A stretch of DNA of 51,474 nucleotides from Akkermansiaceae bacterium. Lineage in GTDB: Bacteria; Verrucomicrobiota; Verrucomicrobiia; Verrucomicrobiales; Akkermansiaceae. The stretch covers positions 1 through 51,474 of the forward strand of contig JAQXBQ010000260.1 in the NCBI GenBank assembly GCA_029252325.1. The letters run 5' to 3'. Positions 1-51,474 of the stretch are shown in pieces. Numbering within the stretch: the stretch's first letter is position 1; the number at the start of each line of letters is the position of its first letter. A program made the position numbers and the translations under genes. The notes beneath the pieces are model-generated. The model was not told where the DNA came from. It saw only the letters and a program-made list of their open reading frames with translations, and searched no databases.

Positions 1-1
1 C

Positions 2-127
2 ATCATCCTGCCAGAGCAAGACACCCCACTCGCCAACTACTGGATCACCCTCTGCCAGCAATCAGGTGTCGAGATGGACAACTTCAGCCACAGCACGGGA
101 ACTATCAACGAGCTGGTTCATACATAA
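2..127 (+). CDS. 3' end of a DUF1552-family protein (partial, runs off window start)
   Basis: Frame 2 reads IILPEQDTPLANYWITLCQQSGVEMDNFSHSTGTINELVHT*, resembling the 'TPLANLWLT...GV....F..STG' C-terminus of PVC DUF1552 proteins. Confidence 0.7.
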   Translation: MILPEQDTPLANYWITLCQQSGVEMDNFSHSTGTINELVHT

Positions 128-222
128 TGTTATTGCGCTCCTCCTATTACCTCTTTTATAATAATCAACTGTGACAACAAGCAACACGACGAGCAAACAA
201 TCTTAGACCAAAAAACAATATC

Positions 223-1386
223 ATGATAATTAACAAACGACTGATTACAGGCGCAATGCTTTCTTTAAGCATCATAGCAGCACAGCCCTCTGGGGCAGAA
301 ACAACGTCCGCACCACAAGCCACACTCAAGAAAGAATCCATCGAGGATTACACTACGCGAATGCAATGGTTTGTGGAGGCCAATTACGGGATGTTCATTC
401 ACTTTGGCCTCTATTCGCAACTTGGCGGTGTATGGCAGGGTAAGCAGGTCCCTAAGTATGCAGAGTGGATACAGGGCTGGGCCAATATCGATCGACACGA
501 GTATGCGAAACTTGCCAAGGCATTCAACCCAGTCGATTTCGATGCCGATTTCATCGTCCGCACCGCAAAAGAAGCCGGGATGACCTATCTGGTGATCACG
601 TCCAAGCACCATGAGGGGTTCTGCCTCTGGGACAGCGAATACACCGATTTCGATGTCGCCAACACACCCTTTAAAGGACGCGACATCCTCGAAGAGCTTA
701 ACCAAGCGTGCCAAAAGCACGGCATAAAGTTCGGACTGTATTACAGCATCATTGATTGGAATCATCCATCACAGAGCCGCCCCTCCGAACTTGGGAAGAA
801 GGGCAAGCCAGGGAACACTGTTATGGCCGACAATCGGAAACAGGAATACGTTGATTATCAGAAGAACCAAGTCTTAGAGCTGATCAAGGATTACGACCCT
901 GCCTTACTATGGTTTGATGCCGACTGGGTAAGCTGGTGGACGATGCAAGACGGCATTGAGCTCTACAACGCCATCCGGGAGGCAAGCCCCACAATCATCG
1001 TCAACAACCGCGTCTGCAGACGCGCTAGTTTTGAATTGGACTTCGTCACTCAGGAACAGCAACATTTCAAGGGTACTTTCGCAAAGCATTGGGAGGGTTG
1101 CTACACGATGAACAAATCTTGGGGCTACAAGAAACATGACCACAAGTGGAAGAGCGCCCAGAACGTTTACGACAAACTGAAAGACATCAATGAAAAGGGC
1201 GGCAATCTCTTGTTGAATGTGGGGCCTGATGGCAACGGTGTGATTCAACCCGAAGCGATCGCCATTCTAAAGCAAACGGCAGAGCTACTGGAAGCCACAC
1301 CGATTGATAAAAAGATCCCACAGGTCACCAAGGTTCCCGGGATCATTGTGCAAAAACCGAAAGCACGAAGGGCTAAACGTAAATAA
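223..1386 (+). CDS. alpha-L-fucosidase, GH29, secreted
   Basis: Signal peptide; motifs GMFIHFGLYS, YAEW, TSKHHEGFCLWDS, LWFD, WE.C.TMNKSWGY, GGNLLLNVGP. Confidence 0.93.
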   Translation: MIINKRLITGAMLSLSIIAAQPSGAETTSAPQATLKKESIEDYTTRMQWFVEANYGMFIHFGLYSQLGGVWQGKQVPKYAEWIQGWANIDRHEYAKLAKAFNPVDFDADFIVRTAKEAGMTYLVITSKHHEGFCLWDSEYTDFDVANTPFKGRDILEELNQACQKHGIKFGLYYSIIDWNHPSQSRPSELGKKGKPGNTVMADNRKQEYVDYQKNQVLELIKDYDPALLWFDADWVSWWTMQDGIELYNAIREASPTIIVNNRVCRRASFELDFVTQEQQHFKGTFAKHWEGCYTMNKSWGYKKHDHKWKSAQNVYDKLKDINEKGGNLLLNVGPDGNGVIQPEAIAILKQTAELLEATPIDKKIPQVTKVPGIIVQKPKARRAKRK

Positions 1387-1718
1387 CAAATATAGTGAGG
1401 CATTTCATATGTCATGTTGACTGATATGACCGCTCGTTAACTATAAATGTTTACAGTGTATTAAGTGTGCCGGTTCCAGCACCACTAAGTTACGAGAGAA
1501 GCCTCATCCTAGATCACTTTCAGTGATCAAATGAATAGCCGAACAAGGCCTCACAATAGAACAACCCGAGCTAAAAACCCTCAAAAATGAGGGTATACAA
1601 ATGGTAACATTAGCTGTTTAATTTGAACCTTGGATTGAGCAACAAAACATCAGAAGTAAAGAACCCTGTGTAAGCTCGTTCACGGTTCAACCAACAGGCA
1701 AAGTGCCAAGGTATCTAC

Positions 1719-1883
1719 GCAGGAGGTACAGCAGAAAAACTCAAGATAGGCGAACACATCATCCCACCAGAACAAGACACCCTACTCGCCAACTACTGGC
1801 TCACCCTCTGCCAGCAATCAAGTGTCGATATGGACAACTTCAGCCACAGCACGGGGAGCATTAACGGGCTCATTCATTCTTGA
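1719..1883 (+). pseudogene. orphan duplicate of the DUF1552 3' end
   Basis: 1757-1883 aligns ungapped with 1-127 (about 17 mismatches by eye); reads AGGTAEKLKIGEHIIPPEQDTLLANYWLTLCQQ...IHS* with no upstream gene body. Confidence 0.8.
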
Positions 1884-1941
1884 TGTGTAAATACCGCCTA
1901 CAATTGCCTCTCTCAAAGTAGTCGAAAACAAAAGAAAGATC

Positions 1942-2378
1942 ATGCGTCAAAGAAGTTTAACAGTCTGGCTGGGCACCATAGCCATTGTGGCAACGCTTCC
2001 ACTGTCTTCCCACGCAAAAGAAAGACTGAGCAAACCTAACATTGTTATCGTTTTGGCGGACGATCTTGACTGCGGGGACGTCTCGTTTCTAAACCCCGAA
2101 TCCAAGGTGCAAACCCCACATATGGATGCGCCGCCAACGGAAAGCTGGGACTTCGGCAAGGAGACTGGGCCTATTTACACCCGAAAGGAATCACCGCAGA
2201 GCCCGAGTGGTATAAGGAGACCTGCAGGGGCGACTCCTTGGATGCTCAGGCTTTGTTGTTCGATCTTTCCAGTGACCTCGGTGAACGGAATAATTTGCAC
2301 CAAATGTACCCCGAACGAGTTAAGGCGATGAAGAAAAGGCTTTTTGACATCGAAAAAAAGAATTCAACTGGCAAGTAA
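1942..2378 (+). pseudogene. arylsulfatase relic with large internal deletion and frameshift
   Basis: Signal peptide + KPNIVIVLADDLDCGDVSFLNPESKVQTPHMD is joined near 2130, out of frame, to a sulfatase C-terminus (LRQGDW...LFDLSSDLGERNNLHQMYPERVKAMK...GK*, stop 2376-2378); catalytic CxPxR region absent. Confidence 0.85.
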
Positions 2379-2417
2379 TAGCTGCACCATTGGATGCAGG
2401 TTATTCAATAAAGTAAT

Positions 2418-5030
2418 ATGATGAATAAAAAGAGTATACATAGTCAATTGATCGGCCTCACCATGGCTGTATCTGCAGTAGCTCTGACGCCATTCACTGC
2501 TTATGCGAGAGACGCAGGGGACCGGCCCAACGTGATCGTCTTCTTCCTCGATGACAGCGGCTACGGCGATTACGCGCACAATGGCAACCCCACCATTCAC
2601 ACGCCTAATATCTCCAAACTGGCACAAGACGGCATGAACTTTACCCAGTTCTATGTCGCGTCTCCGGCCTGCAGTGCCTCGCGTTATTCGCTGCTGACCG
2701 GTCGTTACCCCGGGCGCTCGGGATTGGGCATATGGGTGATTGGACCTGGAGCACAACGACACCTCCACCCCAAAGAAATCACTATCGCCGAAGGCTTAAA
2801 AACACGAGGTTATCAAACGGGAATCTTTGGCAAATGGCACCTAGGCACACCCAATAAGCGTAACCAAAACGCTCAAGACACCTTACCCTTGGCTCACGGG
2901 TTTGATCAGTGGCTGGGTACGAATGTCTCCCACGATTACAGCAACGCCATGCTGATGAAATCAGATGCAACAGGAACCAAACCCATCAAGGGCTATTCCA
3001 TTATCGCTAAGAATCTTCCCTCAAAGCATGAACTCTGCGCGTCGTTAACAAGACGCTCTACCGAGGCTGCACTGTCATTCATCGAGAAAAACAAAGCGGA
3101 CCCATTCTTTGCCTACATTCCCTTCAACATGCCCCACCTTGGAATACACGCGAGCGACGCATTCCTGGGCAAATCACGCAGAGGACTACTGGGTGACGTG
3201 ATGGAGGAAATCGACCACAGCGTTGGCCAGATACGCAAAGCCATTGCAGACGCTGGGCTCACGGAGAACACCCTCATCATCTTCTCCTCCGATAATGGGC
3301 CTTGGATTAAATTCAGAGATGTTGAGGAGAGTAAGTACGGAGACACCCGCTTGCATGTTGGCTACGCCACACCTTTCCGTGATGGCAAAGGCTCGACGTG
3401 GGAAGGCGGACACCGAGTGCCAGGGATCTTCTGTTGGCCAGGTAAAATAGATGCTCACTCCGTGGAGCAATCCCCGGCCAGCACGCTGGATATATTGCCG
3501 ACGGTGTTCAATATGGCAGGTGTTGAGCTTCCCAAAGACCGGTCACTTGATGGGCGTGATATCAGGTCATACCTGATGCCAAAAACACACCAGCAAAACA
3601 TACCGGAGTTTGAGTTCTACTACTCAGCCTCGGACAATAAACCATCAGCGTTTCGCATGGGCTCCTGGAAGATGCACACCCGCATCTCCTCACAAACAGG
3701 CAATGACTATGGATTCACCGCCTCTCGCGACACCCCGCTCCTGTTTCAGGTGGAACAGGATCTCGGTGAGAGAATTGACCGAGCTGGAGATCAGCCGAAT
3801 CGGATTGAGCAAATGATGGGGAAATTGACGGCCTTTGAGTCTCAACTTCAAGAGGAGGGCTCTTTCTGGGATGCTTCGCCACAAGCTCTCATGGGCAAAG
3901 AAGAAACCGGCACTGCGCCCCCCGACCCCGGTGTTGCCGGACCGCTACCGGCAGAAAGCCGTAAAAGTCTGAAGGATAAAAAGGCAAGAAAGTACATATT
4001 CGCAGATCCCAATTACTTTCAGTGGGGAGGCAGTGTCATTCGTGCCCCAGATGGTACCTATCACATGTTTTACTCCAGGTGGTCGCGGGAGAATCCCCGG
4101 GGGATGAACGGTTGGCTCTACGAGTCTGAGATTGCTCGTGCCACCGCTACAAAGCCGGAAGGCCCGTACCTGCATCAGGAGGTGGTGTTGCAAGGATTTG
4201 GTAAGCCCCAGCCTGAACGTTGGGACGCCTCCAATGCACACAACCCCCATGTGACGAGAATGAAGGATCCTGTCTCCGGCAAGGAGCTCTATTACCTCTA
4301 TTTTATCGCCACGCGTGATGATGATACGATGGAAGACGACTGGATGGATAATATTATCAATCAGCGCGTGGGTGTCGCGGTGGCGGATAGTCTTCAGGGA
4401 CCCTGGAAGAGACATAATGAACCGGTTGTGGAAATGCCCAATGCCACCCTGCATCACTATCTGGTGAATCCCGGCGTCTGCCAGTTGCCGGATGGACGTT
4501 TCCTGATGGTCCTGAAGGGCCGCGGCAACGGGAGGGACGGCAAGCCCAGAGGCTATCTGCAAGGGTGGGCACTTGCTGACAGACCGGAAGGACCATTCAT
4601 CGTCCAGGAGAACCTGCTGATTCCGCACTCTTTTTTGGCAGAGGATCCTTATGTATGGGTGCAGGACGGGTGGATTCTTGCAGTGGTAAAAGATTGGCGC
4701 GGGAAAATTTCCGGGACATCAGGCATTAGTTTTGTGCGGGGAAAGATGCAGGCGGACAATACCGTGCAATGGAGTATCCCAGAACAGGCTCTTGTGGTTC
4801 AAAAAGAGATCAGGTGGGAGGATGGAATTTCGACTGAGCTAAATCGGATTGAACGTCCCTCCATCCTGGTCAATGAAAAGGGCGAACCAACGCATCTCTT
4901 CGCCGCGGCAAGTGTCAAGAAACCGGGCAAAGGTTCCGGAGCTGACCTCGCCACACTTCCTTTCAACCTTTGCTTGCCCCTGGTTCACAGAGACGAGACG
5001 CAAAAGCAAATCAACAAAAGGAACCGGTAA
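2418..5030 (+). CDS. S1 arylsulfatase fused to a C-terminal GH43-like five-bladed beta-propeller glycosidase
   Basis: RPNVIVFFLDDSGYGD, CSASRYSLLTGR, GKWHLG, SDNGP, GKGSTWEGGHRVP; after a Pro-rich linker, WGGSVI...YHMFYSRW, HNPH, VNPGV, EDPYVW, ERPSI. Confidence 0.88.
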   Translation: MMNKKSIHSQLIGLTMAVSAVALTPFTAYARDAGDRPNVIVFFLDDSGYGDYAHNGNPTIHTPNISKLAQDGMNFTQFYVASPACSASRYSLLTGRYPGRSGLGIWVIGPGAQRHLHPKEITIAEGLKTRGYQTGIFGKWHLGTPNKRNQNAQDTLPLAHGFDQWLGTNVSHDYSNAMLMKSDATGTKPIKGYSIIAKNLPSKHELCASLTRRSTEAALSFIEKNKADPFFAYIPFNMPHLGIHASDAFLGKSRRGLLGDVMEEIDHSVGQIRKAIADAGLTENTLIIFSSDNGPWIKFRDVEESKYGDTRLHVGYATPFRDGKGSTWEGGHRVPGIFCWPGKIDAHSVEQSPASTLDILPTVFNMAGVELPKDRSLDGRDIRSYLMPKTHQQNIPEFEFYYSASDNKPSAFRMGSWKMHTRISSQTGNDYGFTASRDTPLLFQVEQDLGERIDRAGDQPNRIEQMMGKLTAFESQLQEEGSFWDASPQALMGKEETGTAPPDPGVAGPLPAESRKSLKDKKARKYIFADPNYFQWGGSVIRAPDGTYHMFYSRWSRENPRGMNGWLYESEIARATATKPEGPYLHQEVVLQGFGKPQPERWDASNAHNPHVTRMKDPVSGKELYYLYFIATRDDDTMEDDWMDNIINQRVGVAVADSLQGPWKRHNEPVVEMPNATLHHYLVNPGVCQLPDGRFLMVLKGRGNGRDGKPRGYLQGWALADRPEGPFIVQENLLIPHSFLAEDPYVWVQDGWILAVVKDWRGKISGTSGISFVRGKMQADNTVQWSIPEQALVVQKEIRWEDGISTELNRIERPSILVNEKGEPTHLFAAASVKKPGKGSGADLATLPFNLCLPLVHRDETQKQINKRNR

Positions 5031-5055
5031 CAATGATCTAAAACCAAGAACCATC

Positions 5056-7500
5056 ATGACAACATCCACTAAACTAATCACCCTGCTAGCCGCCTTTTTG
5101 CCGCTAGCCTCATTCGCTGCGCCCGAGACCCGAGCTAATCCACAATCTGAGCCGCAAATTGAGCCGAGAACCTACGAACTTTGGGAACTGGAACCCGCCC
5201 CTAATAATGGCAGGAGTCATTGGGAGGCAACTAAGTCTAGCAAGAGGCCAAAGTCCTATGACAAAGACTGGGAGAGATGGTCTTACCCGATTGGTAACGG
5301 CTATACCGGAGTCTCCATCTTCGGGCGGACGGATACCGAACGTGTTCAAATCACCGATAAAACACTTCATAACAGAGGCATCTACGGCAAGGGCGGCCTG
5401 ACCAGCTTCGCCGAACTCTTTCTGGACTTCAATCAGGACGAGGTAACAAACTACCGCCGCTCTCTCAACCTCAACGAAGCGATTGCCCACGTTGACTACC
5501 AGAAGGACGGCGTGACCTATACACGCGAGTACTTTGCCTCCTACCCGGACAATGTGATCGTCATTCGCCTGAGCGCCGACCAGAAAGGTGCGCTCTCCTT
5601 TACCGTGCGTCCCGAGATTCCCTATCTTGCGATGAAGCAACGCAAGGGCGAGATCACCGCAACGGGCGATCTTCTTACGCTGAAGGGATCGATGCCTATG
5701 TTTAGCTGCAACTACGAGGGCCAGATCAAAGTAATCAACGAAGGCGGCTCACTGAGCACAGATACTAAAAACGGTACCATCAAAGTCAGCAAGGCCGATG
5801 CGGTCACGCTACTCATTACGACCGGAACCAACTACCGTCTCAGTGCAAAGACCTTCAGCAATGAAACTGCCAAAAAGCTCAACCCGAAGGAATTCCCGCA
5901 CGATGCTGTTTCGGCCCGGATGCAGGCGGCTCACGACTTGGGTTATGCCGAGCTCAAAAAGAGACACCTCAAGGATTATCAAAATCTGTTCGGCCGTGTC
6001 TCGGTGAACCTAAACTCAAAACCAACAAGCGACCCGACACACATTCTTCTGAAGAAGTATCAAAAAGGAAAAACAAACAACTGGCTCGAGGAGCTTATGT
6101 TCCAGTATGGCCGTTACCTGCTCATTTCCAGCTCGCGTGAGAAGAGCCTTCCTGCCAACCTGCAGGGCGCCTGGAGTCAGGATTATTACACACCGTGGAC
6201 GGGTGGATTCTGGCACAACATCAATGTGCAGATGAATTACTGGGGCTCGATGAGCACTAACCTGAGCGAGTGTTTTGAAGCCTATATTGCCTTTTTCGAG
6301 GCCTACCTGCCGGTGGCTCAACAGCACGCAGCCGACTATGTGCGCAAGCACAACCCGGATCAACTGACCAAAGGGGGTGATAATGGATGGATCATCGGAA
6401 CCGGTGCCAACGCCTACTTTATCCCCGGTGCTAGCGGCGGCCATTCTGGTCCAGGTACCGGCGGATTTACCGCCAAACTCTTGGTGGATTATTACCAGTT
6501 CACCCAGGATCGTGAGTTTCTAGAAGAAGTCGCCTACCCCGCGATGTTGTCCTTGAGTAGATTTTACTCCAAGGTGCTAAAGCCACATGGCGACCTACTG
6601 CTCGTCGAGCCGTCCGCCTCCCCGGAACAGACTTCCAATGCCGAGCAAGCCAAGGGGATGCCAGGCCACATTAAGGGGAAAAATTACATCACGGCAGGCT
6701 GCACCTTCGACCAAGGCTTTGTCTGGGAAAGCTATTCCGACACCTTGGCGATGGCTGACAAGCTGGGTAGCAAAGATCCCTTCCTCGACACAATCCGCGA
6801 GCAGATCACCAAGCTCGACCCGGTCCTGGTCGGTGCCAGCGGGCAGATCAAGGAATACCGTGAGGAAAAAAACTACAGTGACATCGGCCAGGAAAGACAC
6901 CGCCACATCTCCCACCTCTGCCCCCTCTTTCCGGGCACTTTGATCAAGTCCAACCAGCCTGAATGGATGCGGGCAGCGAGCAAAACGCTCGACCTGCGCG
7001 GCAACAGAACCACCGGATGGGCACTGGCACACCGCATGAACAGCCGCGCCCGACTTGGCGAAGGAGATGAGGCACTTAAGGCTTATCAGACCTTCATTCG
7101 TGAACGCACCGCCACCAACCTCTGGACACTGCATCCTCCCTTCCAGATCGATGGCAGCCTCGGCTCGATGGCCGGTGTTGCGGAAATGCTTCTGCAGAGT
7201 CATGAGGGTTCAATCAACATCCTGCCAGCCCTGCCAAAGGCATGGAAGACCGGACACTTTGACGGACTGGTTGCGCGAGGGAACTTTGTGGTCTCTGCAA
7301 GATGGAAGGATGGAAAAGCAACAGAACTTTCCATCCTGTCCCGAAGCGGCGGCGAATGCCGAATAGCCTATCCTGGAATCGGAACCGCGACCGTCACCGA
7401 CAGCAAGGGAAAAAAGATAGAGGTCTCCCCTAACGGAAAGGACCAAATCAATTTCGCACCCACCGTGGGAGAAACATACATTTTCAAAACAATTAAATGA
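5056..7500 (+). CDS. alpha-L-fucosidase, GH95 family
   Basis: Start re-placed at ATG 5056 (signal peptide MTTSTKLITLLAAFLPLASFA); motifs YPIGNG, FQYGRYLLISSSR, PANLQG.W, NINVQMNYW, HRHISHL, HPPFQIDG, EMLLQSH. Confidence 0.92.
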   Translation: MTTSTKLITLLAAFLPLASFAAPETRANPQSEPQIEPRTYELWELEPAPNNGRSHWEATKSSKRPKSYDKDWERWSYPIGNGYTGVSIFGRTDTERVQITDKTLHNRGIYGKGGLTSFAELFLDFNQDEVTNYRRSLNLNEAIAHVDYQKDGVTYTREYFASYPDNVIVIRLSADQKGALSFTVRPEIPYLAMKQRKGEITATGDLLTLKGSMPMFSCNYEGQIKVINEGGSLSTDTKNGTIKVSKADAVTLLITTGTNYRLSAKTFSNETAKKLNPKEFPHDAVSARMQAAHDLGYAELKKRHLKDYQNLFGRVSVNLNSKPTSDPTHILLKKYQKGKTNNWLEELMFQYGRYLLISSSREKSLPANLQGAWSQDYYTPWTGGFWHNINVQMNYWGSMSTNLSECFEAYIAFFEAYLPVAQQHAADYVRKHNPDQLTKGGDNGWIIGTGANAYFIPGASGGHSGPGTGGFTAKLLVDYYQFTQDREFLEEVAYPAMLSLSRFYSKVLKPHGDLLLVEPSASPEQTSNAEQAKGMPGHIKGKNYITAGCTFDQGFVWESYSDTLAMADKLGSKDPFLDTIREQITKLDPVLVGASGQIKEYREEKNYSDIGQERHRHISHLCPLFPGTLIKSNQPEWMRAASKTLDLRGNRTTGWALAHRMNSRARLGEGDEALKAYQTFIRERTATNLWTLHPPFQIDGSLGSMAGVAEMLLQSHEGSINILPALPKAWKTGHFDGLVARGNFVVSARWKDGKATELSILSRSGGECRIAYPGIGTATVTDSKGKKIEVSPNGKDQINFAPTVGETYIFKTIK

Positions 7501-7550
7501 ACAACAGAATTTGTGGGCGAGAGCTAAAAGCAAACCCATAGAAAATCATC

Positions 7551-8342
7551 ATGGCAAAAGTATACTACATCGGAGATTGGGCGGTCCAAGTCGGACCAGT
7601 CTACGCCGAGACCTCTTTCAACCATGCGCCCAAGGGGCTGGATGTGATCAACTACGGCAAGTGGCTCGTCGAAGCCGTGGAGTCGAGCGGACGGCACGAG
7701 ATCACCAGCGTGCCCACCTGGGAGTTCTACAACATGCCCCCGGGCGAGTATGAAAAAGTGTTAGAGGAATACGACATCATTGTCTTCTCCGACGTCGAGG
7801 CGAAGAACTTCCAGCTTCATCCTCAGTTTTTCAACCGTCACCTCTTCGGCACCAAAGTCCTGACCTTCCCCGACCGGGTGCGCCTGACCACAGAGGCCGT
7901 TAGGAACGGGACACACATGATGTTCCTCGGTGGCTGGCTGAGCTTCAACGGCGAAATGGGCAAAGGCGGCTGGGGCCGCACCTTGCTGCGCGAAGTATTA
8001 CCCTGCGAATGCATGGAGCTGGAGGACCTGCGTGAAAGCACGGAAGGATTCACGGCAGAAGCGACTGCAGCCGATCATCCCCTGCTTCAGGGAATTGATC
8101 TGACCACAATGCCCCCGATCCTCGGATTCAATCGAGTGAAACCGCGCGAAGGCTGCGAGGTGCTCGCCGAATGGTCAGGAGAAGGTGACCCGGCACTCTG
8201 TGTCGGCCAGTTCGGCAAAGGCCGCGTCATGGCCTACACCTCAGACCCTGCGCCCCACTGGGGCTGCAACTTCGTCTTCTGGGAGCATTACGCAAGACTG
8301 TGGACGAATGCATGCGATTGGCTCTCGGGCGAATTGGATTGA
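7551..8342 (+). CDS. GATase1-like (DUF1355/STM3548-like) cytoplasmic protein
   Basis: YDIIVFSDV, MFLGGWLSF.G..GKGGW, D.RE..EG, GKGRVMAYTSD.APHW motifs. Confidence 0.75.
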   Translation: MAKVYYIGDWAVQVGPVYAETSFNHAPKGLDVINYGKWLVEAVESSGRHEITSVPTWEFYNMPPGEYEKVLEEYDIIVFSDVEAKNFQLHPQFFNRHLFGTKVLTFPDRVRLTTEAVRNGTHMMFLGGWLSFNGEMGKGGWGRTLLREVLPCECMELEDLRESTEGFTAEATAADHPLLQGIDLTTMPPILGFNRVKPREGCEVLAEWSGEGDPALCVGQFGKGRVMAYTSDPAPHWGCNFVFWEHYARLWTNACDWLSGELD

Positions 8343-8400
8343 GGCCATTTCCTCTATCGCAAGAACGACCAACAAGTGCCACCACCAAGATCATAGACCT

Positions 8401-9546
8401 GTGAGTAGCACCACGAATTCCGATCTCCAATCAATCGTCGATCACTTTCAGATCTACGGGGACTACGTGAATGCCGAACCCTATGGCAACGGGCATATCA
8501 ACAGCACTTACCGTGTAAGCATGAATCAGGGCGGCTGCGAGGTCGACTACATCCTCCAACGCATTAACCACACTGTCTTCAAAGATCCGCCCATGCTCCA
8601 AAGCAATATTTCCCGTGTTTTGGAGCATTCGCAAAACAAGCTCCGGGGAAAACGGCATCCGCAGGCCACACGCCACGCGATGACGCTGATCACGACACGG
8701 GATGACAAACCTTATTACCGCGACACCGAGGGAGATTACTGGCGCTGTTATATTTTTGTGCAGAACGCCACGGCTTACGATATCATTAAAAACGAAACCC
8801 AGGCCTTTGAGGCCGCCAGTGCCTTCGGGAAATTTCAGAGCCTGCTGACGGATCTCCCTGGAGAACGTCTCCATGAAACCATTGCCAACTTTCACGACAC
8901 ACCAGCTCGATACCAGCACTTCCAGGATGCTATCGTGGCCGATGCCAAAGGGCGCGTTGCTGCTGTTTCAGAAGAAATCGACTTCTTTGAGAAAAGGCAA
9001 GGCATCGCCGGACACCTGCTCAAACTGCACCGCGAAGGTCTGATTCCCGAGCGAATCACTCACAACGACACCAAGTTGAATAATGTCCTTCTCGACAACC
9101 TGACCGATAAAGGCATTTGCGTCATCGATCTTGATACCTGTATGCCGGGCCTGGCCCTCTATGATTTCGGAGACCTCGTGCGCAGCTCGACCAGCCCCGC
9201 TGCGGAAGATGAAACGGACCTCTCCAAAGTCAGCATGCAGATAAACATGTTTGAGGCTCTGGTCCGTGGTTACCTGAGTTCCGCAGGAGATTTTCTGAAT
9301 GAACATGAGTTAGCCAACCTGGCCTTTGCTGGAAAGCTCATCACCTATGAGGTAGGCTTACGCTTTTTAACCGACTATCTGGAAGGCGACCCGTATTTCA
9401 AAACGAAACATCCTCAGCACAATCTCGACCGCTGCCGCACGCAGATGGCTCTGGTCAAATCCATCGAAACCCAGCAGAATGAAATGCAGGATATCGTAGA
9501 CCGCTGCCTTAGATCAAAATCACAACAGAAAAATAAATCATCATGA
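8401..9546 (+). CDS. aminoglycoside-phosphotransferase-fold sugar kinase (N-acetylhexosamine 1-kinase / MdsC-like)
   Basis: Probable GTG start at 8401; GNGHINSTY, YILQRIN..VF, ETIANFHDTP.R, RITHNDTKLNNVL, VIDLDT.MPG, RFLTDYL.GD.YFK. Confidence 0.85.
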   Translation: MSSTTNSDLQSIVDHFQIYGDYVNAEPYGNGHINSTYRVSMNQGGCEVDYILQRINHTVFKDPPMLQSNISRVLEHSQNKLRGKRHPQATRHAMTLITTRDDKPYYRDTEGDYWRCYIFVQNATAYDIIKNETQAFEAASAFGKFQSLLTDLPGERLHETIANFHDTPARYQHFQDAIVADAKGRVAAVSEEIDFFEKRQGIAGHLLKLHREGLIPERITHNDTKLNNVLLDNLTDKGICVIDLDTCMPGLALYDFGDLVRSSTSPAAEDETDLSKVSMQINMFEALVRGYLSSAGDFLNEHELANLAFAGKLITYEVGLRFLTDYLEGDPYFKTKHPQHNLDRCRTQMALVKSIETQQNEMQDIVDRCLRSKSQQKNKSS

Positions 9547-11345
9547 GCCCAACACTAGCATCCATCACTTTGACCTCACTGGACTGGTCCTTCATCATCG
9601 GCTTCTTCATCATTGCTCTGGGCATCGGTGTTTACACCTCAAAACAGGCAGGTAAAAGTGAGGCTGACTTCTTCCTCGGCGGACGCACCATGCCATGGTG
9701 GTTGCTTGGCTTCTCTATGGTGGCCACCACCTTCTCTACGGACACGCCCAACCTGGTGACCAACTTGGTGCGAGAGAGCGGCGTATCTGGAAACTGGTGC
9801 TGGTGGGTTTTTCTGCTTACCGGCATGTTGACGGTTTTTGTCTTTTCGAAAATCTGGCGCCGCTCAAACCTCACCACCGACGTTGAGTTTTATGAGATGC
9901 GCTATTCTGGTAAAGAAGCAGCATTTCTGCGTTGGTTTCGCTCGATCTATCTGGGCGTCTTTCTCAACGTGATGATCATGGCCAGCGTCTCTCTGGCCGC
10001 CATTAAAATCGGCGGCATCATGCTCGGCCTTGAACCCTGGGAGTGCATTGTCTATGCAGCTGGCGTTACGGTGATTTTCAGTTCGCTGGGTGGCTTCAAA
10101 GGCGTTCTGCTCACTGACTTCCTGCTCTTCATCATCGCCATGGTAGGTGCCGTTGCCGCGGCCTATTACGCACTCGGTCACGAAGCAGTCGGGGGGCTTT
10201 CGGGTATGCTCGAAAAGTTCTCCGCAAGCAGTGAAATGGAGAGTAAGCTGAACTTCTTCCCGCAACCTGGAACAGAAGCCTTTACATCTTTCCTACTAAT
10301 CCCACTGCTTATCGGCTGGTGGTCTAGTTGGTATCCTGGAGCAGAGCCAGGGGGCGGAGGCTACCTCGCCCAGCGCATGCTTGCGGCAAAGAATGAAAAG
10401 CATGCCGTCGGTGCTACGCTCTTTTTCAATGCCTGTCATTATGCGGTTCGCCCCTGGCCGTGGATCATTGTCGCCCTCTGTTCGCTCATCGTCTTTCCCG
10501 ACATCGAATCCATCAAGGCAGCTTTCCCAGAGGCAGAAAACGTCGCCAACGACTCAGCCTACTCAGCTATGCTCACCTTTCTCCCCACTGGCTGGATGGG
10601 TCTCGTGCTCACCTCGCTGGTTGCCGCTTACATGTCCACCATCTCCACTCACCTCAACTGGGGATCTTCGTATATCGTAAACGACGTCTACCTGCGCTTC
10701 CTAAAGCCGAATGCCTCCCAAAAAGAACTAGTATGGATCGGCAGGATATCCACCGTCGTTCTGATGATTATTGCCGGGGTCATCGCCCTCAATATGGAGT
10801 CTGCCCAAAAGAACTTTCAACTACTCTTAGCCATAGGTGCCGGCACCGGCTCCATTTATATCCTGCGCTGGTTTTGGTGGCGTGTGAATGCATACAGCGA
10901 AATCGCTGGCATGCTTTTGGCCACTCTTAATGCGGTGCTGTTCTGGAAGTTTGATAACTTTGGCCTCAGTGGGTCCATGTCACTGGTCGCGAGTGTTGCC
11001 ATCACCACCATCGGATGGATCGTCGTCACTCTGATGACTCGCCCCACCGACAAGGCAACACTGCGCGGATTTGTCAAACAAACGAATCCAGGCGGACCTG
11101 GATGGCAGAAGATTTATCGCGAAGCACAAGCTGAAGGCGAGCCAATCGACTTCCTTCACAGCGAATCCAACATCCAGCGCGGGCTCATCTGTATGATCCT
11201 AGCGTGCGCTGCCGTTTACTCCTTCCTGTTCGGAACCGGCTACGTCCTCTATGGTCAATCCATCGCAGCAAGCATCTGCTCGATCATTACGATCATCAGC
11301 TCATTTCTCGTCTACAGGATCTGGTTTTGCGCAGATGAAAAATAA
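9543..11345 (+). CDS. sodium:solute symporter (SSS) family transporter
   Basis: Many TM helices; DFFLGGR.MPWW, SMVATTFSTDTP, GAEPGGGGYLAQRMLAAK, AAYMSTISTHLNWG; 4-bp overlap with the kinase gene. Confidence 0.92.
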   Translation: MSPTLASITLTSLDWSFIIGFFIIALGIGVYTSKQAGKSEADFFLGGRTMPWWLLGFSMVATTFSTDTPNLVTNLVRESGVSGNWCWWVFLLTGMLTVFVFSKIWRRSNLTTDVEFYEMRYSGKEAAFLRWFRSIYLGVFLNVMIMASVSLAAIKIGGIMLGLEPWECIVYAAGVTVIFSSLGGFKGVLLTDFLLFIIAMVGAVAAAYYALGHEAVGGLSGMLEKFSASSEMESKLNFFPQPGTEAFTSFLLIPLLIGWWSSWYPGAEPGGGGYLAQRMLAAKNEKHAVGATLFFNACHYAVRPWPWIIVALCSLIVFPDIESIKAAFPEAENVANDSAYSAMLTFLPTGWMGLVLTSLVAAYMSTISTHLNWGSSYIVNDVYLRFLKPNASQKELVWIGRISTVVLMIIAGVIALNMESAQKNFQLLLAIGAGTGSIYILRWFWWRVNAYSEIAGMLLATLNAVLFWKFDNFGLSGSMSLVASVAITTIGWIVVTLMTRPTDKATLRGFVKQTNPGGPGWQKIYREAQAEGEPIDFLHSESNIQRGLICMILACAAVYSFLFGTGYVLYGQSIAASICSIITIISSFLVYRIWFCADEK

Positions 11346-11396
11346 AACAACCAACACGGTCATTTCATCAATGAAGATAAACCCAGTGAACAAAAC

Positions 11397-11504
11397 ATGA
11401 AAACCGCCTTCTGCACCTTGTTTTGCTTACTCACCTAGCACACTTTGCAGGGAGATAAAAAATGACCAAACGTGATGTTCATCTTTGCCGATGATCATAT
11501 CTAG
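11397..11504 (+). pseudogene. short sulfatase N-terminal relic
   Basis: Reads MKTAFCTLFCLLT*HTLQGDKK*PNVMFIFADDHI*: a signal peptide plus the sulfatase PN..FIFADD motif with in-frame stops. Confidence 0.7.
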
Positions 11505-12344
11505 ATGATGTATTCAAACAATTACCCCCGAGCTTCGTCTGCACGCCAGGTTCTGGCTAGCGTATGCTTGGGGGTTTTGTTCGCCAGCAAGCTAACCGCA
11601 CAAAATACCGTGATCACCGAGTTAGCCATCAAAGCCAACCAAGGAGTCGCGGTTGACGAAAGCTACATTTACGCCATCAGCAACACCAGCATTGAGAAGT
11701 GCGACAAGCAGAGTGGGGAGGTAGTGGCAGCGTGGCAAGCGGACAAGAAGATAGCAGCCGAGAAGCATTTCAAGCACCTAAATAGTGGCGCAGTCATCGA
11801 GGGCAAACTCTACTGCGCCCATTCACGTTTCCCCGTGGCTATAAATGACTGCAGTGTTGAAATTTTCGATATCAAGGGAGAAACCCTGAAGCATGTGGAG
11901 ACGATTCCCTTGCCCTCCAAGCACGGCTCACTGACATGGATTGACCGGCGGGATGATGGCACGTGGTGGATGTGTTACGCAGTCTATGGCAAAAAGAACA
12001 ACAGCAAGACCAAGCTGATCCAATACAGCTATCAAGATGGCAAGTTCATTGAGCAAGCCAGCTACAACTTTCCCGCAGAGGTGGTCGGCAAGTGGGGATC
12101 AGCGAGCTGCTCCGGAGGATCCTGGGGGCCGGACGCCCTGCTCTACACCACTGGGCACGATCACGCGCAAGCCCACGTGCTCCATGTGGATGCCGAGGGG
12201 AAGCTCAACTATCGCAAGACGGAGAAAAATATGGGCTTCTACGGCCAGGGCATCGCTTGGGATCGCTTTGCAAAAACGCCGGCATTGTGGGGAATCGTGA
12301 AGAAACGAAAAGTCACTGCCACCCAGCTAGCAGCAAGAAATTAA
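11505..12344 (+). CDS. secreted hypothetical protein, probable beta-propeller
   Basis: Signal peptide; QGVAVD...YIYAI, HLNSG, SCSGGSWGPD..LYTTGHD, GQGIAWD blade-like motifs. Confidence 0.65.
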   Translation: MMYSNNYPRASSARQVLASVCLGVLFASKLTAQNTVITELAIKANQGVAVDESYIYAISNTSIEKCDKQSGEVVAAWQADKKIAAEKHFKHLNSGAVIEGKLYCAHSRFPVAINDCSVEIFDIKGETLKHVETIPLPSKHGSLTWIDRRDDGTWWMCYAVYGKKNNSKTKLIQYSYQDGKFIEQASYNFPAEVVGKWGSASCSGGSWGPDALLYTTGHDHAQAHVLHVDAEGKLNYRKTEKNMGFYGQGIAWDRFAKTPALWGIVKKRKVTATQLAARN

Positions 12345-12369
12345 GAATTTGCGCGTAAACTCCATAGAA

Positions 12370-13884
12370 ATGACTGCATCGATAAATAAAATACTTTGCC
12401 TCTCCGTGGCAGCTCTAACCACCTTCGTAAGCTCCCATGCAACGCATGCGCGCCCCGCAGCAGACAAGCCTAACATCATCTTCATCCTGCTGGATGACCT
12501 CGGCAAAGAATGGATCAACTGCTACGGCGGCGAAAACATCCAGACACCCCACATCGATCAACTCGCAGCAACAGGGACCAAATATAACAACGCCTACTCC
12601 ATGCCACAATGCACGCCATCCCGTGCTTGCTTCCTGACCGGGCAGTACCCCTTCCGCAACGGCTGGGTTAATCACTGGGATAGCCCGAGATGGGGCGGCG
12701 GGTATTTTGACTCCAACAAAAACCCGAGCATTGCCCGCCTGATGCAATCAGCCGGCTATGTCACGGCCGCGGCCGGCAAGTGGCAGCTCAATGATTTCCG
12801 CATTCAGCCGGATGTCATGGTGAAACATGGCTTTGATGACTACTGTATGTGGACCGGGTGTGAGGGCTCGAGTGATGATGCGCACGAAGCGATGTCAACC
12901 CGCCGCTACTGGGATCCCTACATTCATACCAAAGAGGGCTCCAAAGTATATAAAGGCAAGTTCGGCCCAGACATCTACAACCAGTTCGTCTTGGACTTTG
13001 TCTCTGCGAATAAGGAGAAGCCTTTTTTCATCTACTACCCGATGGCGCTCCCCCACACGCCCTTTGTTCATACTCCGCTCGATATGAATGCGAAGAGCAC
13101 ACTGGAGAAACACAAGGCCATGGTTCGCTACACCGATCACCTGCTCGGCAAACTGGTCGCTCACCTCGACTCAGAAGGTATTCGCAAAAACACCATCATC
13201 ATCTGGACCACTGACAATGGCACCGCAGGCAAAGTGCAAAACAAGATGAATGGCCGCATGGTAGACGGCGGCAAAGCCAAGACAACCGAGAATGGCGTGA
13301 ATGCCCCCTTCATTGTCAACTGCCCTGGTTTGGTTCCTCAGGCGCAAACAAGTAACGCGCTGGTCGATTTTACCGACATGCTACCGACCTTTGCCGATCT
13401 CTCTGGCGCCAAACCTCAAGCAGGTTTTACTTATGATGGTGTTTCCTTGAAGGACGTGTTTCTGGGCAAAGCAAAAGAGTCCAAACGCAAGTGGATCCTT
13501 GCCATGGGCTCAAAGGCCGCACGCATGACCGACAAAGGCGTGCAGAATGTCTACTATTTTCGCGATCGTGTGCTTCGTGACGGACGCTTCAAGCTCTTTG
13601 TCAGCACCAAGCGCAAGCCGCAAAAGCTGATCGATCTGAGCAAGGATCCAGAGGAGGAAAACAACCTCATCGGCAACCCTGCATACAAGGAATTACTCAA
13701 CCGCCTCTCGGCAGTAGTCGAAACACTTCCCATCAAAGACAACGATCCCGCTTACACCATCCTGGCAGCCAATGAATGGGACAAGAAGGCAAGGTTCGAA
13801 GCCGATATTCACAAACTAGAAAATCCACTCAAACCGCGAACAACTAATCGGAAAAAAGGTAGAAAAAAGCGAGCTGTAGAGTGA
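12370..13884 (+). CDS. S1 family sulfatase
   Basis: KPNIIFILLDDLG, CTPSRACFLTGQYP, GKWQL, TDNG; start placed at ATG 12370. Confidence 0.93.
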   Translation: MTASINKILCLSVAALTTFVSSHATHARPAADKPNIIFILLDDLGKEWINCYGGENIQTPHIDQLAATGTKYNNAYSMPQCTPSRACFLTGQYPFRNGWVNHWDSPRWGGGYFDSNKNPSIARLMQSAGYVTAAAGKWQLNDFRIQPDVMVKHGFDDYCMWTGCEGSSDDAHEAMSTRRYWDPYIHTKEGSKVYKGKFGPDIYNQFVLDFVSANKEKPFFIYYPMALPHTPFVHTPLDMNAKSTLEKHKAMVRYTDHLLGKLVAHLDSEGIRKNTIIIWTTDNGTAGKVQNKMNGRMVDGGKAKTTENGVNAPFIVNCPGLVPQAQTSNALVDFTDMLPTFADLSGAKPQAGFTYDGVSLKDVFLGKAKESKRKWILAMGSKAARMTDKGVQNVYYFRDRVLRDGRFKLFVSTKRKPQKLIDLSKDPEEENNLIGNPAYKELLNRLSAVVETLPIKDNDPAYTILAANEWDKKARFEADIHKLENPLKPRTTNRKKGRKKRAVE

Positions 13885-13895
13885 TCCAAGCATCA

Positions 13896-13917
13896 CCTAT
13901 ACAACGCCTATACAACG
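13896..13917. repeat. 11-bp tandem duplication CCTATACAACG x2
   Basis: Directly visible between convergent genes. Confidence 0.85.
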
Positions 13918-13968
13918 CATCACCACTTTATCCGTGGCAATCATAGCTGAGCCTATGAACCCCTTTTG

Positions 13969-15051
13969 CTAGCGAATGATTTCGAGGAACTCGATATCAA
14001 AAACGAGCATGCCACCTGGGCGACCGCTGCCAGGGACGGCTGGGCCGTAGGCAAGGTCTTCCGGAATCCAGAAGCGGCGCTTCTCGCCTGCGACCATGAG
14101 TTGCACTCCTTCGGTCCAACCTCTGATCACGCCGTCAAGCGGAAATTGAGTGGGTTCACCGCGCGTTACCGAGCTATCAAACATTTCTCCATCCGTCGTC
14201 CAACCCGAGTAGTGCACTTTCACAGTGTCGCTTGCCTCGGGCTTGTCTTCACCTTTTCCTTCGCTGAGCACTTTGAAGGCAAGTCCGCTGTCGGTCTTCT
14301 GGGCATCAGCGGGAACCTCGGCCACATCTTCAGGAACCGCTGGCGCTGGAGGCGCTTGCTTAAAGGATACGAGCTCAAGGTCTGCAACAATAAATCCACC
14401 GGGAGCCTGGGGCTCGGGCAACCATGCCTGGCGCTGCTCTGCGGTGCTCATCTCGGTAATAATCTCAGCGAGAGCTGACGGCATTTTATCAAGCGGCATA
14501 CTTGGAGGAGATTGCTCTTTGCGGGTATCCTGCATGGTCTCTCCCTCCATCGTCTTGGCGGTGAAATGGAAGGTGACGACATGGTCTGCTCCCGGCTTAT
14601 CACCGGAACCTTCTTTGATGATTTTGTAGGCAACTCCCCCAGCGGTTTTCTCTGTATCTGCAGGAGGCTTTGGCGCTGCTTTGATCGCGAGAAGCTCAAC
14701 ATCAAAGCAAAGCATGCCACCTGGGCGACCGCTACCAGAAACGACGGGACCGTAGGCAAGATCTTCCGGAATCCAGAAGCGGCGTTGCTCTCCGACCACC
14801 ATTAACTGCAGACCTTCGGTCCAACCGGCGATCACCTGACCGAGCGGGAAACTACTTGATTCCCCACGCTCTACCGAGCTGTCGAACATTGCTCCGTCCG
14901 TGGTCCAACCAGAGTAGTGAACGGTCACCGTGTCAGCTGCGCTTGGTTTTTCATCGCCAGTTCCGGCTTGAAGGACTTTCCATGCGAGACCGCTCTCGGT
15001 CTTCGTGGAATCGGCGGGGGCGGCGGCTACATCAGCAGGTGTTTCTGGCAT
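13969..15051 (-). CDS. FKBP-type peptidyl-prolyl cis-trans isomerase with three FKBP-like domains
   Basis: Two near-identical VHYSGWTTDG.MFDSSV.RGE...FPL..VI.GWTEG.QLMV.GE.RRFWIPEDLAYG domains flank a degenerate middle domain. Confidence 0.93.
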   Translation of the reverse strand: MPETPADVAAAPADSTKTESGLAWKVLQAGTGDEKPSAADTVTVHYSGWTTDGAMFDSSVERGESSSFPLGQVIAGWTEGLQLMVVGEQRRFWIPEDLAYGPVVSGSGRPGGMLCFDVELLAIKAAPKPPADTEKTAGGVAYKIIKEGSGDKPGADHVVTFHFTAKTMEGETMQDTRKEQSPPSMPLDKMPSALAEIITEMSTAEQRQAWLPEPQAPGGFIVADLELVSFKQAPPAPAVPEDVAEVPADAQKTDSGLAFKVLSEGKGEDKPEASDTVKVHYSGWTTDGEMFDSSVTRGEPTQFPLDGVIRGWTEGVQLMVAGEKRRFWIPEDLAYGPAVPGSGRPGGMLVFDIEFLEIIR

Positions 15052-15330
15052 ATTATTTTTAAGTTAAGACTTTGATTGCGGACACAGCATCCATGTAACG
15101 ACCCATCTGTCAACCACCCACAGGGCTTAATTCTAAGAGATAATGCCAACAAAAAATGGTATGTCTTTGAACTACTGGCGGAGGAAATGCGATACGGTAG
15201 GGTGATCATGACCCATTTCTATGCACGCCTCTTTTTACATCGCCTTCCATCTCCTTTTTCGCCAAATAACAGGCTTAACTCCTCATCAAACCAAGAGATT
15301 CACATTTTCATGCAAAAAAACAAAAATTTC

Positions 15331-15360
15331 TGTAACGGCACCTCCCTTTTTCGCTGTATT
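15331..15360 (+). promoter_or_regulatory. candidate ECF-type promoter (TGTAAC-N18-TGTATT)
   Basis: Immediately upstream of the ECF sigma gene; AAC/GT-type elements resemble ECF promoters. Confidence 0.35.
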
Positions 15361-15368
15361 CCTTAGTT

Positions 15369-15944
15369 ATGGACAATTCTTCGACATCGCCCATCTCCCA
15401 AGATGCTCATGAAAATGAGGCGGACGGGGCGTATGTTACCTTGCTGACTCAACATCAGGTCAATATTCAAGCCTTTATCACGAGCCTTTTGCCTGGTGAC
15501 CCTGATATCGAAGACGTCTTGCAGAGAACCAACATCGTCCTCTGGAACAAACGTGAGCAGTTTGAGCAGAATACCAACTTCAAGGCCTGGGCATTCTCCA
15601 TTGCCCGCTGGGAAACAAAGGCCTGGCTCACCGAGAAAAAAAGAAAAGACTGGCTGGTGTTTAACGATGAACTCACCGACCAGATGGCCGAGCAATTCCA
15701 AGAATCAATACCAGATCAGAAGAATGAGGATATGCTCCCGTCTCTCCGCCGCTGCTTGACCAGGCTCAGTGACAACGAACGCTTTCTGATTTTCAACTAC
15801 TACCAAGCTGACAAATCGATCGCTGAGTGCGCTGCTATCGTCAAAAAAACCGAAGGGGCTCTCAGGGTAGCCCTATTCCGAATCCGCATAAGCTTACGTC
15901 GCTGCATCGAATCCCATCTCGCTGGAAAGGAGGTGACCTCATGA
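15369..15944 (+). CDS. ECF RNA polymerase sigma-70 factor
   Basis: EDVLQRTNIVLW, NFKAWAFSIAR region 2; CL..L....R.LI...Y...SIAE.A.......GALRVALFRIR..LRRC region 4. Confidence 0.93.
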   Translation: MDNSSTSPISQDAHENEADGAYVTLLTQHQVNIQAFITSLLPGDPDIEDVLQRTNIVLWNKREQFEQNTNFKAWAFSIARWETKAWLTEKKRKDWLVFNDELTDQMAEQFQESIPDQKNEDMLPSLRRCLTRLSDNERFLIFNYYQADKSIAECAAIVKKTEGALRVALFRIRISLRRCIESHLAGKEVTS

Positions 15945-17275
15945 TTTCCGAACAGATGGAGCAGAGGATTTACCAGTGCCTGGATGGCGAATTATCGGAA
16001 AGCGAAAAAGAGCTTCTCTTTCATGAGCTCGAAAAGGAGCCAGAGGCGCTGAAGGTGTATTGCCGCTGTGCGGCCCTTGATGCCAACTTGCAGCGTCTTG
16101 CGCACAGCCAGCTTCATCTGGATGATGACACTGGAAATATTGCCGTGCTGAAAAAGTCCCCCAACACAGTGGGGACAAAGAAGCCAAAGGTAGTAGCCAC
16201 CCTTGCCTTAGTTGCCTCCGTGGCCGCCATTATTACCATTCTCGGGCTGCTGGCACCGCAGCTGTGGCAGGCTCAGGATCACACCCCGCTGGTCAGCTTC
16301 GATCCCACACCGGACACGCAATACACCCTCGTTCACGACGGGGAGACGGATCTCCTCAAGGAAACATGTTTACAAGCCGGCTCACAACTCAAGCTTTCAC
16401 AGGGCACGATCGAACTTACTTTCAAGTCGGGCGTCCGGTCGATCATCACCGCACCCGCCGACCTCGTTCTGGATGATGGCAATACGCTTATTCTCAACAC
16501 AGGGACGGCTTGGTTTCAGGTCCCAGAACGTGCCATTGGCTTCACAGTACGCACCGAAGGGCTCGACATTGTCGATCTTGGCACCGAGTTCGGCGTTATC
16601 GCCAAACTTGATGGTCATCATGAAGTCCATGTTTTCAAAGGTGAAGTCAAGGCTAGCAGACCAGGAGCTCAGAAGCAGTCGGTCAAGCTCGGCGCAGGGC
16701 AAGCTCGGCGCAGTGACTCCACTGGTCAGCTTGTAGTGATCAAGCCAAGCAGCAAATCATTTATCACCAAGCGCCCCACGAGTCTGGCAGCCACCGGAAA
16801 ACCTCTGAATATTAACAAAGGAACACAGGTCACAGGCGAAGAGGGAATCGGCTACACGCTTTCCAAAAATAAAGTTTCAACCGATGACTTGAAGGATGGC
16901 GAATTTACCATCAACAGTGGAGGAAAATTAGCACTCACGTTTAATGAGCCTGTCGATCTTAAGATCAGCACGGCAGACATCCCTTACAACTCCGCACCTT
17001 GGAATTCTAATGAAGACTTTGGCAAGTTTACCATCGTCGAAGGAGAACTGTCCGAGGTTTATGACCCCAATCAGGAAATCTTGATCGAGCCCTTATCAGA
17101 AACATCTTTCAAGTGGACGTTCACAAAACCGAACGATGACAAGTATCGCACCCCGTCTATGCAGTCATGTCGAATCGATCTCAAAGGCATTCGCAAATTA
17201 GAGCTCTCAAAGGATGCATCATCACCAGGGCAAGCGGCTTTCAAGTTTCAAGTGATTAGCTCAAACCGCAAATAA
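15941..17275 (+). CDS. FecR-like anti-sigma / transmembrane sensor
   Basis: ATGA overlap with sigma gene, GGAGGTG RBS; N-terminal LDGELS anti-sigma segment, one TM helix, FecR motif GFTVRT....VDLGTEFGV.....EVHVFKGEV. Confidence 0.88.
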   Translation: MISEQMEQRIYQCLDGELSESEKELLFHELEKEPEALKVYCRCAALDANLQRLAHSQLHLDDDTGNIAVLKKSPNTVGTKKPKVVATLALVASVAAIITILGLLAPQLWQAQDHTPLVSFDPTPDTQYTLVHDGETDLLKETCLQAGSQLKLSQGTIELTFKSGVRSIITAPADLVLDDGNTLILNTGTAWFQVPERAIGFTVRTEGLDIVDLGTEFGVIAKLDGHHEVHVFKGEVKASRPGAQKQSVKLGAGQARRSDSTGQLVVIKPSSKSFITKRPTSLAATGKPLNINKGTQVTGEEGIGYTLSKNKVSTDDLKDGEFTINSGGKLALTFNEPVDLKISTADIPYNSAPWNSNEDFGKFTIVEGELSEVYDPNQEILIEPLSETSFKWTFTKPNDDKYRTPSMQSCRIDLKGIRKLELSKDASSPGQAAFKFQVISSNRK

Positions 17276-17329
17276 TCTCACCAAATTAAAAAACCTATTT
17301 CACACCTAAAAAACACCACAAAAAACACC

Positions 17330-18058
17330 ATGAAAACAACAAACAATAAACCACTACTGACTCTGGCGTGTCTCGTTGCCACGGCTACGGCACTACCGGC
17401 AGCCATCATCTCGACGACTGTCTTCGTTGATGATTTCGACACGGACACATCTGCCGATTATATACTGACCGACACCTTTCTAACCGGCGGTTCGTTTAAC
17501 GTTTCAGAAGGCACGCTTAACGTGACCTCCGCCAGTAACAATACCGCCGATGTCTTTTACGACACGGCTATCTTTGAGATTGGTCAAACTGTCAGCGTCG
17601 ATCTCTCTGGCGCTAAAAATTCCTATTTGAGTGTCTCTACAACAACACGTGCCGCCAATACAGGTACTGAGGATGGAGTCAGATTGAATTGGGAAACTAA
17701 CGGCACGTTCCAAGCAAAAAATTATACCAATGGGACTGCTTCCACTCTTGGATTTGATGGCGCATTTGACGTGGATGCAAGCTCAGTCACACTCTATCTC
17801 TATCGTGCCTCAGACAATGTATTCGCTGCCGCCTTTGATGATGGCAGTGGCTTCACCTGGCTCAACACCACCGGTGGCACAGAGAGAGAGGATTTCACTG
17901 TAGGTGATACAGGTAATGGAGCTTTGTATGTCGGCGTAGAGACCTATAATCCTGGAACACGCAACTTCGACAATCTCACCCTTTCCGTTCCTGAGCCATC
18001 TTCCACAGCCTTGCTTGGCCTCGGGGGACTTGCGCTCATGCTGCGCCGCAAGCGATAA
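17330..18058 (+). CDS. PEP-CTERM sorting-domain surface protein
   Basis: Signal peptide; Thr/Asn/Gly-rich body; C-terminal VPEPSSTALLGLGGLALMLRRKR. Confidence 0.95.
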   Translation: MKTTNNKPLLTLACLVATATALPAAIISTTVFVDDFDTDTSADYILTDTFLTGGSFNVSEGTLNVTSASNNTADVFYDTAIFEIGQTVSVDLSGAKNSYLSVSTTTRAANTGTEDGVRLNWETNGTFQAKNYTNGTASTLGFDGAFDVDASSVTLYLYRASDNVFAAAFDDGSGFTWLNTTGGTEREDFTVGDTGNGALYVGVETYNPGTRNFDNLTLSVPEPSSTALLGLGGLALMLRRKR

Positions 18059-18110
18059 ACGCATACTGAACATCCTCCCGAACTTCATCTTCGGGCTGAC
18101 TAATAATTCC

Positions 18111-18144
18111 AAAAGCCTCCGAGCCATAGCTCGGGGGCTTTTTT
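18111..18144 (+). terminator. intrinsic terminator
   Basis: AAAAGCCTCCGAGC-CATA-GCTCGGGGGCTTTTTT hairpin followed by T tract. Confidence 0.88.
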
Positions 18145-18263
18145 ATGTTCGAGTGTGATTTGGCTAGGCTTATTGGCCATTGAGTCCCAGAATGTAAATC
18201 ATTGGGTCGCAAATGAACAATAGATCGCGGTAATACCTCTGCTAATCTTACGTATTATTAACA

Positions 18264-19697
18264 ATGGTAAGAGTTTTCCATATCCTGCTGACGAGCCTGA
18301 CGATTGTCGCCTGCCTCCAGCCGGTGATCTCCGCTGAAAAACGGCCTAATATCGTTTTCCTGCTGGCAGATGACATGAACCGTGACAGCTGGGGAGTATA
18401 CGGCAACAAGGACTGTAAGACCCCGAATATCGACAGGCTGGCCAAGGAGGGCTTGACCTTTGACTGGGCCTACTGCTCGGTGGCGATGTGTGCCCCGTTC
18501 CGGCAGGAGCTCTACAGCGGCAGAAGCCCATGGAGAACGCGCACCCTGGCCAACCACTCCAAATCAACGGTGGACACCAAAAGCATCCCCCATTACCTCA
18601 AACCCCTTGGTTACCGGGTGGCACTCGCCGGCAAGAGTCATATCGGGCCTCCGCAGGTTTACCCTTTTGAGCTACTGGGTAAAAAAGGTGGGCACAGCAA
18701 CAAGGATTTTGTCGCGAGTGCCTCGCAGTTTTTTGATGATTGCAGCAAGGCGGGTAAGCCCTTTTGCCTTTTCATCGCTTCGCATGACGGCCACGCACCC
18801 TTCACCACTGGAGACCCGTCACAGTATAATAAGGACGATGTGAGTATCCCGCCCTACTGGCTGGACACGCCGGTGTTGCGTGAAAAACTGGTTCAATATT
18901 ATGCCGAGGTGAGCAACTTCGATAAGCTGGTGGGTCAAATCCGCGCAGCCTTGGAACAGAGGTCGCTCTGGGACAACACGCTGTTCGTTGTATGTAGTGA
19001 GCAGGGAGTCCAGTTTCCTTTTGCGAAATGGACCTGTTACGACAACGCGCTGCACACGGGCTTGGTGATGAGCTGGCCCGGTGTCATCAAAGAGGGCTCA
19101 CATGCTGATGCATTGATTTCCATCGCAGATATGACCCCGACCTTCGTCGATGCGGCGGGCGGTGAGCTCAAAGCAGGAGACGTCGATGGCAAAAGTTTTC
19201 TCAAGACACTGCAGGGCGAGCAACAGGTCCTGCATGAGTATGTCTATGGGGCTTTTACCAATTGCAATATCATCAACAACAGGGATCGCATTTTTCCTAT
19301 CAGGTCGATCCGGAGTAAGGATTTTGCACTGATCTACAACCCCAACCACAAGAAGATCACCTCAAATGTGACGCTGGACGGCAAAGGAAGTGCAGCTGCA
19401 TCCTGGCAGGCATTGCAAGGCTCCTCGGACAGGGCCGACCGCCTGATTCGCAAGCTCAAGCACAGACCGGAATTTGAATTTTACCACCTCGCCGAGGACC
19501 CCTACGAGCTCAACAATGCGATCAATCAGCCGAAGTATGAGAGCATCATTGCCGGGATGAAAAAGGCACTGTTTGAAAAACTCGAGGCTCTCGGAGATCC
19601 GGATCCCATTGCCACGGAGAGGTCCTTGGTCAAAGTTGGCGGAAACAAAGGCGGCAAAATCAACCACCCTGGTCCAATCCATCTCAATCAGCCATAA
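18264..19697 (+). CDS. S1 sulfatase (N-sulfoglucosamine sulfohydrolase-like)
   Basis: RPNIVFLLADD, CAPFRQELYSGR, GKSH, SEQG..FPFAKWTCY, EDPYELNN. Confidence 0.9.
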   Translation: MVRVFHILLTSLTIVACLQPVISAEKRPNIVFLLADDMNRDSWGVYGNKDCKTPNIDRLAKEGLTFDWAYCSVAMCAPFRQELYSGRSPWRTRTLANHSKSTVDTKSIPHYLKPLGYRVALAGKSHIGPPQVYPFELLGKKGGHSNKDFVASASQFFDDCSKAGKPFCLFIASHDGHAPFTTGDPSQYNKDDVSIPPYWLDTPVLREKLVQYYAEVSNFDKLVGQIRAALEQRSLWDNTLFVVCSEQGVQFPFAKWTCYDNALHTGLVMSWPGVIKEGSHADALISIADMTPTFVDAAGGELKAGDVDGKSFLKTLQGEQQVLHEYVYGAFTNCNIINNRDRIFPIRSIRSKDFALIYNPNHKKITSNVTLDGKGSAAASWQALQGSSDRADRLIRKLKHRPEFEFYHLAEDPYELNNAINQPKYESIIAGMKKALFEKLEALGDPDPIATERSLVKVGGNKGGKINHPGPIHLNQP

Positions 19698-19709
19698 TCA
19701 ACGACAACC

Positions 19710-20390
19710 ATGAAAACACGCTCATCCATCATGACCACCATCACCGTAACCGGCCTCCTGCTGGCTGGCATCTCCATCGCACAAAGCGACGAAAAAAATG
19801 AAGCCACAGACCTCTTTGCCTCAGGGGATTTCTCCGCATGGACCACCGTGAAGGGGGCTCCCGTGGAAAAAGGTTGGAAGATCGAGGACGGGGTTGTCCA
19901 CCGCCACGCCAAAGGTGGAGACATCATCACCAAGGAATCCTACAAAGACTTTGAGCTCAGCTTTGAGTGGAAAATTTCCAAGGGAGGTAACAGCGGGGTG
20001 AAGTATCGCACCAAGGGCAGCTTCGGTCTGGAATATCAGGTGCTTGATGACCAAAATCACCCTGACCGCAAAATCGATAACCACCTCGCCGCCTCGATGT
20101 ATGAGATCATTGCTGCTTCCGCTGACAAACCGGTCAAACCAGTGGGCGATTGGAACCATGGGCGCATTGTTGCGAAGGGCAACCGCATCGAGCACTGGCT
20201 CAATGGCGTCAAGGTCGTCGAAATCGAATATGGTAGTGAGGACTGGAAAAAGCGTTTCCAGAAAAGCAAATACGCCAAAGGCAATTTCAAGAAGAAGAAC
20301 GAGGGCTTCGGCAGCTGGGAAGGCCCTATACTGCTCCAGGATCATCAGGATCCGGCCTGGTTCCGCAATCTGAAAATCAAACGACTCTAA
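19710..20390 (+). CDS. DUF1080 (3-keto-disaccharide hydrolase family) protein
   Basis: YKDFELSFEWK, GNSGVKY, EYQVLD, GDWN, HWLNG, LQDH...WFRNLKI. Confidence 0.9.
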   Translation: MKTRSSIMTTITVTGLLLAGISIAQSDEKNEATDLFASGDFSAWTTVKGAPVEKGWKIEDGVVHRHAKGGDIITKESYKDFELSFEWKISKGGNSGVKYRTKGSFGLEYQVLDDQNHPDRKIDNHLAASMYEIIAASADKPVKPVGDWNHGRIVAKGNRIEHWLNGVKVVEIEYGSEDWKKRFQKSKYAKGNFKKKNEGFGSWEGPILLQDHQDPAWFRNLKIKRL

Positions 20391-20475
20391 CACGCCTTGC
20401 AGCGTAGCTACTACCGTCTTTCCACTCACCATCTCCTGACCGACCCTCAGTAACTATTCATTAACCACTCTGGTC

Positions 20476-22611
20476 ATGCACTTCCATTCTAAGCACACCG
20501 CCGCCATGCTCGCAGCTGGCTTCCTCTTACCGACATTCTTGTCCGAACCCGTACTGGCACAAAGTGGCGACAAGAAAGAGAAAAACAAAGACCTGCTCGA
20601 ATCCACCAACTGGCGCAAGTGGGCTCCCGACCCAGCTCCTTTTCTTAGCCCGAATGAAACTGCCAAGGGCTTCAAGGTAGCACCCGGTTTCAAGGTCGAG
20701 CTAGTAGCGGCTTCACCGATGATCAAGGATCCAGTGTTTGCTGAGTTTGATCTCGAGGGGCGCCTCTGGGTCTGTGAGTTCCAATCCTACATGATGAACG
20801 CTGACGGCACTGGTGAGCACGCCCCTATCAGCCGGGTTCAGGTGCTGGAAGACACCGATGGGGACGGCCGCATGGACAAGGCTACTACATTCCTCGATAA
20901 GATACTCAACCCACGCAGCGTATCCATCGTCAAGGGTGGGGCTCTGGTTTCGCTGGGTAACGGCAAACTCATCTTTGCCGAGGATACGGATGGCGATCTG
21001 GTTGCGGACAAGCGCACCCCTCTCATTGACTTTGCCACTGCGGCACCGGACAACATCGAACACGCGGAAAACGGGCTGCACTTCGCTATTGATAATTGGA
21101 TGTATAACTCCAAGTCCCAGCGCCGCCTGCAATGGCGGGATGGTCAGATCATCGAATCCCCCACCAAGCCCCGTGGCCAGTGGGGCATGAGCTCAGATGC
21201 TTACGGACGTCTCTACTACAATTCGAACAGCGTCTGGTTTCAGGCTGACTCCGAGATTTACGACCGACAATACCATGAAGCCCGCACCCCTGACAACAGA
21301 GTGCGCGCCATTAGAACCAATACCGCGATCAACCGTGCTTACAGGCCCGGCACGATCAAAAAAGACGGGCGCATTGACCGGATCACCTCGGTCAGTGGTT
21401 TGGCCGTGCACAGTGACGGTGCCTTTGGTGAGCAATGGCAGGGTGCGGTGTTTGGCTTCAGCCCCGGAACCAACACCGTGGGGGCGTTCCAAGCCAATGC
21501 CCCGATGCCTGCTACATCTAAATTCAAGCACGTCCACTACCCGGATGACAAGTGGACCAAGCGCGAGTTCCTTGCCAGCACGGACGAGCGCTTCCGCCCG
21601 GTGAACGGCTCTTTTGGACCGGATGGCTGCCTCTACATTGTTGATCTAAACCGTGGTATCATCCAGGACCAGGTTTTCCTCACCTCTTACCTGCGCCGTC
21701 AGTCCGAGGAACGAGAACTCGACAAGCACATTGGCAAAGGGCGCATCTGGCGGGTGGTTCCCGAGGATCACCAACCAGTGGCCGCGCCCGAAGGGCTTGT
21801 TGAAGGCCTTTCCCACCCCTACCTCTGGTGGCGACTCCATTCCCAAAAGCGCATTGTGGAAGAGCAGCGCACCGATCTGGTCGCCGATTTGATCAAGCTG
21901 GCCGGTGAAGGCAGCCCGAAGGCAAAGCCCCACGCCATGTGGGCACTGGCAGGGCTCGGCTCTCTCTTCGGAGAAATCATTAGCAACAACCTGGAAGATG
22001 AAGATTGGTTTGTCAAAATGACGGCCCTGCGCCTGGCGGGTGAGGCCGCGGGAGACGAGGCCAGCTTCCCTGCCGAGCACAAAAGCAGTGCTGACAAGAT
22101 CAGCAAGAGTAGCACTACCGTGCTGGCTAGTTACGCAAAAACCCTCATCAGCGATGGTTACCCCAAGCGCAATAAGTCGGTTTACAAGGACAAGGTTCCT
22201 GCTTGGGTCAAGAAAGACAGCACCCTGAAAAAAGCCTACGCCGACGGCCAGAAAACCTACGGCCAATTCTGTGCCGCCTGCCACCAGCCCAATGGCAAAG
22301 GCATGGCCAACATCGCACCTGGCCTGGTCAAGAGCGACTGGGTGACCGAGGATTCAAGCGTACTGATTGGCGTGGCCGTGCATGGCCTCTCCGGGCCCAT
22401 CCACATCAATGGCAAACTCGCCGAGAATATTCCTCCGGTGATGCCCGGGCACGGTTTCCTCAAAGACCAGCAACTTGCCGATGTCCTCACCTACGTGCGC
22501 AATGCCTGGGGCAACAAAGCGGCTGCCGTCTCTACCGATGAGATCAAAACCTACCGTGAAAACAATGCGGACCGGGCTGCCCCATGGACTGAAGCCGAGC
22601 TTGTCAAATAA
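20476..22611 (+). CDS. PVC-type membrane-bound dehydrogenase-like propeller protein with HEAT-like region and C-terminal cytochrome c
   Basis: GFKVELVA..P.I.DPV...FD..GRLWV.E, LEDTDGDGRMDK, FRPV....GPDG.LYIVD, CAACHQPNGKG heme motif, MPG, ADVLTYVRNAWGN. Confidence 0.88.
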   Translation: MHFHSKHTAAMLAAGFLLPTFLSEPVLAQSGDKKEKNKDLLESTNWRKWAPDPAPFLSPNETAKGFKVAPGFKVELVAASPMIKDPVFAEFDLEGRLWVCEFQSYMMNADGTGEHAPISRVQVLEDTDGDGRMDKATTFLDKILNPRSVSIVKGGALVSLGNGKLIFAEDTDGDLVADKRTPLIDFATAAPDNIEHAENGLHFAIDNWMYNSKSQRRLQWRDGQIIESPTKPRGQWGMSSDAYGRLYYNSNSVWFQADSEIYDRQYHEARTPDNRVRAIRTNTAINRAYRPGTIKKDGRIDRITSVSGLAVHSDGAFGEQWQGAVFGFSPGTNTVGAFQANAPMPATSKFKHVHYPDDKWTKREFLASTDERFRPVNGSFGPDGCLYIVDLNRGIIQDQVFLTSYLRRQSEERELDKHIGKGRIWRVVPEDHQPVAAPEGLVEGLSHPYLWWRLHSQKRIVEEQRTDLVADLIKLAGEGSPKAKPHAMWALAGLGSLFGEIISNNLEDEDWFVKMTALRLAGEAAGDEASFPAEHKSSADKISKSSTTVLASYAKTLISDGYPKRNKSVYKDKVPAWVKKDSTLKKAYADGQKTYGQFCAACHQPNGKGMANIAPGLVKSDWVTEDSSVLIGVAVHGLSGPIHINGKLAENIPPVMPGHGFLKDQQLADVLTYVRNAWGNKAAAVSTDEIKTYRENNADRAAPWTEAELVK

Positions 22612-22662
22612 TCATCAAGATTAAGACAGATTCCATCATCTGAAATTCAAACGGCTCCAATC

Positions 22663-24093
22663 ATGCGTTATTCATTAGCAGCTAGCATCTTTTTACTCGC
22701 CCTCATCAGTCCGGTTTTTGCCGGGGTCTACCAGACCAACGGCATTAAAATCGGTGAGGTGGATCAAACCTCCGCTCTCATCTGGACCCGCCTCACCCAG
22801 GACGCGCAGCCCAAGCATGATGGTGCAGACTTCATCCGGCCCGCTAAGCGCGACAAAAAAAACCGGGGGCCTCTCAGCATGGCAGAGCAGCTGCCCGAGG
22901 GCAAAACGCTTGCCGACATGCGGGGCGCTGTGCCGGGGGCTGCGGGAAGCGTGCGTATCACATGGGCAGACAGCAATGGCCATGAAGCATTGACCGAATG
23001 GATGCCGGTTGATGCTAACAAGGATCACACCCTGCAGCACCGCATCAAGGACCTGAAGCCGGGCAGCACCTACACCCTCACCGTTGAAAGCCGGGACAGC
23101 GACGGCCAGGCCGGCCAGAGCATCCATGGAAAATTCCGCACCGCCCCTGCCGCGGACCAAGAGGCTCCTATTTCCTTGGTGGTGGTCTCCTGCCAGGAAT
23201 ACTCACGCCGGGACAGCCCGGAGGGACATAAGATTTACCCCAGCATGCTCGCCCTTGATCCGGATTTTTTCGTTCACACCGGTGACATCGAGTACTACGA
23301 CAAGGCGGACCCTTACGCGACCAATGTGGAACTCGCCCGCTTCAAATGGAACCGCCTCTATGGCCTGCCCAAGCTCGCCAAGTTCCATAGCCAGGTCTCG
23401 AGCTACTTTATCAAGGACGATCACGACACCATCAAGAACGATGCTTGGCCGGGGATGGACTACGGCGATCTCAGCTGGGAGCAGGGGCTGGATCTGTTCC
23501 GCGAACAGTTCCCCGTCAAGAAAGACAACTACCGCACGATACGCTGGGGCAAGGACCTGCAGGTCTGGCTGGTTGAAGGCAGGGACTACCGCAGCCCGAA
23601 CACCATGCCCGATGGCCCGGAGAAAACCATCTGGGGCAAGGAGCAGAAAGAGTGGTTCTTCCGCACTTTCAGGGAATCCGACGCGACCTTCCGTCTGCTG
23701 ATCTCCCCCACTACGATCGTCGGGCCGGACCGTGGCAATAAAGGCGACAACCACGCCAATGAAGCTTTTACCCATGAAGGAGACGAGATTCGCAAGTTCA
23801 TTGCCTCCCAGAAAAATGCCTACATCGTCTGTGGTGATCGTCACTGGCAGCACGTCTCCATCGATGGCAAAACCGGCGTGAAGGAGTTCTCTTGTGGCGC
23901 TACCTCGGACAAACACGCCGGAGGTTGGAAAGAAGGTAATATCCTGCCGGAGCATCAATACCTCAAGGTCAAAGGAGGCTTCCTGGGTATTACCGTCAGC
24001 CGAGAGAACGGCACCCCGGTCTTGAAAGGCACCCACTACAGCGTGGATGGCAAGGTCTACAATGTGGACACCAATCTGGCCGATCAAAAATAG
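22663..24093 (+). CDS. PhoD-like alkaline phosphatase
   Basis: GEVDQTSALIWTR, FVHTGDIEYYD, KDDHD, GRDYRS, GDRHWQH. Confidence 0.88.
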   Translation: MRYSLAASIFLLALISPVFAGVYQTNGIKIGEVDQTSALIWTRLTQDAQPKHDGADFIRPAKRDKKNRGPLSMAEQLPEGKTLADMRGAVPGAAGSVRITWADSNGHEALTEWMPVDANKDHTLQHRIKDLKPGSTYTLTVESRDSDGQAGQSIHGKFRTAPAADQEAPISLVVVSCQEYSRRDSPEGHKIYPSMLALDPDFFVHTGDIEYYDKADPYATNVELARFKWNRLYGLPKLAKFHSQVSSYFIKDDHDTIKNDAWPGMDYGDLSWEQGLDLFREQFPVKKDNYRTIRWGKDLQVWLVEGRDYRSPNTMPDGPEKTIWGKEQKEWFFRTFRESDATFRLLISPTTIVGPDRGNKGDNHANEAFTHEGDEIRKFIASQKNAYIVCGDRHWQHVSIDGKTGVKEFSCGATSDKHAGGWKEGNILPEHQYLKVKGGFLGITVSRENGTPVLKGTHYSVDGKVYNVDTNLADQK

Positions 24094-24152
24094 CTTCCAG
24101 GGAGAATTTATTGATGTTTTCCGTACCTGAAGAGCGTATGGTAAACCTAAAT

Positions 24153-24935
24153 ATGAAATCCAAAATCATTCATCGTGCTGCTCTTTGTTGTGCAGCCTTG
24201 TTCATCCTGTCAAATCCTGCCAGTGCCAGCAAACCGGATCAGCAAGCAGACTACGACAAGTCCAAGGACATTGGCACAAAAGCCCCCGAGGGTGCGGATC
24301 TACCGTTTGATGGCACCATGGAGTCGGTCAAAAAGCATTGGCTGATGTGGCCCAAGCAAGACATGGACATCACTTGGAAAGTAGTTCAGAGCCCGACGGA
24401 CAACGGCATGACTCTGATGACGGATGGTGGCCGGAGATGGGGCACACATGATCTGGTGACCAAGAAGAATTATCATGATTTTGAAGGGCATGTGGAGTTT
24501 GTCATGATGGGCAGCCGGGGAGACGGCAAAGCCGAGGGCTACACCAACAGTGGCGTTTACCTGCAGAATCGCCATGAGCTTCAGATTGAATCCCCTAAGG
24601 GCAAAAACGCGGCTGACCCCTACAACTGGAAGATCGGCCCGCATGGGATCGCCGCCGTGTGCATGGAACACGTGCCCCAGGGCAATGCCTGGCGCCCCAA
24701 TGGCCAGTGGCACGCCTTTCACTTCATCTTCAAAGCTGCCGAGTGGGATGGTGAAAAGCTTAAAGAGCCGGCACGCCTCAGCCTCTGGTGGAATGGCATC
24801 AAAGTACACGACAATGTCCCCGTAAAACACGCCAATGGTGGAGTGAAAAACGCCGGCACTGACCAGCCACTCAAGCTACAAGAGCACGGCCAAGATGTTC
24901 GCTTCCGTAACATCTGGATCAGGGAGATCAAGTAA
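24153..24935 (+). CDS. DUF1080 family protein
   Basis: Signal peptide; DFEGHVEF, NSGVYLQNRHELQI, WNGIKVH, LQEHG..VRFRNIWI. Confidence 0.88.
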   Translation: MKSKIIHRAALCCAALFILSNPASASKPDQQADYDKSKDIGTKAPEGADLPFDGTMESVKKHWLMWPKQDMDITWKVVQSPTDNGMTLMTDGGRRWGTHDLVTKKNYHDFEGHVEFVMMGSRGDGKAEGYTNSGVYLQNRHELQIESPKGKNAADPYNWKIGPHGIAAVCMEHVPQGNAWRPNGQWHAFHFIFKAAEWDGEKLKEPARLSLWWNGIKVHDNVPVKHANGGVKNAGTDQPLKLQEHGQDVRFRNIWIREIK

Positions 24936-25173
24936 GGCTGGCACCAGCATCATCAGAACTGATGACTAGCCAACTGGGCTAAGTCAGCTATTCTGTTCTG
25001 TGCTCATGGATGCGACCGTTGATTCTCACGGGATGCCTTACATGGATTTGATCCAATTGACTCATTTCGATGAGAAATCAGATCTCGCTCTCATATAGTG
25101 TTTTTAGGTAAAGATATGACCTACCCTCAACGTATTGAGAAGAGCAGACCAAATCACACTGCACCACAACAGC

Positions 25174-27009
25174 ATGGCAAAAAAATCAACTAGCACCCCG
25201 TCTGCAATTATCGCTCTCTTGCTCGGCACCAGCCTCTCTGGCTTTGCTCAGCAAGACAGCCTCACTCCCTACACCTCTGCCGACCAGGTCCCCAAAGATG
25301 CCCTCGCACTCTGGGACAGCTATGATTCCAGTGTAGAAGCCCTGGACGTCAAGGTTCACCAAGAGTGGAAAAAAGACGGAGTGGTATCACGCTTGATTAC
25401 TTTCAAGGTAGGTACTTTTAAGGGCGCGGACTCTCGCATCGCCGCCTACTACTGCTTTCCAGAGAATGGCAATAAAAACCCCGCCTTTGTCTGGAGTCAC
25501 GGTGGTGGCCAATGCGCTGACCGCAACCGCGGCCACTACTTCGCGACTCAGGGCTTTGCCACCGTCGATATCAACTGGCTAGGACGCCCGCTCGAAGGTG
25601 CAAAAGAAGGTCTCACAGACTGGGGAAAAATCGACCCTACCCAAGGGCCCAATTTCTACGCTAAGGCGTTGCGTAAGCACTTCAAAAGCAGCTTCCACCC
25701 TGATGAGCACAGTGTGGATCCCATCATAAGTCCGCGTAATTCAAACTGGTTCATGCTCTCGCTCGCAGGACGCCGCGCGCTCACTTTTCTTGAGCAGCAG
25801 CCAGAGGTTGACGCCTCTAAACTCGGATTCACCGGCTTCTCCATGGGAGGCACGATCACCTCGATGACCTCTACCGACAAGCGGCTCAAAGCGGTCGCCC
25901 CCTTTGTTGGAGGAACCGCCAACCTCCATGAGAACTACCCTGGTATGAATAGTGGTGGAGTGATCCGCAACATCGGAGACCTCGAGCTCTACAAAAACAC
26001 CATCGACCCTGGCGCCTACTGGAAGCATGTCACTGTGCCCGTGATGTTTATCACCTCGTCTAATGACTTCCACTCCACCTTGGATCGCATTTACCAATCC
26101 ATGGACCTACTGCCGCACGACAACTGGCGCGTTACCGGCAACATGCACGCCAACCACGGCCCTGGACCTGAACAATGGATCATGCTCACCCACTGGTTCA
26201 AGCAGCACCTTGCAGGTGATGAGCAAGATATCCCCGCCACGCCACCCTCGACCTTCAAGATTGAGAACAACACGGCGCACTTCACCGTCACACCTGCCCA
26301 GAAAGAGCGCCTGAAAGACGTTGAAATTTATTACAGCTATCACCCCAACGCGATCACCCGCTTTTGGAAAAAAGCCACTACGACTGAGGAAGCAGATACC
26401 TGGAAAGCAACGATTCCCGTTTATTCTAAGCTACCCCTCTACACATTTGCTCTCTGCCGTTACAAGCTTGCAGAGGAACATCCACTGGAAAGAGGCTCTA
26501 CCAAAACCTTCAGCATCAACTCCTACGAGCACACCCATATCCCCGCAGATATCGACCTCGCGGCTTTCAAGAATCTTCCAAAGTCCAGCCTTGTTGACGA
26601 CTTCTCTAACGGCATGGTCAACTGGAGTAGCCGAGATGGGGCAAATTTTAAAACTTACAAATTCCAAGACCCCCAACTCGACACCACTCTTGGCAACAAG
26701 CTCGCCATCACTCTAAACATCAAAGAGGGGCAAGATGTTCTGTTAGGCGTCGGTCTTGATAGTAAATTCAACGGCAACGGCAATGACCTAGGTAATTTTA
26801 ACTACGGGAGCAAAATCAGTGGCCACGGCCCCAAGACTATCCTGCTCGAGGCCAAGGATTTCAAGAGCAAGGACGACAAAGCGCTGGAATGGTCAAAAGT
26901 CTCCACCTTCTCAATCACTCTCACAGACGCCGAAACAAAGCAACGCATCAAACTTGCCGAACCGAAAAACGCCGGCTTGCTTCAGCGCATTGAGCTCATC
27001 AAGCCGTAG
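25174..27009 (+). CDS. secreted alpha/beta-hydrolase (acetyl xylan esterase / dienelactone hydrolase-like) with C-terminal beta-sandwich
   Basis: HGGGQ, RRALTFLEQQPEVD...LGFTGFSMGG nucleophile elbow, NDFH, NHG. Confidence 0.8.
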   Translation: MAKKSTSTPSAIIALLLGTSLSGFAQQDSLTPYTSADQVPKDALALWDSYDSSVEALDVKVHQEWKKDGVVSRLITFKVGTFKGADSRIAAYYCFPENGNKNPAFVWSHGGGQCADRNRGHYFATQGFATVDINWLGRPLEGAKEGLTDWGKIDPTQGPNFYAKALRKHFKSSFHPDEHSVDPIISPRNSNWFMLSLAGRRALTFLEQQPEVDASKLGFTGFSMGGTITSMTSTDKRLKAVAPFVGGTANLHENYPGMNSGGVIRNIGDLELYKNTIDPGAYWKHVTVPVMFITSSNDFHSTLDRIYQSMDLLPHDNWRVTGNMHANHGPGPEQWIMLTHWFKQHLAGDEQDIPATPPSTFKIENNTAHFTVTPAQKERLKDVEIYYSYHPNAITRFWKKATTTEEADTWKATIPVYSKLPLYTFALCRYKLAEEHPLERGSTKTFSINSYEHTHIPADIDLAAFKNLPKSSLVDDFSNGMVNWSSRDGANFKTYKFQDPQLDTTLGNKLAITLNIKEGQDVLLGVGLDSKFNGNGNDLGNFNYGSKISGHGPKTILLEAKDFKSKDDKALEWSKVSTFSITLTDAETKQRIKLAEPKNAGLLQRIELIKP

Positions 27010-27033
27010 ACTCAACTATTCAGCGAATAAAAT

Positions 27034-28161
27034 ATGAACAAATTACTTACCATCACACTACTATCAAGCCTAGCGACTGCCTCTGCTGACCCAGCCTCAG
27101 TAGAACGTGGCAAAGCACTCTACCAACAAATCTGCATGACCTGCCATGGTCCCCACATGGAGGGTGGAATCGGCCCAGCTCTCGCTGACTCGTTCTGGAA
27201 ACATGGTGATAGCCCAGAGGCCATCAACCGAGCAATCACCAAAGGCATTGCGGGCACTGAAATGGCTGCCTTTGAAGCCATCTATTCTGCCGAAGACCGC
27301 CAAGCCCTCACCGACTACATCCTCTCCAAGCAAGAGGGCATTCGTGAAGTGGTGCGTTACGTCTACCCAAAAGATCATTTCAAAGACAAGCGCCTCGCTC
27401 CTGAGCTCTTCAAAACCATCGAGTCCACTTCATCAACTCCACTCCCTGAAAACTGGCTCTACGTGAAACGTAACCTCGAAGGTGTTGTTCGCGTCACTGC
27501 CAAAGCTTACATTCAAAAGCCCGGCTCCTATCGCTTCGACATCCGCCGGGTAGGCCGCACAGCCGTTTACTTCGAGGGCAAAGAAGTTCACTACTCAGAT
27601 GAAAAGTCTCCCAAAACAGACGACGTCAACGAAAAGCTCCAGCTTGAGGCCGGCACTTACAGCTTTGAAATTTTTCACGAGGAAAAGAGAGCCCATAGCT
27701 ACAAATTCTACGGTAACTTAGTGGGACCAGCGGGAGCTCGCTACGTCCTCTCCGGCCGTAGCCTCCAAGGGAGTATTCCCAGAGTTATCGTCGCTGGCCC
27801 CGCCGCAAAGATCGAGCGCAAGTGGATCAAAGACCTACCGCCGCGCGCCCTCCTCTGCCTGCTGCCCAACAAAGTGATCGTCGCCTACAATCCCGTTGAC
27901 GGCACCATCATTGATGCGTGGCACGAGGCTGAGATCAATCAAACCCCATCACTCGCAGATCGTAGCGCAACCCCATCACAAATCGACGGCAAACAAATAC
28001 CCGATAGTACACGCCCGACTCACGAGGGCACAAACATCGAATTTATTGCTTACGAGGTCGCCCAAGCCAATGCCCTGATCCACTCCGTGGTTGATGGCAA
28101 GCCTGTCACCCTTTGTATCGCTCCAGAGGGCGACAACTCATTCACTATTTCCACCAAGTAA
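27034..28161 (+). CDS. c-type cytochrome with C-terminal (PA14-like) domain
   Basis: Signal peptide, CMTCHG..MEGGIGPAL.D..WKHG, M..F; later PGSYRF..., LEAGTYSFEIFH beta-sandwich. Confidence 0.8.
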   Translation: MNKLLTITLLSSLATASADPASVERGKALYQQICMTCHGPHMEGGIGPALADSFWKHGDSPEAINRAITKGIAGTEMAAFEAIYSAEDRQALTDYILSKQEGIREVVRYVYPKDHFKDKRLAPELFKTIESTSSTPLPENWLYVKRNLEGVVRVTAKAYIQKPGSYRFDIRRVGRTAVYFEGKEVHYSDEKSPKTDDVNEKLQLEAGTYSFEIFHEEKRAHSYKFYGNLVGPAGARYVLSGRSLQGSIPRVIVAGPAAKIERKWIKDLPPRALLCLLPNKVIVAYNPVDGTIIDAWHEAEINQTPSLADRSATPSQIDGKQIPDSTRPTHEGTNIEFIAYEVAQANALIHSVVDGKPVTLCIAPEGDNSFTISTK

Positions 28162-28174
28162 ACTCATTTATAAC

Positions 28175-30382
28175 ATGAAATATCTTCTCATCTCCTTTGC
28201 GAGTCTAGTTCTTGCCAGCTCCATCACCGCCCAAACACCCAACAAAGTGCCGGCCCAAATACCTATGGGCTACAAACTCGAGACCGTGCCTCTTCCACGC
28301 GGAGCTGTCACCATCCTTGGTATTTGCCATAAGCCCGATGGCACCCTTGCAGCCGCATCATGGGAGGGCGAAGTATGGGAATACAAAAATGGTAGCTGGA
28401 GCCTATTCGCCACTGGCCTCATGGAACCCAACGGCATCTACTACGATCAAAAAGATGACGCCTACTACGTTGCCCAGAAACCCGAACTAACGCGCCTTGT
28501 AGACACTGACAAGGACGGCAAATGTGACCGCTATGAGTGTGTCACTGATGAATTCGGCGCATCCGGTGAATATCACGAGTATCATTACGGGCCAGTAGTT
28601 GACTCCCTCGGTCGCAAGTACGCCTCCCTCAACCTTGGTGCCCGTGGTGACTTCATCGTCCCCGATGGTAAGAAAGGTGTCGCTGGTAACATGTCCTACA
28701 ATGCGCCGTGGCGTGGCTGGGTCTACCGCTCTGATCGCATGGGTCACTTTCAGCCACTCGCCAGCGGACTGCGCTCACCTTGTGGCATCGGCGTCAGTCC
28801 CAAAGACGAGCTCTTCGTCACCGACAACCAAGGTGACTGGGTGGCAGACTCATGCCTCTACCATATCCGTGAAGGAAACTTCTACGGTCACCCCGCCTCG
28901 CTTCCTGCAAGACCAGACTTCACCAAGGAAAAAGTCCTCTCAATGACTGCCGCAGACTTTGACAAAATCCGCACCCTTCCAGCCATCTGGTTTCCCCGTG
29001 AGGTCATCTGCAACTCACCAGGTAGTCCTGTTTGGGATACCACTGGTGGTAAATTTGGCCCATTTCAGGGACAAATGTTTATCGGTGATCAGACTCAATC
29101 TAACTACTTCCGCTGTGGCCTCGAGGAAGTCGACGGTGAGCTGCAAGGCTGGTGTGTTGATTTCATTCGCGGCACGGCCTCTGGCACTGTCAAAATGTCA
29201 TTCGATGCCGAAGGTCGTCTATGGTCGGCCCAAGTGGGACGTGGCTGGCTAAGCAAAGGCGGTAAAAGATCTGCTCTCCAGTATGCCAAATGGGATAACC
29301 AAACCCAGCCCTTTGAAATCCATAACGCTGCACTAACAAAAACAGGCTTCAAAATCACCTTCACTGATCGCATTGGAAAAAAAACCACCCCCAAAGTGAG
29401 CAGCTGGCACTATAAATACCACAGTGTTTATGGTTCACCTAAAGTTGACGAAACAGAGCTACCCGTAACCAACTACACGCTATCACCTGACCGTAAAACA
29501 GTTACCTTTGACGTTCCACTCACCACCGGCAAGGTCTATGCACTTAACTTCCAAGAACAAAAAAATACTGACTCTGCTCAGCTCGGACACAACACCGTCT
29601 ACTACACCCTCAATAAAACCCACCCCGAAAAGCAAACACGGAAGCGCACATATGATCCCAAGCGTGGCGTAAGCAGTGGCCTACTCGGCGGCTGGAGACG
29701 CAATGACAACCGCCGACCAATTCCAACTGTTGTTGAGCCACTTCCCGCAGAACAAACCTACCTACCAGCTCCAGGCGATGCCACCCAACTTGACGCAAGT
29801 CAGTGGACTAATACCGGTTGGCAGTTTGATGACAATGGCGTGATGCCGCGCGGCAAGGGCAACAACCTCACCAAAGAAGCCTATGGTTCATCTCGTATTC
29901 ATCTCGAATTCATGTTTGACGAACATGATGACCCAGAGTGGCAAGGACAGCTCTACGGAAATTCTGGTATTTTTCCAATGAGCCACTACGAGCTCCAGGT
30001 AGTCAATACCTACCAAAACCCGACAGTCGCCGATGGCCAGTGCGGCGCGCTCTATGGTCAGCGACCACCCCGCGTCAATGCTTGCCGCGCGCCTGGTGAG
30101 TGGCAATCCTATGATATCCTCTATAAGGCACCCACATTCAATGATAACGGCAGCCTAGAGGATCCACTTCGTATTAGCGTATTCCACAATGGAGTGCTCA
30201 TTCACAATGATGCTTCCTTCCTCGCCCGCATCACCACACTCTATCAAGAGCACGGCAAACTTCCTCTGAAAATTCAGGATCACAAAGGCAGCAAGGTTTC
30301 ATTCCGCAACCTATGGATCGTACCAGACATCAACTACGATACGGAGCTCGAGCCCTTCCTGAGCATTTACTCGATGAACTAG
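28175..30382 (+). CDS. glucose/sorbosone-dehydrogenase-like beta-propeller fused to DUF1080
   Basis: ELTRLVDTDKDG, YHEYHYGP, ASGLRSPCG, TDNQGDW, FYGHP; C-terminal GNSGIF..YELQV, GEWQSYDI, HNGVLIH, IQDH...VSFRNLWI. Confidence 0.85.
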   Translation: MKYLLISFASLVLASSITAQTPNKVPAQIPMGYKLETVPLPRGAVTILGICHKPDGTLAAASWEGEVWEYKNGSWSLFATGLMEPNGIYYDQKDDAYYVAQKPELTRLVDTDKDGKCDRYECVTDEFGASGEYHEYHYGPVVDSLGRKYASLNLGARGDFIVPDGKKGVAGNMSYNAPWRGWVYRSDRMGHFQPLASGLRSPCGIGVSPKDELFVTDNQGDWVADSCLYHIREGNFYGHPASLPARPDFTKEKVLSMTAADFDKIRTLPAIWFPREVICNSPGSPVWDTTGGKFGPFQGQMFIGDQTQSNYFRCGLEEVDGELQGWCVDFIRGTASGTVKMSFDAEGRLWSAQVGRGWLSKGGKRSALQYAKWDNQTQPFEIHNAALTKTGFKITFTDRIGKKTTPKVSSWHYKYHSVYGSPKVDETELPVTNYTLSPDRKTVTFDVPLTTGKVYALNFQEQKNTDSAQLGHNTVYYTLNKTHPEKQTRKRTYDPKRGVSSGLLGGWRRNDNRRPIPTVVEPLPAEQTYLPAPGDATQLDASQWTNTGWQFDDNGVMPRGKGNNLTKEAYGSSRIHLEFMFDEHDDPEWQGQLYGNSGIFPMSHYELQVVNTYQNPTVADGQCGALYGQRPPRVNACRAPGEWQSYDILYKAPTFNDNGSLEDPLRISVFHNGVLIHNDASFLARITTLYQEHGKLPLKIQDHKGSKVSFRNLWIVPDINYDTELEPFLSIYSMN

Positions 30383-30383
30383 C

Positions 30384-31289
30384 TTACTTGCAAATGCGCT
30401 CACACAGCGCACGCAAGTGATGGTCAGTAGTGCCACAGCAGCCACCGAGTATTTTTACTCCGTAGGTTTCATGTAGCATGACCATGGAATCAGCCCAAAC
30501 ATCGATATCATCAGCGATAGTTTGCTTGGTTTGCTCCAGCACATTATGATCTTTTGCTGAGGCGTTAGCACAAATTCCTACTAACCTTGCCAGCGTAGCT
30601 TTACTCATGGCGTCGGCCTTAACAAACGTCGGATGTGAGCAATTCACAGCATAACCCAGCGGCGCGCCGTTTAGCTTCTGGTCGAGTATGTTGATAGCAT
30701 CATTCAAAGGCGTGCCATCAAGCACCTGACCTTCACTATTGATGCAGAAGCTGATTATAAAAGGAAGCTCACTGGCAATCATCGCACGCGCTATGCCCTC
30801 CGCCTCACGAACGGATGGCATCGTTTGAGCTAGTAAAAAATCCAGCCCACTATCGGCTAATTGATTGGCTTGCCCAGCATGAAACAACATTGCCTCCTCT
30901 GCTGAGAGCGCCACCGATGGATTATAACAATCATTTTTTGGCGCCATCAATCCAAAGAGGTAAACATCCTGATATCCAGAATCACGCTTTACCTTCTTCA
31001 CAAAATCAACCGCGTCTTGATTGATACTCACGGGCACATCGGCAGCCGCCACGCGCTCAACATCTAGTCTCCACGTGGGTGCCGCAATGGCGACTGGCAC
31101 TCCAAACTCGCGGGCAATATCAATATATTCATGCGTGATTCCGGCAAGGATCTCAGCTGCATACTCCTCGTAGATAAGCGGAGAATTAAAAAGAGTTGGG
31201 TGCAGGTTGATGGAATTATTTCCTCTAAGGCGCTCACAAATAGCAGCCTCAGAAAGAACAAACGAATACTCTGAAAATAAAGGCAACAT
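30384..31289 (-). CDS. homocysteine S-methyltransferase family protein
   Basis: Start re-placed at MLPLFSEY; PTWR, AQTMPS..EA, AVNCSHP, ILGGCCGT Zn ligands. Confidence 0.85.
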   Translation of the reverse strand: MLPLFSEYSFVLSEAAICERLRGNNSINLHPTLFNSPLIYEEYAAEILAGITHEYIDIAREFGVPVAIAAPTWRLDVERVAAADVPVSINQDAVDFVKKVKRDSGYQDVYLFGLMAPKNDCYNPSVALSAEEAMLFHAGQANQLADSGLDFLLAQTMPSVREAEGIARAMIASELPFIISFCINSEGQVLDGTPLNDAINILDQKLNGAPLGYAVNCSHPTFVKADAMSKATLARLVGICANASAKDHNVLEQTKQTIADDIDVWADSMVMLHETYGVKILGGCCGTTDHHLRALCERICK

Positions 31290-31293
31290 GTAC

Positions 31294-32298
31294 TTAATCT
31301 GAGACAGAATGACGAGATGAACTATCATCAACCGGATTCCAATCATCACTTGTTTTAGTAGCCGCAATGGCAACCAACTCGGAATTTTTCTTGCCAGTCA
31401 CAATAGGTCCATTTTTGGACAGCGCTTCGACCTCGTCAGATTGACACTCAAGATAACGCTCACTTGCCATCTCTGCAGCTAGCTCCGAGCCATAAAGAAA
31501 CGCCTGCATGGCAAAGTAAATCCAGAACAGCACCAACACCAAAGTCAATGCGCTACCATAAAAGCTGCCTACGTCTGTGTGCTTGAGAAACTGCGCTAGC
31601 CCGATCTTCAAACCTACTAACAAAACTGCGCTTGCAAAGCCACCTACAAGCGCCTCCTTAAACTTCGGCGGCCTAGCTGGAAGCCATCTCATAGCAACAG
31701 CGGCAAGCACGATCATGGCACAAAATGAAAGTACGGGTGACACAGCCGCCGCCAATTTGAGTAGAAGTGGCGAATCATTCACTGAGCTCACAATAACCCC
31801 CATGATGGTTTCAAAAATAACAGCACTGGCAATAAATACGCCCAAAACGAGTAACATCAGCAATGCCGCGAGCCTCCCAAGCAAACCAGCAATCGCTGCC
31901 TTACGACCTTTTTTGAGGGAAGCTCCGAATACTTTACCCAATGATTTGCGAAGCTCTGCAATGACCTTTGTCGCCGCGAAGAAAAGCAGTAAACCACCAA
32001 TGAGTGGCGATACACCCGAGCCAATCCAATGAATTTCTGTTTTAAGAATCTGAGCAAAGTATCCGCCAACAGTTGCTCCCGCCACACGGTCAGCTTCCGC
32101 AACTAAGATGCGAGTCGCTGTCTCCTGGTCGACAAAAACCGAGGCGATGGTAATGCCCACAAGCAAGATCGGCACGAGCGAAATCAACGAGTAAAAAGCC
32201 AGTGCCGCCGCCTCATCGGCGTGCTTATGGTGCCACCACTTGGCCGCCGCTCTACCCAGGCGCACGGACCACAGATTGATGATGGCAAAAAATCTCAT
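31294..32298 (-). CDS. YihY/virulence factor BrkB family inner membrane protein
   Basis: AAALAFYSLISLVPILL, YGSALTLVLVLFWIYF....FLYGSE; multiple TM helices. Confidence 0.88.
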   Translation of the reverse strand: MRFFAIINLWSVRLGRAAAKWWHHKHADEAAALAFYSLISLVPILLVGITIASVFVDQETATRILVAEADRVAGATVGGYFAQILKTEIHWIGSGVSPLIGGLLLFFAATKVIAELRKSLGKVFGASLKKGRKAAIAGLLGRLAALLMLLVLGVFIASAVIFETIMGVIVSSVNDSPLLLKLAAAVSPVLSFCAMIVLAAVAMRWLPARPPKFKEALVGGFASAVLLVGLKIGLAQFLKHTDVGSFYGSALTLVLVLFWIYFAMQAFLYGSELAAEMASERYLECQSDEVEALSKNGPIVTGKKNSELVAIAATKTSDDWNPVDDSSSRHSVSD

Positions 32299-32411
32299 AG
32301 TTTCTGCAATCAGACTAACCTGCCCAGCGACAGATGACCAGAATGATGTCAGCAACTGGCTCGGAGGCCTCATCGAGGCAATGCATCGCGCGCCGCGCTA
32401 GAGGCAAGCTT

Positions 32412-33863
32412 TTAGGATTGCACAATATTTTTCACCACATGGCCGTGCACATCGGTCAGGCGGAAGTAGCGGCCTTGATACTTGTAGGTGAGTTGCTCGT
32501 GATCGACACCCAGCTGATTAAGCAGTGTGGCATGAAAGTCATGCACGTGCACTGGGTCCTTAACGATGTTGTAGCAGTAATCGTCGGTCTCCCCATGGGT
32601 GACGCCTCCCTTGAAGCCCCCGCCTGCTACCCAAGTAGAGAAACAGAGCGGGTGGTGGTCACGGCCAAAGCTCTTAGGGTTGTAGTTGCCTTGGCAGTAG
32701 TTGGTTCGACCAAACTCACCACCCCAGACAATGACCGTGTCATCCAATAATCCACGTTGCTTGAGATCCATCACCAATGCTGCCGAAGCCTGGTCGGTTT
32801 CCTTTGCTTGTATGGGTAACTTATTGGGTAACTGGCCGTGCTGATCCCAGCCTTGGTGGTAAAGCTGAATAAAGCGCACGCCACGCTCGCAGAGCCGGCG
32901 GGCAAGCAGGCAGTTAGCCGCATAGGTGCCAGGAGTTTTAGCATCCTCGCCATACATCTTATAGATATGCTCTGGCTCATCCTTCATATCGGTAACTTCC
33001 GGAATCGATGACTGCATGCGGAAGGCCATCTCATACTGGGAGATGCGGTTTTCCAACTCCAGATCCCCTGACTCCGCAAGCTGCGCCTGGTGAAGATCAC
33101 GCAGGCGATCAAGCATCATGCGTCGTCCTTTGGCGCTCTGACCCTTTGGATTATTAAGGTAAAGTACTGCATCCTTATCGGAACGAAAACGTACACCGTC
33201 GTGCCTGCCAGGTAAGAAACCACTGCCCCACAAGCGGGACTGCAGTGGCTGACCGCTCTTGCCCTTAGTAATGAGCACGACAAAGGACGGCAGGTTCTCA
33301 TTCAGTGAGCCCAACCCATAATCGAGCCATGATCCCATGGCAGGGCGGCCTGAGAGCTGTGATCCAGTCTGTAAAAAATTAATCGCAGGTCCGTGGTTAA
33401 TGGCCTCGGTCTTCATGGTATTAATCAGCGAGATCTCATCCGCAATGCCTGCGGTGTAGGGCAGAAGCTCCCCATTCATCCACATGCCACACTCTCCGTG
33501 CTGGGCAAACTTGTAGGGCGAGCCCACCAGAGGCAGCGTCGCCTGATTACCCGACATCCCAGTGAGGCGCTGACCACCGCGTACTGAGTCTGGAAGCTCC
33601 TTACCGGTCTCCTTCACCAAATGAGGCTTGTGGTCAAACAAGTCCATCTGAGACGGACCGCCTGATTGAAACATATAGATCACCCGCTTCGCTTTCGGGA
33701 AAAAATGGCTGATCTGCTCTGGCGTCTGGCTCGCACCAAAACCCTCCCCCGTCAGTAGATTACCAAGTGCCAGGGATCCAAGCCCACCACCAAGACGGGC
33801 GAGTGCCGTGCGACGGGTCATGGAAGGCCGCTCATGGCCTGTGCATAATGGTGAATTCTGCAT
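32412..33863 (-). CDS. DUF1501 protein (Tat-exported, sulfatase-like fold)
   Basis: Twin-arginine TRR, AKRVIYMFQSGGPSQMDLFD.KP, CLLARRL.ERGVRFIQL, WD.H, WGGEFGRT, GRDHH, RLTDVHG. Confidence 0.93.
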   Translation of the reverse strand: MQNSPLCTGHERPSMTRRTALARLGGGLGSLALGNLLTGEGFGASQTPEQISHFFPKAKRVIYMFQSGGPSQMDLFDHKPHLVKETGKELPDSVRGGQRLTGMSGNQATLPLVGSPYKFAQHGECGMWMNGELLPYTAGIADEISLINTMKTEAINHGPAINFLQTGSQLSGRPAMGSWLDYGLGSLNENLPSFVVLITKGKSGQPLQSRLWGSGFLPGRHDGVRFRSDKDAVLYLNNPKGQSAKGRRMMLDRLRDLHQAQLAESGDLELENRISQYEMAFRMQSSIPEVTDMKDEPEHIYKMYGEDAKTPGTYAANCLLARRLCERGVRFIQLYHQGWDQHGQLPNKLPIQAKETDQASAALVMDLKQRGLLDDTVIVWGGEFGRTNYCQGNYNPKSFGRDHHPLCFSTWVAGGGFKGGVTHGETDDYCYNIVKDPVHVHDFHATLLNQLGVDHEQLTYKYQGRYFRLTDVHGHVVKNIVQS

Positions 33864-33909
33864 GATAAAAGTGGTAGCTAGTTGAGTTGGTGTAAAAGCG
33901 GGTTATAGA

Positions 33910-34086
33910 GCGGGCGACGGTGTGGAAGCGAAGCTTTCAGGAGGAGTGCAAGCGGGCCATCAAGCGGGCGACGCTGTGGAAGCAAAGCTTTCAGGAGGAA
34001 CCGAGCGGAGCGAGATGGACAGGGAGCAAAGCGACCGTGCCCGCAGGGTGCATGCCGCGGGGCGGCAGGCATCAACGCAAGCGGGC
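33910..34086. repeat. two ~46-bp direct repeat units, the second interrupted by a 72-bp insertion
   Basis: GCGGGCGACG[GC]TGTGGAAGC[GA]AAGCTTTCAGGAGGA at 33910-33945 and 33964-33999, each continuing with ..GCAAGCGGGC. Confidence 0.8.
34002..34073. mobile_element. putative miniature (MITE/REP-like) insertion with AAC target-site duplication
   Basis: AAC at 33999-34001 and 34074-34076 flank a GC-rich 72-bp structured segment; removing it restores the repeat unit. Confidence 0.55.
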
Positions 34087-34094
34087 TATATGAT

Positions 34095-37000
34095 TTAATG
34101 TTTGATGAGAGTTTTGTCGTAGTTAAAGAGCGTCAACACCGTGTTGGCCATTGCGGCAAGCTCAGCGGGCGGCAGCTTCGGATCAGCCACCTTACTGCCC
34201 GTCTTCAGAAATTCGACAGCTTCCTCAGGGTGCTGTTGAAAGTAACTGAGCTGATCCTCATACAGGTCTACCAAGACTTGAGTTTCTTTCTCGCTGGGTC
34301 TGCGGCCTGTCGTAAGCCGAACTACTTGCTCAATTCTCTGTGGAGCTGCATCGAATACCGCTAGCACATTCCCAGCCGTGATACGGGCAGCCTCAATAAA
34401 CTGCGGCGAATTCAGCAATACAAGGCTCTGCAAGGGTGTCGTAGTTTGCTCACGCTTGACTGCGCAGACCTGCCTCTTGGCGGCATCAAGCGTCAGCATT
34501 AAGGGGCTAGGGCCATTGACCTGCCAAAAGGTATAGAGGGAGCGCCGATAGAGTCCCTCTCCCTTACTTGTGCCGCCCCTCTTGAAAGAGTGTGCCAAAT
34601 CATAAGGTCTTACCGGAGAGCCTCCAACACGGCGGGACAGCAGCCCACCAGTGGCCAGTGCATTGTCACGCAGCATCTCGGCGGTGAGTGGCTCCGCCGG
34701 GTAATGTGAAAGCCATCTATTCTCAGGGTCTTGCTCATTTAAAATACCCTGCTCCGTCGTCGAAAGAACGGCGAGCTGACTGCTCTGGCGATAAGTGTGA
34801 GAGAGCACAATGCGCTTGATCAAATGGTGTAAGTTCCAATCTGAATTCACAAAATCACGTGCCAACCAGTCAAGTAGCTCCGGGTGGCTTGGCACCGCCC
34901 CCTGATTGCCGAAATCCTCACTCGAGCTCACAATGCCAGTGCCAAAAAACATCTGCCAGTAACGATTCACTGCCACGCGCGCCGTAAGCGGATGATCCGG
35001 ATGAGTGATGGAGCGGGCAAAATCAAGCCGGTTTTGTCGTCTAGCTGAAGCCCCATTGGCCGCACTATTGTTTTGTTGTTTTAAAACTACAAAATCTTTT
35101 ATTATTTCGGGCATCGCAGGTTGCACCTCCTCACTAGGTTGATTGTATTCACCGCGGTTGAGGATGTGTGTTTTCACTGGCTCACCAGCGGTTTCACGCA
35201 TCGTCATGATACGGGGAATGCTGTCCTGCAGATCGTAGAGCTTCTTACGCGCTGCCTGGAGTTGCTCCTGCTTGGCCACAATCTGGCCATTGCCCTGCAT
35301 CACCGGTGCTCCTGCGTGCAGGGCTTGCACCTGGCTCGGATCCAGTGCTGCTTCATATAGCTGGAAGGACTTGAGCTTAGCTCCCTTGAGGCCCTTATCG
35401 CGCATGACCGCACCGATCACCACGTGCTTGAAGCCCTTGTTTGGGTCAATTTTGTTGGTCAGTGTGTCGTAGCGAACCTCTGTAGGCATCGGCTTGCCAT
35501 CGAGATAGAGCCGCACACCCTCGGCACGCGAGCTGCCGTCATAGCTCATCGTCAGATCGATCCAGCGCTTGGTAGGCAGGACCTCACGGGAGACGACCTC
35601 GATCGCGTTACCCGGGTAGAAGTGGGCCACTTTGACCGTCACTTTACCATCCTCTACCATCATGGTAATGCCGCGGTAGCCTGCGTCCAACGTAGCCTGA
35701 GACTGGCCGTAGATATAAGCTCGCTCATATTTTTCAGTGACTAGTAGCCCCAGACTGGCAGTCATGGGTTGCTGCCGCCTGGTTTTTTCCTGTGGGTAAT
35801 CTAGGCGAATCGCGTGATCTCCGTTTAAGGCCCTGCCGCCGTCTTTTTCCTTGGAATAGTTCTGGCTGATGACGGGCTTAAGCACCTGATCGGTTGATGA
35901 AAAGACAAGCGAGCCGTATTCCCGCTCTACCCTGACTATCTGGGCCTTGTGGGCAGCGATTTGCTTTTCCTGACCTGGCTTGTTCAACGCCAACGACGGT
36001 GTCGGTATCGTATCACCATGCATGTAGGGATAGAGGCCAAACTCATCAATATTGGAGAAGAAAGCGGCCATCGAGAAATAATCCTTCTGGGTGAGCGGGT
36101 CATATTTATGATCATGGCATTTAGTGCACTCCATGGTCAGCCCAAGAAATGCTGTTCCGACCGTGTTGACCCGGTCCGCGATGTAGGCCTGGCGGAATTC
36201 CTCGGGGACAGAGCCACCCTCCGCCTTCTGCCCATGGAGACGATTGAAAGCCGTGGCCAGCTTGGATTCCTGAGTCGCGCCCTGAATCAGGTCGCCCGCA
36301 AGCTGATGAGTGATGAAGTCCTTATAGGGCTGGTTACCCTGAAAGGCGCGGATCACCCAGTCCCGCCATTGCCAGACAACGCGGTGGCGATCAATCTGGT
36401 AGCCGTAGGAATCAGAATAGCGGGCAACATCAAGCCACTCGGTGGCCATGCGCTCAGCATAAGCGGGGCTGGCAAAAAGGCGATCCACCTGCTTTTCGTA
36501 CGCTTGGGGTGACTCATCGGTGAGGAAGGCGTCGATCTCTGCAAGGCTGGGTGGCAAACCGGTAAGATCAAAGCTGACTCGGCGCAACCACAGCTCTCTT
36601 GAAGCCGCAGGTGCTGGGCTGAGCTTGTGGTCGGTAAGAGTGCGGGCTATAAAATGGTCAACCGGAGTGTGCGCGGACGGGTGCTTGGATTCCGGCACAG
36701 GAACAGATTCCGGAAGCTCGGTGAAGGCCCAGTGCTTTTCATACTTCGCCCCCTCCTTAATCCACTGGCTCAGGATGGCCTTCTGCTCGTCACTGAGCGT
36801 CATCTTCGCCTTGGGCGGGGGCATGACATCTTCCGGATCATTACTGTGGATGGTTTCAATGAGCCGGCTTGCCTTCGGGTTGCCCGGAACAATACCGGCG
36901 TAGCCCCCCAGATCTGCGGTCGCGTTTTCAAAGCTATCGAGGCGGAACTCGGACTCGTTGTTCTCGGCATCAGGGCCGTGGCACTTGAAGCACTTGTCAG

Positions 37001-37166
37001 AGAGGATCGGCCGGACCTGGTGGGAGAAGGAAATCGGTTTGGGCGCAGGAGCTTCCGCCTGGGCGCTCATGCCGCTGGCCGCAAGCAGCAGGAAAGGTCC
37101 CAGCTGCCAACGCCGCCATAAGCCCACTCGCCAAAAGTCCACGATACCCTTTCTCATCACAGTCAT
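34095..37166 (-). CDS. PSD1/DUF1553 + DUF1549 + planctomycete cytochrome C protein with LamG-like insert
   Basis: VRPILSDKCFKCHGPD, HWAF, LRRVSFDLTGLPP, WLDVARYSDS.G, CTKCHDHKYDP, HPLTARVAVNRYWQ..FG.G, PSHPELLDWLA; start may be 37157. Confidence 0.92.
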   Translation of the reverse strand: MTVMRKGIVDFWRVGLWRRWQLGPFLLLAASGMSAQAEAPAPKPISFSHQVRPILSDKCFKCHGPDAENNESEFRLDSFENATADLGGYAGIVPGNPKASRLIETIHSNDPEDVMPPPKAKMTLSDEQKAILSQWIKEGAKYEKHWAFTELPESVPVPESKHPSAHTPVDHFIARTLTDHKLSPAPAASRELWLRRVSFDLTGLPPSLAEIDAFLTDESPQAYEKQVDRLFASPAYAERMATEWLDVARYSDSYGYQIDRHRVVWQWRDWVIRAFQGNQPYKDFITHQLAGDLIQGATQESKLATAFNRLHGQKAEGGSVPEEFRQAYIADRVNTVGTAFLGLTMECTKCHDHKYDPLTQKDYFSMAAFFSNIDEFGLYPYMHGDTIPTPSLALNKPGQEKQIAAHKAQIVRVEREYGSLVFSSTDQVLKPVISQNYSKEKDGGRALNGDHAIRLDYPQEKTRRQQPMTASLGLLVTEKYERAYIYGQSQATLDAGYRGITMMVEDGKVTVKVAHFYPGNAIEVVSREVLPTKRWIDLTMSYDGSSRAEGVRLYLDGKPMPTEVRYDTLTNKIDPNKGFKHVVIGAVMRDKGLKGAKLKSFQLYEAALDPSQVQALHAGAPVMQGNGQIVAKQEQLQAARKKLYDLQDSIPRIMTMRETAGEPVKTHILNRGEYNQPSEEVQPAMPEIIKDFVVLKQQNNSAANGASARRQNRLDFARSITHPDHPLTARVAVNRYWQMFFGTGIVSSSEDFGNQGAVPSHPELLDWLARDFVNSDWNLHHLIKRIVLSHTYRQSSQLAVLSTTEQGILNEQDPENRWLSHYPAEPLTAEMLRDNALATGGLLSRRVGGSPVRPYDLAHSFKRGGTSKGEGLYRRSLYTFWQVNGPSPLMLTLDAAKRQVCAVKREQTTTPLQSLVLLNSPQFIEAARITAGNVLAVFDAAPQRIEQVVRLTTGRRPSEKETQVLVDLYEDQLSYFQQHPEEAVEFLKTGSKVADPKLPPAELAAMANTVLTLFNYDKTLIKH

Positions 37167-37185
37167 GATACGGCAAGGGCAGGGA

Positions 37186-37215
37186 TTTTCTATCCTTAAA
37201 TTTTCTATCCTTAAA
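37186..37215. repeat. 15-bp tandem duplication TTTTCTATCCTTAAA x2
   Basis: Directly visible just upstream of the PSD1 gene. Confidence 0.85.
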
Positions 37216-37364
37216 AAAAGGGACTCTGGCAGAACGCGCTCACGTCATCCGCTGACTGCGGGCTCAGATACAATGACCATCCGTGTCTTGAAGGACAACG
37301 CTTACACAAAGCCTGATCAAGGCTCACGCAAAGGCGCCAAAGCGCCAAGGGATTCGCTGAAAAC

Positions 37365-37397
37365 AAAAAACCCCGCCGTTTGAAGAGCAGGGGTTTT
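37365..37397 (-). terminator. probable intrinsic terminator of the PEP-CTERM gene
   Basis: Minus strand AAAACCCCTGC-loop-GCGGGGTTTTTT. Confidence 0.65.
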
Positions 37398-37400
37398 GAA

Positions 37401-37431
37401 AACGAAGAACAAGGAACGAGGAACCAAGAAC
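37401..37431. repeat. heptamer tandem repeats (AACNARG-like)
   Basis: AACGAAG AACAAGG AACGAGG AACCAAG AAC. Confidence 0.75.
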
Positions 37432-37457
37432 AGCCGCCGTTAGGCGGCTATCGCTCA

Positions 37458-37511
37458 TCGTCCGCCGGAGGCGGATCAGCTGCGCTTGCGGCGCAGCATC
37501 AGGGCAAGGCC
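37458..37511 (-). repeat. 54-bp repeat copy A (PEP-CTERM tail + 3' hairpin), inverted relative to 45029-45082
   Basis: Reverse complement is identical to 45029-45082. Confidence 0.9.
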
Positions 37512-38285
37512 GCCAAGGCCGAGCAGGGCGGTGGAGGAGGGCTCGGGGACGGCAGTCACCAAGAAATGTTCCATGGCCACCCCCGTATTTGATATGGTAG
37601 AGGTCGATTCTACGAAGAATCCAAAGGACTGGGCACTGACGATATCCGGCGTGCTTGCAGCACCTATAGTGTCAACTCCTGCACTGAACGTTGTGTAGGA
37701 ACTCCAGGACAAGCTGGATGCTGATCCAGAAAAGCTGTCCAAACCTGAGGCGGGAGCTGTGACAGAGAAGGACTGGCTGATGTGCCACTGGCCCGCGCTG
37801 TCTTCCAACAGAAAGCGCATGGACCCGGTGTCCGCGGCTGAGCGCAACTGCCCCTCCCAGGTAAAGTTGTAATCCTTATAACCCGTCGAACTGCTGAGGG
37901 TGTGAACCCCACTTTCCCAGGCGAACATGGCTTCGACCCCAACGGCACCTGAGCCCTGTATGAACATACGGTCACCGGGAGTTGTACGATCCTGCATCTG
38001 GTGAGTTGTACCACTCGTAGTGTGGGCACCATTGTAGGTGGGCGTGCGGTCGACAGCACTGGGATAGTAACTGGCTCCGACCGTTGGGTTGATCGAAGCG
38101 CCGTCCGAATAGGTTGTCGCCGTTGTACCCGTGGTATTGCCTGGGACTATACCCTGGTCTCCACCCGATTCACCCCAGTGAACAAGGGTCGTAGCCGCCG
38201 GTAATGCGGTGGCGGAGATGAGAAGGGCCGAGGCTGCGAGGAGGCTTGTGGTTTTCATGGGTTTCATGGGTTTCATGGGTTTCAT
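37476..38285 (-). CDS. PEP-CTERM sorting-domain surface protein
   Basis: C-terminal VPEPSSTALLGLGGLALMLRRKRS; signal peptide; real start may be any of four repeated ATGs (38258-38285). Confidence 0.95.
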   Translation of the reverse strand: MKPMKPMKPMKTTSLLAASALLISATALPAATTLVHWGESGGDQGIVPGNTTGTTATTYSDGASINPTVGASYYPSAVDRTPTYNGAHTTSGTTHQMQDRTTPGDRMFIQGSGAVGVEAMFAWESGVHTLSSSTGYKDYNFTWEGQLRSAADTGSMRFLLEDSAGQWHISQSFSVTAPASGLDSFSGSASSLSWSSYTTFSAGVDTIGAASTPDIVSAQSFGFFVESTSTISNTGVAMEHFLVTAVPEPSSTALLGLGGLALMLRRKRS

Positions 38286-38288
38286 GGG
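38253..38288 (-). repeat. 9-bp tandem repeat (CCCATGAAA x4) at the start codon
   Basis: TTTCATGGG x4 on + strand, giving MKPMKPMKPMKT. Confidence 0.9.
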
Positions 38289-38342
38289 TTTTATTGGTTT
38301 TTGGGGTTGGTGTTTTTTGAAAAAACTATTGATCAGACGAGA

Positions 38343-38391
38343 AGTTTACTGCGTGTAGACGATTTTGTCTACCTGCCCGTTTAGGTAGGTA
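38343..38391 (-). promoter_or_regulatory. sigma70-like promoter P1 (TAGACA-17-TAAACT) with overlapping palindrome ACCTGCC-N6-GGTAGGT
   Basis: -35 at 38366-38371, -10 at 38343-38348, inverted repeat 38370-38391. Confidence 0.6.
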
Positions 38392-38428
38392 TGTTGCCCA
38401 AGCATAAAATGACTGCTGATCACTGGTC

Positions 38429-38475
38429 ATAATATTCATTTCTGGAATGTTGTCCACCTACCTGTTTTGGGGGGT
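38429..38475 (-). promoter_or_regulatory. second promoter/operator copy P2 (TGGACA-16-TATTAT; ACCTACC-N6-GGGGGGT)
   Basis: Imperfect ~31-bp direct repeat of the P1 operator/-35 region, 85 bp away. Confidence 0.5.
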
Positions 38476-38638
38476 ATGCTTCTGGCCCGGATATGAGGCA
38501 TTGTTCATGTGCCGAGGCAGACGGATGAATCTTCACGCTTCTGCAGATCATGATGAATCAAGCGTAAGCTGAGGGAGCAGGATATCTTTGCGTGATCCTT
38601 GTTGCCGCCTAGAGGCTCAGGCTTTATAAGCAAAACCG

Positions 38639-40624
38639 ATGTTCTTTACTTTTCCAGGCCGCCTTGCCTTGATGACCTGCCTGATTGCGCTGCTCACGGC
38701 CAACTTGCAGGCCGAGGAGGAACGCGGGCAGCATTCCGCGGCTGGTCTGGAAGAAAAGCTGGCTAGCATTGACCGGGAGCTCGGGCAGCTGGCACGCCCG
38801 AACATGCGCAGCGGAGCGGGGTCCATTGGCTATCGCTCGTTTCCCGCTCACGGCGAGCCTGATCATGAGGAATGGTTCCAGGTGGAACTGGGGCAAGTAA
38901 GAACGGTTGATCGGGTTGTTCTGGTTCCCACCATTTGGCGGGATTCAAAGCACGGCCCCGTTGCCGATGGTTTTCCTCTGGAGTTCCGGGTGCTCGCGGG
39001 CACGGGAGAGGACAGTGAGGGCGAGGTGATCGCGTCCTTTACTAAGGACGACCAGCTGTTGCCGCGCTCCGCGCCCCTGGTAATCCCGTGCCAGGTGGAG
39101 GCCCGCTGGATCAGGGTGGAGGCCACGCGGCTCTCGGCCCGGCACTTTGATGGCCGCTATAATCTGGAGCTAGCTGAGCTGATGGTCTTTGAGGGGGATG
39201 AAAATGTGGCACTCCATTGTCCGGTGAGGGTGTCCGGAAAAATTCCCGGCCCAGGTGCACGAGAGCCGCAATACTTGGTGGACGGGTTCATGCCGTATAA
39301 CATGGAAAGCCAGTCGGGCAACGGAACGGCGGCTTATTTCTCAAAGCATGAGCCTGACGAGGAGGTGCAGATCACCCTGGATCTCGAGGGCATCCATGAG
39401 CTCAACCAGATCAATCTGCACGCGGTGGATATTCACGACACCATACCACATGACCAGCAGGCCGGCTTTGGCTTTCCTGATGAGCTGGTGGTAGAGGGGG
39501 GCATGAAGGCGGATTTCTCCGATGCGCAGACCCTGTGCCGCTATGTGAAGGACTCCTATAATGTGGGGCCGATTGTGATGCAACGTTTCCCCAAGAAGAG
39601 CTGCCGCTATGTCCGGCTGAGAGTCGTGCGCCCGGCACGAGTTGAGGGTGAGAAGACTGGAACAGGTTTTGCGGAGATCGAACTGCTCGCAGGGGGCAAA
39701 AACGTGGCCCGGGGACGTTTGCCCCGGGTGATGGGATTGAAGGTCACCGGGATACGGCAGCCATCAAGCATAACGGATGGACGCAACATCCGCGGTGTCA
39801 TTCTGCCGCTGCGGCAATGGATGGAGCAGCTGGCCCTGCATCATGATCTGGAGCGCAGCCGCCCGGCCCTGGCCGCTGAATTGCAAGGTCTCTATGAAGC
39901 ACAGAGAGAGAGGCTGCGCTATTTCGGCTGGGTGATCGCCATCCTGGTGGCGGCCGTGGTGTTTATCATCCTCATCGACCTTCTGCTGCGCCAGCGTCAG
40001 GCCGCCCGCCTCAAGGAACGCTTTGCCGCTGATCTGCATGATGAGCTGGGGGCGAACCTGCACACCATTGTTTTGTTGGGTGATGTTGCGGCGAAAAAAT
40101 CCAATGCCCTGCCGGAGGAAATAACCGGCTTGATCGAGCGCATGCAGGCAACGGCGAAACGCTCCGCCTTTGCGGTGGAGCACGTCACGGATCTGCAGGT
40201 TGCTGGCAGGATATGCAAGAACCTGCCCGTGGACATGCGCCGGGCTGCGGAGCGCATTGTGGTGGAGCTCAAGCACGATTTTTCCGTGGAGGGTGAGGAA
40301 CACCTGGCAAAGGTCCACCCGCGTGACCAGGTGAATCTGTTTCTCTTTTACAAGGAGTGCCTGATCAACAGCTGCCGCCATTCCGGAGCCACCGAGCTCA
40401 GCACCCGTCTGGTGATCAGGGCGAGGAGTCTCGAGCTCTCTGTGACTGACAATGGCAGTGGCCCGGACGATGGGGCCGGTGGGCGCGATCAGGAAGTTCC
40501 GCTCTCACTCACACGGCGCGCCAAGTTCCTCGGAGCTCGCGTCACCCGCACCCGGCCACCGGGTGGTGGATCATGCATCACGCTGAACATGCGCACCTGG
40601 AACCACTGGCTGCGGCGACGCTAA
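38639..40624 (+). CDS. HisKA_3 sensor histidine kinase with tandem discoidin/F5-8C-like periplasmic domains
   Basis: Signal peptide; WFQVELG..RTVDRVVL, ARWIRV, LAELMVF...NVAL, ITLDL, CRYVRL, FAEIE; one TM helix; H-box ADLHDELGANL; KECL.N..RH; TDNGSG. Confidence 0.88.
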   Translation: MFFTFPGRLALMTCLIALLTANLQAEEERGQHSAAGLEEKLASIDRELGQLARPNMRSGAGSIGYRSFPAHGEPDHEEWFQVELGQVRTVDRVVLVPTIWRDSKHGPVADGFPLEFRVLAGTGEDSEGEVIASFTKDDQLLPRSAPLVIPCQVEARWIRVEATRLSARHFDGRYNLELAELMVFEGDENVALHCPVRVSGKIPGPGAREPQYLVDGFMPYNMESQSGNGTAAYFSKHEPDEEVQITLDLEGIHELNQINLHAVDIHDTIPHDQQAGFGFPDELVVEGGMKADFSDAQTLCRYVKDSYNVGPIVMQRFPKKSCRYVRLRVVRPARVEGEKTGTGFAEIELLAGGKNVARGRLPRVMGLKVTGIRQPSSITDGRNIRGVILPLRQWMEQLALHHDLERSRPALAAELQGLYEAQRERLRYFGWVIAILVAAVVFIILIDLLLRQRQAARLKERFAADLHDELGANLHTIVLLGDVAAKKSNALPEEITGLIERMQATAKRSAFAVEHVTDLQVAGRICKNLPVDMRRAAERIVVELKHDFSVEGEEHLAKVHPRDQVNLFLFYKECLINSCRHSGATELSTRLVIRARSLELSVTDNGSGPDDGAGGRDQEVPLSLTRRAKFLGARVTRTRPPGGGSCITLNMRTWNHWLRRR

Positions 40625-40644
40625 AACGAAGATCACTTTTTAAT

Positions 40645-41295
40645 ATGAAAAAAACAAACATCATGCTCGTCGAGGACAACCCCGACTACCGGCAGGCCGT
40701 CAGCCTGGCCCTTGAAGATGAGCCTTGGATCAAGGATATGCGGATTTTTGGCGCTGCGGAGGTCGCCCTGCGTGCTTTGCAAGCGGACCGGGAAGAACCC
40801 GCACCCGGCATCATCCTGCTCGACATCAGTCTGCCCGGCCTGAGTGGAGTCGAGGCCATTCAGCAATTTCAATCCCTGTGCCCCGAAGCAAGCATCATCA
40901 TGTTGACCCAGTCAAACCGTGAGGCCGACGTCATCGAGGCCGTGCGGCAGGGTGCGGCAGGGTATCTGCTGAAATCCTCCTCGATGGATGAGCTTATCGA
41001 TGGGGTTCGCACGGTGATGCAGGGCGGGGCTCCGCTCGATCCGGCGGTCACGAAGCATGTGATTAAGGCTCTCAGTGGTCAACAGGATCAAGCGGCTGCA
41101 GAACATGATCTTTCCCCACGTGAGTTGGAAATGCTCCAGCTGATGAGTGAGGGGATGCTCAAGAAGCAAATTGCGAATCAGCTCAAGATCAGTGAGCACA
41201 CCGTGGCCTTTCACATTAAGCATGTTTACCGGAAATTAGACGTCAACAACTCTCCCGCCGCTGTCAGCAAGGCTCACCGTGCCGGTATTCTCTAA
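40645..41295 (+). CDS. NarL/LuxR-family response regulator
   Basis: IMLVEDN, ILLDISLPG, MLT, GAAGYLLK; LSPRELEML...G...KQIA.QL.ISEHTV HTH. Confidence 0.95.
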   Translation: MKKTNIMLVEDNPDYRQAVSLALEDEPWIKDMRIFGAAEVALRALQADREEPAPGIILLDISLPGLSGVEAIQQFQSLCPEASIIMLTQSNREADVIEAVRQGAAGYLLKSSSMDELIDGVRTVMQGGAPLDPAVTKHVIKALSGQQDQAAAEHDLSPRELEMLQLMSEGMLKKQIANQLKISEHTVAFHIKHVYRKLDVNNSPAAVSKAHRAGIL

Positions 41296-41353
41296 TGTGG
41301 AATGCGGCCAGCAGACAATAACCCCCGCCGTGATCAGCCGGAGCCCTAGCCCG

Positions 41354-43345
41354 CTAGAAAAACGGCAACCAGCTCCTGATGGCAATAACTAGAGTGATGC
41401 GGCTACCGCGGCCAGTGTCTTCCACAGGACTCTCGATGCGCAGCGTGCCGCGGAGTATTTTGGCACGGCGCTTGATGGACGGCGGCACCGAGCCGGGTGA
41501 CAAGCCACGGCCGTTGTCGGTGATGCTGATGATGAGCTTACCACGCTGGGCATGGATACTTGCATCAAACTTGTCTGCCTTGGCATGGCGGCTGATGTTC
41601 ACCAGGCACTCCTTGTAAAAAAGAAACAGGCCAGCGCGGCGCAATGGCTTGAGCATGGCAACCTGCTCTTTGTCATCAACCGTGATATTGTAATCATATC
41701 CTTCCATCATTCGGTGGGCAATGCGGTGCATATCCTCCTCAAAGTCGCTGAGCGGAGTGTGGGGCTCCAGCGTATCAGAGCAGTGCCGCACCGAGGCTGC
41801 GGTGCGCTCGGTGGTATCACGAATCTCGCCGACGACGTCGAGCAGCGAACTCTGCTCATAATCTGCAGCAACCAGCGCCGCCTCCTCACGAGCAATGTCA
41901 CTCAGCAAACCGATAGCATGAAGATTAGCCCCCACCTGATCATGCAGGTCCGCGGCCAATCGCTGCCGCAAGCCATTCATCTGACGCAAACGTATGATAT
42001 GACTGAGCAGGATAATAATGACCAAGGCCCCACCAATCAGAAAGGAGAAATTTTTCAGCAAGGTATAGTGCTGTTCTTGCTCCGCATAGAGCTGATCAAC
42101 CCTACCCATGAGCCGTGGACGTTCTGTCAAGAGATCATGACGTAGCGCAAGTTGCTCAATCCAATCACGAGTATTGATAATTCTGCCAAACGCATTGAAC
42201 CCATCCGTCATTTGTAACGGCAAATTATGAATCTGCTCAGCCTCAAAACCAGGGCTTAACTCAATCCCTGCGAGCACATTCCCCCCTTCGGACAAGACCT
42301 CAATCTCAGCAAAACCGATCATATTGACAATCATACCCGTCTCCGCTGTATCTACTAAGTCCCCCTTCGGTACGGTGATACGTAAATAACGACAAGCATG
42401 CTTAGGAAAGCGCCGGCAGACGATGGATGAAACATCATACATCGTCTGCTGTTCATATTCATAGATGACTTGAGCATCTGAAAAATCCGCCTGCACAGCA
42501 CCTTCTAAAACAAGTCGACGCGGAAAAGCAAAATTAGCACGGTTAGCTTGGGGAATCGTGTCACTGACATCAATACCGTGTAAATGCAGACCATTAATAG
42601 GAATTACTTCACCGAGATCAGCTGTGAAATTTACCACCTCCCCCGCCATGATCCTGACAAAATAGGCAGTGCTTTTATTTCCTGGCACGTTCATCAAGTA
42701 AGGCAGCGAGCCATCTACAAGATATGCCTTTTGCCTGGCTCCCGCATGAAGATCACCTCGTGACGAAGTACTGACACTGCAACCTAAGGCCAAATTTTCC
42801 TTATCTTGAAATACCATTATTTCGGCCAGTTGCAGCACCTTTTCACCATTCCAAGCCAATGTGCCTAGCTCAGTAGCAACTACTTTGACCCACGAGGCTC
42901 GGGTTCCAGGGCATGCAATGGTCAGCGGGGCAATACGAGGCAAGACCATGTCCTTTCGGTCAAAAGAAGCGATCAGCTTGCCCTCCGAATCACCCTCAAC
43001 TCCAGCAAAGATCTGAAAACTCAGCGGAAAACCATCCGCAATATAGCTGTTGTAGCTGCCACGCGACAGGGCAGGCACGACAGCGATAAGATCAATGTCC
43101 TGCTCGCTACCCAAATCAACGCGAATCCATTCGGTGTGGTCTACATCGATATGTGCCTGTGAACGCCAACCGATAGGACCAACACTCGTCTGCAAGCTGA
43201 AAGAAGCGAGCCCCTTCAGCTTCCTGTCCATCACCTTCAGTCGGTCGAGCAGGGCATCGATATCCTCCTCCTTGGCACATAGGCCACCCGCCAGCATCGG
43301 GATGGCGCAACAGAGCAACAGAATGAATCGAGAATAGAGATACAT
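41354..43345 (-). CDS. HisKA_3 sensor histidine kinase with tandem discoidin-like periplasmic domains (paralog of 38639-40624)
   Basis: EWIRVDLG, ADGFPL.F.I.AG, LAEIMVF...NLAL, YLVDG, H-box ADLHDQVGANL, LFLFYKECLVNISRH, TDNGRG. Confidence 0.88.
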   Translation of the reverse strand: MYLYSRFILLLCCAIPMLAGGLCAKEEDIDALLDRLKVMDRKLKGLASFSLQTSVGPIGWRSQAHIDVDHTEWIRVDLGSEQDIDLIAVVPALSRGSYNSYIADGFPLSFQIFAGVEGDSEGKLIASFDRKDMVLPRIAPLTIACPGTRASWVKVVATELGTLAWNGEKVLQLAEIMVFQDKENLALGCSVSTSSRGDLHAGARQKAYLVDGSLPYLMNVPGNKSTAYFVRIMAGEVVNFTADLGEVIPINGLHLHGIDVSDTIPQANRANFAFPRRLVLEGAVQADFSDAQVIYEYEQQTMYDVSSIVCRRFPKHACRYLRITVPKGDLVDTAETGMIVNMIGFAEIEVLSEGGNVLAGIELSPGFEAEQIHNLPLQMTDGFNAFGRIINTRDWIEQLALRHDLLTERPRLMGRVDQLYAEQEQHYTLLKNFSFLIGGALVIIILLSHIIRLRQMNGLRQRLAADLHDQVGANLHAIGLLSDIAREEAALVAADYEQSSLLDVVGEIRDTTERTAASVRHCSDTLEPHTPLSDFEEDMHRIAHRMMEGYDYNITVDDKEQVAMLKPLRRAGLFLFYKECLVNISRHAKADKFDASIHAQRGKLIISITDNGRGLSPGSVPPSIKRRAKILRGTLRIESPVEDTGRGSRITLVIAIRSWLPFF

Positions 43346-43499
43346 GCAAAAGAAAGAGCATTAGGATATCCCGCGAATCAGAAACCGCAAGCACGGTCAT
43401 TCGACTAACTTTGCTCCAAAATGAATAATGTTCAAAGAATGGGCCGATGGCCACAGCTTGAAACTCTGCTTCATGAGTGGGCATCGCCAATCCTGCCAG

Positions 43500-43546
43500 C
43501 ATCACCCAGAAGGGTGATGGACAAAAGCGAAAAATGTGTATATTAT
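43500..43546 (+). promoter_or_regulatory. sigma70-like promoter (TGGACA-17-TATTAT) with overlapping perfect palindrome CATCACC-N6-GGTGATG
   Basis: Palindrome 43500-43519, -35 at 43518-43523, -10 at 43541-43546, upstream of the PEP-CTERM gene. Confidence 0.65.
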
Positions 43547-43630
43547 TATAAATAATGCTCTTGTATTGATTAGTTTTTCTTAATAATTAACAAATCCTCT
43601 CTCTTCAATAACAAACCCAACTCCACTACC

Positions 43631-45064
43631 ATGAAAATCAGGCACTACATAACCAACAGTCTTCTCACCCTGATGAGCACAGTGACGATCGCACATGCGG
43701 CGACGCTTAATTGGGACGGCAGTTTTGACAACACCTGGAACACCGGAGCGAACTGGGATACCAACACCACACCCGGTAGTGGAGACACCATCAACATCGG
43801 CAGCGGCAATACGGTGACTCATAACCACAGCCAGTTCTTGCCCGGAGGAGGCGCAATCATCAATCTGGATGGTGAATTGAGTGCCGGCGTATTGCGATGG
43901 AGTAGCAGCACCACCAATGTCGGCTCCACCGGCATCATCTCCGGCGGCTTCAAGGACCTCAACAGTGCTACTTTTAACTTTGATGATGGTGCCCAGTTCA
44001 CTGCCAGCAACTGGGAGCACAAGGGAACCAACGTGTTCAACTTCAACCTGAGTAGCACCGGATTTAGTGCCCTAACACCCGGTCAACTCAATTCCAACGG
44101 CGCTGTCTCGACCACCTACAGTGCCGACATGGCCAGTTACACTGGCGGGAACAATGTAGTCACACTAGTGGACTTCGGCAGCGATGGCATCGGCCTCAAC
44201 AATGCAACCTTCACCGGTGGCGGTCAGTATTCTCTCAGTGTCAACAATCCGGGTAATGATAGCGGTGCGCTCTACTTTGACAACATAGACAAGGCGGTCC
44301 GGCTCAACGTTAACCAGACCAAGGTTTGGACGGGCGGTGCGGCAGGCTTTAATACCACAGGAAACTGGATTGGAGCCTCTGACCAGTCGGGACCCGTCAG
44401 TGGTGTGGATAACATCCTTCTCGATACTGCGGTAGCCACCATGAACCAAACCATGACCAGTCCATTCACCATTGCCGACGGACGCAGCTTTGAGGCGGTT
44501 GGCTCTGGCACACATACCCTGCGTCTGCAATCAACCCTGACCATCGAAAGCGGCGGCACTCTGGATTTTACCACTGGTGGCAATCACGTTATTGCCGAAA
44601 GTAGTAACAACGCGGCGCGCTTTACTGTTCACTCAGGAGCTGACGTTAATCTGTGGCGACTGTTCAGTGGCAACGGCTGGACCTTTGAGTTCATCTCCGG
44701 AACAGATGGTGTCAGCACGGTTGGGATCAATGGTGGTTTCTGGCTGCGCGCCGGCGCTGACCTGGAAGTCGATGTATCCGGGCGTGGGGGCGGATACTTC
44801 AGCGAAACCCTCTTTGATTACGACACCCTGTTCGAAGCAAGCTCATTTGATCAGGAAAGCATCAGCTACGGCAACTACGGAGACCTGACGTTGAGTAGCT
44901 TCGATCCTCTGGGAGACGTCACAGCTCTGGACTTCGGCACCTACTGGATTGACTACACCACGGGTACCGACATCACGCTGTTCTATTTCGTGCCCGAGCC
45001 TTCCTCCACTGCACTATTAGGCCTCGGAGGCCTTGCCCTGATGCTGCGCCGCAAGCGCAGCTGA
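43631..45064 (+). CDS. PEP-CTERM surface protein with beta-helix/autotransporter-passenger-like repeats
   Basis: Signal peptide; W.G....WNT..NW motif twice; G/N/T/S-rich; C-terminal VPEPSSTALLGLGGLALMLRRKRS. Confidence 0.93.
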   Translation: MKIRHYITNSLLTLMSTVTIAHAATLNWDGSFDNTWNTGANWDTNTTPGSGDTINIGSGNTVTHNHSQFLPGGGAIINLDGELSAGVLRWSSSTTNVGSTGIISGGFKDLNSATFNFDDGAQFTASNWEHKGTNVFNFNLSSTGFSALTPGQLNSNGAVSTTYSADMASYTGGNNVVTLVDFGSDGIGLNNATFTGGGQYSLSVNNPGNDSGALYFDNIDKAVRLNVNQTKVWTGGAAGFNTTGNWIGASDQSGPVSGVDNILLDTAVATMNQTMTSPFTIADGRSFEAVGSGTHTLRLQSTLTIESGGTLDFTTGGNHVIAESSNNAARFTVHSGADVNLWRLFSGNGWTFEFISGTDGVSTVGINGGFWLRAGADLEVDVSGRGGGYFSETLFDYDTLFEASSFDQESISYGNYGDLTLSSFDPLGDVTALDFGTYWIDYTTGTDITLFYFVPEPSSTALLGLGGLALMLRRKRS

Positions 45065-45082
45065 TCCGCCTCCGGCGGACGA
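45029..45082 (+). repeat. 54-bp repeat copy B (PEP-CTERM tail + 3' hairpin)
   Basis: GGCCTTGCCCTGATGCTGCGCCGCAAGCGCAGCTGATCCGCCTCCGGCGGACGA. Confidence 0.9.
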
Positions 45083-45121
45083 CGAGCGATGAAGGATGAG
45101 CGATAGCCGCAAGCCGGCTTC

Positions 45122-45156
45122 AACCAAGAACTAGGAACCAAGAACTAGGAACCAAG
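45122..45156. repeat. heptamer tandem repeats (AACCAAG/AACTAGG alternating)
   Basis: Five units directly visible. Confidence 0.85.
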
Positions 45157-45224
45157 AGCGCTGCCAGCCGCCGACGTTGTCAGGGCTAGCGGCTCCCTAC
45201 TTAAACTAAATCCGCCCCGCGGAT

Positions 45225-45908
45225 TCAATCTCCCTCTTTGATGGGAAGAATTCCGCTCTCGTAGGCCTTGCGAACGGCCGCCGGAGCATTTGATACACTG
45301 AGCTTATCGTATATGTGTCTAATGTGGGTAACCACGGTATTTTCCGTGATAGTCAAGGCCCTCGCTATTTCCTTACGCAACAAACCGCGACTGATATGCT
45401 CAAGAACTTCGAGTTCACGTGCACTGAGTTGGCTTCCTGATAAGCTACATGACCCACTGTTTTGAATCTGATCCAACAAATACTTTGCAATACTTGGATC
45501 TAAGATAGCGCCCCCCTGAACCACGGTGCTAATCGCATCTCTGATTTCTTGCATTGAGGCTGATTTTAGCAAGTAACCAGATGCTCCCAGTTGAATAGCT
45601 TCGATAACGTCAGCTCGCTTATCTGACTGAGTAAGCACCACAATTTTGGCGTGTGGTGCATATTGCTCAATCCAGCTCATCGACTCAAGTCCCTGCATCT
45701 TGGGAAGACCCAGATCAAGCAAGATAATATCGATATCATTAACAGCATCTGGCCTCTGCAGTTCTGCCAAGGCTTGCTCGGCACTGCCGAATTTACCAAC
45801 GAGCTCATAACCCTTACTGCGCTCCATCGTCATGGAGATCGCACGCCGATATTCGGGATTGTCCTCAATGAGGATAATCTTAATGGCTTGAGCTGGCGCA
45901 GTAGTCAT
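45225..45908 (-). CDS. NarL/LuxR-family response regulator (paralog of 40645-41295)
   Basis: IILIEDNPEYR, ILLDLGLP, VLTQS, GASGYLLK, LSARELEVL...G..RKEIA HTH. Confidence 0.95.
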   Translation of the reverse strand: MTTAPAQAIKIILIEDNPEYRRAISMTMERSKGYELVGKFGSAEQALAELQRPDAVNDIDIILLDLGLPKMQGLESMSWIEQYAPHAKIVVLTQSDKRADVIEAIQLGASGYLLKSASMQEIRDAISTVVQGGAILDPSIAKYLLDQIQNSGSCSLSGSQLSARELEVLEHISRGLLRKEIARALTITENTVVTHIRHIYDKLSVSNAPAAVRKAYESGILPIKEGD

Positions 45909-45927
45909 AATAGTGGGTTTCGGCTAG

Positions 45928-48222
45928 TTAAGGGGCTATATTTAGCGTAATCGTCTGCTGCTGATTCCAAGGGCGTTTATTAATGTATACTTTATATAGG
46001 TTTTCACCAGCAGATTCGATTTTGGTGATCTCGCAGTTAGCGGCCTCGCCAAGCGTGAGTGGCTTGTCACTGTGAATGGTGAGATTTCCCTGCTGTGCTC
46101 CGGCCGGGTTGAGCTGGATGACCATCTTGCTTGCAGTGACACGGATATCCCCCACCTCAGTGGTTCCCATGGCGAGGTGCAGGTTCGAGCCCACCAGAGT
46201 CGGACCCGTCTCATTGAGTGGTGTGATTCGTACCATGGCAGATGAATATTTCTCCAGTGGCGTGGTGTTGTAAGAGCCCTCGGTGAAGGCGATCACTTTC
46301 TCCTCCCAGAAATCATAGACAGCGCACTCTTGAGCAATAGGTAATCCGGTGTGCTTGAAGTTCAGGTTGATGTGAGCTTTATCCTCCTTGGAGTTGTAGA
46401 GATTGTATACGGCAAAGTCGCCATAGGGGCGCTCAGCGGTGAAGCCGAAGATGGTGTTGTCCGCAGTCTGGCCCAAGCTCAGAAGGCGTGTATTCTCGGT
46501 GTGAGAGGGGCGTAGGATCTCGTAGTTGCGCCACATTTTGTCAACACCTGGGGCATCGAGAGGGTCACTCACCATGGAGGTGCCTCCTACCAGTGCCACT
46601 GCATTGTGCCAGGTGCGCCACATACCCTCGCCCTCAGGGGTGCCACCGAGTGAACGTGGTGTGCCATTGACCTTCGTGCCAGTTGCACTGACGTAAGCCA
46701 CATCAGGGTCATTCTGCCACCAGACGTTGTCGTAAATCTGAAAGCGCAGCACAGACTTGAGGCACTTACTGAAGTGGGCTGGGTGCGAGTCAGGACCAAC
46801 ACGGGCGGCATCAATGAAGCCGATCACCCCGCGGGTAGGCTGACCCAAGCAAGAGAGAATGTAAATATCCTCACCAGCGGCATCGCGGTAGAGGGTGTAG
46901 AGGTCACGGAAAACCTGTAGGCGGGTCTTGGTCGGGTCAACAAAGCGGGATCCAATACCGTTGAAGTCGATCTTGATGTAGCCGTAGCCACGCTCACGCG
47001 CGTCGGAGATGATCTTGTGCAGGTAGACTTTGGTCGCGGGGTGATCTGGGTTGACCCATTTCGCACCGGCGGGGTGGAAGGGGTTTGCATTCATAAAGCT
47101 AGCAATCCCTTTGGCATTGGTTTGAATCGCATCCGGATTCTCTTTGATCCATGGGTGCTCTGGGTTGATCATCAGCGGAGCGAACCAGACACCAGGAATA
47201 CAACCGGCATCACGGACTTGCTTGGCAACTGCTGCCATGCCATCAGGGAACTTTTTATTCGCGCTCCAGTCTCCGTCCATCTTTTGGTAACCGTCATCGA
47301 TCTGGATAATGCCCTTACCGAAGGTGTTTGGATTGTCGTTGATGGTTTTAGTGACATTGAGCACGTGCTCCGCGGTGATCTTGGTGGTGAGGTCATACCA
47401 GCTACACCAGCCGTAAACGGGACCACGGTGAATACGGGCTTTATGAGTGGTAGCAATCCAGCGTGTCCAGATGTCTGTGGCAGTGGCAGTAGGCTCAAAG
47501 CAGACAATCATCTCCTCAGAGCGGCGGCTCTCGCCAGCACGAACAAGCACTCGGTCCATCTGAGCGTATGCTTTAAGTTTCTGGTTTTTAACCTCAACAC
47601 GGCAGTGAGCCTCGGCAGGCCCCACAGGCCCAACTAGCAAACTGCGTCCGTCCTTGTGGGCAATGAGAACAACCTCGTTAAAACCACCATTGGTCTCGGC
47701 AAGAGAGAGAGCATCAGCGTCCTGCATCAGCGGGGTCACTAGCCACTTCGCAGAGTCCCCAGAGGCGAGAGTCTTGATATCACCAGCAGACTGATCGATC
47801 AGGTCGATGTGGTTCAAGTTAGTGTCTTTATCACTACGGTTGTGAAATACTCCTTGCACAGTAAATGCACGCAAGTTCTTGAGACGCTTCAAGGTCAGAG
47901 TGTATTGGTAAGGAGAAGCATCTTGGCCGTAGGTAGCTCGTGTTACTACGGCTTCGCCGAATGGAGTATCCGCCGTGCTAGTCTCCACCGTACCGATAAG
48001 CTTATTACCTTTGGTTCTGACCGCTTGGTTTTTACCATCGGCATTGAAAAAGGCAGAGGAAACTGCCTTGGACGGGGCAAAACCCGGCGCATTGATCATG
48101 ATTTCACCGGTTTCGGCCGAGAGGCTGACCCAGTCTTTAGCGGATTGTTGCGCGGAGGCGAATGGGCTGGAGTACGTCAAGGCGAAGACGGATAGCAATG
48201 AGAGAGTAAATCTTAATTTCAT
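45928..48222 (-). CDS. GH36/GH27-clan (alpha-galactosidase-like) glycoside hydrolase, secreted
   Basis: Start re-placed at MKLRFTL; GWCSWY, IIQIDDGYQ..GDW, KFPDGM, PGVWFAP, YIKIDF, RVGPD, WQNDPD. Confidence 0.85.
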   Translation of the reverse strand: MKLRFTLSLLSVFALTYSSPFASAQQSAKDWVSLSAETGEIMINAPGFAPSKAVSSAFFNADGKNQAVRTKGNKLIGTVETSTADTPFGEAVVTRATYGQDASPYQYTLTLKRLKNLRAFTVQGVFHNRSDKDTNLNHIDLIDQSAGDIKTLASGDSAKWLVTPLMQDADALSLAETNGGFNEVVLIAHKDGRSLLVGPVGPAEAHCRVEVKNQKLKAYAQMDRVLVRAGESRRSEEMIVCFEPTATATDIWTRWIATTHKARIHRGPVYGWCSWYDLTTKITAEHVLNVTKTINDNPNTFGKGIIQIDDGYQKMDGDWSANKKFPDGMAAVAKQVRDAGCIPGVWFAPLMINPEHPWIKENPDAIQTNAKGIASFMNANPFHPAGAKWVNPDHPATKVYLHKIISDARERGYGYIKIDFNGIGSRFVDPTKTRLQVFRDLYTLYRDAAGEDIYILSCLGQPTRGVIGFIDAARVGPDSHPAHFSKCLKSVLRFQIYDNVWWQNDPDVAYVSATGTKVNGTPRSLGGTPEGEGMWRTWHNAVALVGGTSMVSDPLDAPGVDKMWRNYEILRPSHTENTRLLSLGQTADNTIFGFTAERPYGDFAVYNLYNSKEDKAHINLNFKHTGLPIAQECAVYDFWEEKVIAFTEGSYNTTPLEKYSSAMVRITPLNETGPTLVGSNLHLAMGTTEVGDIRVTASKMVIQLNPAGAQQGNLTIHSDKPLTLGEAANCEITKIESAGENLYKVYINKRPWNQQQTITLNIAP

Positions 48223-48399
48223 GATAGTTGAGTGAAGTAGAGTTGGTAAGGCTGCTGGCAGTAAGTAACGCTTATCTGCCGACACTTGCACAAGTCCGTT
48301 ACTATACGCAAATCACTAGACTTGCCTATCCCCCAAAAAGGATTTTGTGCCATTTTTTTTGAGCAGATACTTACTGCAAAAAGAGCACAGATTCACAGC

Positions 48400-49095
48400 T
48401 CATGCTTGGCCGTAATAGGCACTATTACCATGTTTGCGCTCGTGATGCTTGCTGAGAATATGGGCAGGAATCGCAGCCGCCTCAGGGTTAAGCTGCCACG
48501 TCATCACGGCCATCCTGGCACACATCTCGAGGGCGATGCTGTTATCCAAAGCCGCTTGGGCAGACTTGCCCCAGGTGAAAGGGGCGTGATGCTTGAGTAA
48601 AATGGCGGGCATTTCCAGTGGGTTGAGGCCGAGCTCTTGAAAGCGCTCAACGATACTCACTCCGGTGGCGTGCTCGTAGTCCTCGGCTACTTCCTCAGCC
48701 CTCAAGGCACGTGCCACAGGCACCTCACCGTAAAAATGATCTGCATGGGTAGTGCCGAGGCAGGGCAGGCCTAACCCAGCCTGGGAGAATGCCGTGGCAG
48801 ACGGACTATGGGTGTGCACAACGGCTCCGATGTCGGTGAAATTGCGGTAAAGCTCAAGATGGGTCTTGGTATCGGAGGAGGGTCTGAGATCCCCATTCAC
48901 TACCTCACCCTCGAGATCAACCACGACCAGATGATTCACTGTCAGATCCTCATAAGCGACACCGCTCGGCTTGATGGCGACGAGGCCACTCTCACGGTCA
49001 ATGGCACTGACATTGCCCCAAGTGAGGGTAACCAGCCCGGAGCTGACCAGCGCCTTGTTGGCGTCCACGACTTGTTGTTTGAGCTCTTCGTTCAT
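48400..49095 (-). CDS. araD: L-ribulose-5-phosphate 4-epimerase
   Basis: LVTLTWGNVS.IDRESGLVAIKPSGV, PSSDT.TH..LY, VHTHS, GTTHADHFYG, H..RKHG..AYYGQ. Confidence 0.95.
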   Translation of the reverse strand: MNEELKQQVVDANKALVSSGLVTLTWGNVSAIDRESGLVAIKPSGVAYEDLTVNHLVVVDLEGEVVNGDLRPSSDTKTHLELYRNFTDIGAVVHTHSPSATAFSQAGLGLPCLGTTHADHFYGEVPVARALRAEEVAEDYEHATGVSIVERFQELGLNPLEMPAILLKHHAPFTWGKSAQAALDNSIALEMCARMAVMTWQLNPEAAAIPAHILSKHHERKHGNSAYYGQA

Positions 49096-49112
49096 GATGG
49101 TGTGTTTTGTTT

Positions 49113-50786
49113 TCAGCGCTGCTTTTGACGGATTTCAATCAAGTCTTTCATAACGTGTTCCAGTGAGCCTGACCATCCGGTTTTACCAAAGGCATCGTGC
49201 AGGGTTTTATAGAGCGCATAAAGCTCAGCGTAGACGATCTGGTTTTCAGGAATCGGTTGGTAGGTTGTGTCTGTGTAGCTGACCACACGCTGCTGCAGAT
49301 CAGCCAGACTTGCATGCCCCGCGGCCACAGCTCCGAACAATGCGGCACCAAGCGCGCAGGTTTGCTCGGACTTGGAAACCCGCATAGGACGCCCCAGCAC
49401 ATCGGCATAAATCTGCATCAGGGTCTCGTTCTTCAGCGAAAGCCCCCCGGTGTTGACCACCTCGTCGATCACCACCCCGTGCTCCTCCATGCGGTTAATA
49501 ATGGTGAGTGCCCCGAAGGCGGTCGCCTCAATGTAGGCACGGTAAATTTCATGAGCATGGGTGTGCAATGTCTGGCCGAGTAGCAGGCCAGAGAGCTGGA
49601 CATCGGTGAGGATCGTACGGTTGCCATTGTTCCAGTCGAGTGCCAGCAGGCCTGAGGCCCCCGGCGGCTGGTCTTTCATTTTTGCCTCCATAGCGGTGAA
49701 TTTCTCCCCCGCATCGGCACCGTAGCTATCAGGCACTAGGTTGTGAACGAGCCAGAGGAAAATATCCCCCACGGCAGACTGACCCGCCTCGACCCCGACC
49801 ATGCCAGGCACAACCGAGGAATCCACCTGGCCACACAAACCAGGCACATCATCAACAGCCTCGTCCGCCACGGTGATGTCACAAGTGGAGGTTCCCAAAA
49901 CCTTGACCAGCGTTCCTTTTTTCACCCCCGAACCCACCGCACCCATGTGGCAATCAAAGGCCCCCACGGCGATGGGGATACCCGCCGGCAGGCCAAGCTT
50001 CTCCGCCCATTCATCGCACAGTTCGCCAGCAGGGGTATCAGAGGCATGGGCCTCTTGATAAAGTCGACCACGCAAATCAGCGAGTGCAGGATCGAGCTGC
50101 GTAAGGAAGTCAACATCGGGCAAACCATCCCAATCCGCATTGAACATCGCCTTGTGCCCAGCGGAGCAAATAGAGCGCTTCAAGGTCAGTGGATCGGTAT
50201 TGCCTGCGAGTACTGCGGGCAACCAGTCACAGTGCTCGACAAAAGAATAGGCCGCGTCGAAGACTTCGAGGTCGGTGTTTTTTAGGTGCAGGATTTTTGA
50301 CCACCACCACTCGGAGGAATAAACGCCACCACATTTGGCGAGGTACTCGGGCCGGGTCTCGCGGGCGAGTTCCGTGATTTGCTCCGCCTCGTGGAAGGAA
50401 GTGTGATCCTTCCAGAGCCAGACCTGAGCATCGAGGTTCTCTGAGAAGCGCTCCTGCATGGCAAGGGGTGTGCCGTCTTGATCGACGGGGATCACCGTGG
50501 AACCGGTGGTATCAATGCCGATGCCGACGATGTCCGAGACGTCAAAAGCGCTGCCCGTCTGCTGCGCCTGGGCCATCGCCTCACGGATGATGCTCTCGCA
50601 ACCGTCAAGGTAATCCTGCGGGTTCTGGCGTGCCACGTGCGGATCACCCGGTTCTGTCAGGATTCCCTGCACACCAGAGGGATACGGAAAGACCGAACTG
50701 CCGAGCTCACGACCGTTTTCCAGATCTACGATCAGGGAACGGCAGGAGTTCGTGCCATAGTCGAGACCGATAGAGTAATTGGGCAT
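49113..50786 (-). CDS. araB: L-ribulokinase
   Basis: IGLDYGTNS.R, ARQ.P.DY, GIGIDTTGST, LWKDHT, GGVYSSEWWWSK, CSAGHKAM, EAGQSAVGD, LDW.NG.RT. Confidence 0.93.
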   Translation of the reverse strand: MPNYSIGLDYGTNSCRSLIVDLENGRELGSSVFPYPSGVQGILTEPGDPHVARQNPQDYLDGCESIIREAMAQAQQTGSAFDVSDIVGIGIDTTGSTVIPVDQDGTPLAMQERFSENLDAQVWLWKDHTSFHEAEQITELARETRPEYLAKCGGVYSSEWWWSKILHLKNTDLEVFDAAYSFVEHCDWLPAVLAGNTDPLTLKRSICSAGHKAMFNADWDGLPDVDFLTQLDPALADLRGRLYQEAHASDTPAGELCDEWAEKLGLPAGIPIAVGAFDCHMGAVGSGVKKGTLVKVLGTSTCDITVADEAVDDVPGLCGQVDSSVVPGMVGVEAGQSAVGDIFLWLVHNLVPDSYGADAGEKFTAMEAKMKDQPPGASGLLALDWNNGNRTILTDVQLSGLLLGQTLHTHAHEIYRAYIEATAFGALTIINRMEEHGVVIDEVVNTGGLSLKNETLMQIYADVLGRPMRVSKSEQTCALGAALFGAVAAGHASLADLQQRVVSYTDTTYQPIPENQIVYAELYALYKTLHDAFGKTGWSGSLEHVMKDLIEIRQKQR

Positions 50787-50789
50787 ATT

Positions 50790-50830
50790 GTTAGCGGTTA
50801 GCGGTTAGCGGTTAGCGATTGACGATTGAC
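50790..50830. repeat. heptamer tandem repeat GTTAGCG x4 followed by ATTGACG-like units
   Basis: Directly visible immediately upstream of the araB start. Confidence 0.88.
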
Positions 50831-50836
50831 TCCGGA

Positions 50837-51474
50837 CTACTCGCTACTCCCCCGCACAAACCCAATCACCCGCTTGTTGAAGTCCTCGAGGTTTTCCCAG
50901 TGAAAGGCGTGACCGGAATCCGGATAGAGGTGCATTTCGCTATTGGGAAGCTCGGCAACGATTTCCTCGGCCATCCAGCGCGGGGTGAAGATGTCCCCTT
51001 CCCCACCAATTACTAGGCAAGGCGCGTTGAGGTTTTTTAACTCGTCCAGCGTGTTGTGATTGATGCAGGCAGCCGCCTGACCATGCAGACCGTGGAGTGG
51101 TTGCGGGTTGGGGTCTTTCGAGGCATCTTGCCTGCCATCGAGCATGGACTGATACGTTTCCGGATCATCCCAACTACGCTTGTGAAAAATAAGGAGCTGG
51201 ATCCACTCCATGAAAGCCGCCGGCGTCAGGTGCGCCTTGGCCTGCTTCATGTGCTCGAAGGTTGACTTGGCATACTCATCACAACGCGCCCAAGAGCACA
51301 TCAGCACCAGACTTTGGACTTTCTCAGGATGGCGCAAAGCGAGCTGCTGGCCGATAATGCTCCCCATGGAGCAGCCAATCACATGTGCTTTTTCCATGCC
51401 AAGGCCATCCATCAGATTCGCGTAATCATCCGCCATCATCGCAGAGGAGTAATCCCCGGGCGGCTTGTCACTCT
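50837..51474 (-). CDS. alpha/beta fold hydrolase (enol-lactonase/RutD-like), 5' partial
   Basis: Frame stays open to the window end (SDKPPGDYSSAMMADD); GCSMG nucleophile, GEGD, SGHAFHWE. Confidence 0.85.
   Translation of the reverse strand, partial: SDKPPGDYSSAMMADDYANLMDGLGMEKAHVIGCSMGSIIGQQLALRHPEKVQSLVLMCSWARCDEYAKSTFEHMKQAKAHLTPAAFMEWIQLLIFHKRSWDDPETYQSMLDGRQDASKDPNPQPLHGLHGQAAACINHNTLDELKNLNAPCLVIGGEGDIFTPRWMAEEIVAELPNSEMHLYPDSGHAFHWENLEDFNKRVIGFVRGSSE

What the first reader, a model, noticed from the sequence alone, without database searches (positions are those of the whole stretch)
37476..45908. Twin 'lectin-sensor kinase / NarL regulator / PEP-CTERM' modules: a candidate glycan-sensing system controlling surface proteins
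Seen: two paralogous HisKA_3 kinases, each with two discoidin/galactose-binding-like periplasmic domains and each divergently transcribed from a different PEP-CTERM gene, plus two paralogous NarL regulators. The order is PEP<- ->HK1->RR1 <-HK2 PEP-> <-RR2. Established: proteobacterial PEP-CTERM genes are typically under PrsK/PrsR and sigma54, which is a different architecture. Inference: each module senses a specific oligosaccharide and switches on one dedicated surface protein, forming a repeated sensor-to-surface-protein cassette next to fucan- and arabinose-use genes. I do not recall this being characterised.
Basis: partly seen in the sequence, partly recalled or inferred. Interest (0 to 1): 0.85.

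Follow-up and report, generated by a model that had tools for sequence, protein, structure and literature searches.

The report
Lectin-fold sensors switch on surface proteins
A marine Verrucomicrobia genome carries two unrelated copies of a widespread sensor-kinase/regulator pair whose sensor has a predicted sugar-binding-type fold, and each regulator likely switches on its own set of surface-protein and sulfated-sugar-degrading genes through its own short palindromic DNA site, which would supply the missing control system for PEP-CTERM surface proteins outside Proteobacteria.

Summary
All six genes are present as described. The kinases belong to a large, uncharacterised family in polysaccharide-degrading Verrucomicrobiota and Planctomycetota (up to 16 per genome). 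Their periplasmic part is two CBM32/discoidin-fold domains, one nested inside a circularly permuted other (pLDDT 96, Z 10-12). In 35 of 66 loci with a complete head-to-head partner, that partner is a PEP-CTERM gene (own-genome baseline 8 of 491); most other identified neighbours are sulfatases or glycoside hydrolases. New here: each regulator lineage has its own 20-bp 7-6-7 palindrome abutting a sigma70-type -35 that faces the partner gene. The palindrome sequence tracks the regulator residues equivalent to NarL V189/K192 (ranks 1 and 2 of 162 columns). This pairs RR1 with PEP1 and RR2 with PEP2. RR2's site occurs 8 times in the genome, 5 of them before PEP-CTERM genes, so 'one dedicated surface protein' is wrong. 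The twin is two independent cassettes side by side (39% identical; module 1 absent or deleted in relatives). Sugar binding, phosphotransfer and activation are untested. No description found in ten literature searches, apart from a passing note of such kinases beside sulfatases.

The parts
37476..38285 (-). PEP1, PEP-CTERM surface protein (269 aa), predicted target of RR1
   Evidence: paralogue at C139, 33-38% identical
38343..38371 (-). sigma70-like promoter 1 facing PEP1 (TAGACA-17-TAAACT), -35 abutting operator A
   Evidence: consensus match only
38371..38390 (.). operator A, 7-6-7 palindrome ACCTGCC-N6-GGTAGGT, predicted RR1 site
38429..38456 (-). sigma70-like promoter 2 facing PEP1 (TGGACA-16-TATTAT), -35 abutting operator B
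38456..38475 (.). operator B, ACCTACC-N6-GGGGGGT, second predicted RR1 site (78% direct repeat of the operator A region)
38639..40624 (+). HK1 sensor kinase (661 aa): N-terminal hydrophobic segment, helix, nested discoidin pair, helix, TM at about residue 425, H-box His467, HATPase with atypical G2 box
38816..39799 (+). HK1 sensor: discoidin domain 1 core (38816-39196), inserted intact domain 2 (39197-39697), and the N-terminal-type segment that completes permuted domain 1 (39698-39799)
40645..41295 (+). RR1, NarL-family regulator, recognition helix TVAFHIKH
41354..43345 (-). HK2 sensor kinase (663 aa), same architecture, 39% identical to HK1, His468
43500..43519 (.). operator C, CATCACC-N6-GGTGATG, predicted RR2 site; 8 copies of this type in the genome
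43518..43546 (+). sigma70-like promoter facing PEP2 (TGGACA-17-TATTAT), -35 overlapping operator C by 2 bp
43631..45064 (+). PEP2, PEP-CTERM surface protein (477 aa, 44% S/T/N/G), predicted target of RR2
45225..45908 (-). RR2, NarL-family regulator, recognition helix TVVTHIRH; predicted cognate of HK2
45928..48291 (-). GH36/GH27-like hydrolase co-oriented with RR2; preceded by an RR2-type operator in G015 and G006 but not here
48400..50786 (-). araD and araB (ribulokinase), upstream of the hydrolase-RR2 pair

Best explanation
These are two independent two-component cassettes of one large family, in which a membrane kinase with a predicted nested pair of CBM32/discoidin-fold domains likely senses a periplasmic breakdown product of an algal polysaccharide and likely phosphorylates its own NarL-type regulator, which then likely binds its private 7-6-7 palindrome beside a sigma70-type -35 and would activate PEP-CTERM surface-protein genes and sulfatase/hydrolase operons. 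HK1-RR1 would drive PEP1 from two tandem promoters. HK2-RR2 would drive PEP2 and a dispersed regulon: four more PEP-CTERM genes, a beta-strand-repeat protein and a Verru_Chthon-A-like gene, plus the hydrolase-RR2 operon in relatives. Paralogues in one cell would be insulated because two base-contacting residues of the recognition helix and the operator arms change together. Shown: gene order, family size, neighbourhood enrichment, fold model, the palindromes, their position and their covariation with the helix. Inferred: ligand, phosphotransfer, DNA binding, activation rather than repression, surface location.
For: Fold: pLDDT 96.3; best structural matches are CBM32 for both domains, Z 11.7/10.9 and 10.3, rmsd 2.2-2.5. 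The permuted topology is supported by profile alignment, probability 99.5, E 6.6e-23. Pairing: a regulator lies directly downstream in 102 of 112 loci. Neighbours: 26 sulfatases and 16 hydrolases/esterases among 88 chosen neighbours. Palindrome: over 10 bits in 20 of 49 loci leave-one-out and 12 of 28 held-out loci, versus 12 of 181 control intergenics. Covariation: RR2 positions 194 and 197 rank 1 and 2 of 162 columns; they align to NarL V189 and K192, which contact bases (PMC10853779 passages). RR1's boxes retrieve the other TVAFH-helix loci at ranks 2, 4, 5, 8 and 23 of 76. Direction: a promoter faces the partner in 13 of 39 groups and the kinase in 3 of 39, p 0.002, the geometry of NarL at -43.5. 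Regulon: 8 sites at spacer 6 versus 0-2 at the other 12 spacers; 5 of 28 PEP genes versus 6 of 1597 other genes carry it. All 7 genomes with an RR2 orthologue have the site (25 sites), versus 7 of 24 without (9 sites).
Against: No binding or expression data. The same fold serves protein- and lipid-binding domains (neuropilin, factor V/VIII, muskelin, DOC), and sequence searches put neuropilin-2 first for domain 1. No sugar-binding residue could be mapped. The ATP-lid reads PxSLxRRA instead of GxGL in 81 of 119 members, so kinase activity is unproven. The simple rule 'Thr gives an A arm' failed on held-out loci (p 0.24), and the tree-aware pair test was not significant (6 pairs, median p 0.5). 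Non-contact positions also correlate weakly (r 0.16), and receiver position 71 ranks third with r 0.25. The sequence-blind pick for the PEP1-HK1 gap chose a different palindrome than operators A/B. 26 of 39 groups show no abutting promoter at the threshold. G013 has an RR2-type box near PEP genes although no RR2 orthologue was found there. The PEP baseline comes from one genome, and kin are not independent.
Confidence: 0.62

Rival explanations
1. The regulatory wiring is as described, but the signal is not a sugar: the discoidin pair binds a protein or peptide, a surface or envelope cue, or a metal, and the polysaccharide genes respond to contact or envelope state.
For: Discoidin folds bind proteins and lipids in neuropilin, DDR1 and factor VIII. 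Neuropilin-2 is the best sequence match for domain 1. The same nested cassette sits in a DUF1549/DUF1553 protein of unknown ligand. Many targets are adhesin-like beta-repeat proteins.
Against: The top structural matches for both domains are CBM32s. Close non-kinase relatives include a protein with beta-helix and GH141-insertion hits, and one member carries an extra NPCBM module. Up to 16 divergent paralogues per genome next to different CAZyme sets suits many distinct sugar ligands.
Confidence: 0.22
2. The regulators mainly control polysaccharide-degrading operons; PEP-CTERM genes are activated only because they tend to be the first gene of such operons, or sit there as mobile passengers.
For: 31 of 66 complete head-to-head partners are not PEP-CTERM, and 0 of 6 in family f45 are. 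PEP genes often lead co-oriented sulfatase/hydrolase runs. PEP genes also lie beside ECF/FecR-type regulators. 23 of 28 PEP genes with an intact upstream region lack the RR2 box.
Against: Operators recur before individual PEP genes within tandem arrays and at distant sites (G371 loci L231, L232, L237, L238). PEP1 has two boxes, and PEP2 is followed by a convergent gene, so its promoter can serve only PEP2.
Confidence: 0.25
3. The palindromes are repressor sites, or belong to another factor; the regulators repress the PEP promoters or only control their own kinases.
For: The box overlaps the -35 by 1-2 bp, which can also block polymerase. Three of 39 groups, and loci L237/L238, show the promoter on the other side.
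Against: The position matches class II activation by NarL. The box sequence tracks the regulator's own contact residues, and the site follows the RR2 orthologue across genomes.
Confidence: 0.1
4. The twin arrangement is a functional four-component unit or a tandem duplication with cross-talk, for example RR1 serving both kinases.
For: RR1 lies between the two kinases; close relative G010 keeps the RR1-HK2-PEP2-RR2 junction at 98.6% identity.
Against: HK1 and HK2 are 39% identical, no closer than other paralogues, and are not sisters. G015 has HK2 next to yihY with no module 1, G002 lacks PEP1-HK1-RR1, and G009 keeps only their outer ends. The hydrolase-RR2-PEP-HK2 unit is conserved in G015, G021 and G006. 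GC is 0.60 for HK1 versus 0.51 for HK2.
Confidence: 0.05

Closest known systems
NarX/NarL-type two-component systems (HisKA_3 kinase + NarL/FixJ regulator)
   Same: H-box, N-box and G1 box; receiver plus LuxR HTH; palindromic operator of two 7-bp arms centred near -43 beside a sigma70-type -35 (PMC10853779 passages).
   Different: Sensor is a nested discoidin pair; G2 box is PxSLxRRA; operator spacing is 7-6-7 rather than 7-2-7; many paralogues per genome, each with its own operator.
PrsK/PrsR/sigma54 control of PEP-CTERM genes in Proteobacteria (PMC1569441)
   Same: A two-component system acting through a DNA motif upstream of dispersed PEP-CTERM genes; exosortase EpsH is present.
   Different: NarL-type rather than NtrC-type regulator; sigma70-type promoters; several parallel small regulons instead of one global one; no PrsK/PrsR over cut-off. 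That paper states that regulators and motifs outside this class remained to be found.
CBM32 / F5-8 type C / discoidin domains
   Same: Fold of both sensor domains (Z 10-12); Pfam F5_F8_type_C at E<=0.001 in 37 of 52 members.
   Different: Domain 1 is circularly permuted with domain 2 inserted in it, so both chain ends return to a helical stalk; used as a kinase input, not appended to an enzyme; binding residues not mapped.
Bacteroides hybrid two-component systems and ECF/anti-sigma pairs controlling polysaccharide utilisation loci (recalled, no call)
   Same: Works like them: paralogous local sensors beside glycan-degrading gene clusters.
   Different: Separate kinase and regulator, discoidin rather than beta-propeller sensor, LuxR rather than AraC DNA-binding domain, and PEP-CTERM rather than SusC/D targets.
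HisKA_3 kinase/regulator pairs noted beside hydrolases and sulfatases in Pontiella agarivorans (10.1101/2023.06.09.544357, passages)
   Same: PF07730/PF02518 kinase plus PF00072 regulator near sulfatases, suggested to sense substrates; Pontiella proteins are members of this family.
   Different: In the passages seen there is no sensor fold, family definition, operator or PEP-CTERM link.

Membership tests
NarL/FixJ response regulator | Receiver domain with phospho-acceptor Asp plus C-terminal LuxR HTH | tested here: met
   PF00072 and PF00196 over cut-off in RR1 and RR2; LLD motif; HTH aligns to NarL without gaps through the recognition helix
HisKA_3 sensor kinase | H-box His in a HisKA_3 dimerisation domain | tested here: met
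   ADLHD with His467/His468; PF07730 over cut-off for HK2, under for HK1; motif in 110 of 119 members
HisKA_3 sensor kinase | Complete HATPase with N, G1 and G2 boxes | tested here: inconclusive
   N box 117 of 119 and G1 109 of 119, but G2 reads PxSLxRRA in 81 and GxGL in 11; PF02518 below cut-off
HisKA_3 sensor kinase | Autophosphorylation and transfer to the cognate regulator | not testable with these tools
   needs a biochemical assay
CBM32/discoidin | Discoidin beta-sandwich fold | tested here: met
   both model ranges 25-150 and 194-317 match CBM32 at Z 10-12
CBM32/discoidin | Conserved sugar-binding residues | tested here: inconclusive
   profile alignments to solved CBM32s were partial and weak; no paper giving the residues was found; conserved Arg66/Arg101 in domain 1 and His261 in domain 2 are candidates only
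CBM32/discoidin | Carbohydrate binding | not testable with these tools
   needs glycan array or ITC
F-type lectin (fucolectin) | His/Arg fucose-binding motif (recalled) | not tested
   fucolectins appear at Z 9.1-9.4, below the CBM32 rows; motif not checked
PrsK/PrsR system | TIGR02916 kinase and TIGR02915 sigma54-interacting regulator | tested here: not met
   no match over cut-off in the genome; RR1 and RR2 lack a sigma54-interaction domain
PrsK/PrsR system | sigma54 -24/-12 motif upstream of the PEP-CTERM gene | tested here: not met
   no TGGC-type motif in either intergenic region; one loose GG-N10-GC faces HK2, not PEP2
PEP-CTERM/exosortase substrate | C-terminal PEP motif, hydrophobic helix and basic tail | tested here: met
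   PF07589 and TIGR02595 over cut-off for PEP1 and PEP2
PEP-CTERM/exosortase substrate | Exosortase EpsH in the genome | tested here: met
   TIGR02602 132 bits vs cut-off 105.6
PEP-CTERM/exosortase substrate | Surface display after processing | not testable with these tools
   inferred from the family
Bacteroides hybrid two-component system | Single polypeptide with beta-propeller sensor and AraC output (recalled) | tested here: not met
   separate genes, discoidin sensor, LuxR HTH

The most novel reading that the evidence does not exclude
This is the main glycan-sensing layer of marine Verrucomicrobiota and Planctomycetota that degrade fucoidan-like sulfated polysaccharides: a mobile, expandable cassette in which a circularly permuted lectin pair reads one oligosaccharide and a two-residue helix-to-operator code routes the signal to a private regulon of PEP-CTERM surface proteins and sulfatases. 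Regulons, and through them candidate substrates for hundreds of unannotated PEP-CTERM proteins, could then be read from genome sequence.
Probability: 0.45. Interest if true: 0.85.

Novelty: new variant of a known kind. Interest (0 to 1): 0.7.

Why it matters
How Verrucomicrobiota and Planctomycetota sense recalcitrant algal polysaccharides is largely unknown, and the paper that defined PEP-CTERM left the regulators and DNA motifs outside the proteobacterial class as an open question (PMC1569441). This family offers exact, testable answers: named kinases in cultured Pontiella, Lentimonas and Rhodopirellula, 20-bp operators, predicted promoters and predicted target lists. It also adds a sensor architecture (nested, permuted discoidin pair) and a natural set of orthogonal regulator-operator pairs.

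Tried and rejected
Single-sequence structure prediction was poor (pLDDT 42) and was replaced by a 149-row alignment. Unmasked Gibbs sampling found only coding periodicity and AT tracts. A one-residue rule (Thr gives an A arm) held in training (p 0.0075) but not in held-out loci (p 0.24), and the independent-pairs test lacked power; the column-wise test was used instead. A genome-contig scan with HK1 alone gave 2 loci; L002 was dropped as a duplicate of L056. The metagenome scan with alignment A2 could not run, so no metagenome loci were tabulated. No match in PLSDB plasmids. The ESM Atlas gave only sub-0.9 discoidin leads. RNA runs: 5 runs from 2 studies held 5-9% of the words; contigs of the 4 laid covered parts of module 1 at mostly 90-99% likeness and not HK2, which shows neither expression nor absence. 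No RR2-type box was found before the hydrolase in this window within 1 mismatch. Earlier findings of the scan: none returned. No complex prediction was run, since kinase-regulator pairs pass by likeness and would not discriminate cognates. Rejected: tandem duplication, PrsK/PrsR membership, one-target-per-module. Literature: searches found no description of the family; searches were for comparators. The library lacks most subscription papers, and no supplements were read, so tables of regulators or transcript data there could bear on novelty.


Full report
Observation. PEP1 and PEP2 pass PF07589 and TIGR02595, and RR1 and RR2 carry receiver plus LuxR HTH domains. HK2 passes HisKA_3 and HK1 falls just short; F5/8 hits are below cut-off in both. 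The kinases are 39% identical over their length, and the PEP proteins share only the tail. Each kinase has an N-terminal hydrophobic segment and a second one near residue 425. araB and araD and a GH36/GH27-like gene (PF02065 just over cut-off) lie upstream of RR2 on the same strand. GH29 and GH95 are 30-37 kb away. Named relatives place the organism among marine Verrucomicrobiota (L002 is titled Oceaniferula sp.).

A family, not a one-off. The genome (2.49 Mb, 285 contigs) has 6 full kinases and 1 fragment, 6 regulators and 1 fragment, and 41 PEP-CTERM ORFs among 1826. Matches occur in 17 of 24 genus relatives, 37 of 301 genomes drawn from the phylum (some are single-domain hits in other proteins; 0 of 22 in sister genus g15), and 27 of 73 in family f11, with up to 16 per genome. 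A profile finds 597 representatives at E<=1e-30. Source names include Pontiella, Lentimonas, Luteolibacter, Rhodopirellula and Rubripirellula, annotated only as generic kinases or hypothetical proteins.

Neighbourhood. I tabulated 112 kinase loci (103 clusters at 90% identity, 61 at 60%); the filter dropped distant members lacking the A[DN]LHD motif and the duplicate L002. A regulator follows directly in 102. Upstream lie 35 divergent PEP genes, 31 other divergent genes, 10 divergent genes cut by a locus or contig end, 6 co-oriented PEP genes, 16 other co-oriented genes, and 14 contig ends. So 35 of 66 complete head-to-head partners are PEP-CTERM, against 8 of 491 in the own genome; 26 of 61 clusters have one; family f45 has 0 of 6. 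Of 88 non-PEP neighbours sent to Pfam (70 of 121 first neighbours, chosen by dropping short or doubtful ORFs, plus 18 second genes), 26 were sulfatases, 16 hydrolases or esterases and 24 had no family.

The twin is a juxtaposition. G015 has hydrolase-RR2-PEP-HK2 followed directly by yihY. G002 lacks PEP1-HK1-RR1 and has a frameshifted HK2. G009 keeps only the 3' ends of PEP1 and RR1. G021 and G006 keep hydrolase-RR2-PEP-HK2. HK1 and HK2 are not sisters in a FastTree tree of 78 kinases.

Sensor. With a 149-row alignment the periplasmic part folds at pLDDT 96.3, pTM 0.94, as helix, beta region, helix. Foldseek ranks tandem CBM32s first (E 6e-9), then neuropilin b1b2 and a fucolectin. VIA-align gives Z 11.7 and 10.9 for model residues 25-150 and 10.3 for 194-316, against CBM32s. 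The canonical N-terminal segment (NVA...DG) occurs twice: before domain 2 and again after it. Moving the second copy in front of the domain 1 core gives a full-length match to domain 2 (probability 99.5, E 6.6e-23, against 98.5 for the core alone). Domain 2 is therefore inferred to be inserted into a circularly permuted domain 1, which brings both ends back to the membrane stalk. The same cassette occurs in a DUF1549/DUF1553 protein. Sugar-binding residues could not be mapped, so a glycan ligand rests on fold and context. The G2 box is atypical in 81 of 119 members.

Operators. The divergent gaps hold a 20-bp palindrome. Dyads CCC-N8/10-GGG and TCAC-N8-GTGA are enriched over shuffles and over 181 control gaps. 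A matrix scores over 10 bits in 20 of 49 gaps leave-one-out and in 12 of 28 held-out gaps, against 12 of 181 controls. A sequence-blind 7-6-7 palindrome score is higher in 78 kinase gaps than in controls (median 7.6 vs 6.6). Most regulator orthogroups have their own arms. Across the 43 of 47 groups with a clear palindrome, arm similarity correlates with the residues at RR2 positions 194 (r 0.34) and 197 (r 0.26), ranks 1 and 2 of 162 variable columns, and this holds among pairs under 50% identical (r 0.44, permutation p<0.001). These positions align to NarL V189 and K192, which contact bases (PMC10853779, passages). Against this: the K188-equivalent shows nothing, non-contact positions give r 0.16, position 71 ranks third, a one-residue rule failed on held-out loci, and the pair test on the tree was not significant.

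Pairing in the window. Operator C resembles the boxes of Thr-194 regulators (mean 3.6 of 6, 16 groups) more than those of Phe/Tyr ones (2.1, 4 groups), which with synteny assigns it to RR2. Operators A and B retrieve the five other TVAFH-helix loci at ranks 2, 4, 5, 8 and 23 of 76, from two clades not grouped with RR1, which assigns them to RR1. The sequence-blind pick in that gap chose another palindrome overlapping the -35.

Direction. Each of the three window boxes abuts a sigma70-like -35 facing the PEP gene (the region-wide count, 9 against 5.7 expected, is not itself striking). Across 39 groups a promoter of at least 8/12 abuts the box towards the partner in 13 and towards the kinase in 3 (p 0.002). 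The box centre falls near -43 (start site inferred), where NarL activates (PMC10853779). No PrsK/PrsR passes its cut-off, no sigma54 motif faces the PEP genes, and EpsH is present.

Regulons. The RR2 half-sites occur 8 times at spacer 6 and 0-2 times at each of 12 other spacers. Five sites precede PEP-CTERM genes (C157, C9, C19, C77, C161). One precedes a cut gene whose counterpart in G010 carries beta-strand repeats, one a Verru_Chthon-A-like gene, and one has a promoter facing a contig end. Four of the five PEP targets begin with a similar short Trp/Asp/Gly N-terminal repeat. All 7 genomes with an RR2 orthologue (G010's is cut by a contig end) carry the site, 25 copies in all; 7 of the other 24 carry 9. 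The two of those inspected in kinase-less genomes lie inside ORFs without a promoter, but G013's lies near PEP genes with a promoter. In G015 and G006 a box precedes the hydrolase, which in G015 is followed by RR2, suggesting positive feedback; this window lacks it. Other classes behave alike: in G371 three patterns give 4, 5 and 3 sites, mostly before individual PEP genes or sulfatase genes, though the first pattern's reversed control also had 2 hits there.

Mechanism. Most likely a periplasmic oligosaccharide binds the discoidin pair, the stalk transmits the signal, His467/468 is phosphorylated, and the cognate regulator binds its palindrome and recruits sigma70 polymerase to PEP-CTERM and CAZyme promoters. 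I put the wiring (regulator to operator to PEP genes) at about 0.8, a glycan signal at about 0.7, and the whole at about 0.6. The function of the PEP proteins themselves (substrate capture or adhesion) is an inference.

Novelty. The parts are of known kinds. The paper defining PEP-CTERM says the shared motif is confined to Proteobacteria and that further regulators and motifs remain to be found (PMC1569441, passages). A Pontiella preprint notes such kinases beside sulfatases in passing (passages). Two fucoidan papers do not treat them (PMC11685898 passages; PMC13668718 zero term hits). Searches (listings only) found no description of the family, sensor or operators; subscription papers and supplements were not seen. 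Verdict: new variant of a known kind, interest 0.7.

Noticed in passing
P0128; ~1100-aa ORFs in families f12, f30, f41: The nested, permuted discoidin cassette also sits inside a DUF1549/DUF1553 planctomycete-type protein, between helices, suggesting a shared ligand-binding insert. The long ORFs with single-domain hits were not inspected.
   Followed up: partly
window 40400-40600 and 41400-41520 (kinase C-termini): The ATP-lid reads PxSLxRRA in 81 of 119 members, while several distant members keep GxGL/M; the effect on activity is unknown.
   Followed up: partly
window 1576-1595: A palindrome like those at C57:12203, C152:171, C121, C202 and C220 lies before degraded sulfatase fragments and the sulfatase/GH95 run; possibly a site for another paralogous regulator, which would tie the fucosidase genes to this family.
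   Followed up: partly
window 15827-18058; G000 C19:6675-9842: A third PEP-CTERM gene follows a FecR-like gene (read by eye, no family hit), and another precedes an ECF sigma/anti-sigma-like pair: PEP genes sit beside more than one type of regulator.
   Followed up: no
P0005, P0027, L145: Variant architectures: an NPCBM module fused before the sensor, a kinase fused to its regulator, and a 925-aa longer kinase; the first two could be assembly artefacts.
   Followed up: no
G371 contig C2: 13 of 16 kinases lie on the smaller 0.88-Mb contig, each with its own regulator lineage.
   Followed up: partly
L113, L122, L125, L128, L136, L144: Large secreted neighbours without PEP-CTERM end in a shared aromatic-x-Arg/Lys beta-strand-like tail, perhaps another sorting signal, common in family f45.
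   Followed up: no
window 44990-45100 and other PEP tails: PEP-CTERM tails are 73-91% identical as DNA across the genome, and many kinase and PEP loci end at contig breaks, so neighbour counts are probably underestimates.
   Followed up: partly
L059, L041, L075; G000 C9:4378-4701 and C81:1269-1517: Frameshifted or truncated kinases and regulator remnants are common, consistent with rapid gain and loss of cassettes.
   Followed up: no
G000 C78:2900 and C34:906: A near-identical palindrome precedes a distant PEP gene and the C34 kinase's partner, suggesting a second dispersed regulon.
   Followed up: partly
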